From the IMG/VR virus record IMGVR_UViG_3300008110_000030, positions 150,618 through 214,617 of that record: 64,000 nucleotides of DNA. One strand, 5' to 3'. The position numbers were made by a program, and so were the translations under genes. Shown piece by piece: positions 1-64,000 of the stretch; position 1 is the first letter of the stretch; the number at the start of each line of letters is the position of its first letter. The notes under the pieces were generated by a model. The model did not search any database, had not been told where the DNA came from, and saw only the letters and a list, made by a program, of their open reading frames with translations.

Positions 1-1014
1 CGTTTCACCTACAACAGTTAAACTGCCTTCTATAGTAACATCTCCGTTGACGTTCATCTGTGGAGTGTCACCTGGCAATGTTTTCCAAGTGTCATCTGGA
101 TAGATATTGATTGATTTATTGGTTGGATCAACCATTAATGAATTTTGAAATCCATTAGATGTTCGAGTTTGTATTGTAAACTTATTGTTAACACCGTTAT
201 TGGTTAGATAAGTGTGATAGTTATTACTTTCTGGCTCTATATATAAAGCTATTCCAGTGTCTGTTGCTGAAATAATTAAACCATTAAGACTTGTTAGTGT
301 TAGACTTCCGTCAATACTAGAATTTTTATCACTTCTAACAAATTTAGAAGATATTAAGTTGCCATCAACTGGATCAATTAGTGCAGTTGCTGACTGTGAA
401 GGTGCATTTATGTTATTATCAACTACACTAGTGCTAAATGAAAGTCCTGCTTTGAGCTCACCAACACCGATAGTAAATCCTGCGATTGCAATTAAAGGTA
501 TGAATGAGCTAGGATTCAATATGGCCATTTTTATGTTTGACACATACATCACTGCTACTACTCTAGAATTTCCTCTAGTATCAATAATTTCTTCTACTAT
601 CCATCCTGTTTTTCCTTGACTTGATGTATAAATTGGTCCTGCCGTTACTAGATTAGAGCCGTCAAAAAACTTTAGTTGTTGACTAGCATTATCAATCCAT
701 AGGTCACCTTCAACTAAATTAGCAGGTCTACTAGTGCTAACAAAAGGACTACCAACTGGTCTCCAATTTGTTCCATCAAAAACGTTTAACTTACTTGTGT
801 TAGAGTTAAACCACAACTGACCTTTAATTTGATTATTTGGTGGGCTTGAATTTGAAAAATTTTCTAATAGATATACAAGATTAGAATTATAAATCTCACC
901 AATACCTTTAAAATTCTTACCAATTAATTTTAAAGAGGTACTAGAATTATCAACTGTTCCGTCTGTTACAGTTGCTACTATATTACCGTCTGTTTTTTTT
1001 ATTACGTATGGCAT
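1..1014 (-). CDS. Tail fibre/baseplate-attached protein, 3'-truncated by the window edge; paralog of 1024..3273
   Basis: Not in the ORF track. Manual translation from ATG at 1014 gives MPYVIKKTDGNIVATVTDGTVDNSSTSLKLIGKNFKGIGEIYNSNLVYLLENFS...GQLWFN...EGDLWID, open to position 1. The N-terminus aligns with the 749-aa protein (STSLSLVGRNY...HLLENFA...GQLWYN...GDLWVD). Confidence 0.8.
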   Translation of the reverse strand, partial: MPYVIKKTDGNIVATVTDGTVDNSSTSLKLIGKNFKGIGEIYNSNLVYLLENFSNSSPPNNQIKGQLWFNSNTSKLNVFDGTNWRPVGSPFVSTSRPANLVEGDLWIDNASQQLKFFDGSNLVTAGPIYTSSQGKTGWIVEEIIDTRGNSRVVAVMYVSNIKMAILNPSSFIPLIAIAGFTIGVGELKAGLSFSTSVVDNNINAPSQSATALIDPVDGNLISSKFVRSDKNSSIDGSLTLTSLNGLIISATDTGIALYIEPESNNYHTYLTNNGVNNKFTIQTRTSNGFQNSLMVDPTNKSINIYPDDTWKTLPGDTPQMNVNGDVTIEGSLTVVGET

Positions 1015-1023
1015 CGTCTATCC

Positions 1024-3273
1024 TTAACCTATTTGAGATGAACCAACACCCGCCCTAATAATATAGTTAATTGTTAAGTATGGGTTAGTGATAGGAATAT
1101 TAAAGTTCCTGTTTAAAGTTTGTCCTGATCCTGGTGAAAATTGAATTTGATCTGATCCAGATGAAAATGTATTCAATGTATGTTGACTTGATCCACCTTC
1201 TCCACCATTTGAAGATGCTGTAAAGTTTCCAGTTCTATTTGCAATTCTATCTGTAGAATTTAGTGGAACACTTTCTCTCAACACCACTAGTGTAAATGTT
1301 AGTGTGGCATTAGCATTGGCAGTAATTTGATTGTTTAAAATTACTGTATTTGAATTTGGAATACTCGTAACTATTGTTCCTGGGGCAATGCTTGTATCAG
1401 TACTTGTCACTTGCATACCAATTGAAATATTATCAGTGTTAGAAACCGTAACTGATGTTTGGGTAGTTTGTCCAACAACCACTGTCTTTTGTACTACAGA
1501 ATTAGCAAATGAGTTTGCCATACCAACGTTGCCAAGAGGGAATCTGCCTCGTAAGTCAGGAAGTCTAAAGTACGTTCCGCCAGCGCCGCTACCGTAGGTA
1601 GTTCCAATAGTTTGATAAAGAGTAGGGTATTCTGTTCTACTAACTAATGCACCGTCGCATAGTAAGTATCCTAAAGGAACTGCGGTTGCCGCAAACGGAA
1701 AAATACTTCCAATTGGAACAAATGCTTCGCCTAATAAGAAACTTGTACGTGTCACTCTACGCAATCCAACGTTAGATCTATGTATTAAGATAGTGTCGTC
1801 TGTTCTGTTGTCTAATACTTCTGGTTTTCCTCTAATTGCAGAGTCAGCAAGTGTAGCACCAATTGTTAGTGTTCCGCCTGTTCCGTTGAAGCTTACAGGA
1901 GCAGGACTTGTTAAGTCGCCACCAAGTTGAAAATTCGTTGATGCCGCTAAAGAGCTGGCTGCACCAATTACTGTACCAGTAACTGTACCTGTGAACGCAC
2001 CGCTAAATGCACCGCTAAATGTGTTTGCATATATAGTTTTAAATCTATTAGTAGGTGTACCAATATCATAGAGATTATTTGCTTGCGGTATAATTGCTGG
2101 ACCAGTAATTGTTCCACCAAATTCATCTAACTCACCTACACGCAAGTGTCCGCTGGAAGTAATATTTTTACCAACATATAAATTTTTTGCAATACCAGCG
2201 CCGCCTCTAATTTGTAAGGAGCCGCTGGTAGCACTTGTACTATCCAATATGCCAGTTGTAATTAAATGTCCACTAATGAATGCATCACCATTAACATCCA
2301 ATTCTGCATTTGGTAACGGGTGATTAATACCAACTCGTTTGTTCTTTCCGTCAATTTTTAAAATGACGTTGTTAGATCCTTGATATGCAATTACCATATC
2401 AATTGAGCCGCCGTCTGAAGTATTCTTAATTACTCCAGCTCCTTGAACAACTGCTAAACTTAAATTATTTGCAGTTCCAATTGTAACTCCTGCATCATTT
2501 AATATAGATTGTTGGCCATAAAATAAGTTTGACGTATCTCTTCGAGCAAAATTATCAGCTGACACTGTTTCTAAACTTGGTGTTAGAACGTTTAATGCGT
2601 CTGCTGAAGTTGATGTTCCATGAATTTTTGCACCTGTTGTAGGTGTTATAGTGTCTCCAGGACCTATAAATTTTTTGCTAGTAATATTGATACCAGGATT
2701 TAATTGATTAAATCCTTCAATTGTTTTTTGCGGAATAAAACTTTCAGTTGCAATAATTTTTATAGCACTATCATTGTTGTATTCAATAGTTACAAAATGT
2801 TCAACTCCTGAACTATCTAATATAGCTTCAACGTACACTCCAGATTTTTTACCTGACAGTGCTGATGGACCAACTAGTACCCAATCTGTACCGTTGTACA
2901 AGTTTAATTGTTGAGTTAATGTGTCAACCCAAAGATCACCTAATAGTGCATTAGTTGGTCTACCTAGAGTAGGGGCAACGTGAGTTCCCCCTGCAGGTCT
3001 CCAATTATTTGTGCCACCTGTGGAGTCGTTAATATACAATCTTTTAGTACTGTTGTTATACCATAGCTGACCTTCAATACTGTTACTAGGGGACAGTGGG
3101 CTAGCAAAATTTTCTAAAAGATGTACAAAATTCTTTGCAACAGCAACGCCATAATTAGAATAATTTCTACCAACAAGACTTAGACTGGTACTGGTATTAT
3201 TTTCAGTTAAATCATTAACTGTTATAGGATTAGAACTCTTCCCTGGATCACTAAAAGAAATTGAATACGGCAT
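1024..3273 (-). CDS. Short tail fibre with phage tail collar domain
   Basis: Tail-collar motif VPIGSIFPFAATAVPLGYLLCDGALVSRTEYPTLYQTIGTTYG...FRLPDLRGRFPLG, closing PYLTINYIIRA; G/T/S-rich fibre segments. Confidence 0.85.
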   Translation of the reverse strand: MPYSISFSDPGKSSNPITVNDLTENNTSTSLSLVGRNYSNYGVAVAKNFVHLLENFASPLSPSNSIEGQLWYNNSTKRLYINDSTGGTNNWRPAGGTHVAPTLGRPTNALLGDLWVDTLTQQLNLYNGTDWVLVGPSALSGKKSGVYVEAILDSSGVEHFVTIEYNNDSAIKIIATESFIPQKTIEGFNQLNPGINITSKKFIGPGDTITPTTGAKIHGTSTSADALNVLTPSLETVSADNFARRDTSNLFYGQQSILNDAGVTIGTANNLSLAVVQGAGVIKNTSDGGSIDMVIAYQGSNNVILKIDGKNKRVGINHPLPNAELDVNGDAFISGHLITTGILDSTSATSGSLQIRGGAGIAKNLYVGKNITSSGHLRVGELDEFGGTITGPAIIPQANNLYDIGTPTNRFKTIYANTFSGAFSGAFTGTVTGTVIGAASSLAASTNFQLGGDLTSPAPVSFNGTGGTLTIGATLADSAIRGKPEVLDNRTDDTILIHRSNVGLRRVTRTSFLLGEAFVPIGSIFPFAATAVPLGYLLCDGALVSRTEYPTLYQTIGTTYGSGAGGTYFRLPDLRGRFPLGNVGMANSFANSVVQKTVVVGQTTQTSVTVSNTDNISIGMQVTSTDTSIAPGTIVTSIPNSNTVILNNQITANANATLTFTLVVLRESVPLNSTDRIANRTGNFTASSNGGEGGSSQHTLNTFSSGSDQIQFSPGSGQTLNRNFNIPITNPYLTINYIIRAGVGSSQIG

Positions 3274-3274
3274 C

Positions 3275-3949
3275 TTATGTCTCGCTAAATGTTGTTAGTG
3301 TCTGAATTCTAACTGTATAATCAATTTGAATCAACCTATTCAGACTCTTTTGAACTGGGTGAAAAATAACATGAGTTAATAATCTACCGTTTCCAGCGAT
3401 CCCATCTTCGCTACTGGCTCTAAGACCAATTTCATCAAATACGAAATCACTGTTCATATCTTGTGCGTTATCATAAGCGGCTTGTCCGTTAGGCTCGCCG
3501 TAATCTAATAATACACTACAAAAAATGTCAGTATAAACTGTTCCACGTACATGACGGATTTCTAAGAAATTTCTAGTAGGATCAATATTTGACAAGTTTT
3601 TTGGATCAATAATCTTATAATATGTTTGGCTATAAAGCCCTGAATTTACCCCTATATTATTAGGAGTAAGATATGTTATAAGACCATTAGGATCTACAGT
3701 GCTACCACCGTTACCAAAACTCATGCCTTCAATAATTCCATAGCCTTGATTTGCTAGACTAGCGGCAAGAGCAACACTCATATTTTCATAGTGAATAGCA
3801 TTTCTTTTGTCCTCAAATACTTCATTTGTTTCAGGATCAAAAATTTTAATATGACCTTCAATATGGAAGCCTGCATTTTCTTTTATGCCTGATTCTTGAG
3901 CATTTTCTTGGGTATTTTCGTTCATTTCCTCAACCTTATTATTTTCCAT
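3275..3949 (-). CDS. Putative baseplate structural protein (gp8-like position)
   Basis: 224-aa beta-rich ORF between the giant wedge-region protein and the fibres, with its own late-promoter motif. Function is inferred from position only. Confidence 0.5.
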   Translation of the reverse strand: MENNKVEEMNENTQENAQESGIKENAGFHIEGHIKIFDPETNEVFEDKRNAIHYENMSVALAASLANQGYGIIEGMSFGNGGSTVDPNGLITYLTPNNIGVNSGLYSQTYYKIIDPKNLSNIDPTRNFLEIRHVRGTVYTDIFCSVLLDYGEPNGQAAYDNAQDMNSDFVFDEIGLRASSEDGIAGNGRLLTHVIFHPVQKSLNRLIQIDYTVRIQTLTTFSET

Positions 3950-3954
3950 AGTAA

Positions 3955-3962
3955 TATTTATC
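3955..3962 (-). promoter_or_regulatory. Late promoter motif GATAAATA
   Basis: Resembles the T4 late consensus TATAAATA; intergenic, 5 nt upstream of ATG 3949; a gp55 homolog is encoded in the window. Confidence 0.65.
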
Positions 3963-3972
3963 CAGTGCTTAA

Positions 3973-6900
3973 TTAAGACAGTTTGCCATAGTAATACTTA
4001 TCGGGCAACTCTGCTGTGAACTCTTGCAGGAATCTAGCCTGTGGAGTCGACTCTTGTTGTATTGTAGTTGTTCCGCCAAGGGTATACCAAATTTTACCAA
4101 TTTTTTGTACTACTTTGATGTCAACATTTGATATCACTGTAGAATCATCGGCCAAGTTTAGCACACTAGGATTTACCGTTAGCACATAGTTATTACCAAC
4201 TTTTGTAATGGTAAAATCTGGCGCAACTATTAAATCTCCAGTTTGATTTTGGCTGTTCACTTCGTTCGAATTATGAGTAATGCTAAAATCATGTCTGATC
4301 AGCTGGTTAGTTCCTCTAACTGGTTTAGTTAGAATCTTGCCTGCCATGTAGACCGTTACTTGATCTTCAAGACCAATCGCTTCATTGAAGCTGAAATCAG
4401 TTAAAGTATAAGAAGCTACTGTGGTTACGTTTACCCAATTACCGTTTACATATTGCTGATATCTGTTGGTAGTTTGATTAAATTTGTAATTTTCAGGAGT
4501 TTTATACGTTTTTATAGTATATCCTTCTCTGTAAGGGATAGTTTCATTATTTCCAACGTTGAATACTTTTGTCCCAATAGGATAGCTATCAGCTACCCCT
4601 GTTCCAAGTGTTCCTCGAGTTAGATTTGTTAGTTTATTACCAACAATAGATCTGAATTCAATTCTTTCTCCAGCAACAAAGATTGAGCTAGGTTTTGGAT
4701 TATTAACATTAACCACACCAAATATACTTGTATCGCTGACTTCAATTTCTCTATCAGTTGATAAGAGAGCCTTTGTTAAAGTCACTGTGCTGTTCTTTGA
4801 TAATCTCTTAAATTGTACAGCGTTAGTCATATCTTTGAACATTCTATAAGAAACTGCTTCGCTTGATACAATGTCACTAATGCTTGTCACAACAACCCTG
4901 TCATTGTTTCCTAAATTAAATCTGTTTGATATTTGTATGTAGTCACGATCAACCACTTGATAATCGTAATTTGGAATTAGTGGACGGCCGTTAACATCGA
5001 CCCAAACGTTATTAATGTTATAAACAGGTCTGCTAAGTTTATATTCATTCCTATTAGGATTAGTTTTGAATACTTCTCTTCTAATTAAATTCTCATCATG
5101 ATTTGTATAGGTAACTACAGATACTCTTTGACCAGCTTGTATTTTAGAAGGAGATCTAAATGTTATTTGATTTCCAAAAATTACATAGTCTGAATCACGC
5201 AGTATACATACTGCAATTACATCGCCCACTTGTGCAACTCCTGAGCTCATTGTAACTGTGTTATCAATTGTATCAAATTCGTAATCTCGTCCCACTACTA
5301 TGATTTTTCCGTTCTTATATACTTCAATATCAGATATTGATAACGTTCTTGTCAAGTAAGGAATATTTTCACCTAGTCTAAATGTTTGAGAGTTTTGTGT
5401 AACTTCATAATATTCAGTTTCAGGCGGCATCATTCTTTGCGTTGGAGCAAGACCCCAATAAATTCTAGCTGTATCTTCATCAGGACGGTTAGTAATATGC
5501 GCACCCCAATATACAATATTATCAGGAGTTAATGTTGTTGTATTTGAAGTGTGTGTAACTTTACAAATATAATATTGACCACTGAAAGAAACAATGTCAT
5601 TAACGTCATAAGAAGTTGTGCTTGCCCATGCTGAGAATTCTAAGTTTGAATTAGTTTGCGTACTCGTATGTCCAATTTTACAAATATAGGAAACATTGTT
5701 GTACAAAACAGTGTCATTTATTACATAGTAGACATTTTCTTCCCAAGGACCTTTCCAGTCTTCTGTAGAAGAAGTTAGTCTAGTTACTGCTGCCATAACG
5801 TGTAATGGCGCAATGTTGCCAGGTGGCTTCGTTAGAGTATATGTTGTATTATTATCAATTACGATTTCTTGATTATAAATTTCACTATAAGTTTTAACTG
5901 TAGATCCAAATAACAATATGTTGATCACTGTTCCTGCTGTTAAAGTAGGCGTGTTAGTGATAATAATCTTAGCACGTTTTGATCTACCTGCTACTTTTGT
6001 TAAAGAACTAGTATTTGAAATTGAAATATAATAGCTACCAATATCTTGATAATTAACTTCTGATAATATTTCAAAAGAACTTGCGCCTGCATTTGCACTA
6101 GTCACAGTGTAACTAAATCTACTTAAAATACTATTTCCACCAATTGTTGTCTTTTGAACTGTAAGAGCAAGTGTATTAGTGGTTGACAGCTGGTCAACTC
6201 CATATTCAGTAGTAATAATTTCAACAGTGGTTGTTCCATTACTGTTTGCTGTTAATGTGTAATCAGTATTTTCTTTAGCAACAAAGTTACCAATTAAAAC
6301 AAATATTTCTTGCCCGCTACCAATTGTATCTTGGATCACAAATTGCATTGTAGACCCATCCATTATAAACTGTTTAGTAGAAATCAAATTACTGCCAGCA
6401 CCAGGACTGTTAAACACTGTCATTGACAACGTGTCAAAAATCTCACCTTTGACTAATTCTTCTGTTGAAGGGCTGTGTTCAACAGATAAAAATTCGCCAC
6501 CGTCTAGACTAATATCAGTTGCACTTAGTCCAGTTGCAGTTCTAAATCGTATTTCACCCGCATCTGAAATTGTTGAGAAATCACCGCCTGTAATATTTGT
6601 ATCAAGAACGATATCATCAGTTGGTAGGTTTACTCCGTCACTTAATTCTTGACGTATTTCAATTTTTGTACCAGTAACTGGAACTTGTGGAAGAGTCAAT
6701 GTACTAGTAGATCCGTTAGTTGTAATCGTATTGAACAATGCGTCATTGTTAGTTTGATTTACAGTACCATAGTTTTCATCATCAACTCTAACGCCGTCAA
6801 AATAAACGTTAATTTTTGTTCCTAATAAAGGAGTATACCCTAATTCATATGTAGATGTAGTTCCGTTTGAAATTACTAACAAGTCTTTGTAGCTATTGAC

Positions 6901-9900
6901 AAACGTATCCCATCCTTGTGTGAACCAAGGTAGGCCGTCCCAACCTGAACTAACTGAGAAGTTAAGTCCTTGTATTTCAACTCCACCAAACTCCACACCC
7001 TTTATTAGTTGGGTGACATCTTTTCCTGGCATATTTGCAGTTGGGTAGTAACTGGTAATAATTCTATCAACTGCATTTTGTATGTTAATATTTTTAGCAT
7101 ACTGAACTGTAATTGTTGATCCCGGAGTTGGTATGTTTTTAAAGTTAATGTATCCAACATACTTTGTAAATCCAGTTTCAACAACTTGTCTTAGTTGAAT
7201 CAAATAGTCGCTAGTTATGATTTCTGAACCAGTATTGGTACTTGAATTTAATTCACGTACAATGATTTTATCAGTATCTAACTCTGGAGGGAAAGTTAAT
7301 TTGAACGTGTCAGTATAGCTTTCTCCAGAAGATTGAGTAAACGTATCAACAGTATACAATGTGTTTTTAATATATTGTATTCTTAAATTCTGTCTTGCAG
7401 GCAGTGCAAGATTAAATGTAATCACTGTTGACAAATCATTTCTAAAAGTTATTCTGTAATTATCAGCACTAATTTCTGCATCATTTAAAAACAACTTAAT
7501 AGTTGATTCATCCTGTAATGCAGGATAGTTTGTGTCTGTACTAGTAGATGGATAAGCCAATACATAATTTAATGTTATTCCATCTGTGTCAAGATTTCTG
7601 TTAAGAATTTCCCCAGTGTATAGACCTTTATCTGAAGTTCTATCAAACTTCATCTGTATTTGATTAGTTCTTACCTTGCTGTTTGATAACACAGCATACG
7701 CAGAACCATTTACAAAATTTGTTAAGTAGTTTGATCCGCCAGTTAAAATAACTCTAGGAGTTGTTAAATATCCGCTTCCAGGATTTGTAACAATGATGCT
7801 TGATAGTTTTCCATTACTAATTTTAGCAATTGCTGTAGCACCAGTACCAGTGTCGCCACTAACAGGCACAATTGTAACTATTGGAGGAGTTATATAATTT
7901 TCTCCAGCCAATCCAACTCTAATATCTGATACAGTAAATCCATAATTTTCACCCCAGTGCTTGTATGGATAAACATTGTTAATCATAGAGCTAGTTGGCA
8001 ATTTAATCTTACCAGTTACACTATCAACATACGCAGGCAAATCAAAATCAGTTACGCCTACACCCATCTTTTCAGTAGTGTTATAGCTAACTGTTGATTC
8101 TCTAAATTTAGATTTATATGGTTTAATTTCTTTAATAAAATCTTCAACGTAGCTGAAGTCATTAAAACGATAAACATCATCTTGATCTAGTGTGCCGGCA
8201 TCCACAAGAGGTGTAATAAAACTAGTCTTGTATACCCAATCTACAAACAACTGCTCACTTAAAACATGTCTTACAGCAACAAATACAAACTTTTTCCAAT
8301 AGGACGCTAGGTCACCTGTAAAAATATTGTCTTTAATTGCATTCAAAATAATACGTAATTCAGTAGTATTTGTTTCATCAAATCCACCTTGGTCATATCT
8401 AGTTACGTTGTCAAATCCAAGTCCGGCAGCGGCCTTATCATACAACTTGTTGTTAAATTGTACAGTTCCGTTTTCTCTAAACACTAGATCATAGTCATCA
8501 AGATAATTGCCAATACCTGGTGCTGTCTTACGTAGAATAATTTTTCTACCGTCTCCTGGTGTTCTAATTTCAACTGTTGACCCTGTTTCAAAAATAAACG
8601 ATTCTAAATCTGAAATAAAATTAATTGCGTATGTGGCAGGAACATCAACTGCATAAGAGGGATCAACCCAATCAATATAACTCCAGTATTTGGGTACATT
8701 AACTGTTTGCGTAGACTCTCTAACAAATGCTTTGTTTTTGTATTGATAGATTGCCCACTTGTCAATTTCTGTATCAAGTATAGTTAATACTGCGTATGGT
8801 CGAGCTATTAATTTTGGTATTTGAGTATATCCATAACCTTGATTTACAATTCTAACAGAAACAACACGGCCATTTAAGTCAATAGCAGTTTGTATTGTTG
8901 CTCCTTGCCCATCACCATAAATTCTAACTGTAGGGGCAACTTTATAACCATTACCAGGGTCGTCAATGTTTACGCTAACAATCCTACCGTTGATTACTTC
9001 AGCACTTAATTTAGTTTGTGCTTTTCCGTTGGTGCCTATCAGTGATATTTCATCACTTAATTCAATGACTTCATCATAATGTCCTAAACTAATAGACGGG
9101 TAATCTTCAACTTCTTCTAAACTGGTTATATTAGACTTGCCAACAATATCATGTTTACGTAACACTTCATTGACATACTCAATCATAATTTTTAATGCCA
9201 AGTCTCTATCTTTAAACCAAGACTGTCTTGGTCTATATGAAGTACCGTAACGTAATTTTGGAGACAATGTTGGATCAGGTACTGGATTTCCAGCAACATC
9301 TTGACCAACAAGACTATCAATAAGTTTATTTTCAATGCTAGGATCTAAATTTAAATAGGTAACATTTTCATTCACTAGCTGCCAATGACTGTGACGATTA
9401 ATTTCTTTTTCAGATGTTTGATAGTACACATCAATATTAATTTTATCACCATTCAAAGACTTTTTAGCATTGGTTAAACTCAGTGAGTTTGTTGCTAAGA
9501 AGCTAGCAAATTTAATACCTTGACCTTTAGGATCCTCAATTATTCTTGCACAATCAAAAGAACTTAAATTTCTAAATGCTAAATCTGGAAGAGTAATTTT
9601 GTTTCTGACCCAAAAGTAATAAACGTTAACAAAGTCATTGACAACAGGATCATAGTATTGATTAATTGAAAGGACCGTATTATCTGGATTTAGTGGCTGA
9701 CCACTTACTCCTAATGCTAATCCATCAGTGGTGTCAGCTAACTGTGCCCACTCGCTTGGTCTAAAATCACTCTTAACCCATTCGTATACATCAACAGTTG
9801 ATCCTGGGAACAACTTGCCCCAGTTGTTTGCTCTAAACTCATTATTTCCTTGTTCATACCAAACAAATCTTAAGGTGCTAGTATCAAGCCAAACCTCACC

Positions 9901-12900
9901 AACATGGTCGTCTAACCAAGTTGTTTTATTATCAACTCTTACTTTTGCTGAAGTTTCTAATGCAACAGTATAAACTGCTGGGTCGAATGGTTGAATGTAT
10001 TTGATTTCATTCAATACCTTAGATGGCAACTTACCTTTTATTGGATCGTAAATTTCGTAATGATCAATAATTTCTAATGTACTGTTGTTATAGCTGATAA
10101 CTTTTTTAATTTTATCAACATCAATTATTGCTTCCTGCACTCTAACTTTTGACCATGACCAAGAAGAGCCGCAGCCACATGCCTGATCTATATCACGCTT
10201 TTTGTCAAAAATTACAACCGTTCCAGAATCTGTATATGTTGTCAACTGATTAGAATCTTCTAAAGTTCCAATAACTTTTAAATCATATTTTGGTGCGCCA
10301 ACAAGCATGAACTCACCGTCTGTTGCAATTCCAGTACCATATCCGTCAAAGGACGCACTGTCGCCACTAATTAACGATTCACCAAAAACATATTTGTTTC
10401 CTAATTTTTGATACAAATAAACTGCTCCACTAGATTGTGCTTTGCTTACAAATCTAGTGCTGCCAGTATCAAATGTTGTTCTTAAGGGCGCAGCCGCAGA
10501 TGTTGGGTTCAATACATATTCTGATCCATATCTTTGTGCAGAGTCAGTATATCGTTCAGTGTAAGTGTCAAATGCAACAGGTGTTGCTTGACCACCGCCA
10601 ATAGCAGTGACTAATAATGTTTTACCGTCATCACTTAACGCTAGATTACTTCCAAATAGTTCGCCTGTTTCAGTTGCTGGTGAAGTAATTTTTTGATCCA
10701 AGGCGTATGAAGCGTTTGTTTGTAATTTTAATACATAGACCAAACCTGCATCTAATTTCTCTGTAGAAGAATGATCGCTAGATATTAGTAGTGCTGTGCC
10801 ATCTGCTGACATAGCTAGTTTGTCACCAAATCTATCGTTTCTAATTGTACCTTGACCTGTGATAGTAATAGTTGTTGTAGCAGTTTCGTCTGTTAGTGAA
10901 CGCAATGGTTTAAATGCCATACGTAATACACTCAATTCACTGATTACAAATTCTCCACTATTACCTGCATTTGTTGATCCAGCAATAATAACAGATTGTC
11001 CAATTCTAAAACCATCTGCAATAAAACTTCCATTGTTTCTAACTATTGAATTATCTGATGCTTGGAATGAAATAATTTGCGCAATAGTGTTGTAGGATTT
11101 TATTACCCCTTTTAACAACAAGTCATTTGATTCTAAATAGTCATCTGCATATATTGTTTGTGTTAATTGATAGCTGTAAGAACCTGGATCTTTTCTAAAA
11201 ATAAACACTGCACCTGAGTGAACTTGTGTTCTATCTTTTAAGTGTCCAGGTGCTGATACTGCCAACACTGTTCCATTTTTATTAGATACAATGTCACTAC
11301 CAAAGTTAGACTTTGAATTTACATCAGTGACTGCAGAGCGTAGATTGTATGGATTTCCGCCAACAGTATACACTTGCCACACATTGCTACTGTCCAAATA
11401 ATAAACAAATATTGCGCCAATGCCGCCATCTTGTCCTGGTGATGATACCAATAAGGTTGGTTTGTCAGATCCTACAAATTTTACTTTGTGACCAAAGTTT
11501 GCACCTTCTTGTGCTATAGGACTAGCTAAAACAACTTCAGTTCTATACTCATCAAGATCATTATTAAATTTAACAATCTTAATTGCACCCTCGTCAAACA
11601 ACTCGGACGAAGACTTATTAAAGTCTAAAACTTTTTTAATTGGATCTAATGCCTGACCTAAAACTTTCCATTTTGCATTAGAAGAATTTGGAGCTCCTGA
11701 AACAATATATCGTATAGTAAGAGATGTATTTTCCCAGCAATCTAAACTTGCCCCGTGGAGTCTTTGTATTTCTGGTATTGCAACTCCATTTTTTACATCT
11801 TGTATAGTTAATATATCACTGAAGTTTTCTTCTAACAAATAGCTTTGATGTAAGATAACATCTTCAGATCCAAGTGCGTTTCTTTCATATACATACACTC
11901 TGCCACGTTCTAATTCTGTAGCAGAAACAATAATATTTTTAGACACTGGAGCAATTATTGTAGTATTACCAAATTTTTGTCCAGACTGATTAATTCTTGG
12001 TCGTATTGGTAATGCTTTTGTGTTTGCTTCTTTTTCTAAAACTGCCCATGTGCCGTCACCAACATTATCAACCCAAACAAACTCGCAATTTTGCCATCTT
12101 GCAAGTCCTGGAATAGATGCTAAATCATCTAGGTTAGCAAATCTTGATGAAGCAAAATAATACATTGACCCGTTTAGTATTTCACCAGCAGTTGGTATAT
12201 CGTTAAATGCTGTTTTGACTACAAATGTTGTTCCATCAGGAATACCTAATACTTCGTAAACACCATTTAGTGGATCATCTAGTCTAGAAATTGATACAAA
12301 ATCACGCAATTTTAGTTTATGCGCAACGTCAGTATTAAAACTGATTAAATTATTTGCGTTATCAACTGTATAATTAATAATTGTCACAGGGGACAGCGTG
12401 TATCTTTTAACTCCCCAATTTCCTGAATTATCAATTGCTAACCAAACAGTATCACCTTCTCTCAAAGAAGCAGAAGAAGACAATGTTAGTATGTTGTTTT
12501 CATATAATCCAGTGAATACAACATCATCTAATCTTACATAGCCCGCAGTTGGTATTTTTTGATATTGGCTGTATCCATTACCATTAACTGGAGATACATC
12601 AAGAGTTGGCCAAGGTTGTCCATTATAATCAGCTGGACGAATCTGCATATCAGATAATGAAACTTTGTATGCTTTATCTAAAGATGACTTTAGATTGTTA
12701 TATTCAAATTCAAAGATTTGAGGATCTTGATTAATTTTATTTTGGTCTAGAGTAAATTCTATTTCTTCATAAGAATTTTCTCCACCAAATGTTCCTAATC
12801 TAATAGCCCACTCTTCTTGTAAACTAATATGTGCGCCTGTTGCAGTATTATTAGCAACTGCAAACTTCTCTAATGGAAGTGTAGTTCCTTTTTCTCTAAT

Positions 12901-15900
12901 AAATCCTTGATAAAATTTATACTGACTTGACTCGTCAGGTATCAAAGAATTTAAATATGTTCTTGGAACATAACCTATTAATTTTTGTGCGTATTTTTGT
13001 TGACTGTTATCAAAGTTAACACTATCTAAACTATAGAATTCTTCAAACTGACTAATCTTATATTCAAAGTTAGGCAACAACTGTGCAACTGGTTGCTTGC
13101 CTAGTAGTGTCCAATCTTCATAATTAAAAAGTTCTCTAGCTAATGTGCGAGCTTTAGCTTGATAATATTTTGTTTGGTATCTAACAACATTTCCAATTTC
13201 ATAATCAATGTTAGGTTCCCAATCATTAATCTTGGCGCTGTCATATACAAATCCTGGAATGTAAAAATCACCCTTCCAGCCGTCTGTCATGAACCCTTTA
13301 ATTTTGAATCTCTTCTGTCTATATCCAGAAGTTGGTTCGTAAATTAGATCATTAAAAATTGTTTTATTGTCAAAAACTACAACGTGTTCTTTTTGTACTA
13401 GACTAATTTTTACAAAATAAACACCATCAGCCGTGCCAGCAGTATCAATAACAAAAGAACCTTCTTGTCTAGAAATTCTTACTTTGGTTCTATCAATAGT
13501 AGTACCATCTGCTTTTAGTAGAGTATAATCATAAAAACTATCGTATAGATCATCAACGACAGAATCTTCACTTGTAAAATAAATCTTTTCTGCAAAAGGA
13601 GAAAGACTGATTACTGAACTGGTAGACCAATTTTGTAGACTCCAGAATAAAAACTCTTTTCCTGCTAATTTCCAATCTGCAATTACATCTAGCTCTGGTA
13701 AAAGATTTTCAAATTTAAATCCTAAGGATTTAACTTGTTCGCCGTAACCAAGTATAAAATCAAATACATCTTGTATAGAATTATATTTTGTTCCATAAGG
13801 CACAATTGTATCAACGTCTTCAAAAGAATTTGGTACAAATGCTTCAACACCACCAATTGCTGGAAGGTAAGGAAGTGGATAATATAATCCTGGATCAAAT
13901 GCCTGCTTAGTCAAGTGAGTTGAAATTGCTCTATAATATTGTTGGCCGTTAGCAACTACTAGTCCAGCATTTACAGTGGCGTTTGCAGACCAATATATAA
14001 ATGGTTCAGTTGTTCCGCCTACAGATATTACAGGATCATTAGTAGCATGGATTGCTTTTTTAATTGTAAAATAAGGAGAGTTAGAATCATATCCTCTCAC
14101 CATATATCCAGCTTCTGTTCTTTCAACAATAATACCAGACATTGTTAAAGTTTTAGTAGGAGACCCTGTAGAAAGAACTAATTGATAGTTTTCTTCTGGG
14201 ACATACACTTTGTCAACTGTTTTATAAGATGTTACTGTTTCCAATGCAACTCTAAACTTATCCTTACTTGTAAATCCGCCAACTTTATAAATTAAGTTTG
14301 ATTGAATTCTATTTAGGTAGTTTTGTAATCTAAATGCTGGATTAGAAAATCTCTGTCTTAAATTTTCAACAATGTAAGGATGATAACCTGTTGCATAAAC
14401 AAAATTATTATCTATTGTATTTGAAAAAACCTTTAGTGCAGACGGACTCAGTCTTTCTAAAGAATCTTTATATACGATCTGATTAGCAATATTAAAGACA
14501 TTTCGTGAAGTGTCAAATCCTAAAGTTGCATACTTAGCTGGCATTATTAGCGCCATTGCTATTTGCACTGCAAAAGGATAGATATCACTTCTTCTCCAAG
14601 CAGTTTCTGCAGGACCCATATCACCAAATGACCAGTTAGTATATCTTGCAGAATAATCAAAATCTTTTACAGCATTGACTTGTAAAGGATCTTTTAAACT
14701 GCCGTATGAATCTACAGGGATAATATTAGACAGTCCTGGTCTTGCATATTTTTCATCATAGCCTTTTCTAACTCCATTTCGAATATATCCATATTCCAAA
14801 TCTTTCCACATAACATCATTACCAGATGTATACGGAGCAGGGCCGTATTCAGTTTCCCACCAAGTTGGCTTTTTATAGAAGCCTAACATTTCCCAAGGGC
14901 AGGTATGTGGTCTATCTGTATCGTAATGCTGTTTGTAAATTTTTCTCCAAGAGCCGGTGATAAATGCATTTCTATCAATTATGCCATTTGAATTTACGTA
15001 TTTGAATCCAAAGTTGTTTAGGTAAATTTCATTTTCGTTTGCTGTATAGTCAATACTATAGATACCAACCCATTTTAAAAATTCATCTTCAATAGATTGG
15101 TCAAATTGCTCAGACGTGTATCCAGTTTTTCTAAATATGCTAGGCAAAATTTCATTTACATCTAAAATTCTTGGATCGTATTCAACTTTTAAATTGTTGT
15201 AAATTCGTTTTTCTAACTCTAATAATAGTTGATCTCTGTCATCGCCAAAGCAAACTGTAACTGACCCGTCATGTCCTTGTATAACTGACGTTGGTTCAAT
15301 ATACGTGTCATCTAAGTAAATTGCTGGCTCAAAACTAGGATATAGTCCTAGTTTTGTTGGTGACATAGGCATCACTGCACCATGAATATTATTAAAAACT
15401 CTAATTAAAATCTCATCACTTACTGATAGTGTATTAACGAATCTAACTAACGGATTGTTTACATCAAAAGAATAATCTTTATCAATGGTCAACTGCTCTC
15501 CGTTAACATATACTAATATTGCCTTTTTGCCAAACAAAAATCTATCGTAAATTTCTGATCCATATGCATACGCCTTAATATTTGTATCGTTAACAGTGTA
15601 TGTATAATCTCGCTTGTTTAAGCCATACGGCAACATATCACTATAATAAAACATAGAAGCAGGAGTTTTATCTTTAGCAATACTTAAAATTATCTTATCT
15701 AATGCATCTGGAATATTAGCATACTCTGCTAATTCTGTAAATTTTTGTAATACTAAAATTTTATATCTTTGATATTCCAATGCAGACCAACGAATAGAAT
15801 GTATTAGATTATAATCTTTATTAGCTATTAGTGCGCCTGCCATTGCAACCAGACCGTCGTGTTGAACAAATCTTCTTCCGTATTTGTCCAAGTTTTCTAA

Positions 15901-18216
15901 ATCACGTAAATTATTTCTATCAATGGCAGTGTTTAAATCTTTTGATGCATTTAAAATAATAGAGTTTAAATGATCATTGATTTCAGCATAGCTTAAAAAT
16001 CCTGGGAATTCATTGGTTGGATTGTTTACTAAATTTATTGGGGTTTCATAATACCCATCTTCTTTTTTGTCGTACGTTGGTAGAGCTTTGACTACTATAA
16101 CATCGTTTTTGACTAATACAGTTGCTAACGTGATAAAGAAAGAGTCAAATGCTGTATCAATTCTAACGTCAAATTCAGTAGCGGTTAGTTTTTTTCCGTT
16201 CTTAAAAACTCGTACATTCTCTTTGGGAGTTCTAATATCAATACTGTCAAACTCAAATGCATCTTCGCCGCCAATTGCAATACGTTGATCGATAATTTCT
16301 TGGATTGATAGTTTATTACACTTTACCCAACCATTAACATAGTTGTTGTTTTCTTTTAAAAATCCGTTTTTAGTATTGCCTACTACCACTTGTCCATCAA
16401 CAAAATATTCAAACGCATCTTCTGATAAACAATTTTCAAATGTGTAACCGCCAACGTTTGACACAGTTTTGTAAACAAGAGGAAAGCCTAAAATACTGTC
16501 ATTGTTACCAACACCAATTTGATAGCCAAATACTCTAGAACCAGAAAAGTTTGTATCTTTATAGATATCGCTATTGGAGAAACTTGCACCATTTGAATCA
16601 AAGATATCAAACAATGGTGATTGATTAATATGTTCTTTTTGTTGTGACTTTATCCATTCACCATTTTTAAAAACCCAAGATGTTCTACCATTTTTAATAC
16701 CGCTAATAACAAGTAGTCCATCATCTAAATTTGGTAGTGAGTCTTCTGCCTCTTCTAAGTGAAGTTTCTTAACTCCGTTGATGTCAATAAACTGTACTTG
16801 ATAAATTTTATTCTTTACATCTAAGTCAGTGTCTGAAAGAAATACAATTCTATTGCCGTCTTCTAGTGCTTTTCCGTCAATATAATAGCCTAAAGAGCCT
16901 TCAATATTGCTAAAAGCGTCAGTAACTGTGTCATCTAAAAAATTAACATACTTTGTTATTTTAGAAAAATTAAACAGTTGCATATTTGGACGAAACTCAA
17001 TAATAGGACGTTGAGCTCTATCAAATGATGTAAATGTTGGATCAGTATTATTCAATAGGGAACTAGTGTTCACCACATCAATGTGGAACCATCTATTATA
17101 TCTACTCCATGGGTTTTTATCTTCACTTGCTCGATTAATCAAGATATAATCAGGGTTAACAGGATATTCTGAAACCTCATCAAAAGGTAACTCATCAAAT
17201 CCAGTATCATCAAAAGATGTTTCAACGATTGTTGAATAGCCTTCGATTGTAAGTAGACTATTGTAGTCAACCAGAGTGATACTGTTTCCTACTCCCTCAA
17301 CAATATAAGTTTTATCTCGATATTTTTCAGGAAACACTGTGTCTGAAAAAACAATCTTCATTCCATTTGACAAGTGTATTCCGTCTTTAATTTCGTAGGT
17401 CTTTTTACCTATAATTTCATTTTCAACATCTAGCTCTGTATTCTCTTTTTGGTCTCTAATTAAAAATCTGCCAAAAAGAGTGTTGTCATTTCCGTTGACA
17501 TAAAACAGTGTACTTGGTGTGCTTTCTACTACATTGAAAATAACTGAACCTGATGTTGCTCCGTTATTTTGTACTCCATCCCAAGAATCAACATCTCCAC
17601 TGCTTCTTTTATTTTTAATATAGAAAGACTGATCAACTGTATCAACTTCAAAGATGTAAGTAAATCCTCTGTACAAAGTAATTGTAGGATTAACTGCAAT
17701 TTCATTTGTGCTAAAATTCCAATTGTCATCAACAATTTTTACTTTAATTGTACTAGTAACTTCTTTTTCTTTTCCGCTAATTCTAACTGTCGCTGGACCG
17801 CTAGGTAACCAAACATAATTTCTAAAATTAACAAACTTGTCTAAATCAATAAAGGTATTCCAAGTATAACTCTGTTGTCTAAACAACTTATCTTGGTTAC
17901 GAATATCTGCACCAAAGTACTTTAAACTATTGATAATGTCTTCAAAAGTTTTGTTAAACTCTACTTGATCTGTTACTGAATTTTTTATTACAATACCTGG
18001 TTCTAACTCATAGCGGTTTCTTAAATCAGTACCCTCATTGATATAGGAGTCACTAGCTGGCTTATAGTTTCCAATAATTTTATCACCAATAAATCCGTCA
18101 ACCTTCTTTAATGTTGGTTTCTCAATTAATTGGTCTATCGTTCCAGTTAAGAATTTTTCGTTTGCATCTGTTCTAAAGATTACTGGAAGTAAGTCTACTG
18201 ATTTTCTTTTACTCAT
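3973..18216 (-). CDS. Giant 4747-aa virion/baseplate protein (gp7-like position) with beta-propeller-like and W-x-Y-x-D repeats
   Basis: Uninterrupted ORF directly after gp6. FG-GAP-like blades (FGHKVKF, FGSDIVS, FGDKLAMSADG, FGSNLALSDDG, YGTGIATDG), G.GY..P repeats, WEPNIDYEIGNVVRY and WASTTSYDVNDIVSF repeats, FDDTGFDELPFD motif. Confidence 0.7.
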   Translation of the reverse strand: MSKRKSVDLLPVIFRTDANEKFLTGTIDQLIEKPTLKKVDGFIGDKIIGNYKPASDSYINEGTDLRNRYELEPGIVIKNSVTDQVEFNKTFEDIINSLKYFGADIRNQDKLFRQQSYTWNTFIDLDKFVNFRNYVWLPSGPATVRISGKEKEVTSTIKVKIVDDNWNFSTNEIAVNPTITLYRGFTYIFEVDTVDQSFYIKNKRSSGDVDSWDGVQNNGATSGSVIFNVVESTPSTLFYVNGNDNTLFGRFLIRDQKENTELDVENEIIGKKTYEIKDGIHLSNGMKIVFSDTVFPEKYRDKTYIVEGVGNSITLVDYNSLLTIEGYSTIVETSFDDTGFDELPFDEVSEYPVNPDYILINRASEDKNPWSRYNRWFHIDVVNTSSLLNNTDPTFTSFDRAQRPIIEFRPNMQLFNFSKITKYVNFLDDTVTDAFSNIEGSLGYYIDGKALEDGNRIVFLSDTDLDVKNKIYQVQFIDINGVKKLHLEEAEDSLPNLDDGLLVISGIKNGRTSWVFKNGEWIKSQQKEHINQSPLFDIFDSNGASFSNSDIYKDTNFSGSRVFGYQIGVGNNDSILGFPLVYKTVSNVGGYTFENCLSEDAFEYFVDGQVVVGNTKNGFLKENNNYVNGWVKCNKLSIQEIIDQRIAIGGEDAFEFDSIDIRTPKENVRVFKNGKKLTATEFDVRIDTAFDSFFITLATVLVKNDVIVVKALPTYDKKEDGYYETPINLVNNPTNEFPGFLSYAEINDHLNSIILNASKDLNTAIDRNNLRDLENLDKYGRRFVQHDGLVAMAGALIANKDYNLIHSIRWSALEYQRYKILVLQKFTELAEYANIPDALDKIILSIAKDKTPASMFYYSDMLPYGLNKRDYTYTVNDTNIKAYAYGSEIYDRFLFGKKAILVYVNGEQLTIDKDYSFDVNNPLVRFVNTLSVSDEILIRVFNNIHGAVMPMSPTKLGLYPSFEPAIYLDDTYIEPTSVIQGHDGSVTVCFGDDRDQLLLELEKRIYNNLKVEYDPRILDVNEILPSIFRKTGYTSEQFDQSIEDEFLKWVGIYSIDYTANENEIYLNNFGFKYVNSNGIIDRNAFITGSWRKIYKQHYDTDRPHTCPWEMLGFYKKPTWWETEYGPAPYTSGNDVMWKDLEYGYIRNGVRKGYDEKYARPGLSNIIPVDSYGSLKDPLQVNAVKDFDYSARYTNWSFGDMGPAETAWRRSDIYPFAVQIAMALIMPAKYATLGFDTSRNVFNIANQIVYKDSLERLSPSALKVFSNTIDNNFVYATGYHPYIVENLRQRFSNPAFRLQNYLNRIQSNLIYKVGGFTSKDKFRVALETVTSYKTVDKVYVPEENYQLVLSTGSPTKTLTMSGIIVERTEAGYMVRGYDSNSPYFTIKKAIHATNDPVISVGGTTEPFIYWSANATVNAGLVVANGQQYYRAISTHLTKQAFDPGLYYPLPYLPAIGGVEAFVPNSFEDVDTIVPYGTKYNSIQDVFDFILGYGEQVKSLGFKFENLLPELDVIADWKLAGKEFLFWSLQNWSTSSVISLSPFAEKIYFTSEDSVVDDLYDSFYDYTLLKADGTTIDRTKVRISRQEGSFVIDTAGTADGVYFVKISLVQKEHVVVFDNKTIFNDLIYEPTSGYRQKRFKIKGFMTDGWKGDFYIPGFVYDSAKINDWEPNIDYEIGNVVRYQTKYYQAKARTLARELFNYEDWTLLGKQPVAQLLPNFEYKISQFEEFYSLDSVNFDNSQQKYAQKLIGYVPRTYLNSLIPDESSQYKFYQGFIREKGTTLPLEKFAVANNTATGAHISLQEEWAIRLGTFGGENSYEEIEFTLDQNKINQDPQIFEFEYNNLKSSLDKAYKVSLSDMQIRPADYNGQPWPTLDVSPVNGNGYSQYQKIPTAGYVRLDDVVFTGLYENNILTLSSSASLREGDTVWLAIDNSGNWGVKRYTLSPVTIINYTVDNANNLISFNTDVAHKLKLRDFVSISRLDDPLNGVYEVLGIPDGTTFVVKTAFNDIPTAGEILNGSMYYFASSRFANLDDLASIPGLARWQNCEFVWVDNVGDGTWAVLEKEANTKALPIRPRINQSGQKFGNTTIIAPVSKNIIVSATELERGRVYVYERNALGSEDVILHQSYLLEENFSDILTIQDVKNGVAIPEIQRLHGASLDCWENTSLTIRYIVSGAPNSSNAKWKVLGQALDPIKKVLDFNKSSSELFDEGAIKIVKFNNDLDEYRTEVVLASPIAQEGANFGHKVKFVGSDKPTLLVSSPGQDGGIGAIFVYYLDSSNVWQVYTVGGNPYNLRSAVTDVNSKSNFGSDIVSNKNGTVLAVSAPGHLKDRTQVHSGAVFIFRKDPGSYSYQLTQTIYADDYLESNDLLLKGVIKSYNTIAQIISFQASDNSIVRNNGSFIADGFRIGQSVIIAGSTNAGNSGEFVISELSVLRMAFKPLRSLTDETATTTITITGQGTIRNDRFGDKLAMSADGTALLISSDHSSTEKLDAGLVYVLKLQTNASYALDQKITSPATETGELFGSNLALSDDGKTLLVTAIGGGQATPVAFDTYTERYTDSAQRYGSEYVLNPTSAAAPLRTTFDTGSTRFVSKAQSSGAVYLYQKLGNKYVFGESLISGDSASFDGYGTGIATDGEFMLVGAPKYDLKVIGTLEDSNQLTTYTDSGTVVIFDKKRDIDQACGCGSSWSWSKVRVQEAIIDVDKIKKVISYNNSTLEIIDHYEIYDPIKGKLPSKVLNEIKYIQPFDPAVYTVALETSAKVRVDNKTTWLDDHVGEVWLDTSTLRFVWYEQGNNEFRANNWGKLFPGSTVDVYEWVKSDFRPSEWAQLADTTDGLALGVSGQPLNPDNTVLSINQYYDPVVNDFVNVYYFWVRNKITLPDLAFRNLSSFDCARIIEDPKGQGIKFASFLATNSLSLTNAKKSLNGDKINIDVYYQTSEKEINRHSHWQLVNENVTYLNLDPSIENKLIDSLVGQDVAGNPVPDPTLSPKLRYGTSYRPRQSWFKDRDLALKIMIEYVNEVLRKHDIVGKSNITSLEEVEDYPSISLGHYDEVIELSDEISLIGTNGKAQTKLSAEVINGRIVSVNIDDPGNGYKVAPTVRIYGDGQGATIQTAIDLNGRVVSVRIVNQGYGYTQIPKLIARPYAVLTILDTEIDKWAIYQYKNKAFVRESTQTVNVPKYWSYIDWVDPSYAVDVPATYAINFISDLESFIFETGSTVEIRTPGDGRKIILRKTAPGIGNYLDDYDLVFRENGTVQFNNKLYDKAAAGLGFDNVTRYDQGGFDETNTTELRIILNAIKDNIFTGDLASYWKKFVFVAVRHVLSEQLFVDWVYKTSFITPLVDAGTLDQDDVYRFNDFSYVEDFIKEIKPYKSKFRESTVSYNTTEKMGVGVTDFDLPAYVDSVTGKIKLPTSSMINNVYPYKHWGENYGFTVSDIRVGLAGENYITPPIVTIVPVSGDTGTGATAIAKISNGKLSSIIVTNPGSGYLTTPRVILTGGSNYLTNFVNGSAYAVLSNSKVRTNQIQMKFDRTSDKGLYTGEILNRNLDTDGITLNYVLAYPSTSTDTNYPALQDESTIKLFLNDAEISADNYRITFRNDLSTVITFNLALPARQNLRIQYIKNTLYTVDTFTQSSGESYTDTFKLTFPPELDTDKIIVRELNSSTNTGSEIITSDYLIQLRQVVETGFTKYVGYINFKNIPTPGSTITVQYAKNINIQNAVDRIITSYYPTANMPGKDVTQLIKGVEFGGVEIQGLNFSVSSGWDGLPWFTQGWDTFVNSYKDLLVISNGTTSTYELGYTPLLGTKINVYFDGVRVDDENYGTVNQTNNDALFNTITTNGSTSTLTLPQVPVTGTKIEIRQELSDGVNLPTDDIVLDTNITGGDFSTISDAGEIRFRTATGLSATDISLDGGEFLSVEHSPSTEELVKGEIFDTLSMTVFNSPGAGSNLISTKQFIMDGSTMQFVIQDTIGSGQEIFVLIGNFVAKENTDYTLTANSNGTTTVEIITTEYGVDQLSTTNTLALTVQKTTIGGNSILSRFSYTVTSANAGASSFEILSEVNYQDIGSYYISISNTSSLTKVAGRSKRAKIIITNTPTLTAGTVINILLFGSTVKTYSEIYNQEIVIDNNTTYTLTKPPGNIAPLHVMAAVTRLTSSTEDWKGPWEENVYYVINDTVLYNNVSYICKIGHTSTQTNSNLEFSAWASTTSYDVNDIVSFSGQYYICKVTHTSNTTTLTPDNIVYWGAHITNRPDEDTARIYWGLAPTQRMMPPETEYYEVTQNSQTFRLGENIPYLTRTLSISDIEVYKNGKIIVVGRDYEFDTIDNTVTMSSGVAQVGDVIAVCILRDSDYVIFGNQITFRSPSKIQAGQRVSVVTYTNHDENLIRREVFKTNPNRNEYKLSRPVYNINNVWVDVNGRPLIPNYDYQVVDRDYIQISNRFNLGNNDRVVVTSISDIVSSEAVSYRMFKDMTNAVQFKRLSKNSTVTLTKALLSTDREIEVSDTSIFGVVNVNNPKPSSIFVAGERIEFRSIVGNKLTNLTRGTLGTGVADSYPIGTKVFNVGNNETIPYREGYTIKTYKTPENYKFNQTTNRYQQYVNGNWVNVTTVASYTLTDFSFNEAIGLEDQVTVYMAGKILTKPVRGTNQLIRHDFSITHNSNEVNSQNQTGDLIVAPDFTITKVGNNYVLTVNPSVLNLADDSTVISNVDIKVVQKIGKIWYTLGGTTTIQQESTPQARFLQEFTAELPDKYYYGKLS

Positions 18217-18219
18217 TTT

Positions 18220-21200
18220 TTATCCATTACTAGAAACGACAATTGGGCCATTAGTTTTAATAAGTCCTGATGTTACTGTATTAATTATTTCTAATTCACC
18301 TACGTCAGCTGTACTTAAGAATATTTCATCAGCTTGACAAAATACTTGAAATAAACTACCAAAATATTTTTCTGGGGCACTTGGTACGATTAAAAAGTTA
18401 ACCACATCTGGGCTTAATTGTTTAATAACGTATGCGCTCAATTCACCAAAGTTAAATGTATCTCCAAAATCCCAGTTGTCTAAACTGAAGTATTCATTGA
18501 TTGCAACAATAACTCTAGACTTTATATCGTTGTCATTAGTTACAGATCTTGGATTTTTAACGATGAAAAATTTTGCTTGCAAATCTACGTTAGCGCCAGT
18601 ACCAAACAATAACTTGTATTTGGCTGGATGATAAACTACCTCGTCACTGATTGACTTAACTGAGTTTATACCTGAACTAAACTGTTCAAATAATTCGTTT
18701 GAACTAGGAGCTTTTGGTGGCTCGCCATCTTGAGTTAGCAACCAAGAACGTAATAGATCATCATAATTTTTTGTTAGCAAATATACATCAATAATGTTGG
18801 TCTTACAAGGATCAATTCTAAAATCTTGACTTGCAGTGTGTACATATTGGAATGTTAATCCTGATCGTCCTGGATAAGCAACTATACTATTATCTAATAC
18901 TAAGCTGTAAGAGCTATCTAAAACTTTAACAACATTTTCTGTAATAGAATAGAAATAAAACACTTGTCCTGGTTGATAATTGTTTAAATTAGCAACATCT
19001 AATTCACTATTAAATGTTGCAACTAACGAACTATCAAGAATTTTTTTGTAAATTTGATCATTAAGTTGTACACTTTGGATAAACACAAAAGAGCGTTTAG
19101 TTCCAATAATTGGGTCAATTAGATCAGGTTTAACAACATTATCAAAGGAATCTGGATCATCAACAATTCCGTCTCCAGTTTCATCTGAAAAGGAAATATT
19201 GATTCGATTGTTATCTAAATATCCATCAGCATTTGAAATCATATTAGTAATTTCAAATTTAAAATCTGAACCCAATGCTAAGCCTGTTTCAAGATCTTCA
19301 TTGATTGACATCACTGAAATATAATCAGTTGCATTGCCGCCCAACTTACTGGTATATTTTTTATCCTGTTCATTGAAATAAAAACTTATTTCTTTTTCAC
19401 TTTGAAATATGTATTCTAATCCTCGGTAATATACAATTACGTTATCACCATCATTTTTAAAAGCAATTAACCAACTAGCATCTAAACCTAAATTACTAAT
19501 GTCGCCTGAGTAAGTTGGGCTAAAAGTGCTAGAGTAATCAAGATTATTAGAATTAATAATTTTCCACTCACCAAGAGTTCTATCATATCTTAATCCAAAA
19601 TCTCTTCTTAAAGAAATTTGATTAACTATTTCAGTTTCAAAAGCAAACGGAATATCTGTAACAAATACAGGAATGACTTCTACGGGAATAGCACCACTTG
19701 GTACTGGCGTAGTAATTCCAATAAGTCCTACTCCAAGATCATCAGTGCCTGTGCCTAAATTGCTACCGTCACCAGATGTATAAGATACTTCAGTCCAAAT
19801 ATAATCTTTAGTATTCTTAGTCTTAATTGATGTTATAGTATTATTAGGGGCAAAATATTTTCCTGTTGGAGGGGCAAATTTTACAAGTGCTTCTGATTTA
19901 ATATAACGCAATGTTGATTGTGTGTATTGTCCAATACCAACTGCTTGTAATGTTGCATTGCTTTTAAAATAACCTGTTGCAAGGTTAGGCAACACTGACA
20001 CGTTCTGCCAGCTGGCTCCAATCTCACCTATTTGTAATCTATCAAATTGTTGATAATAGAAATCTCTTGTTGACTCTTTTGCAAGCAACGGTTCAATAAC
20101 AGTTTTCATAATACCAAACACTTCGTTTTTAGTATTAAATTTAAAGTTGAAGCTTGTTGTATAATCATTCCTATACAGTGCGCCATCTGTACCAAACAAA
20201 TTAATTGAGCTAGAACGACCTGTTGGATCAGTTAATTCAAAATATCTACTGATGCCAGAAGATGTTCTGTTAACTGCTTTGACTTTAACAACTTGTTGGT
20301 TGTTTGTTAAAGGAACAATATTATAATCTTCCCCAGTAATCATTCTATTTTGTGTATAGTATACTTGTGGAGCCTTTTGTTTAATACTGTCATTAGTTTC
20401 TGATGCGGCGCTATTTGATACACTGCCCTTCAGTCCTAAATTCATAGTCAATGTTTGTGCTTGACCATCTCTGTTTATAAAAGGGAATCTAATTTGTACA
20501 TTGTCTAAATCTTGTGGACTAATCACATAACTTAAACCATTACTTGTTCTATAATAGAGTCTAAAATTTCCGTTAGGAAGTTTACCAAAAACGCCATCGC
20601 TGAAGTTTAGATCAATTTGATCGTTTTCTCTTGTATTAACACTATAAAAACTTTTAACTTTATTTTTTACACTGTTGTAAATTGCATTAGTGCCTGTAAC
20701 GCTATCTAATTTTGTCCACAAATTTGACAAAGTATTATTGGCATCAATTTCATATAGCCAAACATCTGTATCGTTAATATTTTGAATATCAACGCCCACT
20801 ATTTCATTAGCTACTGGGTTTGTTAAAGAGAAGTCAGAATTTTGTAGTGTACCTTCTTTAAACATAACAAACCAACCACTGTTGGCACTAGAGCTTCCTT
20901 TGTTATCATTTCTGTACATTACACCAAACGTCCCGCCTAATGTTGGGGGCTCTTCTCCAATGTCAGTTCTATTAATAATGCTAGAACTTACAAGTTCAAA
21001 TGACATTGGAATTCCTCCAATTGTTTTACTAAATGTAAACAATGGCACATCTGTTGTATTTGTTCTTAAATTATATTGTTCTGTAGGGATACTATTAATT
21101 GATCTGCTAGCATTTGGCTTTCCAAAAACAGCAGTATCCATTGCAGAGTTCATCACTAATGTAAACTGTGAATACCAATCTCTGTTTGTTGTGTCGTTCC

Positions 21201-21630
21201 AAGAAATAACTCTATTTGCAAGGTTTGTTCCGTTAGAATCAACAAGATTATCTGTTGTACTTACAGAGTTGACTTTTAATAATCCCTTAGCAGATTGCGT
21301 TCTTTTAGGATTATAACTAATCAACTTTGCCAGTTTTAAAATACTGTCTCGTCTTTGTGCAGTGTCTAAAAAGTTTTCACGTGCATTTAAGTCAATGCGG
21401 AAGCTCAAACTTTGCGCTAGAAACGCAATCATGTCTATTAGAGCAACATATTCACTGCTGTCAATGTAGTCGTTAAAACTTTCAGGGAAGTTTTGACGAA
21501 GGTACTCAATCATACTACGACGAATCGTCTCAAAATCGTAGGATTTAAAGTCGGCATTTTGGAACGTTTGATAAATCTTCGTCCAATCCTCGCCAACTAA
21601 TAAATTATTTTGTCTTTCTGTGCTAGCCAT
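18220..21630 (-). CDS. gp6: Baseplate wedge subunit, T4 gp6-like
   Basis: YDFETIRRSMIEYLRQNFPESFNDY...LIDMIAF...ARENFLDTAQRRDSILKLAKLISYNP and ETNDSIKQKAP...QNRMITGEDY motifs; follows gp25. Confidence 0.85.
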   Translation of the reverse strand: MASTERQNNLLVGEDWTKIYQTFQNADFKSYDFETIRRSMIEYLRQNFPESFNDYIDSSEYVALIDMIAFLAQSLSFRIDLNARENFLDTAQRRDSILKLAKLISYNPKRTQSAKGLLKVNSVSTTDNLVDSNGTNLANRVISWNDTTNRDWYSQFTLVMNSAMDTAVFGKPNASRSINSIPTEQYNLRTNTTDVPLFTFSKTIGGIPMSFELVSSSIINRTDIGEEPPTLGGTFGVMYRNDNKGSSSANSGWFVMFKEGTLQNSDFSLTNPVANEIVGVDIQNINDTDVWLYEIDANNTLSNLWTKLDSVTGTNAIYNSVKNKVKSFYSVNTRENDQIDLNFSDGVFGKLPNGNFRLYYRTSNGLSYVISPQDLDNVQIRFPFINRDGQAQTLTMNLGLKGSVSNSAASETNDSIKQKAPQVYYTQNRMITGEDYNIVPLTNNQQVVKVKAVNRTSSGISRYFELTDPTGRSSSINLFGTDGALYRNDYTTSFNFKFNTKNEVFGIMKTVIEPLLAKESTRDFYYQQFDRLQIGEIGASWQNVSVLPNLATGYFKSNATLQAVGIGQYTQSTLRYIKSEALVKFAPPTGKYFAPNNTITSIKTKNTKDYIWTEVSYTSGDGSNLGTGTDDLGVGLIGITTPVPSGAIPVEVIPVFVTDIPFAFETEIVNQISLRRDFGLRYDRTLGEWKIINSNNLDYSSTFSPTYSGDISNLGLDASWLIAFKNDGDNVIVYYRGLEYIFQSEKEISFYFNEQDKKYTSKLGGNATDYISVMSINEDLETGLALGSDFKFEITNMISNADGYLDNNRINISFSDETGDGIVDDPDSFDNVVKPDLIDPIIGTKRSFVFIQSVQLNDQIYKKILDSSLVATFNSELDVANLNNYQPGQVFYFYSITENVVKVLDSSYSLVLDNSIVAYPGRSGLTFQYVHTASQDFRIDPCKTNIIDVYLLTKNYDDLLRSWLLTQDGEPPKAPSSNELFEQFSSGINSVKSISDEVVYHPAKYKLLFGTGANVDLQAKFFIVKNPRSVTNDNDIKSRVIVAINEYFSLDNWDFGDTFNFGELSAYVIKQLSPDVVNFLIVPSAPEKYFGSLFQVFCQADEIFLSTADVGELEIINTVTSGLIKTNGPIVVSSNG

Positions 21631-21653
21631 TCTTCGTCAATCTCCGATATTCA

Positions 21654-21661
21654 TATTTATC
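21654..21661 (-). promoter_or_regulatory. Late promoter motif GATAAATA
   Basis: Intergenic, 23 nt upstream of the gp6 start. Confidence 0.6.
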
Positions 21662-21684
21662 GTAATTAAAATATGCTTACTTAA

Positions 21685-22119
21685 TTACTCAGTGATCAAA
21701 CCTAATTCTTTGTCAAAGGTCAGTTTAAGAACAGATGACAAATTATTTGTTTGATATCTCAATGTTATTTCTAATAATATTCCACTTTGAAACTCATCAA
21801 CCTTGATATCTTCAGCAATGACTCTCGGATCGCTTTGAATAATCTGTTTGATATCATCTGATATTGAATTTCTAAGGTCTTCAGTTAATGGTTCAAAAAT
21901 GGCGTCCCATATGATAGTACCGTAGTTTGGGTTCATCACTCGTTCACCTTTTCTTGTATTAAAATGATTTATGATGTCCTGTCTAATACATTCAATGTCG
22001 TAAGTTTTAAAATTTTGTGAAGCTTTTGCACTGCTGAATCCTTTATAAATGTGTGCAGTACGCACCCCATAATTCATAGTTGTAGCAGTTGGTTTTATTA
22101 CTAATTTTTTAATAGCCAT
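21685..22119 (-). CDS. gp25: Baseplate wedge/sheath initiator, gp25-like
   Basis: DIECIRQDIINHFNTRKGERVMNPNYGTIIWDAIFEP...DPRV, the gp25/GPW signature. Confidence 0.9.
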   Translation of the reverse strand: MAIKKLVIKPTATTMNYGVRTAHIYKGFSSAKASQNFKTYDIECIRQDIINHFNTRKGERVMNPNYGTIIWDAIFEPLTEDLRNSISDDIKQIIQSDPRVIAEDIKVDEFQSGILLEITLRYQTNNLSSVLKLTFDKELGLITE

Positions 22120-23888
22120 TATATTGGTCCATCCCTTCCTGTTTTTTCAGGCTTATAAGCCGTTGGGTTAATATTTTCATGATCGTCCCATGGTTCATGT
22201 GTTGGAACACGACGCATTATACTACTAATCTTAGTGCCAGCATAAAAATTATTATTTTCCCAACCCTTTTGCATGTCACTGGTTGCGTTCTTATCAGCAG
22301 TTCTTCCTGAAAGAGAAAATCTATCCAGCGTGACCACACTGGTTGCCGCCTCTGGCAGTATTGATAGCGCATCTAAAGCAAATGCTAAATCAGTTGCGGC
22401 AGAAGGAGATATTGGGGCAGGCGTTGGACCGTTCATATCTATCAACGTAGCTCTTTCAATGTGACTGCCAATTGCGGTGAACACGTTTGCTCCGCCAGCG
22501 TTAATAAAGTTACCACCAACAGTGTCCACGTTAAAAGATCCTGCTGTCTTAAATGTTGTACTTGCACCAGAAATAAAATTAGTTGCTACTCCTGATTTTA
22601 CATCAAACTCGGTGAGTGTCTGCATCTTAAGTTCAGTCGTTGCATACATGTTGATATTACCAAGTACTGAATATAAATCAATGCCTGATAATGGTCCAGC
22701 TTGTGTTGGATTAGTACTTGCGCCAGTTGAAGTTAAACGAACACGTCCTAGCGCACTAGCATTGAAGTGATTAGCCGCTGTCCAGTTACAATCTAATCCA
22801 GCAAACCCTTCAATCAATCCTGATGCTTCAAAATGCATAGAGCCTTGTGCCGCAACTATGTTAACATTACTGCCTGCCTCAAAGTTGATATCTCTGTCAG
22901 CTCTAAAATTAAAATCATTTTCACTGTGTATGCTTATACTATCGGCAGCATAGATATCAATTTTTCCATCACTAGTAAATTCTAACCAAGCAGTTCCTCT
23001 ACTATTACAAATGTAAATTAAATCACTAGAATTGTGTAAAAGTATTTGATGTCCAGTACGGGTTCTAAGTCTAACTAACTCGTCAATAATACCTTCTTTT
23101 TTAGTTTTTTCATCTTTACCAATGTATCCGTCATCCATTACAAACTGTGTTCCGCCTTCACGTTCAACGTAGGCGGGTATTGGATCTTTTTCAGTTCCAA
23201 ATCGATACTGTTTACCACCCACTACAACAGGTCCTGGTGTTGAAATTCCGTATACATTGCTGATTGTACTGCGTCTTGCACTGCTAGTTGTTGTTCCTCT
23301 TATAGGATCTTTTAATAAACCTTGTGTAGCAAGTCGAAGTGTAAAAGGATGCATAGCCTTTTTTACAATATCAGGCTTAGAATTGTCTCTACCTTGAACA
23401 CGTTTGTTAACTTCAACTACAGGAACGATTGCGGTGTCACTAGTAAAACCTAACTTAGTTTTTTCTTGTGGCGTTAATTCTGCGTACTGACTTGCGGCAA
23501 TGCCTGGAACCATTTGATTAACGCCTGGCTCAGGAACACATGCTAGCCAAAAACATTGTTCCCTGTCACCTTCAATAAAAATAATAATGACCTTTGTACC
23601 AATGTCTGGCGGCACAAACCACATGCCATAACTTTGTTGTGAGCTTGAAGCGTTACGTAGATTTCCATCTGTTGCTTCATACGCAGTATAGCCAAAAAAG
23701 TGTGGGGCATATCTAGGATACACCCTAACAGAGTCTGCTATTTCTTGGCCGGCTCCACCTTTTCGCAAAATCACACACTCTAATGTTCCCATTCGAGTAC
23801 TATCATTGTGACCTACTACACGAGCAATATATGGTCCATTACTTAAACCAGATATTGAAGGTTGTTGCGTACTATTTTTTAGTTCCAT
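22119..23888 (-). CDS. gp5: Baseplate central spike, gp5/VgrG-like (OB fold plus beta-helix), no lysozyme domain seen
   Basis: GPYIARVVGHND...YGMWFVPPDIGTKVIIIFIEGD (OB fold), RLRTRTGHQILLHNS and beta-helix repeats. Confidence 0.8.
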   Translation of the reverse strand: MELKNSTQQPSISGLSNGPYIARVVGHNDSTRMGTLECVILRKGGAGQEIADSVRVYPRYAPHFFGYTAYEATDGNLRNASSSQQSYGMWFVPPDIGTKVIIIFIEGDREQCFWLACVPEPGVNQMVPGIAASQYAELTPQEKTKLGFTSDTAIVPVVEVNKRVQGRDNSKPDIVKKAMHPFTLRLATQGLLKDPIRGTTTSSARRSTISNVYGISTPGPVVVGGKQYRFGTEKDPIPAYVEREGGTQFVMDDGYIGKDEKTKKEGIIDELVRLRTRTGHQILLHNSSDLIYICNSRGTAWLEFTSDGKIDIYAADSISIHSENDFNFRADRDINFEAGSNVNIVAAQGSMHFEASGLIEGFAGLDCNWTAANHFNASALGRVRLTSTGASTNPTQAGPLSGIDLYSVLGNINMYATTELKMQTLTEFDVKSGVATNFISGASTTFKTAGSFNVDTVGGNFINAGGANVFTAIGSHIERATLIDMNGPTPAPISPSAATDLAFALDALSILPEAATSVVTLDRFSLSGRTADKNATSDMQKGWENNNFYAGTKISSIMRRVPTHEPWDDHENINPTAYKPEKTGRDGPI

Positions 23889-25003
23889 TATCTACCACTT
23901 TCTCCTGGAGCACACAGCAAGTCATCTAACGGACTAGGTCTTGGTATAAATCCTGCTCTAGATAAATCTTTGTTCAGTACTGTGATGTCATTTGCAACTT
24001 TATTACTTGCAGAAATTAACTGATCCTGAACTTGTCTTGTAGCAGAATTATTTGAAGTTTGAGTTGGAAAGTTTACCACATTCAAACCTGAGTCAAGTTC
24101 AACTGCTGGTATTCCTGCCGTAAACAAATTATAAGGATCATATCCTCCTAATAAATTTTGTACTTGGTCTTCTGTTAATGCTAGGTCTGGATTTCCTCCT
24201 GGGCCGACATCAAGTGCAAATGTTGGAACATTCAAATTAATTTTAGACGTAAACCCATTAGGAGTAGTAATTGTCTGTGGCTGTACTTGCACATCAATTG
24301 GTTCTTGATTTAACAACGACAACGGTGGTCTTCCTGAATAGAATGCAGGACTACATCCAGGTATGAATGGAATAAACGGTAACAATATTGGTGGTGGGAA
24401 TTTAAATTTCAAATACTCAACCAATCTTTTTATGTACTCAGCCAACGGATTGTAAATTATTAAATTTAATCCTAAAATTTTATTAATGGCATCTCTTGCC
24501 GCAATCAGTGCTTTCTTAATTGGTTCAGGAAACGGTATCCAACCTTGTCTAATAATTTTTGCTAGGAGTGCCGCAGCCAGTAAAGGATTCTTTAAAACAC
24601 ACTGTATTAAATTTTGTATACTAGTAACTGCTGATTCAACATAATTTTTAATTGCCTGTATCTTGCCTTTTAAAATTTGTACTAGTATATTAACTCCTTG
24701 ACTTGCTCCAAAAAGTGTTGCCAATGTCACGCCTGGATCAATTGTGATGGTTTTTAATTGTGGTGCTGGTTCTGGTCTGTCTGTTTCTAAACCAAATATT
24801 CCTAATATGCCTTGTATAATTGCCGCAACTTGCGCCAACTGCGGCACAATTGCTGCCGCGCCGTTAACGTTAATTGCAAAGTTGCCATCTGCTTGTATAG
24901 AAAAATTTAAAAATTTTCCAACGTTAGCTCGTTGATATGATGCAGAATATAATGATGCACGATCATCAACTCTCCATTCAAATAATTTATTTGGACCTAC
25001 CAT
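23888..25003 (-). CDS. Hypothetical 371-aa protein with hydrophobic/amphipathic helices, within the baseplate operon
   Basis: SD-like AGGA upstream; stop overlaps the gp5 start (TAATG); no recognised family. Confidence 0.65.
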   Translation of the reverse strand: MVGPNKLFEWRVDDRASLYSASYQRANVGKFLNFSIQADGNFAINVNGAAAIVPQLAQVAAIIQGILGIFGLETDRPEPAPQLKTITIDPGVTLATLFGASQGVNILVQILKGKIQAIKNYVESAVTSIQNLIQCVLKNPLLAAALLAKIIRQGWIPFPEPIKKALIAARDAINKILGLNLIIYNPLAEYIKRLVEYLKFKFPPPILLPFIPFIPGCSPAFYSGRPPLSLLNQEPIDVQVQPQTITTPNGFTSKINLNVPTFALDVGPGGNPDLALTEDQVQNLLGGYDPYNLFTAGIPAVELDSGLNVVNFPTQTSNNSATRQVQDQLISASNKVANDITVLNKDLSRAGFIPRPSPLDDLLCAPGESGR

Positions 25004-25012
25004 TGTATTTCC

Positions 25013-27025
25013 TTATATTGTCAAGTTAATTTGGTTCAACGTGAACCTATCTGTAAAAGACTGTATTTTTTGTGATGCAGCCAAGTCTTGTGAAACGTTC
25101 CTTGTACCAATTAATTTTTGTTTAAAGATTCCATTTGAAAAAGTACTTTCTACTTCTCTCACAGTGTAGTATGCACTTAATCTTGATAGAGCCTTGTCTT
25201 CGTTGGCTTCTCCCGATGTTAAAAATCCTTGAGAATTAAAATCTTTTGGTGCGTAAGCAATAACTCGCAAAACAGGATCTACTGATCGTAACGCAATTCC
25301 GCCATCAACAGTAAACAATGTGCTTTCACCATCTATTTTGTTTCCATCATCAATGTATTGTGTTCCTAACCACATTGGGTCTCCTAATATTTCCATATTA
25401 AGTTCAACGTTCTCATACGGATTATTCATCAAGGAGTTTATATCTCTTGCCAAAGTAAACAAAGGATCAGGCTGATTAGCACCTTTAACTGCAATCTCTT
25501 GTCTATCACTATTTGGATTTGGTGTTGTATTGCTGGAAATTCCATCAGCAGGGGTTGGAACTAACGTACCAGTAGCGATAGCAACAGGACTAACTACTTT
25601 TTGCTCAGTTTGCTGTCCGCCAGCGGCACCTGGTACGTCTGTACTTACATAATTACCTGTAATAATTTTTGTCCACATTTGATTAAAATTTAAATTGAAA
25701 GACAATATGTCTTTATTTTTACCAGTATACTGCCATTCATATCTTCTAGCAGTCATACCTTCATAATCAGATGCAGGCGGCTTGTATGTTGGAACAAAGA
25801 TTGATGACAGTTTTGTGTAGTGTACTTTCCTAGGAATTATTTGAAATGTTATTATCTTAGGAGTGATATTTCTAGCAGTGTCATGCCGATCATCCGGTTG
25901 ATTTTCTACTTTAGTCACTACTCTCCACCAGTTAATCCATCCGCCTTTATTAAAGTCACCTTGGAATTGAGTTTTAATTTTTTCAGTAACGTATAAACTA
26001 TCTTGAATAATTGCATCAATTATTTTTGTTAAGCCTAAGGACCCTGGTATGGTCAATGTTGCTTTAAGATTTTCAGGTTGTTCTCCTACTTGCACAGTGC
26101 CAGTTATATATGATGTTTTAGTAAATTCTTTATTTGCCGCATCTTTAAAAATGTCAAACATTTGGGCTTTGGCGAACTCACTATTGTCAGTTACGTTTCC
26201 TTTTTCATCATGAAATACAATTTTATATCGATTGAGTTTGTACTTAGTTTTTTCTTCGGCTGATTTTTGTATATTCTCTAATGAAAGTTCTAAGTCTTTT
26301 ATAACTTCCCCAACAGTTACTCCTTGCACATTTATTTCTTGATTTATTTTATTAGAATCGTCATAAGTTCCTGTTTGATTGACTGGAACTCCTTTAATCT
26401 CCCACGTGGTACCTTGCTGTGTTAGCTTGGCTTCCATGTGTGTAATAATCATTGGATAATATCTTGTTGTATAAGGTATTAATTCTGGTTGTGTAGAATC
26501 TTCGTGATATCCAACAAAATCAATTTTTAAAACAAAAGCATTTGATTTGTCAAAATTCTTATATCCTTTAACAGTTAACGCGGTAATAATATTTGTTAAA
26601 AAAGTGTCAAGACTATATGGCTCAACAATTTTTAATCGTATTTCAGTAGTCCAATCTCTTGACTTGCCTACAAAGTTTTTAATATACAAGTCTTCTAAAT
26701 AATAATCATAGTTTGCATTAGCAGATTGATTAAGCGTGTTAATAATATTTTGCAAATTATTAAGTGTTTGAGACTTTGAACCTTTTGGTGCACCGGTTCC
26801 TTTTCCGTGGCTAGAAAATATAACATTAGTAAATCCAGCAGTCTTGTAAGATCCTGATTTTAATTCTTCAGGACTTACTACTGCAAATGTTACTCTATAA
26901 TTAAACGTTCTATAATCATGCAGTATATTTTCTCCTGGATAGGATGCGCTTCTAATTATATTGTTTAAAAGATTGGTGCCAAGCTCTTTTAGTGTTGAAC
27001 CAGTTGTTGCTCGTTGAAGAGACAT
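25013..27025 (-). CDS. Putative baseplate hub protein (gp27-like)
   Basis: Lies between gp53 and gp5; C-terminal LNMEILGDPMWL...YYTVREVESTFSNGIFKQKL is typical of hub proteins. Confidence 0.6.
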   Translation of the reverse strand: MSLQRATTGSTLKELGTNLLNNIIRSASYPGENILHDYRTFNYRVTFAVVSPEELKSGSYKTAGFTNVIFSSHGKGTGAPKGSKSQTLNNLQNIINTLNQSANANYDYYLEDLYIKNFVGKSRDWTTEIRLKIVEPYSLDTFLTNIITALTVKGYKNFDKSNAFVLKIDFVGYHEDSTQPELIPYTTRYYPMIITHMEAKLTQQGTTWEIKGVPVNQTGTYDDSNKINQEINVQGVTVGEVIKDLELSLENIQKSAEEKTKYKLNRYKIVFHDEKGNVTDNSEFAKAQMFDIFKDAANKEFTKTSYITGTVQVGEQPENLKATLTIPGSLGLTKIIDAIIQDSLYVTEKIKTQFQGDFNKGGWINWWRVVTKVENQPDDRHDTARNITPKIITFQIIPRKVHYTKLSSIFVPTYKPPASDYEGMTARRYEWQYTGKNKDILSFNLNFNQMWTKIITGNYVSTDVPGAAGGQQTEQKVVSPVAIATGTLVPTPADGISSNTTPNPNSDRQEIAVKGANQPDPLFTLARDINSLMNNPYENVELNMEILGDPMWLGTQYIDDGNKIDGESTLFTVDGGIALRSVDPVLRVIAYAPKDFNSQGFLTSGEANEDKALSRLSAYYTVREVESTFSNGIFKQKLIGTRNVSQDLAASQKIQSFTDRFTLNQINLTI

Positions 27026-27333
27026 TATGCAACTCCTAAGTCTTTGAACAGTTGTGATCTTTGTGGAATATAAATTTTTATTCCAGCAACTAAATCGTAA
27101 ATTGGATCTTTAATTACTTCAGGGTTCCTCATGGCAAACACCCACCACAACTTAGGATCCCCGTATGCATCATTAGCCAACAAGTCTGGACGATACTCGT
27201 ACTGAGATGGCAGTTCAACCAGTGTATCGTCAAGTGCCATTGTTATTTCCCTTGGTGTCCAAACATCAAGATAAAAATCAGTTAGCTGTGTATTTTTATA
27301 TGGTGAATATTCACCATATTTGTATTCATTCAT
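27025..27333 (-). CDS. gp53: Baseplate wedge protein, gp53-like (LysM-like)
   Basis: YEYRPDLLANDAYGDPKLWWVFAMRNP...IYIP motif. Confidence 0.85.
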   Translation of the reverse strand: MNEYKYGEYSPYKNTQLTDFYLDVWTPREITMALDDTLVELPSQYEYRPDLLANDAYGDPKLWWVFAMRNPEVIKDPIYDLVAGIKIYIPQRSQLFKDLGVA

Positions 27334-28106
27334 TATAGATATCCTCTTCCATCCAACGCTCCAGATATAAACTGGTCCACACTAAAGTTGGACATTTCTC
27401 GTCTACTATAAACAGGAATTAATGTCATTGATATTGTACTTAATGTAGGAACTTTGTTAACTCTATTGCCAAAGTTAAATCCAGTAATATAATCTACATC
27501 ATTGGGTAAGTCAATACTAAATCCACCTACTACCACAGGAATGTTTTCATAAACGTTTGCTCCGTATGCATTAAATCGACAAACTGGAGGTGGTGATCCA
27601 GATAGTGAGTCATTGCCTGTACGCATTTTTGTAATAGCTCTCAAGGCATGCACAGTTGCTAGCCAATAAACTGCTTCTTGTCTATTTTGTACTGGAAATT
27701 GTCCAGACACACTTATGGTTCCAACATCTGTGTTCTGATAAGAATAAACTGCATAATTACTATGTTGTATGGTAGCTGGATTCCAATTTACTTTGGTGTC
27801 TTGTTTTACAGTAGGAGTTACTGGAAAATAAATTCCTGCCCATGCACCTGGATTTGACCCTGTTGGGTTACTATCTAAAACTTGAGTAATAGATCCGACA
27901 GGCCAATACTGATTAGGAATTTTCAAATATACTCTACTTTCTAAACTCGCTTGTCTTTCTTGGGAGGTAAAACTAACTTTGACCGTAGAGTTCAACACCT
28001 TATCTGCCGCGGCAGTCCTAATAATAGACTGTCCGTTAGTAAGTTGTCCGGAACCCCATATTTCCTGGGCCGATGCCGCAAGATTAGTAAAACTGAAATC
28101 ACTCAT
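27333..28106 (-). CDS. Tail-tube initiator/baseplate protein (gp48/gp54-like)
   Basis: IYFPVTPTV...ISVSGQF...GSPPPVCRFNAYG...NIPVVVGGFSIDLP pattern of tube-fold initiators; first gene of the operon. Confidence 0.6.
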   Translation of the reverse strand: MSDFSFTNLAASAQEIWGSGQLTNGQSIIRTAAADKVLNSTVKVSFTSQERQASLESRVYLKIPNQYWPVGSITQVLDSNPTGSNPGAWAGIYFPVTPTVKQDTKVNWNPATIQHSNYAVYSYQNTDVGTISVSGQFPVQNRQEAVYWLATVHALRAITKMRTGNDSLSGSPPPVCRFNAYGANVYENIPVVVGGFSIDLPNDVDYITGFNFGNRVNKVPTLSTISMTLIPVYSRREMSNFSVDQFISGALDGRGYL

Positions 28107-28124
28107 TTGAATATTCTCCCTACA

Positions 28125-28132
28125 TATTTATT
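28125..28132 (-). promoter_or_regulatory. Late promoter motif AATAAATA driving the baseplate operon
   Basis: Upstream of SD GGAG and ATG 28106; overlaps the -35 box of the divergent sigma70 promoter by 1 bp. Confidence 0.65.
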
Positions 28133-28160
28133 TGACAAAATTATGTAGGTAGTTTATAAT
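28132..28160 (+). promoter_or_regulatory. Consensus sigma70 promoter TTGACA-N17-TATAAT
   Basis: TTGACA 28132-28137, TATAAT 28155-28160, 17-bp spacer, SD AGGAG 28170-28174 before gp55. Confidence 0.9.
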
Positions 28161-28186
28161 ATAGTTATTAGGAGTCTATAACAATA

Positions 28187-29077
28187 ATGATAATAACGAC
28201 TGTAAAGAGAAACAAATATCTTAACAACAAAGACCTACTGTTACAGATACACAAGAGCAAGAACACATACGGATCATTTATGGGTCCAGAATATGAAGAT
28301 TACGACTTAATTTTACCTTCTGTTGATAAAATCAATGTAAGAACTGTTGCAGAAGCCAAGCGTAATAGGGCCAAACGATTAGGCACTAGGTTATATCAAC
28401 AAAATAAAGCCCAAGGTATTAAGGACGTTAAACTAGTTGACTGCATAATTGATTACAAAAAAGTTCCAAAAACTGATTTAGTTTTTAGAATCATGACTCA
28501 TGAACATGTTCCGCTTGCGCCTGGACGCAAGAAGACGGTAAAAAGCACAGCTGACGCTCATGAAAGATGCAATTTTCCTCCCTATCAACATTGGGCATTC
28601 GATGCTAATGATGTACTGATATGTGTAGGAAAAAGTCATTGGAAGGGTCCTTTACAGACTGGAACGTTTTCCAAAGAACACGGAAGAATTACTGAAGAGC
28701 TTGGCAAAATGTATCTAATGCTAGCTGATAGATATGCTCAAAGAAGCAATTGGCGTGGGTATACGTATGTTGAAGAAATGAAAGGACAGGCTATTCTACA
28801 GCTAAGTCAAATTGGCTTACAGTTTGATGAATCCAAGTCTGAAAATCCATTTGCCTACTACACTGCCGCAGTAACAAATAGCTTTACCCGTGTGCTCAAT
28901 ATTGAGAAACGTATGCAAAATATTCGTGACGATATGTTAGAAGAAAGTGGGTTAACTCCTAGCTTTACAAGACAGAATCAACAAGAATATGCAGAAGAAA
29001 CGGCACGTCAAGCTGCCTTGTATAAGGGAATGCGACAAGCAAAAAGTGAAGATACTCCAGAGGAAGAAGCTGAATGA
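28187..29077 (+). CDS. gp55: Late-transcription sigma factor, gp55-like
   Basis: YLNNKDLL...NWRGYTYVEEM...FDESKSENPFAYYT...NSFTRVLNIEK matches the T4 gp55 pattern; gp55-47-46 gene order. Confidence 0.85.
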   Translation: MIITTVKRNKYLNNKDLLLQIHKSKNTYGSFMGPEYEDYDLILPSVDKINVRTVAEAKRNRAKRLGTRLYQQNKAQGIKDVKLVDCIIDYKKVPKTDLVFRIMTHEHVPLAPGRKKTVKSTADAHERCNFPPYQHWAFDANDVLICVGKSHWKGPLQTGTFSKEHGRITEELGKMYLMLADRYAQRSNWRGYTYVEEMKGQAILQLSQIGLQFDESKSENPFAYYTAAVTNSFTRVLNIEKRMQNIRDDMLEESGLTPSFTRQNQQEYAEETARQAALYKGMRQAKSEDTPEEEAE

Positions 29078-30096
29078 CAAATCTTTTTAAGAAAGCAGCC
29101 TGTTTTACTGATATCCATTTTGGGTTGAAGAGTAATAGTCGTACACACAATGAAGATTGTGCTGATTTTGTTGATTGGTTTATTGCTACTGCTAAGGAAA
29201 AGGGTGCAGAAACTTGCATTTTCTTAGGAGATTGGCATCATAATCGCTCAACAACTGACGTTAGTACAATGAATTATACAGTAAATGCACTAGAAAAACT
29301 TAACAGTGCATTTGATACTGTACACATTATTACAGGCAATCATGATCAATATTATAAGGACAAACGAGATCTACATAGTTTAGAATATGGCAGACTGTTT
29401 CCAAATATCAACATGGTTAATCATGCTTTCACAGAAGGAAATGTTACTATACTTCCCTGGCTAGTGGGCGACGAGTGGAAGAGCATTGAGAAAATCAAAA
29501 GCAAATACATATTTGGGCACTTTGAACTACCGTTGTTTTATATGAACGCTATGGTGCAAATGCCTGACCATGGAGAACTACAGCCCACTCACTTTAAACA
29601 TCAGGACTATGTTTTTAGTGGTCACTTCCATAAAAGACAAAGCAAAGACAAAGTTCATTACATTGGCAATGCATTTCCGCACAACTATGCTGACAGTTGG
29701 GATGACATGCGTGGTATGATGTTGTTGGAATGGGATAAGCCTCCTGAATATATTGATTGGCCTGACTGTCCTAAATATCGTTCTGTAAAATTAAGTAGAC
29801 TTCTTGATGAAAAAGATAGTATAATGAAGGGTAAGATGTACTTACGTGTTACTCTTGACATTGATATTACCTTTGAGGAAGCTAACTTCATCAAAGAAAC
29901 TTTTATGAAAGAGCATGATATTCGAGAACTAAGTTTGATAACAGAGAAGGATAACTTGGAAGGACTAATTGATGAAAACACCGATGTTAAATTTGAAAGT
30001 GTAGATCAAATTGTCGCTGAACAGATTGTTGCCTTAGAGACTGGCACATATAATAACAATACTCTATTAAGCATTTATAACGGACTTCATGTTTAA
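29074..30096 (+). CDS. gp47: Recombination nuclease, Mre11/SbcD-like
   Basis: Metallophosphoesterase motifs DIHFG, GDWHH, GNHD, GHFE, SGHFH. Confidence 0.92.
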   Translation: MTNLFKKAACFTDIHFGLKSNSRTHNEDCADFVDWFIATAKEKGAETCIFLGDWHHNRSTTDVSTMNYTVNALEKLNSAFDTVHIITGNHDQYYKDKRDLHSLEYGRLFPNINMVNHAFTEGNVTILPWLVGDEWKSIEKIKSKYIFGHFELPLFYMNAMVQMPDHGELQPTHFKHQDYVFSGHFHKRQSKDKVHYIGNAFPHNYADSWDDMRGMMLLEWDKPPEYIDWPDCPKYRSVKLSRLLDEKDSIMKGKMYLRVTLDIDITFEEANFIKETFMKEHDIRELSLITEKDNLEGLIDENTDVKFESVDQIVAEQIVALETGTYNNNTLLSIYNGLHV

Positions 30097-31882
30097 ACTA
30101 AAAACAATAACAGTAAAAAACTTTATGAGTGTGGGCAACCAGACTCAAGCCGTGGATTTTGATAAGAATCATTTAACTTTGGTGTTGGGTGAGAACGTAG
30201 ACTTGGGCGGCGATGACAGTGGTAGTCGTAATGGCACTGGAAAAACAACAATCATCAATGCTTTATGCTATGCATTGTATGGCGAAGCGTTGACCAAGAT
30301 CAAAAAAGAAAATCTAATCAACAAGACAAACGGTAAAAATCTAGTTGTCACATGTGAATTTGAAATTAATGGAAGACAATATAAAATTGAAAGAGGTCGA
30401 AGACCAAACTTCTTAAAATTTTATGTTGACCACGTAGAGATCAAAGACGATTCACAAGCAGATGATGACGCACAAGGGGACAGTCGTGAAACGCAAAAGG
30501 CGATTGAATCCTTATTGGGCATGAGTCAAACAATGTTTAAGCACCTAGTGGCCTTAAACACATATACTGAGCCATTTCTAAGTATGCGAGCAAACGATCA
30601 ACGAGAAGTTATCGAGCAATTGCTTGGCATTACATTGTTAAGTGAGAAAGCAGAATTACTTAAAGTTCAAGTAAAAGAAATTAAAGATCAAATTCAAGCA
30701 GAAACTTTTAAAATCGACAGTATAAGGAGTAGTAATGAAAAAGTCCAACAATCAATTGACAGCCTCTCTACTAAAAGTAAAGCATGGGAGTCCAAACGAG
30801 AACAAGATTGCGCCGGCTATCAGTCAGCGATTTCCGAATTGCGCTCTGTTGATATCGAAGGAGAAATTGAAAAACATTCTAGACTCAAGGTGTATAACGA
30901 ACTAACAGCTAAAATTAGTTCCTTAAACAAACAAAAAGCAACACTTGAGACTGCTGTTGGGCAAGCAGAAAAGACTGTTGGGAAGTATACTAGAGAGTTA
31001 GAACAACTTGATAGTAAAAAATGTCCCGCATGTGAACAAGAACTGCATGATCACAAGCATGATGAGATGAAAGAAACTGCTGCCAAGCACTTGACTGATT
31101 CAATATTGTATCAAGACAAAGTGTTAGCAGACCTTAATCTAGTTTTAAAAGAATTATCTGACATTGGCGACATCAATGGAAGACCTTCTACCTATTATGA
31201 TAGTGCAGAACAAGCGTACAATCATAAAAACAATGTTGAAAGTTTGAGCAAAGCACTTGCTGACAAGCAAGTAGAATTAAATCCTTACACTGAACAAGTG
31301 GACGAGTTAAGAAAAACTGCTTTGCAAGAGATTACGTGGGACACAGTTAATGAATTAACAAGTGTCAAAGACCATATGGAGTTCTTACACAAACTGTTAA
31401 CCAGCAAGGATAGCTTTATCCGTAAGAAAATTATTGATCAGAATCTTGCATATCTAAATAAACGCCTTAGTTACTATCTAAATAAAGCAGGACTGCCGCA
31501 TCAAGTTAAGTTTTTAAACGATCTAAACGTCGAGATTACACAGCTCGGGCAGGATTTAGACTTTGATAATCTCAGTAGAGGTGAACGCAATAGACTTATT
31601 TTAAGTCTAAGCTGGGCGTTCCGTGATGTATGGGAAAGTTTATATCATCCAATCAACTTGTTGTTCATTGATGAATTGATTGATGCAGGTATGGACTCTG
31701 CAGGAGTTGAGGGTGCTCTAGCAATCCTTAAAAAGATGGCTAGGGAACGAGATAAAAATATCTATTTGATCAGTCACAAAGATGAACTTGCAGGTCGAGT
31801 AAACAGTATTCTAAGAGTTATTAAAGAAAACGGGTTTACCAGCTACTCAACTGATACAGATGTTATTGAAACACCAGTATAA
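30089..31882 (+). CDS. gp46: Recombination ATPase, Rad50/SbcC-like
   Basis: Walker A NGTGKTT, coiled coil with CPAC zinc hook, LSRGE signature, LLFIDE Walker B, ISH. Confidence 0.93.
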   Translation: MFKLKTITVKNFMSVGNQTQAVDFDKNHLTLVLGENVDLGGDDSGSRNGTGKTTIINALCYALYGEALTKIKKENLINKTNGKNLVVTCEFEINGRQYKIERGRRPNFLKFYVDHVEIKDDSQADDDAQGDSRETQKAIESLLGMSQTMFKHLVALNTYTEPFLSMRANDQREVIEQLLGITLLSEKAELLKVQVKEIKDQIQAETFKIDSIRSSNEKVQQSIDSLSTKSKAWESKREQDCAGYQSAISELRSVDIEGEIEKHSRLKVYNELTAKISSLNKQKATLETAVGQAEKTVGKYTRELEQLDSKKCPACEQELHDHKHDEMKETAAKHLTDSILYQDKVLADLNLVLKELSDIGDINGRPSTYYDSAEQAYNHKNNVESLSKALADKQVELNPYTEQVDELRKTALQEITWDTVNELTSVKDHMEFLHKLLTSKDSFIRKKIIDQNLAYLNKRLSYYLNKAGLPHQVKFLNDLNVEITQLGQDLDFDNLSRGERNRLILSLSWAFRDVWESLYHPINLLFIDELIDAGMDSAGVEGALAILKKMARERDKNIYLISHKDELAGRVNSILRVIKENGFTSYSTDTDVIETPV

Positions 31883-31884
31883 CT

Positions 31885-32133
31885 ATGTTTAAAGAAAAGC
31901 ATGAACGATTTCTAGAACTTATTATTGCATATTACAACTGCAAAGAGAACTGGTTAGAAAACGGCACACGCAATCACACCATTGCGTACCGTAAAGTTCT
32001 GAAAGAATTAAGCAGGTTAACTAAAGAGATGTCTGATATCGTGATGGAAGCACAGCACGATAGATGGCAGGAAAATAAGAAAATGCGTGAAAACGGAGGT
32101 ACTTTTGTTACAAGAAGAAGGCCAAAAGTATAA
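31885..32133 (+). CDS. Small basic helical protein, possible divergent Hc1-like paralog
   Basis: ENWLENGTRNHTIAYRKVLKELSRLTKE parallels EKFVKGNSAAGTRARKALAELAKAVK of the next gene. Confidence 0.55.
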   Translation: MFKEKHERFLELIIAYYNCKENWLENGTRNHTIAYRKVLKELSRLTKEMSDIVMEAQHDRWQENKKMRENGGTFVTRRRPKV

Positions 32134-32208
32134 TAATCAATTTCTTCACAACTACAGCGTATTAGAATTAAGTAATACGCACTTCAGCTTATAAAAAGGA
32201 AAATAAAA

Positions 32209-32403
32209 ATGTCAGATACTATTAAATTAATTGAAGATTCACTAGCACAATGGAAGGCTGAGGACGAAAAATTCGTCAAGGGCAACAGTGCCGCTGGTAC
32301 AAGAGCTCGTAAGGCATTGGCAGAACTAGCAAAAGCAGTTAAAGTTCGCCGTAATGAAATCACAGCAGAGAAGAACGCTCGCAAAGAAGCTAAGGCGTCC
32401 TAA
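32209..32403 (+). CDS. Histone H1-like protein Hc1 family
   Basis: KGNSAAGTRARKALAELAK matches the Hc1 N-terminal motif (KGNKAA.R.R); SD AAGGA upstream. Confidence 0.75.
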   Translation: MSDTIKLIEDSLAQWKAEDEKFVKGNSAAGTRARKALAELAKAVKVRRNEITAEKNARKEAKAS

Positions 32404-32567
32404 TGTCTGATGCTGACGTTAAGAAAATACTTCAACTTGAACAAACTGTAAAACGATTAGAGTTTCAAGTTGCACAACTAGCTCAAAGGATTAATTATTT
32501 TGAGCGTGAACGTCAACGAATCAAAACTGATATAAATCACATTGCAGGGATCCTTAGAAAGCAATGA
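32403..32567 (+). CDS. 54-aa coiled-coil protein
   Basis: Not in the ORF track. MSDADVKKILQLEQTVKRLEFQVAQLAQRINYFERERQRIKTDINHIAGILRKQ; TAATG and ATGA overlaps on both sides. Confidence 0.75.
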   Translation: MSDADVKKILQLEQTVKRLEFQVAQLAQRINYFERERQRIKTDINHIAGILRKQ

Positions 32568-33010
32568 CATGGTTGCACGAAGGGATCACTGTTGATCAGC
32601 TTCCAGAAGAGTGTGTTGGGTTTGTATATATTATAACCAACACACTCACTGGTCGCAAATACATAGGCAAAAAATTAGCTAAGTTCGCAAAAACTACTTA
32701 CAGAGTACAAAAATTAAAAAATGGTACTAAGAAGAAAAAACGAATTAGAAGCAAAGTAGATAGCGACTGGCAAGAATATTATGGCTCAAGTGACGAACTA
32801 AACAAAGACATAGAGACATTAGGCAAAGAAAACTTCAAACGTGAAATTCTCCACTATTGCACGAGTAAGGCAGAAACTTCATATCTAGAAGCCAAAGAGC
32901 AATTTGAACGTAAGGTATTGGAAACTGATGAGTATTACAATGGCCACATTCAAGTTCGCGTCCACGGCTCACACATAATCAAAAAATTTAAGGCTCAACT
33001 TAACAGTTAA
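32564..33010 (+). CDS. Stand-alone GIY-YIG nuclease (T4 endonuclease II/Seg-like catalytic domain)
   Basis: GFVYIITNTLTGRKYIGKK...YYGSS...ENFKREIL...YLEAKEQ...YYN; 148 aa, no C-terminal DNA-binding domain. Confidence 0.85.
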   Translation: MTWLHEGITVDQLPEECVGFVYIITNTLTGRKYIGKKLAKFAKTTYRVQKLKNGTKKKKRIRSKVDSDWQEYYGSSDELNKDIETLGKENFKREILHYCTSKAETSYLEAKEQFERKVLETDEYYNGHIQVRVHGSHIIKKFKAQLNS

Positions 33011-33350
33011 TGACTCGCACAGGTTAATATCATGTGCCTAGAGACAACCCGATAATAAGGGGGACGGAAGCCTTGCCGCTGTAGCAAGCACTCAACTAGT
33101 ATCCTTAACAGGACCACGATAGCAAGCACGCCTGCTGTTTAGTTGTTTGAATAGAGTCAAAAAAGGCAAAAAGAAGGGAGAAAAACCCTACGTTTGTAAG
33201 TGTGTTAGCGTACATTTGCAAACTGCCGTCATAATGAAGACGCAACTCGAGGTACCGGATGACCGCCTCTGTAATGTTGTAACGCTAAGTGGTTGTGCTA
33301 CTCGGATAATATAGACCATTTCACTTCGCCCGCCAGGGCGAAGTGTGGCT
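33011..33350 (+). ncRNA. Candidate large structured non-coding RNA, family not recognised
   Basis: ORF-free and GC-elevated, with about ten helices and a loop-distal 7-bp pairing (33205-33211 with 33282-33288). G.U wobbles in the 13-bp stem favour the + strand. Confidence 0.65.
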
Positions 33351-33371
33351 GATTAATCTGGATAATATCGT

Positions 33372-33459
33372 AAACACTTCGTGTTTTATAATTGTTCTTA
33401 TTATTAAATGAAATAAATTGTGAGTTATGAAATAACGAACAAGTGAGCGTTAGCTCACT
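33372..33459. other. Cluster of short inverted repeats at a convergent gene junction (terminators or origin-like hairpins)
   Basis: AAACAC-TTC-GTGTTT (33372-33386), GTTAT-GAA-ATAAC (33424-33436), AGTGAGC-GTTA-GCTCACT (33442-33459). Confidence 0.45.
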
Positions 33460-33502
33460 GATAAATCATACTACTGATATCAACTTATACTTTAAGGATA
33501 AC

Positions 33503-33721
33503 TCAGATTAAAGGCATACCGGACTCTTTGGTCCACTCCATATTTTCCTTTACGATTTCATTGATGGCTTGTTTCTGCTCGTAGGTCAACTGAAATGCCT
33601 CATCAGTGGTAAGGCCACCACGCATGTACCATGCTAACCTGAATGTATCTTTCTCAATGGCTTTTGCTTCTTTGTCGAGTCCTGCTGATATCTCAACAAT
33701 TTCAGGAAGAGTTTTAGACAA
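33503..33721 (-). CDS. gp51-like/gpT-like tail assembly segment, probably expressed as a -1 frameshift extension of the upstream gene
   Basis: Only a TTG start without SD; the frame is open back through the slippery site of the upstream gene; WYMRGGLTTDEAF motif. Confidence 0.65.
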   Translation of the reverse strand: MSKTLPEIVEISAGLDKEAKAIEKDTFRLAWYMRGGLTTDEAFQLTYEQKQAINEIVKENMEWTKESGMPLI

Positions 33722-33726
33722 AAGCC

Positions 33727-34590
33727 TTAGACGAAAAAATTTGAATAATCAAACTCAAAAGGAATTTCCATCTGTGCAGGTGATCCTAGATCCACATACT
33801 GCTGTGGAGTCTGTATGGTCATGAAACGTTTGTTGTTTCTATCATTAAGAGTTCTAAACGCTTTGGCCACAACATCAAAGAATTCTTTATCACAATTTTC
33901 TAAAAACTCTTTAATTTGTAATGGATCAGTAGTGTTACCTTCAGTGGTATCAATGCGTTTAATTCCGTTCAACATTTGCATTAGAGTAGCATCTGCTAGG
34001 CGTCCCATGGCATTTGCTGCCATGTCAATACGCTGTTCTTCACTTAAATCTTCGTTTTGTATAATAGTTTGTAACACACGGTTACTGTCAAAACTTAGTA
34101 AGCTGTAGTCAGTTAACACTTTGTAGGTAACTGGCTCGATGAATATGGTCATATCGTTGCTTACTTTTACTTCTTCTTCCCAGTAAGTATTTTCTACGAT
34201 CTGATCTAAAAGTGGTCTGAGGTCAATTTCAAACGGCTCTTTCTCATTCGTGCCTGGAATACTCACATCCATGGTCATCTTTTCACCATATGTGGCAATA
34301 CGTATAGCAATTAATATTGCATCCAAATCTAGACTTGGACATTTCCAAGGATCTAAAATATTTGGAACACAGCTTTTAATCACATCTACTGTGGTACGTC
34401 CGTTGAACAAGGCATCGGGAGTTCTAATCAACAGTTCGTCTTTGACTGTTAATCCATAAACTGGAAACTCGCCGTTGTCTGGCATTTCCAAACTGCCCTC
34501 AGGCCAAAAGCGTCCTTGGCTGGGCAATTTTAGAAATAATTTTGGTCTTCTCATAAATGAAGACAGGGGATTTTTACGTGAACTTTCCAT
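33727..34590 (-). CDS. gp26: Baseplate hub assembly/tail chaperone, gp26-like
   Basis: LKLPSQG...LTVKDELL...DLDAILIAIRIATYGE; ends NFFV*; adjacent to the tape-measure-like gene. Confidence 0.75.
   Translation of the reverse strand: MESSRKNPLSSFMRRPKLFLKLPSQGRFWPEGSLEMPDNGEFPVYGLTVKDELLIRTPDALFNGRTTVDVIKSCVPNILDPWKCPSLDLDAILIAIRIATYGEKMTMDVSIPGTNEKEPFEIDLRPLLDQIVENTYWEEEVKVSNDMTIFIEPVTYKVLTDYSLLSFDSNRVLQTIIQNEDLSEEQRIDMAANAMGRLADATLMQMLNGIKRIDTTEGNTTDPLQIKEFLENCDKEFFDVVAKAFRTLNDRNNKRFMTIQTPQQYVDLGSPAQMEIPFEFDYSNFFV
33733..33742 (-). other. Slippery sequence AAATTTTTTC (candidate programmed -1 frameshift)
   Basis: A-AAT-TTT and T-TTT-TTC heptamers just before the TAA at 33729-33727; the -1 frame runs into 33503..33721. 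Confidence 0.7.
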
Positions 34591-34601
34591 TTTTTAACTC
34601 C

Positions 34602-34628
34602 GATAAATAATATACTGCATTATTTATA
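34602..34628. promoter_or_regulatory. Pair of oppositely oriented late promoters (GATAAATA + at 34602-34609; TATAAATA - at 34628-34621)
   Basis: Both lie in the 62-bp gap between divergent genes. Confidence 0.65.
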
Positions 34629-34652
34629 TGCGTATATTTCTGGGGAAATTAA

Positions 34653-37061
34653 ATGTCTGAAGTCACAGGATCAATAGGTAGCGAAAGCGTTAGACTGCGT
34701 GGTATGGCGCTGGAAGAAACGCAACGACAAATACTCATGGCTATTACTAAAACCGCTGGACAATCGAAAGGCATATTTGGAGCAGTGGGGGATGAAGCAA
34801 AAGAACTTGGCAGCAAGTTTGGAGGAGCTAGTAAAGTCATAGGTATTATTACTAAAGCTGGCGGAATTTTGGCCGACACGTTGAAAGCTGTTACAGGTGG
34901 ACTTGACAGTTTAGTTGACCAGATACGTGTTGCAGACAGTGGTATAAGACAAAGCGGAACAAATCTTAGAATATTAGCTGCCAATACTGCCATGACTGAC
35001 TCTGCAATAGGTAAAGCTACTAGTAAAATATATAAATTTGCCGCAGAAGGTATTGGTCAGTTAGAAGAACAATTTGATGTTTATAAAAAATTAAGCAATA
35101 TTGGTGGTGTAGTTGCTGGAGATTTTGACAATTTACGAATTAATGCCAGTGCATTAGGTGTCAACATGCAAGAGTACGCCGGATTAATGGAAGAAAATTT
35201 CCTTAATTTAAGATTAGGTGGACGTAGTGCTAGAGTTGCTATGGGAACTGTTACAGGTATTGCAAAAGATATACGCGAATCAGGCGAAGTATTTAATAAT
35301 GAATTTATGCGATTAGGCATTGGCGCTAATGACTATGGCAAAGTTATTTTACAAAACTCTACTCTTCTTGGAGGATTGCGACAAGCTGAAGGTGCAGGAA
35401 GTAAAGATTTTAGAGACAAACTGTTGCTGACCACAAAAAGTGTTACTCAGTTAGGTGATGCGTTTGGGTTCAATAGAGAAGTTGTTATGAAAGCTGCCAA
35501 CGAAGCATTACAAGATGCTCGTAATAGAACAATTTTTAATAACATTAGAGAAGAAGGTAAGCAACAGATGCTATCTCTAATGACTGGTATGTTTGGCGGA
35601 GATGCGCAAAAAGGCATGCGAGCTACCATTGCGGCTTATACTGGACGCTTTGATGAGCAATCTGCTGTGCTTGCTGGCATGGCCCCTGACCTAATGCAAA
35701 AGATGAAAGCTCTTTCGGCAGCAGTAGCTAAAGGTGTGCCAGTAATGGATGCTATCAAACAAGTTGATTTAGGTCCTACGTTCGCAAGGATAGAAAATCA
35801 GTCAAATGATTTAGCACAAGGATTTTTAGATAATGCTGGAGCTCCTGGCATTGCGGCTAATGCATTGTTAACGTTACAGCAAATGTTTGGCGATATGCCA
35901 GCTGTTCAGAAAAGATTAGAAGATTCTACAAATAGTCTAACAGATAAACAAGGAACAAATTTAGACGCATTAGGTCGATTCCAAAGAGAAAATATTAAAA
36001 TGGCAATTTCAATGTCCATGGCAAACAAGACTTTGAATAATTTTGGATTGAGTATTGCTTTAGGGTCACAAGTGATTACAACTGCAATGAGTAGGATTGC
36101 AAGAGAAATTGGAGTTCAAGCAGATCCTTTAGTAGATGGGCTAGTCAACCAAATGAATTCAGTAAACAAAACTGCTACTGATTATATTAATAAACTTGCC
36201 GATGGCGTTGGCAAAGATATGGACGCTACTGTAGCGTCTGCTTTAGAAATATTGGAAAGTACTGGTCTTCTAAATAAAGAACAAATCAAAGCGTTTAAAG
36301 AAGCAACTGCAAGTTCTAGACAAGCAGGTGGAACTACCAGTGGCTCAAATAATGCTACTAACGCACGTCCAGCATCAAGCACCACTGGTGGCGCACAACA
36401 GTCGTCAGCACAGTCGCCCTCTTCAGCAAATGCGGCAACCCCTGCAAGAACTAATTTAGGGCCAGCGGCAAACGAACTGTTAGGCGCAATTGAAGGAGTT
36501 CAAAGATTTAATGCTAATGCAACAGAAGATAAAAAAAATCGTGGTGGAATAAAATTTGATTATAAGATTAACAAAGGTGAAGAAGTATCTAAACAAGTTG
36601 ATCAAATTAAAACATTAATGGCACAAGCCAATTTAAAAGAAGGTACTGATTTTAAATTGGCTAGCCAATATGATGGTAATACCGGCAAAATTGGTGTTGA
36701 GTTTATGTCAACAGAAGCCGCAAATAAATTTGCAGAAGTGGCTTCAAAAATAAAAAATCCACCAGCACCTCCAGCACCCGTAGCATCTGCTCCAAAACCT
36801 GTGACAAGTGCTGTAGTACAAACAGGTGCAACTAACCCAAATACTCAGCCAGCAGAGTCACCAGTACAAGTAGCCACTTCTAGTGCTGTAGCATCGCAAA
36901 CTCCGGTAAATACTAATAACGGAACACAAGTGGCTACATTACAATCAGGTTCTGATGCATTTGATAGGTTGCTTCAGAATAATAATGCAAATACCACAAG
37001 AGTGATTGATAAATTAGAATCATTGACAGCTTCTATCAAGATGTCAATACCAATGAGTTAA
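34653..37061 (+). CDS. Tape-measure-like protein
   Basis: Long A/G/L-rich helical region, low-complexity linkers, next to the chaperone genes. Confidence 0.65.
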   Translation: MSEVTGSIGSESVRLRGMALEETQRQILMAITKTAGQSKGIFGAVGDEAKELGSKFGGASKVIGIITKAGGILADTLKAVTGGLDSLVDQIRVADSGIRQSGTNLRILAANTAMTDSAIGKATSKIYKFAAEGIGQLEEQFDVYKKLSNIGGVVAGDFDNLRINASALGVNMQEYAGLMEENFLNLRLGGRSARVAMGTVTGIAKDIRESGEVFNNEFMRLGIGANDYGKVILQNSTLLGGLRQAEGAGSKDFRDKLLLTTKSVTQLGDAFGFNREVVMKAANEALQDARNRTIFNNIREEGKQQMLSLMTGMFGGDAQKGMRATIAAYTGRFDEQSAVLAGMAPDLMQKMKALSAAVAKGVPVMDAIKQVDLGPTFARIENQSNDLAQGFLDNAGAPGIAANALLTLQQMFGDMPAVQKRLEDSTNSLTDKQGTNLDALGRFQRENIKMAISMSMANKTLNNFGLSIALGSQVITTAMSRIAREIGVQADPLVDGLVNQMNSVNKTATDYINKLADGVGKDMDATVASALEILESTGLLNKEQIKAFKEATASSRQAGGTTSGSNNATNARPASSTTGGAQQSSAQSPSSANAATPARTNLGPAANELLGAIEGVQRFNANATEDKKNRGGIKFDYKINKGEEVSKQVDQIKTLMAQANLKEGTDFKLASQYDGNTGKIGVEFMSTEAANKFAEVASKIKNPPAPPAPVASAPKPVTSAVVQTGATNPNTQPAESPVQVATSSAVASQTPVNTNNGTQVATLQSGSDAFDRLLQNNNANTTRVIDKLESLTASIKMSIPMS

Positions 37062-37070
37062 GGATTAAGA

Positions 37071-38807
37071 ATGGCTTGGAAAAAATATTTTACACCAGTT
37101 AAGGTTAATAATGACGGGGGTTCTAAGAGTCTCATTTCAGGATCAGGTGGATCAAACTATAACGCATTTAGAAGTAACTATTCCAGCTTTCTCCCTGATG
37201 TTTATTCAGGACATCCAAATAGATTAGAAAGATATCAGCAGTACAATACCATGGATGCAGACAGTGAAGTCAATGCGGCATTGGACATATTAGCTGAGTT
37301 TTGCACACAAAAGAATAAAGATAACGGCACTGCTTTCAACATTGATTATAGAGAGCAAGCAACAAATACTGAAGTTAAATTACTAAAAAAATGTCTACAA
37401 CAGTGGCACAAGTTAAATCAGTTTGATGTAAGAATTTTTAAAACTATTCGTAATCTGTTCAAGTTTGGTGATTGCTTTTTTGTTAGAGATCCAGAAACTC
37501 AAAAATGGGTTTACATAGACCCTAGTAAGGTTGACAAGATAATTGTTAACGAAAGTGAGGGCAAAGAGCCTGAGCAGTATGTTATTCGTGACTTAAACAT
37601 TAACCTACAATCATTAACAGTAACACAAATTAATCCAAATGCACCTAATGCAACTCCTGGTAACGCGGCATACGTTACTGGTGGAGGATTTCAGCGTGGT
37701 ATGGTTGGCGGATATCCACAGTTAACAGGCAGTAGATTCAGTAATAGCCAAGAGCAAGTGGCTATTGATGCTAATCATGTGATACATTTAAGTCTGAGTG
37801 AAGGACTTGATAGCAACTTCCCATTTGGTAACAGTTTGCTTGAAATGTGTTTCAAAGTCTACAAGCAAAAAGAATTATTAGAAGATGCGATCATTATCTA
37901 TCGTGTGATGAGAGCTCCAGAAAGACGTGTGTTCTATGTTGACGTGGGTAATATGCCTAGTCACTTGGCCATGAGCTTTGTTGAAAGAGTTAAAAACGAA
38001 GTAAATCAAAGACGTATTCCCAGTGTTACAGGCGGTGGACAAAGTGTTATTGACAGCGGATTTAACCCGCTAGCCATCAACGAAGATTACTTCTTCCCAC
38101 AGACAGCAGAAGGTCGTGGAAGTAAAGTTGAAGTACTTCCAGGCGGAAGTAATTTAGGTGAAATTGAAGATTTACGCTTCTTTACTAACAAATTATTCCG
38201 TGCATTGCGTATACCAAGTAGCTACTTGCCAACAGGTCCAGACGATTCAAATGCAAGTTTTAGTGATGGACGTGTAGGCACAGCCTATATACAAGAGCTA
38301 CGTTTTAACTTTTATTGTGAACGTTTACAAAGTTTATTCACAGAAGCATTTGATTTAGAATTTAAATTATATCTTAAAAACTGTGGAATCAACATTGATC
38401 CAAACTTATTTGATTTAAAGTTTAATCCTCCACAAAACTTTGCCAGCTATCGTCAAGCAGAGATGGACGGTCAACGTGTAAGCACATTCCAAGCAGTTGC
38501 AGAAGTTCCTTATATGAGCAAACGTTTTGCACTAAAACGTTTCTTAGGACTTAGTGCAGAAGAAATGCAAGAGAATGAATTGCTATGGCGTCAAGAAAAC
38601 ATTGTTGGTAACACTGGCAATGCACAAAATCCTGGACAAGAGATGCGCGGTGCTGGTATAACTCCAGGCGGCATACAAGGTGACTTAGACGAATTTACCG
38701 ATAACGAAGGTGATTCAGGAGTTCCACCACCAGGCGCAGAACCCACAGGCGAAGCAGGTGGGGGCGGTGGAGCAGGTGCACCAGCAAGTCCAGCGCCATC
38801 GCAATAA
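37071..38807 (+). CDS. gp20: Portal protein
   Basis: LLEDAIIIYRVMRAPERRVFYVDVGNMP...EDYFFPQTAEGRGSKVEVLPGG...LFRALRIPSS. Confidence 0.95.
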   Translation: MAWKKYFTPVKVNNDGGSKSLISGSGGSNYNAFRSNYSSFLPDVYSGHPNRLERYQQYNTMDADSEVNAALDILAEFCTQKNKDNGTAFNIDYREQATNTEVKLLKKCLQQWHKLNQFDVRIFKTIRNLFKFGDCFFVRDPETQKWVYIDPSKVDKIIVNESEGKEPEQYVIRDLNINLQSLTVTQINPNAPNATPGNAAYVTGGGFQRGMVGGYPQLTGSRFSNSQEQVAIDANHVIHLSLSEGLDSNFPFGNSLLEMCFKVYKQKELLEDAIIIYRVMRAPERRVFYVDVGNMPSHLAMSFVERVKNEVNQRRIPSVTGGGQSVIDSGFNPLAINEDYFFPQTAEGRGSKVEVLPGGSNLGEIEDLRFFTNKLFRALRIPSSYLPTGPDDSNASFSDGRVGTAYIQELRFNFYCERLQSLFTEAFDLEFKLYLKNCGINIDPNLFDLKFNPPQNFASYRQAEMDGQRVSTFQAVAEVPYMSKRFALKRFLGLSAEEMQENELLWRQENIVGNTGNAQNPGQEMRGAGITPGGIQGDLDEFTDNEGDSGVPPPGAEPTGEAGGGGGAGAPASPAPSQ

Positions 38808-38810
38808 ATA
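38803..38810 (+). promoter_or_regulatory. Late promoter motif AATAAATA
   Basis: Overlaps the portal stop codon, 7 nt before ATG 38818. Confidence 0.55.
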
Positions 38811-38817
38811 CATTACT

Positions 38818-39078
38818 ATGTTCTTACGCGAATTCATTTATTTTAATAAAGATTCTCTTGGTCAAGATGAATACGATAATCAACCTTTGGAAGATAAAAG
38901 GTATAACTCAGACGATGATAAGGATGTTCTTACATTGTCAGATACACGTAAAACTCGCTTGTCCTTAAAACAAATTAATCAAATGCGCAAGAATCATGAA
39001 GCACATGTTTCTGAGATGGCTGAAGAATCTGAGTTGATACAAGCTCAGTATGCTACGCCAGTTCAGGCTCCTGCTTAA
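38818..39078 (+). CDS. Small prohead-associated protein (86 aa)
   Basis: Likely true start MFLREF at 38818 (the track start 38710 overlaps the portal); DTRKTRLSLKQINQMRK; position between portal and core genes. Confidence 0.6.
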   Translation: MFLREFIYFNKDSLGQDEYDNQPLEDKRYNSDDDKDVLTLSDTRKTRLSLKQINQMRKNHEAHVSEMAEESELIQAQYATPVQAPA

Positions 39079-39207
39079 TAAAATTCTTAACATTTAAATA
39101 AAATCTTGTCAAAAAGACGTCTTTTTGGCATATTTTCGCTATATATATTATCTACGCTGTAAATATACTCGACAGCCTTGCCTATATAATCAAAGGAGAA
39201 TTTCGCA

Positions 39208-40044
39208 ATGCAAAATAAATTTGAACAATTATTAGATTATCTAATTAACGAAGAAACACAAAAAGCCAACGAACTGTTCCATCAGATCGTTGTTGAAAAA
39301 AGCCGCGGCATCTACGAGAGCTTAATTTCTGAAGAAGAAAAGAAAGAAGAAGATGACAAGGAAGATGACGTTGAAAAAACTGATGAGAATTTTGGTTTTG
39401 ACAGCGGCGAACAAGTTATTGAAATCGGCGGAGAACCAGCAGACGACTTAATGACAGACGTTGGAATGGGTGACGACGATGAAGGTGAAGAAGATGAAAT
39501 GGCCATGGATGCAGAATTTGGCGATGATTCAGAAATGGGCGGTGACGGTGATGTAGAAGACCGCGTTCAAGATTTAGAAGACGAGCTAGAGTCACTTAAA
39601 GCAGAATTTGAAGCTCTAATCGCTGGTGAAGGTTCTGATATGGAATCTGAAGAAGGCGAAGAAGAAGGTGAAGAAGGCGAAGAAGAAGGCGAAGATGAAG
39701 AAGACGTACTTCGCGAATACACAGAACAAGTTGGTGGAAAGCAGTATAACCAATATGGTAAAATGGGTGACAATGGACAAAACACAAAGTCTATCGTTGC
39801 TGGAAAGAACGACATGGGTGGCACAGCTAGCAACATTGCACAAGGCGGTGAAGCTAAAGGCGAAGGCACAAAGGGTGGTTTGTTAAACCCAAGTGCTAAA
39901 GAAGAAAGTGCTGGCAACATCAATGTTCCAGGCGGCAATGCTGGTAAGACAGCGTTCAAGAAGAAAGAACCTGGTCACGGTGCAGAGAAGAAAGGCGCTG
40001 GTGAGCAAGCAGGTAATACTAAGAGCCCACTAGGTTCTAAGTAA
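39208..40044 (+). CDS. Acidic prohead core protein (gp67/68-like position)
   Basis: Very E/D-rich, SD AAGGAG, candidate protease sites (L-x-E), upstream of the protease; GTAAATA at 39159-39165. Confidence 0.6.
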   Translation: MQNKFEQLLDYLINEETQKANELFHQIVVEKSRGIYESLISEEEKKEEDDKEDDVEKTDENFGFDSGEQVIEIGGEPADDLMTDVGMGDDDEGEEDEMAMDAEFGDDSEMGGDGDVEDRVQDLEDELESLKAEFEALIAGEGSDMESEEGEEEGEEGEEEGEDEEDVLREYTEQVGGKQYNQYGKMGDNGQNTKSIVAGKNDMGGTASNIAQGGEAKGEGTKGGLLNPSAKEESAGNINVPGGNAGKTAFKKKEPGHGAEKKGAGEQAGNTKSPLGSK

Positions 40045-40059
40045 TTTTAGGATAAGTTA

Positions 40060-40686
40060 ATGAGCTTTTTATTGCGCGAAAGTTTGTCGTTTGATCAGGC
40101 ACGTTGTGTTGTTGAATCAGACGACAAAGACGGCAAGAACCTTTATATGAAGGGAATTTGTATCCAAGGCGGGATTCGTAATGCGAATCAGCGTATATAT
40201 CCTGTTGATCAAATAGGTAATGCTGTCAACACGTTAATTGATCAAATTAAGAACGGATACAGCGTATTAGGCGAAGTTGACCATCCAGACGATTTGAAAG
40301 TTAATTTGGACCGCGTAAGTCACATGATTACAGATATGTGGATGGACGGTCCTAACGGTTACGGTAAGTTTAAAATCTTACCAACACCAATGGGAAATTT
40401 AGTACGCACCATGTTAGAGTCCGGCGTTAAGCTAGGAGTATCGAGTCGTGGTAGCGGCAACGTTAATGATGGCAATGGCGAAGTATCAGACTTTGAAATC
40501 ATTACGGTAGATGTAGTAGCACAACCAAGTGCGCCAGGTGCGTATCCTACAGCCATTTATGAGCATTTTATGAATTCTCGTGGTGGTAATAGAGCTATAC
40601 AAGTGGCACATGAAGTTAGAGAAGATCCAAAGGCCCAAAAATATCTTAAGGAAAGTATCCTTAATATTATTCAAGGTCTAAAATAA
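40060..40686 (+). CDS. gp21: Prohead protease
   Basis: NANQRIYP...LGEVDHP...VSHMI...ILPTPMG...GVSSRGSG...DVVAQPSAPGA. Confidence 0.95.
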   Translation: MSFLLRESLSFDQARCVVESDDKDGKNLYMKGICIQGGIRNANQRIYPVDQIGNAVNTLIDQIKNGYSVLGEVDHPDDLKVNLDRVSHMITDMWMDGPNGYGKFKILPTPMGNLVRTMLESGVKLGVSSRGSGNVNDGNGEVSDFEIITVDVVAQPSAPGAYPTAIYEHFMNSRGGNRAIQVAHEVREDPKAQKYLKESILNIIQGLK

Positions 40687-40704
40687 GCCCGAGGAGAAAA
40701 AGAG

Positions 40705-41799
40705 ATGTTGGACGCATTCAAAAAACTTTTCGAAAGCGGAATGATTTCTGAGGAAATCAAAGCCGAAGTCGAAACAGCTTGGAACGCCAAACTTCAAGAA
40801 ACTCGCGATGTACTAACAGCTGAACTTCGTGAAGAGTTCGCTCAACGTTATGAGCACGATCGTGCAACTATTGTTGAGTCACTTGACAAGATGATTGGTG
40901 AACAGTTAGAAAGCGAAATTGCTGAATTCGTTGCTGACAAACAAAGCCTTGCAGAAGCAAGAGCCCAGTATGAAGCAAAAATTTCAAAAGATTCTGAAGT
41001 ATTAGAAGCTTTTGTTGTTAAGAATTTAGCTAGAGAGTTAGGTGAATTCCAAAGCGATCGTCAGAAAGTTGCAGAAAACTTCGGAAAGCTAGAAGCTTTC
41101 GTAGTTGAAGCACTTGCTCGTGAGATTAAAGAATTCGCAGAAGATAAGAAAGACCTTGCAGAAACTAAAGTTAAATTAGTTCGCGAAGCAAAAGAAAAAT
41201 TTGCTGAAATCAAACAACAATTTATCGCTAAGAGCGCAACAATTGTTGAGAACGCAATTACAAAAAATCTTACAAAAGAGATTTCGCAATTACGTGAAGA
41301 TATTGATAGCGCACGCCAAAATAACTTTGGACGCAAGATTTTCGAAGCCTTTAATGCAGAATATATGGCTAGTCATGTTAATGAAAAATCCACAACTTCA
41401 CGTTTGTTGAAGATTGTAGATAAGAAAGAAACAGAACTAGCAGAAGCACAAAAAACTATTGCAGAAGTACAGCAAATTGTTGAAAGCAAAGAACGTGAAA
41501 TCCGTATTGCTAACGACATGATGAAGCGTAAAGAAGCAATGCAAGAATTACTAGCTCCGCTAAGTGGTGAAAAGAAAGCAGTTATGAATCAACTTTTAGA
41601 AGGTGTACAAACTTTCAAATTAGCTGATGCTTTCGACAAGTACTTACCAGCGGTGATGGAAGGCAAGGCACACACTAAGGCACCAAAACAGGCACTAAAT
41701 GAGAGTAAAGAGGTTACAGGCGACAAGCCAACCAAGATCACTGCCGAGGAAGGTATTGATAATTTAATTGACATCCGCAAACTAGCGGGTCTAAAATAA
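40705..41799 (+). CDS. gp22: Prohead scaffold/core protein
   Basis: Coiled-coil E/K-rich protein between protease and MCP; GRKIFEAF motif. Confidence 0.8.
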   Translation: MLDAFKKLFESGMISEEIKAEVETAWNAKLQETRDVLTAELREEFAQRYEHDRATIVESLDKMIGEQLESEIAEFVADKQSLAEARAQYEAKISKDSEVLEAFVVKNLARELGEFQSDRQKVAENFGKLEAFVVEALAREIKEFAEDKKDLAETKVKLVREAKEKFAEIKQQFIAKSATIVENAITKNLTKEISQLREDIDSARQNNFGRKIFEAFNAEYMASHVNEKSTTSRLLKIVDKKETELAEAQKTIAEVQQIVESKEREIRIANDMMKRKEAMQELLAPLSGEKKAVMNQLLEGVQTFKLADAFDKYLPAVMEGKAHTKAPKQALNESKEVTGDKPTKITAEEGIDNLIDIRKLAGLK

Positions 41800-41812
41800 T
41801 TAGGAGAAACAA

Positions 41813-43000
41813 ATGTCCGTATTGCTAAATGAAAAATGGCAAGATACAAAAGAGGCCCTACTAGAAGGCCTACAAGGCCACAAGCGTAGTGTCATGGGTG
41901 TGACCCTTGAAAACACTCGTAGGTATCTTGCAGAAAGTGCAACAGCTGGTTCAACCAGTGCAGGTAACGTTGCAACACTAAACCGCGTGATTCTTCCAGT
42001 AATCCGCCGTGTAATGCCAACAGTCATTGCTAACGAAATCGTTGGCGTACAACCAATGACTGGTCCAGTTGGTCAAATCCACACACTACGTATTCGTTAC
42101 GCAGATGGTGGTGATGGCGTAACAGCTGGAGATGAAGCACTAAGCCCATTCAAGATTGCGGCTGCTTATTCTGGTAACAACACAGACGCTACACCAGGTG
42201 CAAGTAGTACTGCTAGCCTAGAAGGCAACCCAGGTAAGCGTATGAGTATCCAAATCTTGAAACAAGCTGTAGAAGCCAAGACACGTAAGCTAAGTGCTCG
42301 TTGGACTTTTGAAGCTGCTCAAGATGCACAAGCTCAGCAAGGTATTGATATCGAAGCTGAAATTATGGCTGCTCTAGCACAAGAAATTACAGCTGAAATT
42401 GACCAAGAAATTCTTTCTAGCCTACGTGGTCTAGCAAGCGTTGGTCAAACTTACGACCAAGCTGCCGTATCTGGTACAGCTACATTCGTTGGTGACGAGC
42501 ATGCCGCATTGGCAGTTCAAATCAACCGTGTTGCTAACCAAATCGCTCAGCGTACACGTCGTGGTGCAGGTAACTGGGCTGTTGTGTCTAACCAGGCATT
42601 GACAATTCTACAATCTGCAACAACAAGTGCGTTTGCACGTACAACAGAAGGTACTTTCGAAGCTCCTACAAACACTAAGTTTGTTGGTACATTGAACGGT
42701 GCTATGCGTGTGTATGTTGATACATACTTAGCAGACAGTGGTAGCCAAACTATCAATGACAACCAAGTATTAGTTGGTTATAAAGGTCCTAGCGAGGCAG
42801 ATGCTGCCGCGTTCTATTGCCCATATATTCCTCTAATGAGTTCTGGTGTTGTTCTAGATCCAGCTACTTTTGAACCAGTAGTTGGCTTCATGACACGTTA
42901 TGGTTATGTAGAGTTAAACAACACTGCTTCTTCTCTAGGTAACGCGGCTGACTATCTAAGCAAGGTATCTATTACCGCTGCCAACGTTAGCTTCCAATAA
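41813..43000 (+). CDS. gp23: Major capsid protein
   Basis: IRRVMPTVIANEIVGVQPMTGPVGQI...AKTRKLSARWTFEAAQD...EITAEIDQEI...AAFYCPYIPL...FMTRYG. Confidence 0.97.
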   Translation: MSVLLNEKWQDTKEALLEGLQGHKRSVMGVTLENTRRYLAESATAGSTSAGNVATLNRVILPVIRRVMPTVIANEIVGVQPMTGPVGQIHTLRIRYADGGDGVTAGDEALSPFKIAAAYSGNNTDATPGASSTASLEGNPGKRMSIQILKQAVEAKTRKLSARWTFEAAQDAQAQQGIDIEAEIMAALAQEITAEIDQEILSSLRGLASVGQTYDQAAVSGTATFVGDEHAALAVQINRVANQIAQRTRRGAGNWAVVSNQALTILQSATTSAFARTTEGTFEAPTNTKFVGTLNGAMRVYVDTYLADSGSQTINDNQVLVGYKGPSEADAAAFYCPYIPLMSSGVVLDPATFEPVVGFMTRYGYVELNNTASSLGNAADYLSKVSITAANVSFQ

Positions 43001-43023
43001 TCTTAAGAGATTAGAAGAAAAAC

Positions 43024-43050
43024 AAAAAGCCCCAGCAATGGGGCTTTTTT
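43024..43050 (+). terminator. Intrinsic terminator after MCP
   Basis: AAAAAGCCCCA-GCAA-TGGGGCTTTTTT. Confidence 0.9.
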
Positions 43051-43066
43051 GTGAGTAAATATACTT

Positions 43067-43348
43067 GTGATGCAAGAGTATTCTATAACTAATAGTTTAG
43101 ACTGGCAACAGGTCAGATCTAGGATGTCTAAGAGTAAAGACAACTTGGGCATATTTAAACGCGATATTGATAGACTATTAAAAGGTATTGATGTTGAAAT
43201 AATTAAACTAGGTAATTTAGAAATCACCGCAAGAAACAATAAAAGCCAGTCTAGTCTAGACCGTGCGCAAGCACAATTAGACATAGTTAATCAACAAATA
43301 AAGAATTTCAATAAATTTTACATAATGGCTCTTATGACGCATAGCTAA
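43067..43348 (+). CDS. Hypothetical helical protein
   Basis: 93-aa ORF preceded by GTAAATA (43055-43061). Confidence 0.6.
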   Translation: MMQEYSITNSLDWQQVRSRMSKSKDNLGIFKRDIDRLLKGIDVEIIKLGNLEITARNNKSQSSLDRAQAQLDIVNQQIKNFNKFYIMALMTHS

Positions 43349-43389
43349 TGTTTTTTAGATACAGATAAATATCATATAAGGAAAAATAC

Positions 43390-44481
43390 ATGTCTACAAG
43401 AGAAGTCATACGAACAACAGGTGATTGGCACGTGCAAGCCACGCAAGATCTGCACCTAGAAACTCAGTATCTAAATGGAAACAATGGTACTGTATATGTT
43501 TATGGCAATTTAATGGTAAGAGGTAATACTACTACTATTGAATCTAATGATCTTAGTATTGGCGATAAAGTTTTAGTTTTAAACAAAGGTGAACCAGGAA
43601 TAGCTGGTGGCACTGAAGCAGGCGTAAGCGTAGATGGTATTTCAGGAATAAGCATTAGTAGAGGAGGTCCAAACGACCCAGCAGAAAATGCCAATTGGTT
43701 TTTTAATCAAAATAAAAATTGGAGTTATGACGGAACACTCACAAGCGGAATGTGGGAAGCTATCATTGGACCTCCAACAGGCGGCGTTGGTACACATTCA
43801 GGCGCGATATTAAATGCTATTCGAACAGGATCAGCAAATACTGATTTAAGTTTACTTGGCGCTGAAAATGCCAGCGCAGTTGTAACATTAGATGGAGTTG
43901 TTAACTACACTCAACGTATTCTTACTCGTTCAAATCCAGATGATGTGCCAAATAAAGGTTATGTTGATTATGCTATTGAAGCACAAGTGGATAGAAGAAG
44001 ATTACAATTAAATTATAGAAATAGTTTAGGGACACTTGTACAAGTTTCTAATACGTATGTAGAACTTACTGACGCAAACGTTCCTGGTTATGGAAATCCT
44101 TCATCCATACTTGAACCACAATTAAGAACAAGTATTGGTGGCAATCAATGGATTACTACTTATAACAACAGACTTGTTATTGGTGATTTAAAGATTTTAG
44201 ATTCAAATGAAATTACAATGGATGCACAAAATACAGCATTAGTACTTTCAACAAGACCTGGAGCATCAGCTACACTTAATCCTTCAGTGGAATTAAAAAC
44301 ATCATTGAGTATGGTCATTGATAATACATATTCAGTACCTAATAATGAAGCTGGTAAGGTTAAACTTTACCCAGAGCAAGAAGGTCCAGGGGGGACAGGA
44401 TTATATTTTGTAAATAGTGAAAACGTTAGAGACGAGCTAGTTAGTAAACGTCGTTCTTTCTTCGCTAGTCTAATGTTTTAA
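43390..44481 (+). CDS. Putative virion structural protein
   Basis: GATAAATA at 43364-43371, SD AAGGA; VYGNLMVRGNTTTIESNDLSIGDKVLVLNKGE fibre-type motif; VPNKGYVD. Confidence 0.65.
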   Translation: MSTREVIRTTGDWHVQATQDLHLETQYLNGNNGTVYVYGNLMVRGNTTTIESNDLSIGDKVLVLNKGEPGIAGGTEAGVSVDGISGISISRGGPNDPAENANWFFNQNKNWSYDGTLTSGMWEAIIGPPTGGVGTHSGAILNAIRTGSANTDLSLLGAENASAVVTLDGVVNYTQRILTRSNPDDVPNKGYVDYAIEAQVDRRRLQLNYRNSLGTLVQVSNTYVELTDANVPGYGNPSSILEPQLRTSIGGNQWITTYNNRLVIGDLKILDSNEITMDAQNTALVLSTRPGASATLNPSVELKTSLSMVIDNTYSVPNNEAGKVKLYPEQEGPGGTGLYFVNSENVRDELVSKRRSFFASLMF

Positions 44482-44490
44482 GGATAAAAA

Positions 44491-44805
44491 ATGATAACAG
44501 CAACTAATTTAACAACCACAAACAATACACAAGCATTTCTTTCAGACGGAGAAAACGGCGTAACAACTTTGATGATCTGCAATCATCATGCAAGCACCAA
44601 TGCCGTAGTAAACGTTTGGGTCGTCCCGCAAAGTCAAGTATCAGGCAATGCTAATCAAATTTTGAAAAATCTAACCATTGTGGCAAGTGACACATTTGAT
44701 ATGGACAAGGAAAAATAAGTATTAAATGATGGCGACACTATAATGGTTCAAGCAGATATTGCCGATGTTATTAATACGGTAATTAGTAGTATGGCGGTAG
44801 CATAA
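44491..44805 (+). pseudogene. Small virion protein interrupted by an in-frame TAA at 44716-44718 (real or sequence error)
   Basis: Reading through gives DKEK*VLNDGDTIMVQADIADVINTVISSMAVA, which parallels GEKLIVAPSNILTAVADQ...IIASFVEIT in 52416..52745 and ends in a TAATG overlap with the next gene. Confidence 0.75.
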
Positions 44806-45585
44806 TGAAGTTTATCAAACGTAAAAACATTGATACGTATCGACCAAAAAGCCAACGCTTTACAGTTGAGGTTGATGGACGTGCTATTATTGACACAAAT
44901 AAGCCAACGCTTTACAGTTGAGGTTGATGGACGTGCTATTATTGACACAAATAAAACTTTAACCCTTCCTATCGGATCAACTGCTGATAGACCAGCTACT
45001 GGTATTCCAGGAATGATAAGATATAATACTGACGATGAAGATTTTGAAGTGTTTACTGGATATGGTACTTGGGGTTGGGAAAGATTAAGAACTAACAGAC
45101 CAAGTGAAATAACAGTTAATAATATTGGCACAGGCTTAGGTGATGGCACAGTGTCTAGTGTACAAGTTACAGTAAGCGGGTCTGGATATGCAACAGCCCC
45201 AACAATTACTTTTAGTCCACCTGATGTTGGTACAGATGTGGCCACAGGCACAGTTAACGTAAATGGTGGACAAATTGAATCGATCACTATGACTAATGAT
45301 GGATCTGGATATATTACAGTGCCAACAGTTACAATTGATGGTGTAAATCAAACAGCCACACTGACTGCAATATTAACTGGTACACAAAACTATCCGTTGC
45401 CTGCAATTCCTGTTGATGATCTAGGAAATTTAAGTGCAAATAACGTTCAAATATATGTAGAAAACGTATTTCAAATACCAGGAATAAACTATACATTGGT
45501 ACAAGTTGGTCCTACAGCATCTGTTAAATTTGATGCACCAGTTCCGTTTGGAAAGCCAATCTACGCCATATTTGGATTTGATTAA
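44805..45585 (+). pseudogene. Virion structural gene frameshifted by a 52-bp tandem duplication
   Basis: ATG 44805 reads MKFIKRKNIDTYRPKSQRFTVEVDGRAIIDTNK and then stops at 44919-44921. Removing one repeat copy restores a 242-aa ORF. Confidence 0.8.
44849..44952. repeat. Perfect 52-bp tandem duplication
   Basis: AAGCCAACGCTTTACAGTTGAGGTTGATGGACGTGCTATTATTGACACAAAT at 44849-44900 and 44901-44952. Confidence 0.97.
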
Positions 45586-45617
45586 TCCAATAAATATTAG
45601 CATGATAGGAACATGCT

Positions 45618-48572
45618 ATGGCTAATATTGGAAGAATAACAGGCCCTTTATTAAAAGACAACCTTTTAAGAAACGGTGTAGATCTTGCGTTTGAAACAGA
45701 TTTAATATATCTAAACGTCAATGAAGATCGCATTGGCCTAAAAACAGATTCCCCAGCAAGAGAATTAGAAATTGACAACCATGGTCAAACAACTGACCTA
45801 ATAGTTGACGATAATATACATCTACCTAATATTGACATAGACAATGTTAGTAATATTACCACATCAAATGGAATATTATATCTAAATGCGGCTCAACGAA
45901 TTAATGCAGTTGCACTTGCAGTTGATAATCTTAAAATAGATGCAAATAGACTATCAACAAGATTACCAAATACAGATTTAGAAATAAGACCAACTGATAG
46001 ACTGATCATCAATGCTAACACTTATATTGATGCGGGACTACATGCTACTGGAAATATTACTTTTGATGGCACTATCGTTTTTGGTAATGACGATACTGAC
46101 AACGTAACATTTGCATCAGATATCAATAGCAGTATATTTCCTAATTTAACAAATGAATATGGATTAGGTAATACAACAAATCGATGGAAGAAACTTTGGG
46201 CAAACTCAGTCAAAGGAACTACACTAACTGTAGACACAATGACTTCGCCTTCAGGCATCGACTTCCAATTAAGATTTACTAAATCATTATTCGTGTCAGT
46301 AAATGGCAGCGACAGCAATGCAGGTAATCATCAAAATGCTCCATATGGTACGTTAAAACACGCATTAAGTCAAGCAACAGCGGGCGACACTATTTTTATT
46401 TTTCCAGGAGTATACGATGAAATTACTCCGTTAACAGTTCCTGTTGGGGTTAACATAGTGGGTCTTGAAGTTCGTCAAACAATAATCATGCCAACAGAAG
46501 ACACAAAGTATAACGATGTCTTCTTACTAAACGGTGAAACAAGCATATCAGATATCACTGTCAGAGGATTTTTGTACGACAGTATGCTCAATACAGGTCA
46601 TGCTTTTAGGTTTGCTCCTGATTTTAAAGTAACTACTAAAAGTCCTTATATACAAAATGTGTCAGTTATTACTAGAGGTTCTTCAGTAACTGATGGTGTA
46701 ATTGAAATTTTAGACGGAGAATTTTCAAATAGCTATCTAGATCAAATTGCATCTGGCGGAACAGCACTAACTTCAATTTTTGAAGCGTTGGCTAACGGCG
46801 GACTATCTAGTAATTCAGGAAGTTTTAATCTTAATGATATTTTAGGATTTAATGACGGTAACGCAGGACGAGGTGCTTACATAGACGGAAGTGTGGCAGA
46901 TCCAGAGAGTAACGAAGCAAGTATGCTTTTCCACTCTTGTACATTTATAACTCCAGGTGTAGATGCATTAGTTATGACCAACGGAGTTCGTGTTGAAGTA
47001 ATTAACTGTTTTACATATTTTGCTAACATAGGATTTTATGCAACTCGAGGAGTATTAGGGTTTTCAAGCCTGAACACAAAATTTGGTGCCGAGGTTCGAA
47101 GTATTGCATCAGCAAACGTTTATGGTAATTACGGTGCAGTAGCAGATGGTGTAGATACGTTGATGTATCTAATTGGTCATAATTTTGGCTACATAGGTAG
47201 TGGCCTAGATTCCTCTAACGATAACACCCTGGCCATACAAGCTAACGAAACAGTGGAACTCAACACTGGCAAAATTTACTATACTAGTCAAGCGCAGGAC
47301 GGTGATTTTAGAGTAGGTGATCAATTCTATATTGACTTAGAAAATGGATTAGTTTCTTTTGACACTTCAGGAATTGCGGCTAACGGGGCAAGTACTCTAG
47401 CAATTCAAGGAGTTAATTCTAGACTGTTTATTGATGCTTCTAAAATTGAATTAGGTGATTTTAGACTCAGCGGTAACACTATTGAAACGCTGACCCAACC
47501 ATTTAATTTATTAGCTTCTAATGGGCAAACAGCATTTGCTGATAATGTTCAAGTTGGAAAAAATTTATTAATTACTGGTGATTTACAAACTGATGGAACC
47601 CTTACCTTTGGTAATCAGGCACAGGATACGGTTACATTTAATACTGAACTAAGTCAAAATCTAAATCCTAAGACTACTAATCTTTTTGATATTGGGGCGT
47701 CAGGAAAGATTTGGCGAGACATTTATATAGCCAGTATTCAAACGCAAGATATTAACGTTAATAATAATAGAATTGAAACTACATTAACTGACAGTAATCT
47801 TTTATTGTCAGGAAATGGCACTGGAAATACTATAGTAGAAGGTTTAGAGTTTGGTAACGGCACCATGACTTCTACAGTGCTTAACAGCAATATAGTGTTA
47901 GCTCCAGCTAGCAATTCTAATCTAATCATTGCAAGTAGTACTGCATTACGAGTTCCTAGAACTACTACTCAACTAAACAGAACTGGAGAGGTAAGATTTA
48001 ATACTTCTACTGGATTATTTGATGGATTTAGCACAGCATTAGTTGGATTTGGTGGAGTATATTCAGCAGATCGTCAAACAAGTTTATTGGCCCATCCTAC
48101 AAATAATACCTTAATATTTAGAGCAGACGACGTTGTTACAACTGTGATTGATTCTGCAGGATTAACGACCAATGCTCTTTTTACTGACAATTTACAACTT
48201 AATAATAACACGATAACCGCAATGGGATCTAACGATCTTGTACTAGTTGCTGATAGTGTAAATGTGCAGAATCTTACTATAAGTGACAATACAATCAGTC
48301 CAACTACATCAAATGCTAACTTAGAATTAGGGACTACTGGACTTGCTGGGTATGTACAATTTACTGGAACTGGAGCATTAGAGTTCCCTGTAGGTGATAA
48401 TTCTAGTAGACCCCTTAACCCTGTAATTGGAAATACTAGATTTAATCCTGAACTTCAATACACTGAAGTTTGGAGCGGCACTGCATGGATTCCAGTTACT
48501 GGTGTTGGTGAACTTTCTACGTTTGAATACGCTAACGAACAGACTACTCTTTGGTCTATCATCTTAGGTTAA
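45618..48572 (+). CDS. Large virion fibre/spike protein with beta-helix-like core; paralog of 48693..52412
   Basis: N-terminus GRITGPLLKDNLLRNGVDLAFETDL is shared with the next gene; FVSVNGSD...PYGTLKHAL, SPYIQNVSVIT; AATAAATA at 45589-45596. Confidence 0.75.
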   Translation: MANIGRITGPLLKDNLLRNGVDLAFETDLIYLNVNEDRIGLKTDSPARELEIDNHGQTTDLIVDDNIHLPNIDIDNVSNITTSNGILYLNAAQRINAVALAVDNLKIDANRLSTRLPNTDLEIRPTDRLIINANTYIDAGLHATGNITFDGTIVFGNDDTDNVTFASDINSSIFPNLTNEYGLGNTTNRWKKLWANSVKGTTLTVDTMTSPSGIDFQLRFTKSLFVSVNGSDSNAGNHQNAPYGTLKHALSQATAGDTIFIFPGVYDEITPLTVPVGVNIVGLEVRQTIIMPTEDTKYNDVFLLNGETSISDITVRGFLYDSMLNTGHAFRFAPDFKVTTKSPYIQNVSVITRGSSVTDGVIEILDGEFSNSYLDQIASGGTALTSIFEALANGGLSSNSGSFNLNDILGFNDGNAGRGAYIDGSVADPESNEASMLFHSCTFITPGVDALVMTNGVRVEVINCFTYFANIGFYATRGVLGFSSLNTKFGAEVRSIASANVYGNYGAVADGVDTLMYLIGHNFGYIGSGLDSSNDNTLAIQANETVELNTGKIYYTSQAQDGDFRVGDQFYIDLENGLVSFDTSGIAANGASTLAIQGVNSRLFIDASKIELGDFRLSGNTIETLTQPFNLLASNGQTAFADNVQVGKNLLITGDLQTDGTLTFGNQAQDTVTFNTELSQNLNPKTTNLFDIGASGKIWRDIYIASIQTQDINVNNNRIETTLTDSNLLLSGNGTGNTIVEGLEFGNGTMTSTVLNSNIVLAPASNSNLIIASSTALRVPRTTTQLNRTGEVRFNTSTGLFDGFSTALVGFGGVYSADRQTSLLAHPTNNTLIFRADDVVTTVIDSAGLTTNALFTDNLQLNNNTITAMGSNDLVLVADSVNVQNLTISDNTISPTTSNANLELGTTGLAGYVQFTGTGALEFPVGDNSSRPLNPVIGNTRFNPELQYTEVWSGTAWIPVTGVGELSTFEYANEQTTLWSIILG

Positions 48573-48594
48573 TTTCAAAAGCAACTAAATAATA

Positions 48595-48680
48595 GTACTG
48601 CAAACAATGACCAATTGTTTGCGAAATCATACTGTGGTAAACCCGCAATGCAAGGTGGTTAACCGTGAAACACGGGGTAC
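48595..48680 (+). ncRNA. Candidate structured 5' leader RNA
   Basis: Multi-branch fold between a late-promoter-like CTAAATA (48585-48591) and SD AGGAG (48682-48686). Confidence 0.55.
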
Positions 48681-48692
48681 AAGGAGTGAACG

Positions 48693-51600
48693 ATGGCTGT
48701 TGGTCGAATTTCCGGTCCGCTCTTAAAAGCAAATCTGCTTCGTAATGGGGTTGATCTGGCTTTTGAGACAGACTTATTATACTTAGATGTTAACAATCTC
48801 CGAGTTGGTGTTAAGACTAACAACCCAAGCCACGATTTACACGTAAACGGTACCACACGAACAACCACATTAGAAGTAACAAACCAATTAGACATTGGTG
48901 AAATCACTGTTACCAATAATACAATTAGCACATCTGCTAGCCAACTAACACTTAATCCTGCAGGGTTAAATCCAGTAGTTTATCAACAAAAAATTGTCGT
49001 TGATGATTTAGACATTGAAAACAATTCCATAACAGCCAATGTTGCAAATACTGACATTGAGCTAACTGCTAGCGGCACTGGACGAGTTGTAGTGTTTTCC
49101 AACACATTAGTCAACGGTGATTTACATGCCACTGGAACAATTACTGCTGATGGCGATATTCAACTTGGTGATGCTAACACTGACAATGTTGTATTCAATG
49201 CTGATGTTGACAGTGATATTATTCCTAATCTAAACATACAATATGATTTAGGTTCAACATCGAAGCGTTGGAAAGACTTATGGGCAAATGACATTCAAGT
49301 TGCCAATTTAGATATCTCAAGCAGTTTTTTACTTGATGGTGTAGACTTAACTTTACGTCCAGGAAATACTTTTTACGTTTCTGAAAACGGAAGTAATAGT
49401 AGATCAGGTACGCATCAAAATGACCCATTCTTAACAGTAAAACATGCTCTAAGCGTGGCAACTGCTGGCGACACAGTTTACATCTATTCTGGAACATACA
49501 CTGAAATCATGCCATTAACTGTGCCTGCAGGCGTTGCAATTAAGGGTGCAGGTATACGAGCAGTAACTATACAGCCAACAGTTGGAACTATCAGTAACGA
49601 TGTATTTTTGCTAAATGGCGAAACTACTATAGAAGATTTGACCGTTACTGGATTTAGATATAATAGTGTAGCAAATACTGGACACGCATTTAGATTTGCT
49701 AACAATTTTACAGTTACATCAAGAAGTCCATATATCAAAAATGTCAGTGTAATTACAACCGGCTCTACTACTTCAGTCAGCGACCCAAGAGGTTTTAACG
49801 CTGGTGATGCTGGTCGAGGTGCATACTTAGATGGCAGTGTTGCTAACGCATCAAGCAGAGAAGCCGCAATGCTTTTCCATAGTGCAACTTTTATCACACC
49901 TGGAGTGGATGCAATTACAGCAATCAACGGTGTAAGAGTTGAGTGGTTAAACTGTTTTACATATTTTGCTAACAGAGGATTTGTAGGTCTAAGCGGCTCT
50001 ACTGGATTTGCTGGCACGGGCAGTACACAACTAAGACTTGACGGTCTTACTGGAACACTTGCTACGGGACAGACTTTAACATATTATTCTACATTCCCAA
50101 CAGTGCTAGCCTCAGGCACAATTAGTAGTATTGCAAGTGATGGAAAAATTACTCTAACAGGTAAAGTTATTGGACTACAAACTGCTGTGGAGCGTGGCGG
50201 CAAAACATTAACAGCCGTAGGAAATGCTAAACTTACACAAAGCGTTAAAAAGTTTGGCACAGCAAGTTTGATACTAGACGGCACAGGCGACTACGTTACT
50301 GTGGCATCCAGCGATGATTTTGGGTTTGGTACAGGCAATTTTACTATAGAAGGGTGGTTCTATAAAAATACGGCCACACAGATGGTTCTCTTTGATATGA
50401 GAACAACATCGTCTCAGTCTTCAATTTATGTTGAATCAAACGCAGCCGGTAATTTACGATTATTTGTCAGCGGAGCATATAGATTAACATCAAGTAATGC
50501 TATGCCAACTGGCGAATGGACACACGTGGCTATATCTCGTGTCAGCGATGTAACAAGATTTTTTATTAATGGTGTTGTTTCAACTAACACTTATGCTGAT
50601 ACTAACGATTATGGTTCTGCAAAACCGCTAGTTCTAGGAGCAAGTTTTACAGGTACTACTGCTGTTAATGGATATATTGATGATTTTAGAGTCAGCAAAG
50701 GCATTGGAAGATACACAACAACATTCACTGCGCCAACAAGTATACATCCTAACGATAGCAACACAAAACTTTTAGCAAGATTTGATGGTGCAAATAATTC
50801 TACATCATTCACAGATGAAACACTACTAATTCAAGACATTAGAAGTAGTGGAGGAGCTACTGCTTCTAAGATTACATTGGTAGATCATAGCGATTTTGGA
50901 GTAGAAGTTCGTAGTATTGGCAGTGCAAATGTCTATGGTAATTACGGCGCAGTTGGTGACGGTGTTGGCGTAATCATGTATCTAATAGGGCACAACATGG
51001 CCTACATTGGTACTGGACTACGAAGTGACAATGATGTTACCTATGTTAATCAACCAAACGAAGTAGTTGAAACAAACGGCGCAAAAATTTATTATAGTAG
51101 TGTTGACCATAAGGGCGACTTTAGAGTTGGAGATTTATTTTATGTTAATCAACAGACTGGTGAAGTAACATTTACCAGTGCAAACTTCAACATCACCAGT
51201 ACTCAAGGTCTAACATTCACTAACGGTAGTAATGTCACATACATTGACGGCAATGAAATTGACACTGGCAACTTAAAATTAAGTGGTAACACTTTAGAAT
51301 CTGTTACTGGACCATTAAATCTTGCATCAGCCAATGATCAAATTAACTTATTAAACAACGTATCCATAGCAGGAAACTTGGATGTAGTTGGTAATGTTAC
51401 TATTGGTGGTAACATTATTCTTGGTGACGAGATCACTGACAGTATCAATTTTGTTGCAGGAATTAATAGTAATCTAATACCAAATATTACTAATACTTAC
51501 GATATTGGTACTACTGATTTACGTTGGAAAGACTTATACGCTAATAGAGCATTAGTTGGTAATATCAGTATTACTGGCAATCAAATAACGACAACCAATA

Positions 51601-52412
51601 CTAATGGAAATTTAGAATTAGTTGCTAACGGTACAGGTCATGTTGCCTTAGAAGGATTTGTAGTACAAGAAAATCAAATTAGTACCACTACTGGCGACAT
51701 GACATTACAGCCAAGCGGTACTGGTATAGTTGATATCAATTCTATAAAGAGTGTGGTAATACCAGTTGGCACTGAGATTGACAGACCAAGTGTACCACAA
51801 ACTGGTATGGTTCGTTTCAATACCACAATGGGTAGATTTGAAGGATACAACGGAACAAATTGGGTATTTTTAGATGGCGTAACTGATTTAGACGGAAATA
51901 CAAAAGTAACAGCAGAATTAACTCCAGGTGCGAATGACGATACAATACGTTTTTACACCAATGGTGTAGTTGTTGCTGATTTAAATTCTACTAGATTGAA
52001 TGTAACTAAGGTTGTAGTTGACGACATTGAAATAAATGGATCATCTATTACCAATACCGCTGGCGGCAACTTGTCATTACAAACAGCAGGCGCTGGTAAT
52101 GTTGTAGTTGAAAACTTCAACGTAAATGGCAGTTCCATTACAAACACAGTGTCAAATGCAGTAACAACACTTACTTCAACTGGTACTGGGTATGTTAGAA
52201 TTGCTGGTCAAGGCGGATTTGTTGTTCCTTCTGGTTTACAATCATTTAGACCCACACTGCCAGTAACTGGCATGATGAGATTTGATACTAGTTTAGGTCG
52301 TATGGAAGTTTACGATGGCACTGACTGGATTTCTGTTGCAGGAGCGGCAACTGGTGTGACAAGAGCAGAAGTAGAAGATTTAGCATTGCAATACGCAATT
52401 GCATTAGGATAA
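48693..52412 (+). CDS. Large virion fibre/spike protein with inserted LamG/ConA-like domain
   Basis: Same scaffold as the 984-aa protein plus KFGTASLILDGTGDY...FTIEGWFY...WTHVAISR...GYIDDFRVSKG. Confidence 0.8.
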   Translation: MAVGRISGPLLKANLLRNGVDLAFETDLLYLDVNNLRVGVKTNNPSHDLHVNGTTRTTTLEVTNQLDIGEITVTNNTISTSASQLTLNPAGLNPVVYQQKIVVDDLDIENNSITANVANTDIELTASGTGRVVVFSNTLVNGDLHATGTITADGDIQLGDANTDNVVFNADVDSDIIPNLNIQYDLGSTSKRWKDLWANDIQVANLDISSSFLLDGVDLTLRPGNTFYVSENGSNSRSGTHQNDPFLTVKHALSVATAGDTVYIYSGTYTEIMPLTVPAGVAIKGAGIRAVTIQPTVGTISNDVFLLNGETTIEDLTVTGFRYNSVANTGHAFRFANNFTVTSRSPYIKNVSVITTGSTTSVSDPRGFNAGDAGRGAYLDGSVANASSREAAMLFHSATFITPGVDAITAINGVRVEWLNCFTYFANRGFVGLSGSTGFAGTGSTQLRLDGLTGTLATGQTLTYYSTFPTVLASGTISSIASDGKITLTGKVIGLQTAVERGGKTLTAVGNAKLTQSVKKFGTASLILDGTGDYVTVASSDDFGFGTGNFTIEGWFYKNTATQMVLFDMRTTSSQSSIYVESNAAGNLRLFVSGAYRLTSSNAMPTGEWTHVAISRVSDVTRFFINGVVSTNTYADTNDYGSAKPLVLGASFTGTTAVNGYIDDFRVSKGIGRYTTTFTAPTSIHPNDSNTKLLARFDGANNSTSFTDETLLIQDIRSSGGATASKITLVDHSDFGVEVRSIGSANVYGNYGAVGDGVGVIMYLIGHNMAYIGTGLRSDNDVTYVNQPNEVVETNGAKIYYSSVDHKGDFRVGDLFYVNQQTGEVTFTSANFNITSTQGLTFTNGSNVTYIDGNEIDTGNLKLSGNTLESVTGPLNLASANDQINLLNNVSIAGNLDVVGNVTIGGNIILGDEITDSINFVAGINSNLIPNITNTYDIGTTDLRWKDLYANRALVGNISITGNQITTTNTNGNLELVANGTGHVALEGFVVQENQISTTTGDMTLQPSGTGIVDINSIKSVVIPVGTEIDRPSVPQTGMVRFNTTMGRFEGYNGTNWVFLDGVTDLDGNTKVTAELTPGANDDTIRFYTNGVVVADLNSTRLNVTKVVVDDIEINGSSITNTAGGNLSLQTAGAGNVVVENFNVNGSSITNTVSNAVTTLTSTGTGYVRIAGQGGFVVPSGLQSFRPTLPVTGMMRFDTSLGRMEVYDGTDWISVAGAATGVTRAEVEDLALQYAIALG

Positions 52413-52415
52413 AAA

Positions 52416-52745
52416 ATGGCAACGAATTTTAAAAACAAAGTATTAGCAGAAGTGGGAACAACTCCACAAGCGTTAGTGACTGCTGGATCAACAGCTAAAA
52501 TCACAGTTATTGGTTTAAGCATTACTAATATTACTGATGGTGTTGTACTAGCATCGTTACAATTAACAGATGATCTTGGAACTAGCGGATATTTTATTAG
52601 AAATGTACCAATTCCACCCAATCAAAGTTTACGTGTAGTTAATGGTGGTGAAAAATTAATTGTGGCACCATCTAATATTTTAACAGCGGTAGCAGATCAA
52701 GAAGATAGTCTTGATATCATTGCTAGTTTTGTTGAAATTACATAA
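52416..52745 (+). CDS. Small virion structural protein
   Basis: MATNFKN...VPIPPNQSL...GEKLIV; similar to the 44491 gene. Confidence 0.65.
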   Translation: MATNFKNKVLAEVGTTPQALVTAGSTAKITVIGLSITNITDGVVLASLQLTDDLGTSGYFIRNVPIPPNQSLRVVNGGEKLIVAPSNILTAVADQEDSLDIIASFVEIT

Positions 52746-52756
52746 GGAATAATGTT

Positions 52757-53122
52757 ATGGCACAAGTGAGTATAGGCAATTGGGAAGGAGATAGTCCACT
52801 AGGACCGTCAGAACAAAGATATTTCTATGCATTAAGAACTGACGATGAAGGTAATCTTTATTTTACTAGAATAGATCAGTGGACTGGAACAGATAGTGTT
52901 CAAATAAACAGACCAGGCGATGGGAATGATGATTTTGAAGGATTTGAAATTGGTATTGATCATTTTGATGGAAAAGACCCAGACACGCACGAGCGTCCTT
53001 TTCCTAATTTAGTATATGATCAATATAGATTTGACAGCAAATCAATATACTACTATCTAAATGCAGAAGGTGAATTAGTAGTTAGAATTAACAAGACTTA
53101 CACTTACCCCAGTGATGTGTAA
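52757..53122 (+). CDS. Hypothetical protein, probably virion-associated
   Basis: SD AAGGA; YFYALRTDDEGNLYF...YYYLNAEGELVVRIN; inside the structural cluster. Confidence 0.6.
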   Translation: MAQVSIGNWEGDSPLGPSEQRYFYALRTDDEGNLYFTRIDQWTGTDSVQINRPGDGNDDFEGFEIGIDHFDGKDPDTHERPFPNLVYDQYRFDSKSIYYYLNAEGELVVRINKTYTYPSDV

Positions 53123-53124
53123 GA

Positions 53125-53132
53125 TATAAATA
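53125..53132 (+). promoter_or_regulatory. Late promoter TATAAATA
   Basis: Exact T4 late consensus upstream of the 3381-aa gene. Confidence 0.75.
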
Positions 53133-53170
53133 TAGTAACACATTTTTAGAATGGATAAAAAGGAATAAAA

Positions 53171-56100
53171 ATGGCCGAATTTAAACTAGGTAGACTAAGA
53201 TTCGTATGGAAAGGCACATGGACTGCCACTACCGCATACGTAAAAGATGACATTGTTCGTCACGGTGGTAAAACATACGTTGCTAAAACAGCACATACAT
53301 CAGCATCAAATTTTTATACAGATTCAGATGCAAGCAGATGGGAACTAATGTCAGATGGTATTCAATGGATTAACACTCCTTGGACAGCCAGCACCGTCTA
53401 TAAAGAAGGTGACATAGTTCGCTATGGCGGGAAAGTTTATCTATGTATAGATGGTCATACTGCTAACGGAACACAAAACGGCGGATTTTATACAGATCTA
53501 GGAATCAACAAGTGGAGTTTATTTGTTGATGGAATTACTGCTGTTGGTGATTGGGCAGTTAGCACTTACTATAAGTTGGGCGACATTGCCAAATACAATG
53601 GTATTACTTATATTTGTGTACAGGCGCACACTTCTGCATCTTCAATTGCTAGTGGTCTAGAAGCAAACATTAATGATTGGGATGTCTTTGCTGAGGGTAT
53701 TAAATATCGAGGTGCTTGGTCAGGCACAACTCGTTACATTCTAAATGACGTTGTTAAATTTGGTGCTAGTTTATATATTTGCTCTCTGCCACACACTAGT
53801 ACTAGTGTATTTGAAGATAACAAATGGTTCCTATTCACTTCTGGATTTGAATTTGGCGGAACATGGTCTAATACAACAGAATACCAAATTGGTGATGTAG
53901 TTCGATATGGTGGTTATTTGTATGTAGCCATTTCTAGAAATACTGGTCAACTTCCAACAGGAACATCAGGTAACTGGTCATTGTTGTCCATGGCATACAG
54001 CACTAACGGAACATACAGTAACGTTGCTACATATAAGCCAGGTGAAGTTGTTAGACATGGTGGTAACACATTTGTTGCTAACCAAGAAATTGGCGTTGGT
54101 GAAACTCCAGTCAGCGATGTTGCCAAATGGGATCTTCTAGTTTCAGGTGTTCGTTGGACAGGCGACTGGACAGATACCCCAACTGAAGTAACTTATAAAA
54201 TCAACGATCTAGTAAAATATGTTGCTACAACGTATGTTTGCGTAACAGAACACGATCCTACAAGTTTGAATCGTCCTGATTTAGACGCACTTGGAACAAA
54301 TTGGATTCCTTTTGCAGAAGGCGCAGACGTTAACGTTATGGTTCGTCGTGGCGACTTGGTTACTCGTAATGCTATACAAAACATTCGACTACCAGTAGGT
54401 GACGCTGGACAAATTTTAAAAGTACAAAATAATGGTTTTGATTTAACATGGGGTAACGTTGGTAGTATTACCAACATTTATTACGTTAGTACTGAAGGTC
54501 TTGACGGCCCAACACGTGGTACCTCAATTGATCAACCATTTAGAACAATCAAGTATGCTTGTGATTTTGTAAGATTACAAAATCCTGCAACGTTTAATAA
54601 TCCAGCTGTTATTAACGTTAAGACTGGCGTATATGACGAAGTATTCCCAATTAGTCTTCCTAAATTTACTTCTCTTGTTGGTGATGAACTACGTATGAGT
54701 ATTGTTCAGCCAACACCTGCAACTAGTCACTTGGATAAGTTTAGAATGCGTGATAGTACAACTATTCGTAACTTTACTTTCCGTGGTGCTACTGGCGCAC
54801 CAGGAGGCGGATTTACTGAAGTTAATCAATACGGAACAAGAAGACCAACAGGTGGTGCATGGTGCTGTCTAGATCCAGGCACAGGTCCTAATGATGAATC
54901 CGCTTGGGTAGGTGCTCGTTCTCCATACATCCAAAACGTAACAACGTTTGGTGATAATTGCGTAGGGCAAAAGATTGACGGGGCATTACACAACGGTGGT
55001 AACAAATCTATTACATCAAACGACTTTACTCAGGTTATGAGTGATTCTATTGGTGCATGGTGTACTAACCAAGGTCGTGCAGAACTTGTTTCTGTGTTTA
55101 CATACTATAGCTACATTGGTTACTTGTGTGAAAACGGCGGTGTTATTCGTGCTACTAACGGTAACAACTCATATGGTACATATGGTTCTGTATCTGAAGG
55201 CGTTGACCCAACAGAAATTTCTCGTACTGCAACTGTAGACAACAGAAGATTAAATGCTATTGTTGACGTTACGCAAACAGACGGCGAAAGCGTTTTATAT
55301 TTAGAATACTTGAATGCTGGTGAAGACTATACTTCAGCAACTTATAATTTTACTGGATCAGGACTAAGTGCAAGTCTTAGTGCAACTGCTGATATTGCCA
55401 CAGGCGGTGTAGCAGAAGTTCGAGTACTAGCTGACGGTGACAGTTATGTTGGCGTACAAAATAACGCACAGTTAGGTGACACAACTTACATTAGGTTGGG
55501 GGCATCAGATATCCAAATTACAAACGGATATAACGGAATGCGTATTCTGTTAATTGACGGAACTGGAACTGGTCAGTATGCTTATATTAGTGCATTTGAT
55601 GGCGGTAGTAAAGACTTAACAGTTAACAAAGAAACATTCACACCATTGACAGTGACTGAAGTTGCTTCAACTGGTAATTTGTTTACTACAGCTGACACTA
55701 GCACCTTAACACTAAACATGCCAATTAATTTCCAAGGCAGTGTAGTAGGTAACGTGGTAGCAGATACTCTTTATTATGTTAAATCTATACCAAACGGTAC
55801 AACATTCACTGTTAGTGCAAGTATTAGTGGCGGCGTAGCTGGTACAGTATTCAACCCAGGAACTGCTACAGGTAATATGGTATTACATGCAGTTGGTTGG
55901 GACGTATTTGCTGACAATATTATAACACCTATTACTGGAGCAACACAAGCTAATCCAGTTGTAATCACTACAGGCACCCCACATGGACTGAAATCTACAT
56001 GGAACGCTAGAATTAGTGGTGTTACTGGTATGACTCAGTTGAACGGTAACACATACTACGTTGACGTTTTGTCAAGCACAACTTTTGCATTATATTCAGA

Positions 56101-59100
56101 TTTTGGTCTAACAACTACAATTAACGGAACAGCATATGGTGCATATTCCGCCGGTGGTTCAGTTAACGGCAAGCAAAGTATTGCTCCATTCCTAAACACA
56201 ACTACTAGATATGTAATTGAACCACGTCCAGTGTTCTCAACAGGTTCAGGCGCAAGTGCAACTCCTGTCAGAACATTAGGTATTGACACATTTACAATTG
56301 TTAATGGTGGTAAAGGATATACCGATGCACCTACTCCAATTATTGCAGGTCCAGACACTGTTGCAGATGCGGTTAATGCCTCAGCGACTGTTACTATCTC
56401 TGGCCCAGTAGACACCATAACTGTATATTCTAGAGGCGGCGGTTATACTAGCGCACCTACTTTACAATTTGTAGGTGGTGGTCTACCAACAGACTACAGT
56501 GACTTTGTAGCTGAAGCAGTTGTTGTATTAGGAGATGCAATATTTGTTCCAGGTACTTCAAGATTTTATGAAGTAACAGTTGCTGGAACACTTAGTCTAA
56601 CAGCACCAACACATACTAGCGGCACTTCTACTAACGGAACTGCTACTTTAAGATATTTAGGTAGAAGAGCTAGTGCTAATGCTAATATGACTAATATTAT
56701 TAAAACATTAGTCTTAAACAATGGCGGTGTTGGATATACTAGTACACCTAGCGTACAAGTAACTGGTGCTAGCGGAACAGGTGCAATTGTTTCCGCAACA
56801 ATCAGTCAAGTTATTAATGAAATTACTCTTGACATTCCTGGTGCTGGTTATAATACAGCGCCTACAGTCACTTTGGTTGGTGGAGATCCTTTAGAATTTG
56901 CAACAGCGGTTGCAGTTTTAGATGCAACACTAACTGATGTTACAATTGTTGAAGGTGGTAACGGATACGTTCCTGCGTCAACAACAGTGACTGTATCTGC
57001 CCCACCAGCAGGCGGTACAACTGCAACTGCTGAAGCAGTAATTGACTTTGGTGCATACATTCCTGGTATTACCCCAGGAGCAGTTACTAGTATTAATATT
57101 CTAACCGCAGGTAGCGGCTATGCAACATCGCCATCAATTCTTATTAATGGTGTTGGTAGTGGAGCAAGTGCCCAAACAATTATTACTGGTATTATTGATA
57201 GAATTGATGTAACAAATCGCGGTAGAGGATATGAATCCACTCCAACAGTTAGTATTACTGGTGGTGGTGGTGGTGGCGCAAGTGCTACTGCTTCAAGAAC
57301 AGGTTCAGTTAACACTATTACAATTATTGATGGTGGTAGTGGATTTACAGGAAATCCTAGTTTAGAATTTATTGGCGGCGGCTTATCTAACGGAAGCCTA
57401 AATCATGCACAAGCTATAGTTTCAGCAATTGATTCAGTGGTTGCAACAGTCACACTTGTAGATGCTGGTGATAATTACACATCAAATCCTGCAATTTCTG
57501 TAACAGGTGGTGGCGGAACTGGACCAACCCTTAGAGCTAGAATTAATGGTCAAGTTAGAACTATTACCGTAACTGATCCAGGTAGTGATTATAGTGGTGT
57601 TGATGCTCCAGTTATTGCCTTTAGTGGTGGTAGAGTATATAAATCACCAGTAGCTGGTTTAAGATATTATACAAATGCCAGTGCGCTAACAGCAATTGGT
57701 ATTAGTCAATTAACACAAACTCTAGCAGGTATTGCTAGAGCAACTGTATTGGCTAAGAATGTTGTTGCTAACACAAACCCTGTAACTTCATATCAACAAG
57801 CGGTAACACGTACTGCTGGCGGCGTAGGATATACACAGCCAACAAATATTGGTTTTGCAATTGACAGTTGGATGAACGGTGTCTATTACACTATTGAAAA
57901 CGGTCAAAATCATGTTAATGCCGCAACAGTATTGCGACTAAACAGACGTTTTTTAAGAACAGACTCAATGCAGTTCTTAGCAACTAACTATCCAGCTGTA
58001 GCTGATGCAACTTGGAGTAGAGACATTGGTTTGATCGTTGATGCTATTGCAAAAGATATTGAAACTCGTGGAGTTGTTAATTCTTCTACAGTTGCAATTA
58101 AGCAAGCATTTATATCAGCTAGAGCTTCTGAACCACTAGCAGTGGCAGGACTTATGGATTTCTTAAGAGATAGTATTGTTAGTATTGTTCAAAACATAGT
58201 ATTAACTCCTCAAATTGATGGAACTACTACTTGGGAAGGTTTATGGGTTGACGCCAAGAGCTATCAGACCAATGACGTTGTATTCTTTGCAGGAAAAACA
58301 TACACTGCTCTAAGTACCCATTTCTCTAACACATTGTTCAGTGTTGATTTGGCAGCAGGTCGCTGGGTTGAAAATACCAATGGACAACAAACATTAGATC
58401 TTCCACTAGAACCAGGTGCTATAACTGCTACTGAAAATTTAGGAAACTACATCAAGGGTATATTACAATATGCTCCTGCTAACGCATCTTGGACAGCGGC
58501 AGCAACATTGTTGACAAGTAACCAATCCTATATTAAAGCAGAAGTTATTGCTTATATAAACAATACATTTGAAGATTTCGTTTACAACCAAGCATTGTGC
58601 GCCCGTGACATTGGATTTATTTTAGATGCAGTGGCCTATGACTTACTCAATGCTCTAATAGCAGAAGCAACTGCAACTGCTACTACAACTGGTGTTATAT
58701 CAAAACTTACAGTTGTTAATGGCGGTGAAGGTTATAGCGGTGGTGTACAAATTGCAATGGCAGGTGGTGGCTCAAGTGGAGCACCTACAGTTAATGCAAC
58801 GGCTACCGCTATTAGGAATCCGTTAACTGGTGCAATTACTGGCTTTACAATGACTAACAAAGGTAAAGGATATGCTTCTTTACCAAGCGTGACTATTACT
58901 CCTGATACAGGAAGTGGTGTAGTTGCTAGAAGTCGTGTGGTTGGTGGTAACGTAAGTAAAGTTAACATTATTCACCCAGGTAGCGGCTATACTTCAGGAC
59001 CATTCTTAAGATTGATTGATCCAAACAACAGTGGCGATGCTGCCTTCCAAGTACGTGTTGCAGACGGTGTATTAAAACAACCTAGATTTACAGGTAGAGG

Positions 59101-62100
59101 AACAGGATTCTTGACCGCTGCCGTTGAAATTAGTGGTGACGGATTTGCTGAAATTACACAAACAGGTAGCTTTATCTATGTTAAGAATTTAACAAATATT
59201 CCTACCCCAGGTGCAAACATACAGTTTGAAGATAATGACACGTTCTATAAATTAGTTACAGTTCGTGAAGTTATTGGACCACAAGGTACAATTAATGCTA
59301 GAGCAATTTTACTAGCCAACAAAGCATTTGTACAAGCAGAAGTTATTAGCTATCTAGATAACTTTACTTTTGACAGTGTAAAATGCTCACGAGATATTGG
59401 TTATATTATTGACGCATTGGCTGATGACTCGTTAACTGGTTCTAACCAAAGATTGTTAGCAGTTAGATGGCAATATGCTAGAGGATTATACACTACATTT
59501 GATCGTCAAAGAATGCAAACAGCTTATGTATTAGAATATTTGCAGACAGAAATTAACCAATTATTCAACTATGCTGATAATGATATTTCAAGTACGCTGA
59601 ATGATTTGATTGAATGGATTAAGAACGAAGAATATTATAAAGATATTAAAGTTCCTCTAAATCCACCTATTGGATATGACGCAGAAAATGATGCTGGATC
59701 TACAGTATTAACTGCTAACCGTGAATTTATTGCAGGTAATGCATTAAGAAGATTTATTAATAATGCTCCTGCTGGTTCTTATACAGTTAATAATAACATT
59801 TGGTTACAAGAATTTAGACAAGTAGTTGACAGTATTGCATACGACTTGATGTATACTGGAAATCAACAAGTTATTGAACATAGCTCAACTTTTTACAGTG
59901 GAGTGAATTTTATCCTTGCTGGTTATACAGGCGATACAAGTGTAGTAAAAGCTGAGTTTGTAAACACATTAACTTATATCAAAACATTAGTACAAGATGT
60001 TGTACAAAACAACGTAGTAGCAGTACTACAGTCTGGTTATACAGTTAGCGGTACAGTTGCAGTAGTTAATGCATCAACTGGTGTTGTAACAGGTCCTGCA
60101 CAAGATAGATCCTTAAGTGCAGGTGATACTGGTACTGCATTCCGTGTAGGCGGCTTATGCGACGAGTTTATTTCAATTATCAATAACAGCCCAACAACTA
60201 TTGGGGTAACTGTTACTGCGACTGCAACTTCCTTTGCTGGATTTGCTAGTGGTGAAGTTGCTAAGAGAACTAAACTATTAAATGCTAAACCAACATTGCG
60301 TACTCAAGCAACAACTTGGATGACTGACAAGTTTGTTAATTTTGAATATGATCAAGACAAATGTTCAAGAGACGTTGGAATCATTGTACAAGCAATTGCT
60401 GACGACATATATGGTGACGTAGCTAAGTCTGTTGAAGCAGGTCAGCGTTATTATGCGGCCACTGCGGCACTTGTAATTAGTGCGCAAAAGCCACAGACTA
60501 TTGCAGCCATTAATTGGATTGGTGAAGTTGTACAACGTGTGACTAACAACGTTACATGGGTAAGAACACAAAACCGTGTGTTCCAAGAACGATTCCCAAG
60601 TTTAACTGGCATGAGCGAAGCATTGCCAGTACTACAAGAACGTGTAAACATTATTAAACGAATTGTTGAATATGGCGCATTCTTTGACCAAGTTAAACAG
60701 ATTCTTTTAGATAATAAGACATACATACAGGCTGAGGTAGTAAGTTTTGTTGATGCCACTTATGAGAACTTGAATTATAGTAGATCATTATGTTCTAGAG
60801 ATGCAGGATTAATTGTTGATGCCTTGATATACGACGTATATGGTGGGTTAAGCAGAAGTCGTGAAGCTGGTTTACGTTACTACCAAAGTGCTAGTGCGTT
60901 AGCCGCTATTACTGGAGATCAACTAACTCCAACAACAACTGCAATTAACTATCTAAGACAATTAGCACAAGCGGTAATTATAAATCAAAATCCGTCAGTG
61001 CAATTCCAAGAAAATACTTTAAGAACAAGTATCAATACAAACACAGGATCAGTTGCGTTCGTAGCAGTTACACCTGGATCTAATTACAGCCAAGGCACAA
61101 CTATCACAACTGCTACTGGTGGTAGCGGATCAATAACTGGCGAAATTGACGCAGTTATTGATGTTGCTACTGGCAGTATCGTTGAAGCAACAGTTGTTAA
61201 CGGTGGTTCAGGATTTAACAATGCGCCAAGTTTGACAATAACAAAACCTACTGCCGCAAGTAAAACTTATGTAAGTATTGTAGGAACAACACTGACATTG
61301 AGTGATACCGTTGGAATATTTGTTGGTATGGAAGTTAGTGGTACTGGATTTACTAGCAACCAGCGTGTAGTGTCTATTAACAGTAACGGAATTGCAGTTG
61401 AACTTAGTGCAACTTCTGATGCTACTCCTGCAGGAAATATTACATTTACTGATATTGGTAGCGGAGCAAGTGCAACTGCTATCTTAGGAGTTGCTTATGA
61501 CCCAGCCAAAGTTGCAGATCTATTAGTTGATGAAAAAATTGACGAAGGAACAGCAGCCTTGTTGGCAGTGATTGAGGGCGGTCCAAGTGTATTGCCTGCT
61601 GGTAGATATGCGGCTCGCTTACAAGTTAGTCCAGAAATTCCAATTCAAATTAGTCCTCCACATGACACTAACACTGTGGTACGTAGTAAGTACTCACAAG
61701 TTCGTTTAACTGGTCACGACTTCTTGAATATTGGTACAGGTAATAAGAACGACACTAACTATCCAGGTATTCCATTAAATGCTCCAGATCAAGCTAACGA
61801 AGTTGTTGAAGTTGGCGGTGGTCGTGTATTCTACACTTCAACTGACCAAGACGGTAACTTTAGAGTTGGTGAACTATTCCGCGTTGAACAGTCCACTGGT
61901 ATTGCTACATTGAATGCTGATGCGTTTAACTTGAGTGGTTTGAACGAACTATCACTTGGTGGTGTTACACTTGGTGGATCAGGCGCTGTTATTCGTGAAT
62001 TCTCAACAGACAGTACTTTCTTTGCTAACAGTGACAACATTGTTCCAACACAGAAAGCGATTAAGACTTACATCCAAAGCGCATTAGGTTCTGGTGGTGG

Positions 62101-63316
62101 TAACATTGCTGTTAACGCGGTTATTGCTGGTGAGATTTTAATTACTGGTGATGAAATCACAACAACAAGCGGTGTTCCAGTTAGATTTACTAACGCTCCA
62201 GGTCTACAATTTGAAGGCGGTGCAAACAGTACAAGTATAACTACTGGTACTATTAGAGTTGGAACTGTATTAACTCCAGGTGGTATTGGTGTAACTGGTA
62301 ACGTATATGTTGGCGGAGTTGTAAACACACAAAGTTTGGTGTCAGGCAGTATTGACAACACTCCAATTGGTGCAAATACTCGTAGTACAGCATTGTTTAC
62401 TACAGTGGGTGCCAACGGCATTGTGTCACTAACAGCTGGTTTGGCTGCAACTGGTACAACTACTGGAACATTGCGTGTAACTGGTGGTGCAGGTATTACT
62501 GGTGACATTTTTGCTGGTGGTAATATTAGTACAACTGGTAGTTTAGAAGGTGCTGGATTAGACAATACACCAATTGGTGCAACTGTTCGTAGCACAGCAT
62601 TGTTTACTACATTGGCTGCTAATGACAGTGTACAATTCACTAAGAATACAAACAGCACAAGTACAGGTACTGGTTCACTAGTAGTTGTAGGTGGTGTGGG
62701 TGTTAGTGGAAACATTACAGTTGGACAGCAATTAAGACTTGCTGGATCAACTAGTGGTACTACTGGATTCCAAGCCCCAGCAAGTGCAGGCAGTACAATT
62801 TACGTACTTCCAGGTGCAGATGGTGCCGCAGGTACTAGTTTGGTTACTAACGGAAGCGGTGTACTAAGTTGGGGTCAAGCAGGAGCAACAGTTTCTGATA
62901 ACACAACAACTAACGCTAGTTATTATCCAGCAATGTCAAATGTAACAAGCGGTGGCGTGAGCTCATTAACAGTATCAAGTACCAAGTTTACATTTAACCC
63001 AAGCAGTGGTTTGTTAACAGTTACAGCACTAACAGAAAGTTCAAGCATTGCGTTGAAGCAAAATGTTAATCCAATTACTGATGCATTAGACAACGTGTTG
63101 AAACTAGTTGGTGTTACATACGATCGTCGAGATGGTACACGTAACAACGAACCAGGATTGATTGCAGAAGATGTTAATAAGATTATTCCAAACTTGGTAA
63201 CTAAAGATGCAGACGGAAATCCAGATGGTATTCACTATAGTAAGTTAACTGCTTATTTGGTTGAAGCAATTAAAGCACTAAAAGCAGAAATTGATGATTT
63301 GAAAAACGGTAAGTAA
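53171..63316 (+). CDS. Giant 3381-aa tail fibre/spike with C-terminal peptidase S74-type intramolecular chaperone
   Basis: N-terminal W...Y..GD.V.Y repeats, beta-helix core, G.GY..P repeats, CxRD helical repeats, and C-terminal SSIALKQNV...GLIAEDV...YSKLTAYLVEAIKAL. Confidence 0.85.
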   Translation: MAEFKLGRLRFVWKGTWTATTAYVKDDIVRHGGKTYVAKTAHTSASNFYTDSDASRWELMSDGIQWINTPWTASTVYKEGDIVRYGGKVYLCIDGHTANGTQNGGFYTDLGINKWSLFVDGITAVGDWAVSTYYKLGDIAKYNGITYICVQAHTSASSIASGLEANINDWDVFAEGIKYRGAWSGTTRYILNDVVKFGASLYICSLPHTSTSVFEDNKWFLFTSGFEFGGTWSNTTEYQIGDVVRYGGYLYVAISRNTGQLPTGTSGNWSLLSMAYSTNGTYSNVATYKPGEVVRHGGNTFVANQEIGVGETPVSDVAKWDLLVSGVRWTGDWTDTPTEVTYKINDLVKYVATTYVCVTEHDPTSLNRPDLDALGTNWIPFAEGADVNVMVRRGDLVTRNAIQNIRLPVGDAGQILKVQNNGFDLTWGNVGSITNIYYVSTEGLDGPTRGTSIDQPFRTIKYACDFVRLQNPATFNNPAVINVKTGVYDEVFPISLPKFTSLVGDELRMSIVQPTPATSHLDKFRMRDSTTIRNFTFRGATGAPGGGFTEVNQYGTRRPTGGAWCCLDPGTGPNDESAWVGARSPYIQNVTTFGDNCVGQKIDGALHNGGNKSITSNDFTQVMSDSIGAWCTNQGRAELVSVFTYYSYIGYLCENGGVIRATNGNNSYGTYGSVSEGVDPTEISRTATVDNRRLNAIVDVTQTDGESVLYLEYLNAGEDYTSATYNFTGSGLSASLSATADIATGGVAEVRVLADGDSYVGVQNNAQLGDTTYIRLGASDIQITNGYNGMRILLIDGTGTGQYAYISAFDGGSKDLTVNKETFTPLTVTEVASTGNLFTTADTSTLTLNMPINFQGSVVGNVVADTLYYVKSIPNGTTFTVSASISGGVAGTVFNPGTATGNMVLHAVGWDVFADNIITPITGATQANPVVITTGTPHGLKSTWNARISGVTGMTQLNGNTYYVDVLSSTTFALYSDFGLTTTINGTAYGAYSAGGSVNGKQSIAPFLNTTTRYVIEPRPVFSTGSGASATPVRTLGIDTFTIVNGGKGYTDAPTPIIAGPDTVADAVNASATVTISGPVDTITVYSRGGGYTSAPTLQFVGGGLPTDYSDFVAEAVVVLGDAIFVPGTSRFYEVTVAGTLSLTAPTHTSGTSTNGTATLRYLGRRASANANMTNIIKTLVLNNGGVGYTSTPSVQVTGASGTGAIVSATISQVINEITLDIPGAGYNTAPTVTLVGGDPLEFATAVAVLDATLTDVTIVEGGNGYVPASTTVTVSAPPAGGTTATAEAVIDFGAYIPGITPGAVTSINILTAGSGYATSPSILINGVGSGASAQTIITGIIDRIDVTNRGRGYESTPTVSITGGGGGGASATASRTGSVNTITIIDGGSGFTGNPSLEFIGGGLSNGSLNHAQAIVSAIDSVVATVTLVDAGDNYTSNPAISVTGGGGTGPTLRARINGQVRTITVTDPGSDYSGVDAPVIAFSGGRVYKSPVAGLRYYTNASALTAIGISQLTQTLAGIARATVLAKNVVANTNPVTSYQQAVTRTAGGVGYTQPTNIGFAIDSWMNGVYYTIENGQNHVNAATVLRLNRRFLRTDSMQFLATNYPAVADATWSRDIGLIVDAIAKDIETRGVVNSSTVAIKQAFISARASEPLAVAGLMDFLRDSIVSIVQNIVLTPQIDGTTTWEGLWVDAKSYQTNDVVFFAGKTYTALSTHFSNTLFSVDLAAGRWVENTNGQQTLDLPLEPGAITATENLGNYIKGILQYAPANASWTAAATLLTSNQSYIKAEVIAYINNTFEDFVYNQALCARDIGFILDAVAYDLLNALIAEATATATTTGVISKLTVVNGGEGYSGGVQIAMAGGGSSGAPTVNATATAIRNPLTGAITGFTMTNKGKGYASLPSVTITPDTGSGVVARSRVVGGNVSKVNIIHPGSGYTSGPFLRLIDPNNSGDAAFQVRVADGVLKQPRFTGRGTGFLTAAVEISGDGFAEITQTGSFIYVKNLTNIPTPGANIQFEDNDTFYKLVTVREVIGPQGTINARAILLANKAFVQAEVISYLDNFTFDSVKCSRDIGYIIDALADDSLTGSNQRLLAVRWQYARGLYTTFDRQRMQTAYVLEYLQTEINQLFNYADNDISSTLNDLIEWIKNEEYYKDIKVPLNPPIGYDAENDAGSTVLTANREFIAGNALRRFINNAPAGSYTVNNNIWLQEFRQVVDSIAYDLMYTGNQQVIEHSSTFYSGVNFILAGYTGDTSVVKAEFVNTLTYIKTLVQDVVQNNVVAVLQSGYTVSGTVAVVNASTGVVTGPAQDRSLSAGDTGTAFRVGGLCDEFISIINNSPTTIGVTVTATATSFAGFASGEVAKRTKLLNAKPTLRTQATTWMTDKFVNFEYDQDKCSRDVGIIVQAIADDIYGDVAKSVEAGQRYYAATAALVISAQKPQTIAAINWIGEVVQRVTNNVTWVRTQNRVFQERFPSLTGMSEALPVLQERVNIIKRIVEYGAFFDQVKQILLDNKTYIQAEVVSFVDATYENLNYSRSLCSRDAGLIVDALIYDVYGGLSRSREAGLRYYQSASALAAITGDQLTPTTTAINYLRQLAQAVIINQNPSVQFQENTLRTSINTNTGSVAFVAVTPGSNYSQGTTITTATGGSGSITGEIDAVIDVATGSIVEATVVNGGSGFNNAPSLTITKPTAASKTYVSIVGTTLTLSDTVGIFVGMEVSGTGFTSNQRVVSINSNGIAVELSATSDATPAGNITFTDIGSGASATAILGVAYDPAKVADLLVDEKIDEGTAALLAVIEGGPSVLPAGRYAARLQVSPEIPIQISPPHDTNTVVRSKYSQVRLTGHDFLNIGTGNKNDTNYPGIPLNAPDQANEVVEVGGGRVFYTSTDQDGNFRVGELFRVEQSTGIATLNADAFNLSGLNELSLGGVTLGGSGAVIREFSTDSTFFANSDNIVPTQKAIKTYIQSALGSGGGNIAVNAVIAGEILITGDEITTTSGVPVRFTNAPGLQFEGGANSTSITTGTIRVGTVLTPGGIGVTGNVYVGGVVNTQSLVSGSIDNTPIGANTRSTALFTTVGANGIVSLTAGLAATGTTTGTLRVTGGAGITGDIFAGGNISTTGSLEGAGLDNTPIGATVRSTALFTTLAANDSVQFTKNTNSTSTGTGSLVVVGGVGVSGNITVGQQLRLAGSTSGTTGFQAPASAGSTIYVLPGADGAAGTSLVTNGSGVLSWGQAGATVSDNTTTNASYYPAMSNVTSGGVSSLTVSSTKFTFNPSSGLLTVTALTESSSIALKQNVNPITDALDNVLKLVGVTYDRRDGTRNNEPGLIAEDVNKIIPNLVTKDADGNPDGIHYSKLTAYLVEAIKALKAEIDDLKNGK

Positions 63317-63323
63317 TAATACT

Positions 63324-64000
63324 ATGGCGATATTAAAAAATACTTCTTTTAGAGATTCCAACAGCGTACTCACAATACCTTCTGGAACAACTGCACAACG
63401 CCCATTGCGCCCTCCCAACGGTGCAATGAGGTTCAATACTTCAATTGGTCTTGCAGAAATTTACATGAACAACGGTTGGTACGATGCATCTAACGGTTCT
63501 AGACTGATAGATGTTTGGCCAACCAGTATTGATAGTGTTGGAATGTTTGTTGAACTCTGGGGTGCTGGAGGAGGCGGTGGCAGACCAGGTGGTTGGAGTC
63601 AAGGTTCTGAAGGAGGTTCTGGAGGATATACTTGGGGATGGATCAATACTGAAGTAGTCCCTGCTGGATCAACACTTGTTTTACAAGTTGGCGGGGGTGG
63701 ACAGGTAGGTGGAACTAGTGCCGCATTTCCAGGCGGTGGATATCTAGTAGGTGGTGGTGATAATAGATATGGCAGTGCTGGCGGCGGATATACAGGAATA
63801 TTTTTAACAACAGTTACACAAGCAAACGCAATTTTAATTGCGGGGGGCGGCGGAGGTGGCGGAAGTAGCCGTGCTAATACTGGTAATCAAGGCGGCGCAG
63901 GAGGCGGTCTTGAAGGTCGAGATGGGCACAGCCCGTATGATTCAAAAGAAGAATTTAGAGGCCGTGGAGGCACACAAACATTCGCTGGTGAAGCAAGTGG
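63324..64000 (+). CDS. Glycine-rich fibre-tip/receptor-binding-like protein, 3'-truncated by the window edge
   Basis: Not in the ORF track. MAILKNTSF...IPSGTTAQRP...GAMRFNT...ELWGAGGGGG...LQVGGGG...ILIAGGGGGGG, open to the end of the window. Confidence 0.8.
   Translation, partial: MAILKNTSFRDSNSVLTIPSGTTAQRPLRPPNGAMRFNTSIGLAEIYMNNGWYDASNGSRLIDVWPTSIDSVGMFVELWGAGGGGGRPGGWSQGSEGGSGGYTWGWINTEVVPAGSTLVLQVGGGGQVGGTSAAFPGGGYLVGGGDNRYGSAGGGYTGIFLTTVTQANAILIAGGGGGGGSSRANTGNQGGAGGGLEGRDGHSPYDSKEEFRGRGGTQTFAGEAS

What the first reader, a model, noticed from the sequence alone, without database searches (positions are those of the whole stretch)
48585..48692. Compact multi-stem leader RNA between late promoter and SD of the LamG fibre gene
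Seen: GTAC(T)/(G)GTAC (48595/48677) closes a junction containing GCAAACAAT-GACCA-ATTGTTTGC (48600-48622), AATCAT/GTGGTT (48625/48655) enclosing TGTGG/CCGCA, and CCGTG-AAA-CACGG (48663-48675). It ends one base before AGGAG. The loop ACCA could alternatively pair with TGGT. No other structural gene here has such a leader. Inference: a cis-regulatory RNA (riboswitch-like, protein-binding or self-cleaving) tuning expression of one of two paralogous fibres.
Basis: partly seen in the sequence, partly recalled or inferred. Interest (0 to 1): 0.6.

Follow-up and report, generated by a model that had tools for sequence, protein, structure and literature searches.

The report
Pseudoknotted leader RNA of phage fibre gene
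The 120-base gap before one of two tandem baseplate/fibre genes of an uncultured freshwater T4-like phage encodes a conserved, pseudoknotted 5' leader RNA, absent from Rfam, whose first hairpin loop base-pairs with codons 3-5 of the gene and so probably sets how much of that protein is made.

Summary
More than 180 distinct versions occur in IMG/VR phage contigs. Every one lies between a TAAATA late-promoter core and the Shine-Dalgarno (SD) sequence of the same gene family (N-terminus MA[VI]GRI[ST]GPLLK), once per locus and once in this 214.6-kb record.

Covariation supports:
- P1, a 5' hairpin (48599-48623);
- P2, AACC:GGUU, which crosses S1 and forms an H-type pseudoknot;
- P3, optional hairpin(s) inserted in relatives;
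- P4 (48663-48675), which comes in two sequence flavours.

New here: the P1 loop GACCA pairs with UGGUC in codons 3-5 (48701-48705). Three independent lineages carry the compensatory change GUCC:GGAC. Leader-bearing genes encode Gly-Arg as GGUCGN in 180/186 cases, against 5/55 in leaderless paralogs. SD and AUG therefore sit in the loop of a long-range pseudoknot, as in the E. coli rpsO operator.

There is no Rfam match, no terminator and no copy in cultured phages. I read it as a cis-acting translational control element. The transcription start, the effect on translation and any effector remain untested.

The parts
48586..48591 (+). TAAATA core of a T4-type late promoter. The expected transcription start is about 6 nt downstream, that is 1-3 nt before P1.
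   Evidence: Present at a fixed 7-8 nt before P1 in all 27 unique upstream regions retrieved by protein similarity alone. The same motif lies 11-49 nt (mostly 24-49) before other genes of the window. The T4 late promoter is TATAAAT (PMC3037559). The start site itself is inferred, not mapped.
48599..48623 (+). P1, the 5'-terminal hairpin: 9-10 bp stem (48599-48608 with 48614-48623) and apical loop GACCA.
   Evidence: All 10 modelled pairs show changes on both sides across 100 loci. In 180 unique leaders the median is 10 bp and the minimum 7, with mean dG -9.2 against -3.9 kcal/mol for shuffles and 140 distinct stem 10-mers. The many G-U pairs place the structure on the + (mRNA) strand.
48609..48613 (+). 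P1 apical loop GACCA, the 5' strand of the long-range helix with codons 3-5.
   Evidence: 96.7% of cells are paired with UGGUC in a structure-blind MAFFT alignment of 148 leaders. Single-side changes are wobble-preserving (GGCC, GACU). Compensatory GUCC:GGAC occurs in three lineages.
48631..48638 (+). Near-invariant core ACUGUGGU. U48633-G48634-U48635 (and possibly G48636, G48637) form the 5' strand of S1.
   Evidence: S1 is 100% paired in 100 and in 148 sequences. U-A changes to A-U and to C-G, and U.G changes to U-A and to C-G. These columns were not part of the covariance model's structure.
48639..48644 (+). AAACC, the 5' strand of P2, followed by junction nucleotide C48644.
   Evidence: P2 pairs show A-U/G-C/C-G/U.G at the middle position, U-A/C-G at the end position and C-G to U-A at the inner positions. 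Four of five pairs (A4) and five of five (A5) have double changes.
48645..48648 (+). GCAA. G-C-A is the 3' strand of S1 (CCGCA, 48643-47, if the helix runs to 5 bp).
48649..48656 (+). Loop L3 of the pseudoknot (UGCAAGGU). About half of the relatives carry one or two extra hairpins (P3) here.
   Evidence: 100 of 182 unique leaders are 'long' forms. 96 of those have 1-2 predicted hairpins in the insert, and 93 inserts are distinct.
48657..48661 (+). GGUUA, the 3' strand of P2.
48663..48675 (+). P4 hairpin CCGUG-AAA-CACGG ('type 1' flavour). Relatives carry either this or GGG-ACAGGAU-CCC ('type 2').
   Evidence: 93 unique type 1 and 89 unique type 2 leaders. Compensatory changes within each type are CCG/CGG to CGG/CCG and GGG/CCC to GGC/GCC.
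48682..48686 (+). Shine-Dalgarno AGGAG, single-stranded in the model, 6 nt after P4.
   Evidence: No conserved anti-SD complement was found in the leader (inspection).
48700..48706 (+). Target of the P1 loop inside the ORF: UUGGUCG (codons 3-5, GUU GGU CGA). Core pairs are G48609-C48705, A48610-U48704, C48611-G48703, C48612-G48702 and A48613-U48701.
   Evidence: Leader-bearing genes encode Gly-Arg as GGUCGN in 180/186 cases, leaderless paralogs in 5/55. The first Gly is GGU in 170/175 cases, the second Gly of the same peptide in 145/175. 149 of 162 leaders allow at least 5 contiguous pairs. The duplex energy in the window is -8.2 kcal/mol.
48693..52412 (+). Regulated gene: a 1239-aa baseplate-wedge/fibre-like virion protein with a LamG (Laminin_G_3) insert at residues 529-668.
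   Evidence: Pfam PF13385, E = 2e-19. PHROG 'baseplate wedge subunit' families, E down to 1e-194.
45618..48572 (+). Upstream tandem paralog (984 aa) without this leader. It serves as context and as an internal control.
   Evidence: BLASTP 48%/37% identity. Its own ATAAATA lies 27 nt before its ATG. It encodes Gly-Arg as GGAAGA.

Best explanation
This is a cis-acting translational control element in the roughly 95-nt 5' untranslated leader of the LamG-bearing baseplate/fibre paralog, transcribed from the gene's own late promoter. The RNA folds into a 5'-terminal hairpin (P1), a compact H-type pseudoknot (S1 UGU[GG]:[CC]GCA crossed by P2 AACC:GGUU, with optional P3 hairpins in its third loop) and a hairpin P4 just before the SD. 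The apical loop of P1 (GACCA) then pairs with codons 3-5 (UGGUC). This makes a second, long-range pseudoknot whose connecting loop contains the SD and the AUG. That is the architecture of the E. coli rpsO operator, where a hairpin loop pairs downstream and the ribosome binds the SD on a long loop of the pseudoknot. I propose that this closed form limits or gates translation initiation. On this view the near-invariant pseudoknot core and the sequence-conserved P4 loop act as the scaffold, or as the binding site for a trans-acting factor, most likely a phage protein, that stabilises the closed form. The result would be to set the amount of this paralog relative to its leaderless neighbour. Shown here: the helices, the loop-codon pairing, the strand, the single copy and the exclusive gene association. 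Inferred: the transcription start, the direction and size of the effect on translation, and the existence and identity of an effector.
For: One leader precedes every homolog of this gene down to about 53% protein identity. More than 180 unique versions came from four independent anchors. There is exactly one hit per locus in 100 loci and one in the whole record. On the model-fitted alignment, 91.5% of cells are paired against 71.1% in shuffles, and the covariation score is 0.49 against 0.15, with 0/500 shuffles as high; slid controls give 35-43% paired. S1 and the loop-codon helix were not part of the model and are 100% and 96.7% paired, the latter on a structure-blind MAFFT alignment. Compensatory GUCC:GGAC occurs in three separate lineages: L199; L282/L462/L473; L466. 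No GUCC occurs with GGUC, and no GACC with GGAC. The GGAAGA lineage carries UCUUUY at the loop. Synonymous-site conservation of GGUCGN is 180/186 against 5/55 in leaderless paralogs, and the third base of the Arg codon is free (T 70, C 57, A 53). The SD is unpaired and P4 ends 6 nt before it. Precedents are rpsO (PMC3985624) and the T4 gene 32 pseudoknot operator (PMC3014915).
Against: There is no experimental datum. The transcription start is unmapped; metatranscriptome contigs cover 48665-48865 and a relative's leader but cannot show ends or exclude DNA carry-over. About 10% of unique leaders have a P1 loop with no complement to codons 3-5, one (L202) has no P1 at all, and the GGGC lineages show no compensation. 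The long-range helix is therefore dispensable in some phages. In genes with a 3-codon N-terminal extension the target lies at +18 rather than +9, which weakens a purely steric block. No mutually exclusive 'open' fold that frees or hides the SD was found. Much of the GGUCGN against GGUAGA contrast could stem from a single ancestral difference between the paralog clades.
Confidence: 0.52

Rival explanations
1. It is a small-molecule riboswitch. The invariant pseudoknot core would be an aptamer, and ligand binding would decide whether the P1 loop can clamp codons 3-5.
For: The core has features typical of aptamers. Nucleotides in junctions are near-invariant (ACUGUGGU, CC, GCAA) across more than 180 variants while the stems covary. 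The topology is a pseudoknot. A variable peripheral hairpin (P3) sits in one loop. The CC and GG dinucleotides vary only in ways that keep pairing with two possible partners.
Against: No Rfam riboswitch matches at E <= 10 for three variants. The regulated gene is a virion protein with no metabolic logic. No alternative fold hides the SD or forms a terminator. The two sequence flavours of P4 are easier to explain by a co-evolving macromolecular partner.
Confidence: 0.13
2. It is a constitutive structural leader with no effector. A 5'-terminal hairpin and compact fold would protect the late mRNA from 5'-end-dependent decay or endonucleases, and would keep the ribosome-binding site unpaired whatever the upstream context, including read-through from the upstream paralog.
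For: P1 sits within 1-3 nt of the expected 5' end in all leaders. The SD is always single-stranded. No switch was detected. The T4 literature shows that mRNA structure protects against RegB and that late mRNAs are nuclease targets (PMC3014915).
Against: A stabiliser needs neither an invariant pseudoknot core, nor conserved P4 loop sequences, nor a covarying loop-codon pairing. Other late genes of the same phage manage with leaders of roughly 5-45 nt.
Confidence: 0.2
3. It is a new class of self-cleaving ribozyme that processes the 5' end of the mRNA.
For: It is a small pseudoknotted RNA with invariant unpaired nucleotides in a phage genome. Several ribozyme classes are common in phages (own knowledge).
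Against: No hammerhead, twister, twister-sister, pistol, hatchet, HDV-like or other Rfam ribozyme model matches. The RNA already begins at the promoter, so no processing is needed. Pairing of the P1 loop with the ORF implies that P1 stays attached to the mRNA.
Confidence: 0.04
4. It is not an RNA structure. The conservation would reflect a DNA-level signal (promoter-proximal element, recombination site between paralogs) or a chance palindrome.
For: The single-sequence fold is no better than shuffles. The 48-nt core is the most conserved DNA stretch among co-occurring relatives; its depth spikes about 20-fold in a lake metagenome.
Against: Stems change sequence completely but keep pairing. G-U pairs are frequent and exist only on the + strand (they would be A-C on the other strand). 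Crossing helices and loop-codon covariation cannot be explained by duplex DNA.
Confidence: 0.02

Closest known systems
E. coli rpsO (ribosomal protein S15) translational operator
   Same: A hairpin loop pairs with a downstream sequence to make a pseudoknot, and the SD and AUG lie on the long connecting loop. The operator works at translation initiation, by entrapment of the 30S subunit (PMC3985624).
   Different: There is no sequence or gene relationship. Here the downstream strand lies in codons 3-5, and about 80 nt of extra structure (a second pseudoknot and P4) sits between the two strands. No binding protein is known. An alternative double-hairpin state has not been shown.
T4/T2/RB69 gene 32 mRNA 5' pseudoknot operator
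   Same: It is an H-type pseudoknot in the 5' leader of a T4-type phage mRNA, used for translational control (PMC3014915, PMC535899).
   Different: The gene differs (ssDNA-binding protein against a late virion protein), and so does the sequence. The gene 32 element nucleates cooperative protein binding over an unstructured A+U-rich RBS. Here the RBS is enclosed by a loop-codon helix and flanked by a hairpin.
Pseudoknotted riboswitch aptamers (preQ1-I/II, SAM-II/V, fluoride, guanidine-III)
   Same: Small H-type pseudoknots with invariant loop and junction nucleotides, placed directly upstream of an SD.
   Different: None of their Rfam models matches. In those riboswitches the SD usually forms part of the pseudoknot, and here it does not. 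The gene context is structural, not metabolic or transport.
Unnamed candidate structured RNAs from IMG/VR (Fremin, Bhatt and Kyrpides 2023), e.g. those upstream of GP20 and GP32
   Same: The data source is the same (IMG/VR), and so is the kind of object: a covarying motif within 25 nt upstream of a phage gene (PMC10690425).
   Different: That paper's text does not mention baseplate, tail or fibre genes (0 occurrences). Its supplementary tables are not held here, so I could not check whether this motif is among its 8,495 entries. No structure, pseudoknot or loop-codon pairing has been described for it.

Membership tests
Any Rfam 15 family (4227 models, including all curated riboswitches, ribozymes and phage motifs) | A covariance-model match at or near the gathering score | tested here: not met
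   There was no match at E <= 10 for the window leader or for a type-2 long relative. A type-1 long relative gave only two chance-level hits, CRISPR-DR18 at 15.6 bits against a gathering score of 50 and SNORD39 at 12.1 against 35.
rpsO-like pseudoknot translational operator (works-like comparison) | A hairpin loop pairs with sequence at or after the start codon, leaving the SD and AUG in the connecting loop | tested here: met
   GACCA:UGGUC is 96.7% paired, and compensatory GUCC:GGAC occurs in three lineages.
rpsO-like pseudoknot translational operator (works-like comparison) | It is bound by a repressor protein (autogenous) that traps the initiation complex | not testable with these tools
   No binding partner can be inferred from sequence, and complex prediction does not handle RNA.
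rpsO-like pseudoknot translational operator (works-like comparison) | Equilibrium with an alternative, mutually exclusive fold | tested here: inconclusive
   S1 extended to 5 bp (UGUGG:CCGCA) and P2 share one or two C residues. Both readings are 99-100% and 88% paired respectively. They may coexist as one pseudoknot or alternate.
Riboswitch (generic) | A conserved ligand-binding aptamer with covarying stems and invariant junctions | tested here: inconclusive
   The architecture is compatible, but no ligand is known or testable.
Riboswitch (generic) | An expression platform that switches SD access or termination | tested here: not met
   There is no terminator and no conserved anti-SD. Only the loop-codon helix could serve this role.
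Intrinsic terminator of the upstream gene | A G+C-rich hairpin followed by a U tract | tested here: not met
   Zero terminator-like sites in 48300-48900. P1 is followed by GAAAUCAU.
T4-type late promoter | A TATAAATA-like element at a fixed short distance upstream of the transcript | tested here: met
   The TAAATA core lies 7-8 nt before P1 in all unbiased homologs. The same motif precedes other genes of the window. Its activity was not tested.
tRNA / tmRNA-like element | A cloverleaf detected by ARAGORN | tested here: not met
   Zero genes in the window.

The most novel reading that the evidence does not exclude
The invariant double-pseudoknot leader is a new class of ligand-sensing RNA (a riboswitch) in phage late mRNAs. 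On this reading it senses a host metabolite or a nucleotide signal and uses an unusual expression platform: a 5' hairpin loop that clamps codons 3-5. The phage would thereby switch between two receptor-binding or baseplate paralogs according to host state.
Probability: 0.12. Interest if true: 0.85.

Novelty: new member of a known kind. Interest (0 to 1): 0.66.

Why it matters
Post-transcriptional control of late virion genes in T4-like phages is almost unexplored. A 2010 review calls the gene 32 pseudoknot possibly the only viral pseudoknot used for translational autoregulation (PMC3014915). This report describes a second, unrelated pseudoknot leader. It is widespread in uncultured aquatic (chiefly freshwater) T4-like phages, and it is attached to only one of two tandem baseplate/fibre paralogs, the one carrying a lectin-like LamG domain. 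That placement suggests the phages tune the ratio of alternative host-recognition or baseplate proteins at the level of translation. The element is small (about 130 nt including its target). It has a clear, mutationally testable long-range pairing with natural compensatory variants, and it needs no cultured host for in vitro or reporter tests. It is also a candidate new Rfam family.

Tried and rejected
- Rfam at gathering and permissive thresholds gave nothing at the locus.
- tRNA/tmRNA scan: none found.
- Terminator scan: none found.
- RNAalifold on a plain MAFFT alignment recovered only P2, because the P1 stems are not alignable by sequence. I replaced it with two rounds of covariance modelling.
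- My first idea, that the P1 loop GACC pairs with GGU of the core (ACUGUGGU), is 97.6% 'paired' but shows no double change. In the GUCC lineages the core stays UGGU while the codon changes to GGAC. The coding-region partner is therefore preferred. A decoy role for the core is not excluded.
- Leader peptide: the small ATG frame in the window's P1 is not conserved (inspection).
- SD sequestration: I found no conserved anti-SD.
- CsrA-type reading of the type-2 P4 loop ACAGGAU and of the J1/2 sequence CAGGAC (own knowledge). Type 1 has no GGA motif and one type-2 variant has AGA, so this cannot be general. I did not pursue it.
- Cultured phages: no DNA match. Protein matches are partial only, to cyanophage 'gp7' proteins over residues 180-400. 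No isolate is available.
- Prokaryote genomes: 3 of 120 pattern hits are real, and all three are phage contigs binned into MAGs.
- Metatranscriptomes hold only short contigs and give no ends, strand or level.
- Supplement of Fremin et al. 2023: not held.
- A scan for long-form leaders with non-U Gly codons found nothing.
- Protein structure and complex tools were not used. They do not bear on the RNA question.

Full report
SETTING. The window is the last 64 kb of a 214.6-kb IMG/VR virus record. It is a T4-like myovirus: the major capsid protein (Pfam Gp23, E = 4e-100) lies at 41813-43000. Near-identical DNA occurs mainly in lake and freshwater metagenomes, across 15 studies. The finding lies in the 120-nt gap 48573-48692 between two tandem paralogs. 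The first is 45618-48572 (984 aa). The second is 48693-52412 (1239 aa). They are 48% identical over the N-terminal 486 aligned residues and 37% over the C-terminal alignment. Only the second carries a Laminin_G_3 domain, at residues 529-668 (E = 2e-19). Both match PHROG 'baseplate wedge subunit / tail fibre' families.

CHECK OF THE OBSERVATION. On the single sequence the fold is unremarkable: MFE -30.1 kcal/mol, z = -1.33. Rfam finds nothing here even at E <= 10. ARAGORN finds no tRNA, and there is no terminator.

RELATIVES.
- A protein-based search with the first 400 residues returned 64 IMG/VR loci at 50-91% identity. Their upstream regions share one layout in every case except the most distant orthologs (L050/L064, 50-52% identity), which have a short plain leader.
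- The shared layout is: TAAATA, then 7-8 nt, then a hairpin of free stem sequence with loop nGACCAn, then 6-8 nt, then ACUGUGGU, YAACC, N, GCAA, a short or long variable segment, GGUUR, a hairpin, 3-20 nt, AGGAG and ATG.
- Pooled and de-duplicated, the scans give 182 parsed unique leaders. Every genuine one precedes a gene that starts MA[VI]GRI[ST]GPLLK or a close variant.
- The leaderless paralogs in the same loci have TAAATA about 20-30 nt before their start codons.
- There is no DNA match in 50,697 GenBank phage records. Protein matches there are partial, to cyanophage 'gp7' proteins.
- Of 120 pattern hits in prokaryote genomes, three are real. All three lie upstream of the same gene on contigs binned into MAGs.

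STRUCTURE. I built a covariance model from 15 gap-free seeds. I searched 100 diverse loci with it, rebuilt the model from the 77 matches, and searched again. The second model finds exactly one match in each of the 100 sources and one in the whole record.

On that alignment, 91.5% of cells are paired against 71.1% in shuffles. The covariation score is 0.49 against 0.15, with 0/500 shuffles as high. Slid partners give 35-43% paired. Helix by helix:
- P1: all 10 pairs change on both sides.
- S1 (UGU:GCA) is not part of the model's structure, yet it is 100% paired. U-A changes to A-U and to C-G, and U.G changes to U-A and to C-G.
- P2 (AACC:GGUU): four of five pairs show double changes, including C-G to U-A at the inner pairs.
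- P4 comes in two flavours, CCG-UGAAACA-CGG (93 unique) and GGG-ACAGGAU-CCC (89 unique), with compensatory changes within each.

A structure-blind MAFFT alignment of 148 leaders gives the same picture for S1 and P2.

S1 and P2 cross, so together they form an H-type pseudoknot. Both readings are almost fully paired. I cannot tell a single compact pseudoknot from two alternating folds.

About half of the leaders carry one or two extra hairpins (P3) in the third loop. The window has the short form.

GTAC/GTAC is paired in 60% of cells and AATCAT/GTGGTT in 68%, neither with consistent covariation. The 5' GTAC also lies at about -3 to +1 of the expected start. The frequent G-U pairs place the structure on the mRNA-sense strand.

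THE NEW ELEMENT: LOOP-CODON PAIRING. The P1 loop GACC(A) is complementary to (U)GGUC, which encodes Gly-Arg at codons 4-5, preceded by the last base of codon 3. The evidence is as follows.
1. On the MAFFT alignment 96.7% of cells are paired, and the one-sided changes are wobble-preserving (A to G, C to U).
2. Leader-bearing genes use GGUCGN in 180 of 186 unique cases, with a free third base (T 70, C 57, A 53). The 55 leaderless paralogs mostly use GGUAGA (36) and use GGUCGN only 5 times.
3. The first Gly codon is GGU in 170/175 cases, the second Gly of the same peptide in 145/175.
4. All five non-GGUC cases in the first data set lack a GACC loop. Two of them have loop GUCC with codon GGAC.
5. 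A targeted scan for non-U Gly codons added a third independent lineage with GUCC:GGAC (L466, a close relative of the window's own subfamily) and more members of the L282 lineage.
6. The GGAAGA lineage has UCUUUY at the loop or 3' strand, which is complementary to GGAAGA with one or two wobbles.

In the GUCC lineages the core ACUGUGGU is unchanged. In the window up to 7 contiguous pairs are possible (UGACCAA with UUGGUCG, -8.2 kcal/mol). 149 of 162 leaders allow at least 5.

There are exceptions. About 10% of unique leaders have no complementary loop, L202 has no P1 at all, and the GGGC lineages show no compensation.

HOW IT LIKELY WORKS. The transcript should begin 1-3 nt before P1. This rests on the TAAATA spacing and on the same motif lying 11-49 nt (mostly 24-49) before other genes here, against 107 nt for this gene; it is an inference. 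P1, the pseudoknot and P4 fold as the RNA emerges. The SD and AUG stay single-stranded. When codons 3-5 emerge, the P1 loop can clamp them, which encloses the ribosome-binding site in the loop of a long-range pseudoknot.

This is the layout of the rpsO operator. There the loop of hairpin 1 pairs downstream, the ribosome binds the SD on a long loop, and S15 traps the complex (PMC3985624). It also recalls the gene 32 pseudoknot operator of T4-type phages (PMC3014915).

I therefore favour a translational control element that sets the output of this paralog. The invariant core and the sequence-conserved P4 loop would act as the scaffold or as the binding site for a factor, more likely a protein given the two P4 flavours. 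The rivals are a small-molecule riboswitch, a constitutive stabiliser or insulator, a new ribozyme, and a DNA-level signal. They are weighed in their own sections of this report.

EXPRESSION DATA. Three metatranscriptome runs hold small parts of the stretch as assembled contigs. One contig is identical over 48665-48865. Another comes from a relative and spans its P3, P4 and start codon. Contigs cannot show ends, strand or level, and DNA carry-over is possible, so the transcription start remains open.

NOVELTY. The motif is not in Rfam 15. It is not in cultured phages. It is not mentioned in the text of the one large catalogue of IMG/VR structured-RNA candidates (PMC10690425), whose tables I could not read. 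It may therefore be listed there without a name. As an object it is a new family within a known kind, structured cis-regulatory mRNA leaders and pseudoknot operators. Its unusual feature is a covarying hairpin-loop to codon pairing across about 90 nt.

LIMITS.
- The alignments from the covariance model lean towards the model's helices (P1, P2, P4). S1 and the loop-codon helix are free of that bias.
- The pattern scans fixed the bases they searched for. Statements on invariance of the core rest on the P4-anchored and protein-anchored sets, and statements on P4 rest on the core-anchored set.
- The sequences are related, so the shuffle counts are not probabilities.

Noticed in passing
window 33012-33148 (+): A full-length match to Rfam RF01718, Polynucleobacter-1 RNA (83.9 bits, gathering score 37, E = 2.5e-16), lies directly after the ORF 32564-33010. 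It is the only Rfam family in the window.
   Followed up: no
window 45590-45620 (+); leaderless paralogs in L114, L117, L221, L231 and others: The upstream paralog has a 21-nt leader that can form a 6-bp hairpin (AGCAUG/CAUGCU) with its SD-like AGGAA in the loop, ending at the ATG. Many leaderless paralogs in other loci show the same design, e.g. CUGUAU-AGGAG-AUACAG.
   Followed up: partly
window 48610-48710, DNA run X1: Depth jumps from about 6 to about 120 over the leader core. Separate 47-48-nt contigs cover only 48631-48678. The core is shared nearly unchanged by many co-occurring related phages and collapses the assembly graph.
   Followed up: partly
window 3973-18216 (-) and 53171-63316 (+): Two giant ORFs of 4747 aa and 3381 aa flank the structural module. 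The second starts 44 nt after a TAAATA motif.
   Followed up: no
L362:3106-3290, L399, L440: Three 'prokaryote genome' contigs carry the leader plus its gene. One is a 335-kb contig of a Neomarinimicrobiota MAG and another a 29-kb contig of a Dehalococcoidia MAG. They are probably phage DNA binned into MAGs.
   Followed up: partly
relatives with type-2 P4, e.g. L009:2887-3003, L024:2429-2539: The type-2 P4 loop ACAGGAU and the segment before the core (CAGGAC / CAGGGUC) both carry GGA in a CsrA-site-like context (own knowledge). Type 1, as in the window, has none, and one type-2 variant has AGA.
   Followed up: no
relatives L461, L464, L467, L468, L470, L474: A sublineage has Gly-Arg as GGGCGN, a G-rich SD region (GGGGGAAG), enlarged P4 loops in some members (ACGUGUGAU) and a branched or different P1 with no complement to the codons. 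It may have lost or replaced the loop-codon interaction.
   Followed up: partly
window 43001-43389 and 31883-32563 (+): Two long gaps without ORFs of 100 aa or more: 389 nt after the major capsid gene and 681 nt before 32564. I did not examine them for structure beyond the Rfam gathering scan.
   Followed up: no

Follow-up and report, generated by a model that had tools for sequence, protein, structure and literature searches.

Phycobiliprotein subunits (Pfam PF00502) are about 160-180-aa domains with a globin-like helical fold that assemble as free alpha/beta subunits into the (alpha-beta)3 discs of the cyanobacterial phycobilisome. Their chromophore site consists of Cys84, Arg86 and Asp87 on helix E, which provide the thioether to ring A, the propionate contact and the pyrrole-NH contact, respectively. 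Related domains are found in other settings. ApcE (LCM) carries a single phycobiliprotein domain followed by linker (REP) domains, sits in the phycobilisome core and is understood to attach its bilin autocatalytically. The bilin biosynthesis-associated globins (BBAGs) are phycobiliprotein paralogues outside phycobilisomes that bind bilins in non-photosynthetic bacteria, and are small cellular proteins encoded next to FDBR/HO genes (PMC10151467), while in photocobilin a B12-binding domain is fused to the bilin-binding globin domain. Phages also encode bilin genes, but the roles of phage pebS, pcyA, pcyX and cpeT are stated to be unresolved (PMC3037559; PMC11480375), and BBAGs have been suggested as possible partners for phage-made bilins (PMC11480375). 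Here we analysed a 64-kb stretch (the window) from the genome of a large aquatic phage, one of the uncultured ~350 kb HemO-PcyX phages, in which a giant tail-fibre gene encodes domains that look like diverged phycobiliproteins. We found no prior description of this arrangement.

A sequence-only reading of the window had reported five phycobiliprotein-like repeats inside a giant tail fibre, at 58010-60850. All five [C/W]-x-R-D-x-G motifs were confirmed, in frame +2 and inside one ORF of 3381 aa: WSRD at aa 1615 (nt 58013-58024), CARD at aa 1810 (58598-58609), CSRD at aa 2072 (59384-59395), CSRD at aa 2398 (60362-60373) and CSRD at aa 2541 (60791-60802). The first copy has Trp, not Cys, as the sequence-only reading wrote. 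No other frame of the window carries the motif. The flanking patterns were also present, with L..N..[YF][IV].AEV at aa 1781, 2047 and 2512, and AG.RYY at aa 1495, 2423 and 2566. This is not chance: from composition, 4.5e-4 copies of [CW][AS]RD[IVA]G are expected and 5 are seen, and only 1 of 2000 shuffles gave even one copy. The phycocyanin-alpha string given in that reading, KCARDIGYY, was confirmed by the PDB alignment to 1f99_A. However, the proposed span was too narrow, since a module HMM found seven hits spanning aa 1477-2634 (nt 57599-61072), including a degenerate copy and two partial copies. The ORF contains six to seven predicted all-helical modules of roughly 160 aa, interrupted by a CBM5/12-like insert and a beta-repeat insert, organised as follows:

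53171..63316 (+), giant tail-fibre-like ORF (3381 aa, P0001) that carries all the modules; PHROG 9851 'tail fiber protein' (E 7.5e-195) and PHROG 5342, with 6x CBM_5_12 at the N-terminus and E1_FCCH at aa 930-998.
57599..57850 (+), partial module 0 (aa 1477-1560), C-terminal half of a module, containing AGLRYY; module HMM positions 97-156, E 1.3e-4.
57830..58237 (+), module 1 (aa 1554-1689), with W-S-R-D in place of C-x-R-D; module HMM E 7.7e-9.
58232..58405 (+), CBM_5_12-like insert between modules 1 and 2 (aa 1688-1745), matching the N-terminal CBM_5_12 repeats at aa 13-70 in a self-BLAST (36% identity, E 4e-8).
58430..58699 (+), module 2 (aa 1754-1843), N-terminal half only, with C-A-R-D, running into a beta-rich insert; module HMM positions 36-95, E 9.2e-23.
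58700..59200 (+), beta-rich GG.GY repeat insert (aa 1844-2010), similar to the repeats at aa 980-1480; self-BLAST matches to aa 982-1176 and 1028-1122, and PHROG baseplate/virion repeat families.
59249..59575 (+), module 3 (aa 2027-2135), with K-C-S-R-D-I-G-Y, the copy closest to phycocyanin alpha; module HMM E 4.8e-18.
59567..60094 (+), module 4 (aa 2133-2308), degenerate, with W-L-Q-E replacing C-x-R-D; module HMM positions 4-149, E 3.7e-10.
60137..60640 (+), module 5 (aa 2323-2490), complete, with C-S-R-D; module HMM positions 14-168, E 1.8e-25; folded as model mcc0a87fd8780.
60650..61072 (+), module 6 (aa 2494-2634), with C-S-R-D; module HMM E 7.9e-31; folded (aa 2480-2640) as model m4329dcd53ba0.
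63041..63199 (+), C-terminal intramolecular chaperone domain (Peptidase_S74, PF13884; aa 3291-3343), typical of trimeric phage fibres and spikes; E 5.9e-10, 39.7 bits against a cut-off of 22.

The gene lies in a T4-like structural block with portal, major head and baseplate wedge genes.

Next, we asked whether the resemblance extends to the fold. Two AF2 models of window modules were obtained, one of module 5 (pLDDT 78, all-helical) and one of module 6 (pLDDT 82), and each was aligned exhaustively to 48,161 PDB representatives. For the module 5 model, all 9 chains with Z >= 8 are bilin-binding globin domains, with Z about 10 and rmsd about 3 A over 112-116 residues against phycobiliprotein beta chains. 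For the module 6 model, the top 9 of its 13 chains with Z >= 8 are phycoerythrin, allophycocyanin, ApcE and photocobilin (Z 9.9-11.1), the best being phycoerythrin beta 5aqd_M (Z 11.1 over 144 residues, rmsd 3.4 A). Haem globin sensors come next, at 7.9-8.8. Foldseek's top 50 for the module 6 model are all phycobiliproteins (probability 1.00, TM 0.60). Note that the Foldseek E-values stay above 0.01, and that a Z of 10-11 is below the level (about 13) at which helical folds are unambiguous by the tool's own caveat. An ESM Atlas feature search gave nothing.

The similarity also goes beyond the short motif at the sequence level, although the window protein and its single modules gave no PF00502 hit even at E <= 10, and a six-frame scan of the genome gave only 13.8 bits, elsewhere in the genome. 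By contrast, PF00502 passes its gathering score (22.2 bits) in relatives P0047 (35.2 bits) and P0049 (33.3 bits), over profile positions 28-141 of 155, and it is the only Pfam family hit repeatedly by single modules (5 of 79 at E <= 0.01). Moreover, phycoerythrin beta chains are the top PDB phmmer hits for a P0047 module, with the Cys aligned to the aCLRD Cys, and a profile of 79 modules ranks about 30 phycocyanin chains first in the PDB (best E 0.0019), in register with KCARDIGYY and with Cys84-x-Arg86-Asp87. The phycobiliprotein-type fold, which is a prediction, and probable homology are well supported. The sequence-only reading, which had proposed globin/phycobilin-like helical modules in a virion protein, possibly pigment-binding or merely structural, and had warned of possible convergence, is supported.

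The same module is the building block of a large family of giant phage virion proteins, with 3 to about 30 copies per protein at a period of about 160 aa, which occurs in most T4-like cyanomyoviruses and in the HemO-PcyX phages. C-x-R-D is present in 1803 of 1910 modules (94%) from 121 giant proteins, and 85% of modules have exactly one Cys. In the window, 4 modules have C-x-R-D and a fifth has W-x-R-D, the Trp being kept at this orthologous slot in most close homologues. Interestingly, degenerate modules lose C, R and D together at one orthologous slot, that of module 4 (W.QE, F.QE, F.TE and I.NE in relatives).

We then examined the genomic context. The genome carries hemO next to a pcyX (5owg, E 7e-68), for phycoerythrobilin synthesis, but has no psbA or cpeT. 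All six PcyX-clade records of at least 133 kb carry modules, and none has psbA or cpeT. Modules occur in 24 of 27 cultured cyanomyoviruses. Among 28 complete Kyanoviridae genomes (these 27 plus pelagiphage HTVC008M), modules and the CpeT lyase homologue co-occur (21/24 against 0/4, Fisher p = 0.0017), although these counts are not phylogenetically independent and the test was not corrected for phylogeny. In all 10 genomes with a full-length CpeT, cpeT lies upstream of a module-bearing giant ORF on the same strand, at 0.3-2.2 kb where the ORF start is annotated and under about 3.3 kb from the first module hit otherwise. However, three module-bearing cyanophages, DSL-LC03, B3 and S-ShM2, lack CpeT, and HO and FDBR do not track modules in cultured cyanophages, since P-SSM2 and S-SSM7 have both but no modules. 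A 93%-complete, module-rich phage record of 331,570 bp has no heme oxygenase, FDBR, CpeT or psbA.

These results suggest, and we hold with moderate confidence, that each intact module binds one linear tetrapyrrole, covalently through the motif Cys. This would make the fibre a chromoprotein, so that the virus may carry pigment on its own fibres, which could explain why such phages make bilin pigments. Bilin attachment is inferred here from sequence, predicted fold and context. In this genome the pigment would be phycoerythrobilin made by the phage's own HemO-PcyX cassette and, since no phage lyase was found, attachment would be autocatalytic or host-assisted. In cyanomyoviruses the pigment would come from the host or from phage PebS/PcyA, with the phage CpeT homologue as the candidate lyase. 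Note that T-type lyases generally serve Cys-beta153 rather than Cys84, that several invariant module residues (profile D86, D91, Y107, N51 and E58) are not obviously phycobiliprotein pocket residues, and that, as far as we know, coloured cyanophage particles have not been reported. Light-dependent adsorption has no known mechanism (PMC6628666); P-HM1, P-HM2 and S-PM2 are light-dependent and have modules, while P-SSM2 and P-SSP7 adsorb in the dark and lack them. More speculatively, the pigmented fibre could act as a light-responsive element in adsorption. In its widest form, which we consider unlikely but which the data allow, cyanomyoviruses and the HemO-PcyX jumbo phages would decorate their fibres with bilins, with phage cpeT, pebS, pcyA and pcyX, or host enzymes, serving to pigment the virion. 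The fibre would then be a virion-borne photoreceptor gating adsorption by light, which would explain the behaviour of S-PM2, P-HM1 and P-HM2 and the dark adsorption of the module-less P-SSM2.

However, another possibility could be that the modules are phycobiliprotein-derived helical bundles co-opted as rigid or elastic beads that lengthen a fibre, with no chromophore. C, R and D would then be kept for fold stability or for packing between modules or chains, for example through an Arg-Asp salt bridge. This tentative alternative agrees with the widely varying copy number, as in length-setting repeats, with the interleaved beta-repeat and CBM-like inserts, with the near-complete module-rich phage without bilin genes, with the lack of a tie between modules and HO or FDBR, and with the module-specific invariant residues. 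Against it, a lone Cys kept in 94% of modules that otherwise share about 25% identity is unusual for a spacer, as is its joint loss with R and D. Moreover, the retained residues are exactly the phycobiliprotein chromophore triad, in register, and modules are associated with cpeT.

It is less likely that the conserved Cys/Arg/Asp/Asp/Tyr cluster binds haem, a metal or a host surface molecule, or forms inter-chain disulfide or thioester cross-links that harden the fibre. Haem globin-coupled sensor domains are the next-best structural matches, the invariant acidic residues D86 and D91 could coordinate a cation, and Cys cross-links are plausible in extracellular fibres. But no conserved His for haem ligation appears among the conserved columns, the usual single Cys has no partner within its module, bilin-binding domains outrank haem globins in both fold searches, and the sequence-level matches are to phycobiliproteins only. 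Finally, convergence is very unlikely: the Foldseek and Z values lie in a range that can arise for helical bundles and the window's own modules miss PF00502, but Pfam, the PDB profile search and the two exhaustive fold searches all single out phycobiliproteins, with the motif in register on the equivalent helix, and a tblastn search of 50,697 phage records with P0047 modules (E <= 1e-8) found matches only in Synechococcus phages and cyanophages (37 records).

Compared with phycobiliprotein subunits (C-phycocyanin alpha 1f99_A/1jbo_A, phycoerythrin beta 5aqd_M), the modules share the predicted fold (Z 9.5-11.1, rmsd about 3 A, up to 144 aligned residues) and the in-register Cys-x-Arg-Asp, module 3 even sharing K-C-x-R-D-I-G-Y with phycocyanin alpha. 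However, they are tandem domains inside 1,500-7,300-aa phage virion proteins with no phycobilisome context, and they have extra invariant residues (profile D86, D91, G95-G96-N97, Y107). No stand-alone copies were found, a profile search restricted to 92-294-aa proteins giving only two contig-end fragments. As occurs with ApcE (4xxi, 7eyd_19; Z 8.7-10.4), the phycobiliprotein-like domain is embedded in a large multidomain polypeptide, and ApcE is a precedent for lyase-free attachment, but here there are 6-7 (up to about 30) tandem copies in a phage fibre. Photocobilin (8j2y, 8j2w) is the top or near-top structural match (Z 9.9-10.0), but only its globin part is similar, since Pfam found no B12-binding domain in P0001. 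In contrast to the BBAGs, which are encoded beside FDBR and heme oxygenase genes, the fibre gene lies about 160 kb from hemO-pcyX: in genome coordinates (G000:C1, this genome) the cassette is at 42312-43518, next to Hsp70-fragment, Hsp20 and ClpS genes, and the module ORFs are at about 84.5-85.3 kb and 203.8-213.9 kb. Finally, P0001 shares the C-terminal PF13884 domain and the tail-fibre PHROG matches with phage fibres and spikes of the endosialidase and T5 L-shaped fibre type, and its gene sits in the T4-like baseplate and fibre block, but to our knowledge known fibres of this type have beta-helix or triple-beta-helix shafts, not arrays of globin-fold helical domains.

The analyzed region is AT-rich (GC about 0.32-0.43) and carries a T4-like structural block, with portal, major head protein, baseplate wedge and hub genes. 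The five motifs highlighted by the sequence-only reading all lie in a single ORF, 53171..63316 (+), which encodes a protein of 3381 aa (hereafter P0001), and all of them are where this reading had placed them: W-S-R-D at aa 1615, C-A-R-D at aa 1810, and C-S-R-D at aa 2072, 2398 and 2541. The flanking L..N..[YF][IV].AEV and AG.RYY patterns are also present, with three copies each. No other frame of the window has the motif, and while composition predicts 4.5e-4 copies, 5 were observed. In support of its tail-fibre-like nature, P0001 has six CBM_5_12 repeats at the N-terminus, matches tail-fibre PHROGs (E 7.5e-195) and has a C-terminal Peptidase_S74 intramolecular chaperone domain. Note that the window encodes another giant virion-type protein of different make-up, since a second ORF has CBM_5_12 and FG-GAP matches but none of the phycobiliprotein-like modules. 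The ORFs relevant to this region are the following:

3973-18216 (-), second giant ORF (4747 aa) with CBM_5_12 and FG-GAP matches.
52416-52745, small ORF upstream of the fibre gene, no Pfam match.
52757-53122, small ORF upstream of the fibre gene, no Pfam match.
53171..63316 (+), ORF encoding P0001 (3381 aa).
63324-63998 (+), ORF directly downstream of the fibre gene, which runs off the window end and has an ALK/LTK-type glycine-rich domain (PF12810, E 1.4e-12).

Next, we analyzed the repeat unit. Alignment of the copies showed that the unit is much longer than the motif. A word-index search with aa 1540-2640 found 551 giant proteins, mostly of 3,000-5,000 aa, many of which carry 15-30 tandem copies at a period of about 160 aa. 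An HMM built from the 20 copies present in P0047, a relative of P0001, found 2,009 modules in 121 proteins. By contrast, a word-index search for stand-alone modules, restricted to proteins of 92-294 aa, returned just two fragments. In P0001 the HMM gave seven hits, and a CBM5/12-like piece and GG.GY beta repeats are inserted between modules:

aa 1477-1560, partial module.
aa 1554-1689, module.
aa 1688-1745, CBM5/12-like insert.
aa 1754-1843, N-terminal half of a module, followed by the beta-repeat insert.
aa 1844-2010, GG.GY beta repeats.
aa 2027-2135, module.
aa 2133-2308, degenerate module.
aa 2323-2490, module.
aa 2494-2634, module.

We then asked whether the modules are phycobiliprotein-like at the sequence level. 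P0001 itself gives no PF00502 hit, and its single modules, scanned against Pfam at E <= 10, gave only sub-threshold noise. Similarly, a phmmer search with aa 1540-2620 against the PDB sequences returned only a chance ferredoxin-NADP reductase hit (E 0.35). However, many relatives carry precomputed PF00502 annotations and, on rescanning, P0047 and a second relative, P0049, passed the gathering score (35.2 and 33.3 bits against 22.2), covering profile positions 28-141 of 155. Moreover, when a P0047 module was searched by phmmer against the PDB sequences, phycoerythrin beta chains were returned first, with the module Cys aligned to the chromophore Cys of aCLRD. A profile of 79 diverse modules (mean column identity 25%) ranked about 30 phycocyanin alpha and beta chains at the top of the PDB, with a best E of 0.0019 and in register with K-C-A-R-D-I-G-Y-Y. 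When these modules were scanned singly, PF00502 was the only family hit by several of them (5 of 79). A six-frame scan also revealed a weak, sub-threshold PF00502 match (13.8 bits, E 0.006, profile positions 30-72) in an 87-aa open frame unrelated to the fibre gene, at window 31993-32121 (+), corresponding to positions 182610-182738 of the virus record, which is probably noise. A search for close relatives in 185,579 species genomes found none, although this type of search finds close relatives only and does not exclude cellular homologues.

In agreement with the sequence data, structure prediction supported the phycobiliprotein-type fold. Two modules of P0001 were modelled and each model was compared exhaustively with 48,161 PDB representatives. 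For the model of aa 2323-2490 (pLDDT 78), all 9 chains with Z >= 8 were bilin-binding globin domains (photocobilin 9.9, allophycocyanins 9.6, phycoerythrin 9.5, ApcE 8.7), followed by haem globin sensors at 7.9. For the model of aa 2480-2640 (pLDDT 82), the best match was phycoerythrin beta, with Z 11.1 over 144 residues (rmsd 3.4 A), and the top nine were again all phycobiliprotein, ApcE or photocobilin chains, with globin sensors following at 8.8. Foldseek gave no hit at E <= 0.001 for the first model, although phycobiliproteins and globins were prominent among its weak hits, while for the second model its top 50 were all phycobiliproteins (probability 1.00, TM 0.60, E 0.019). An ESM Atlas feature search was uninformative (best score 0.77). 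Note that the Z values are below the level at which the exhaustive comparison method considers helical folds unambiguous; against this caveat, several independent methods agree, and they agree on register. We conclude that the modules have the phycobiliprotein-type globin fold, as predicted from these models, and that they are very probably homologous to phycobiliproteins, the copies present in P0001 having diverged beyond Pfam detection.

The putative chromophore site is among the most conserved parts of the modules. Across 1,770 near-complete modules, the most conserved profile positions were C77 (0.95), R79 (0.98), D80 (0.98), D91 (1.00), Y107 (0.97), Y72 (0.91), N51 (0.90) and T124 (0.89). 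Of the 1,910 modules that cover the site, 1,803 have C-x-R-D and 38 have W-x-R-D. The rest are degenerate forms that have lost C, R and D together (W.QE, F.TE, F.QE, I.NE), and these usually sit at one orthologous slot, which in P0001 is module 4 (aa 2133-2308). In addition, 85% of the modules contain exactly one Cys. In phycobiliproteins, Cys84, Arg86 and Asp87 are generally regarded as the thioether site, a propionate contact and the pyrrole-NH contact, respectively. A lone, near-invariant Cys in extracellular repeats that are otherwise about 25% identical, and which is lost together with its two partners, is the pattern of a ligand site rather than that of a spacer. This is an inference from conservation, and we consider covalent binding of a bilin by the modules about as likely as not.

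To put these results in context, we examined the genome carrying P0001, an IMG/VR virus record of 214,617 bp, estimated to be 61% complete. This record encodes a heme oxygenase directly followed by a bilin reductase whose closest solved relative is PcyX, the phage phycoerythrobilin synthase (5owg, E 6.8e-68). No psbA, hli, CpeT or CpeS was found in it. Outside the window, the elements of interest in this record are:

42312-43518 (1501-2722 of the extracted locus L004), hemO-pcyX cassette, preceded by ORFs for an Hsp70 C-terminal fragment, an Hsp20 and a ClpS adaptor.
84515-85297, second module-bearing ORF (2856 aa, two strong module hits).

All six IMG/VR records of at least 133 kb whose PcyX is 79-89% identical also carry modules, in one to four giant ORFs, and none of them has psbA or CpeT. 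Published work traces these hemO-pcyX cassettes to phages that probably do not infect cyanobacteria, and considers their purpose to be open (PMC11480375).

We next analyzed the cultured phages. A tblastn search with P0047 modules against 50,697 phage records (E <= 1e-8) found matches only in Synechococcus phages and cyanophages (37 records). The more sensitive profile found modules in 23 of 26 complete cyanomyovirus genomes and in P-HM2, but none in P-SSM2, S-SM2, S-SSM7, pelagiphage HTVC008M, T4 or P-SSP7. Interestingly, CpeT is present in 21 of 24 module-bearing and in 0 of 4 module-less Kyanoviridae genomes (27 cyanomyoviruses plus HTVC008M; Fisher p = 0.0017, not corrected for phylogeny). 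In all ten genomes with a full-length CpeT (S-CAM4, S-H9-1, S-RSM4, S-WAM2, ACG-2014i, S-PM2, S-CAM1, S-RIM32, S-H9-2 and Syn1), cpeT lies upstream of a module-bearing giant ORF on the same strand, with a gap of 0.3-2.2 kb where the ORF start is annotated, and under about 3.3 kb from the first module hit otherwise. In eleven other cyanophage records (e.g. P-SSM4, Syn9, P-HM1/2 and Syn19) the CpeT match is weak and comes as two half-matches within short ORFs of 134-224 aa, suggesting a shortened, divergent CpeT-like protein, distinct from the full-length form that sits next to the fibre gene in other phages. The role of phage cpeT has been called "unresolved", and that of pcyA/pebS "a mystery" (Sullivan et al., PMC3037559).

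Not all the results support a link between the modules and pigment supply. We considered the possibility that the heme oxygenase (HO) and FDBR genes track the modules, but this was rejected for the cultured cyanophages, since P-SSM2 and S-SSM7 have both genes but no modules. Three module-bearing phages lack CpeT. In the P0047-type, module-rich lineage of ~330 kb phages, only 2 of 8 long records have FDBR, and the same two have HO among the five long records searched for it. One record of this lineage (G019, 331,570 bp, 93% complete) has no FDBR, HO, CpeT or psbA, while its 92%-complete relative (G020) has adjacent HO and FDBR genes. Phage-encoded pigment supply is therefore not obligatory: either the host supplies the pigment or the modules can function without it.

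A possible function was suggested by the literature on adsorption, which in some cyanomyoviruses depends on light independently of host photosynthesis (PMC6628666). Adsorption of S-PM2, P-HM1 and P-HM2 requires light, while P-SSM2 and the podovirus P-SSP7 adsorb in the dark. Module status matches in all five phages: the three light-dependent phages have modules and the two dark-adsorbing phages do not. However, the sample is small and partly redundant, since P-HM1 and P-HM2 are near-identical, and we treat this as a lead and not as evidence of mechanism. The proposal that a pigmented fibre mediates light-gated adsorption is speculative and, at present, unlikely.

A phycobiliprotein-type domain that keeps its attachment Cys and is repeated up to about 30 times in virion fibres is a concrete candidate acceptor for the bilins made by phage hemO with pcyX, pebS or pcyA, including in phages that apparently do not infect cyanobacteria, and a candidate substrate for the widespread phage CpeT lyase homologue. 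It would be the first phycobiliprotein-like module described in a virus particle; full-text searches found no description of such domains in phage virion proteins. Even if the modules prove colourless, these results reannotate a large family of giant cyanophage proteins, which in the GenBank/RefSeq records are inconsistently named as short tail fiber, tail fiber, baseplate wedge subunit or initiator, virion structural protein, or hypothetical, and document the capture and massive tandem amplification of a host light-harvesting fold as a structural building block.

Finally, our results confirm the motifs noticed in the sequence-only reading and support its cautious interpretation, namely that these are globin/phycobilin-like helical modules embedded in a virion protein, possibly pigment-binding or merely structural. 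The ORF encodes arrays of domains with a predicted phycobiliprotein fold and a conserved Cys-x-Arg-Asp site in a phage tail-fibre protein, which belongs to a very large family of giant proteins present in cyanomyoviruses and HemO-PcyX phages. We do not consider the modules to be members of the Pfam phycobiliprotein family in the strict sense, since the copies present in the window miss the profile threshold and they are not free subunits. They are best described as a new, virus-specific branch of the phycobiliprotein/globin-like fold.
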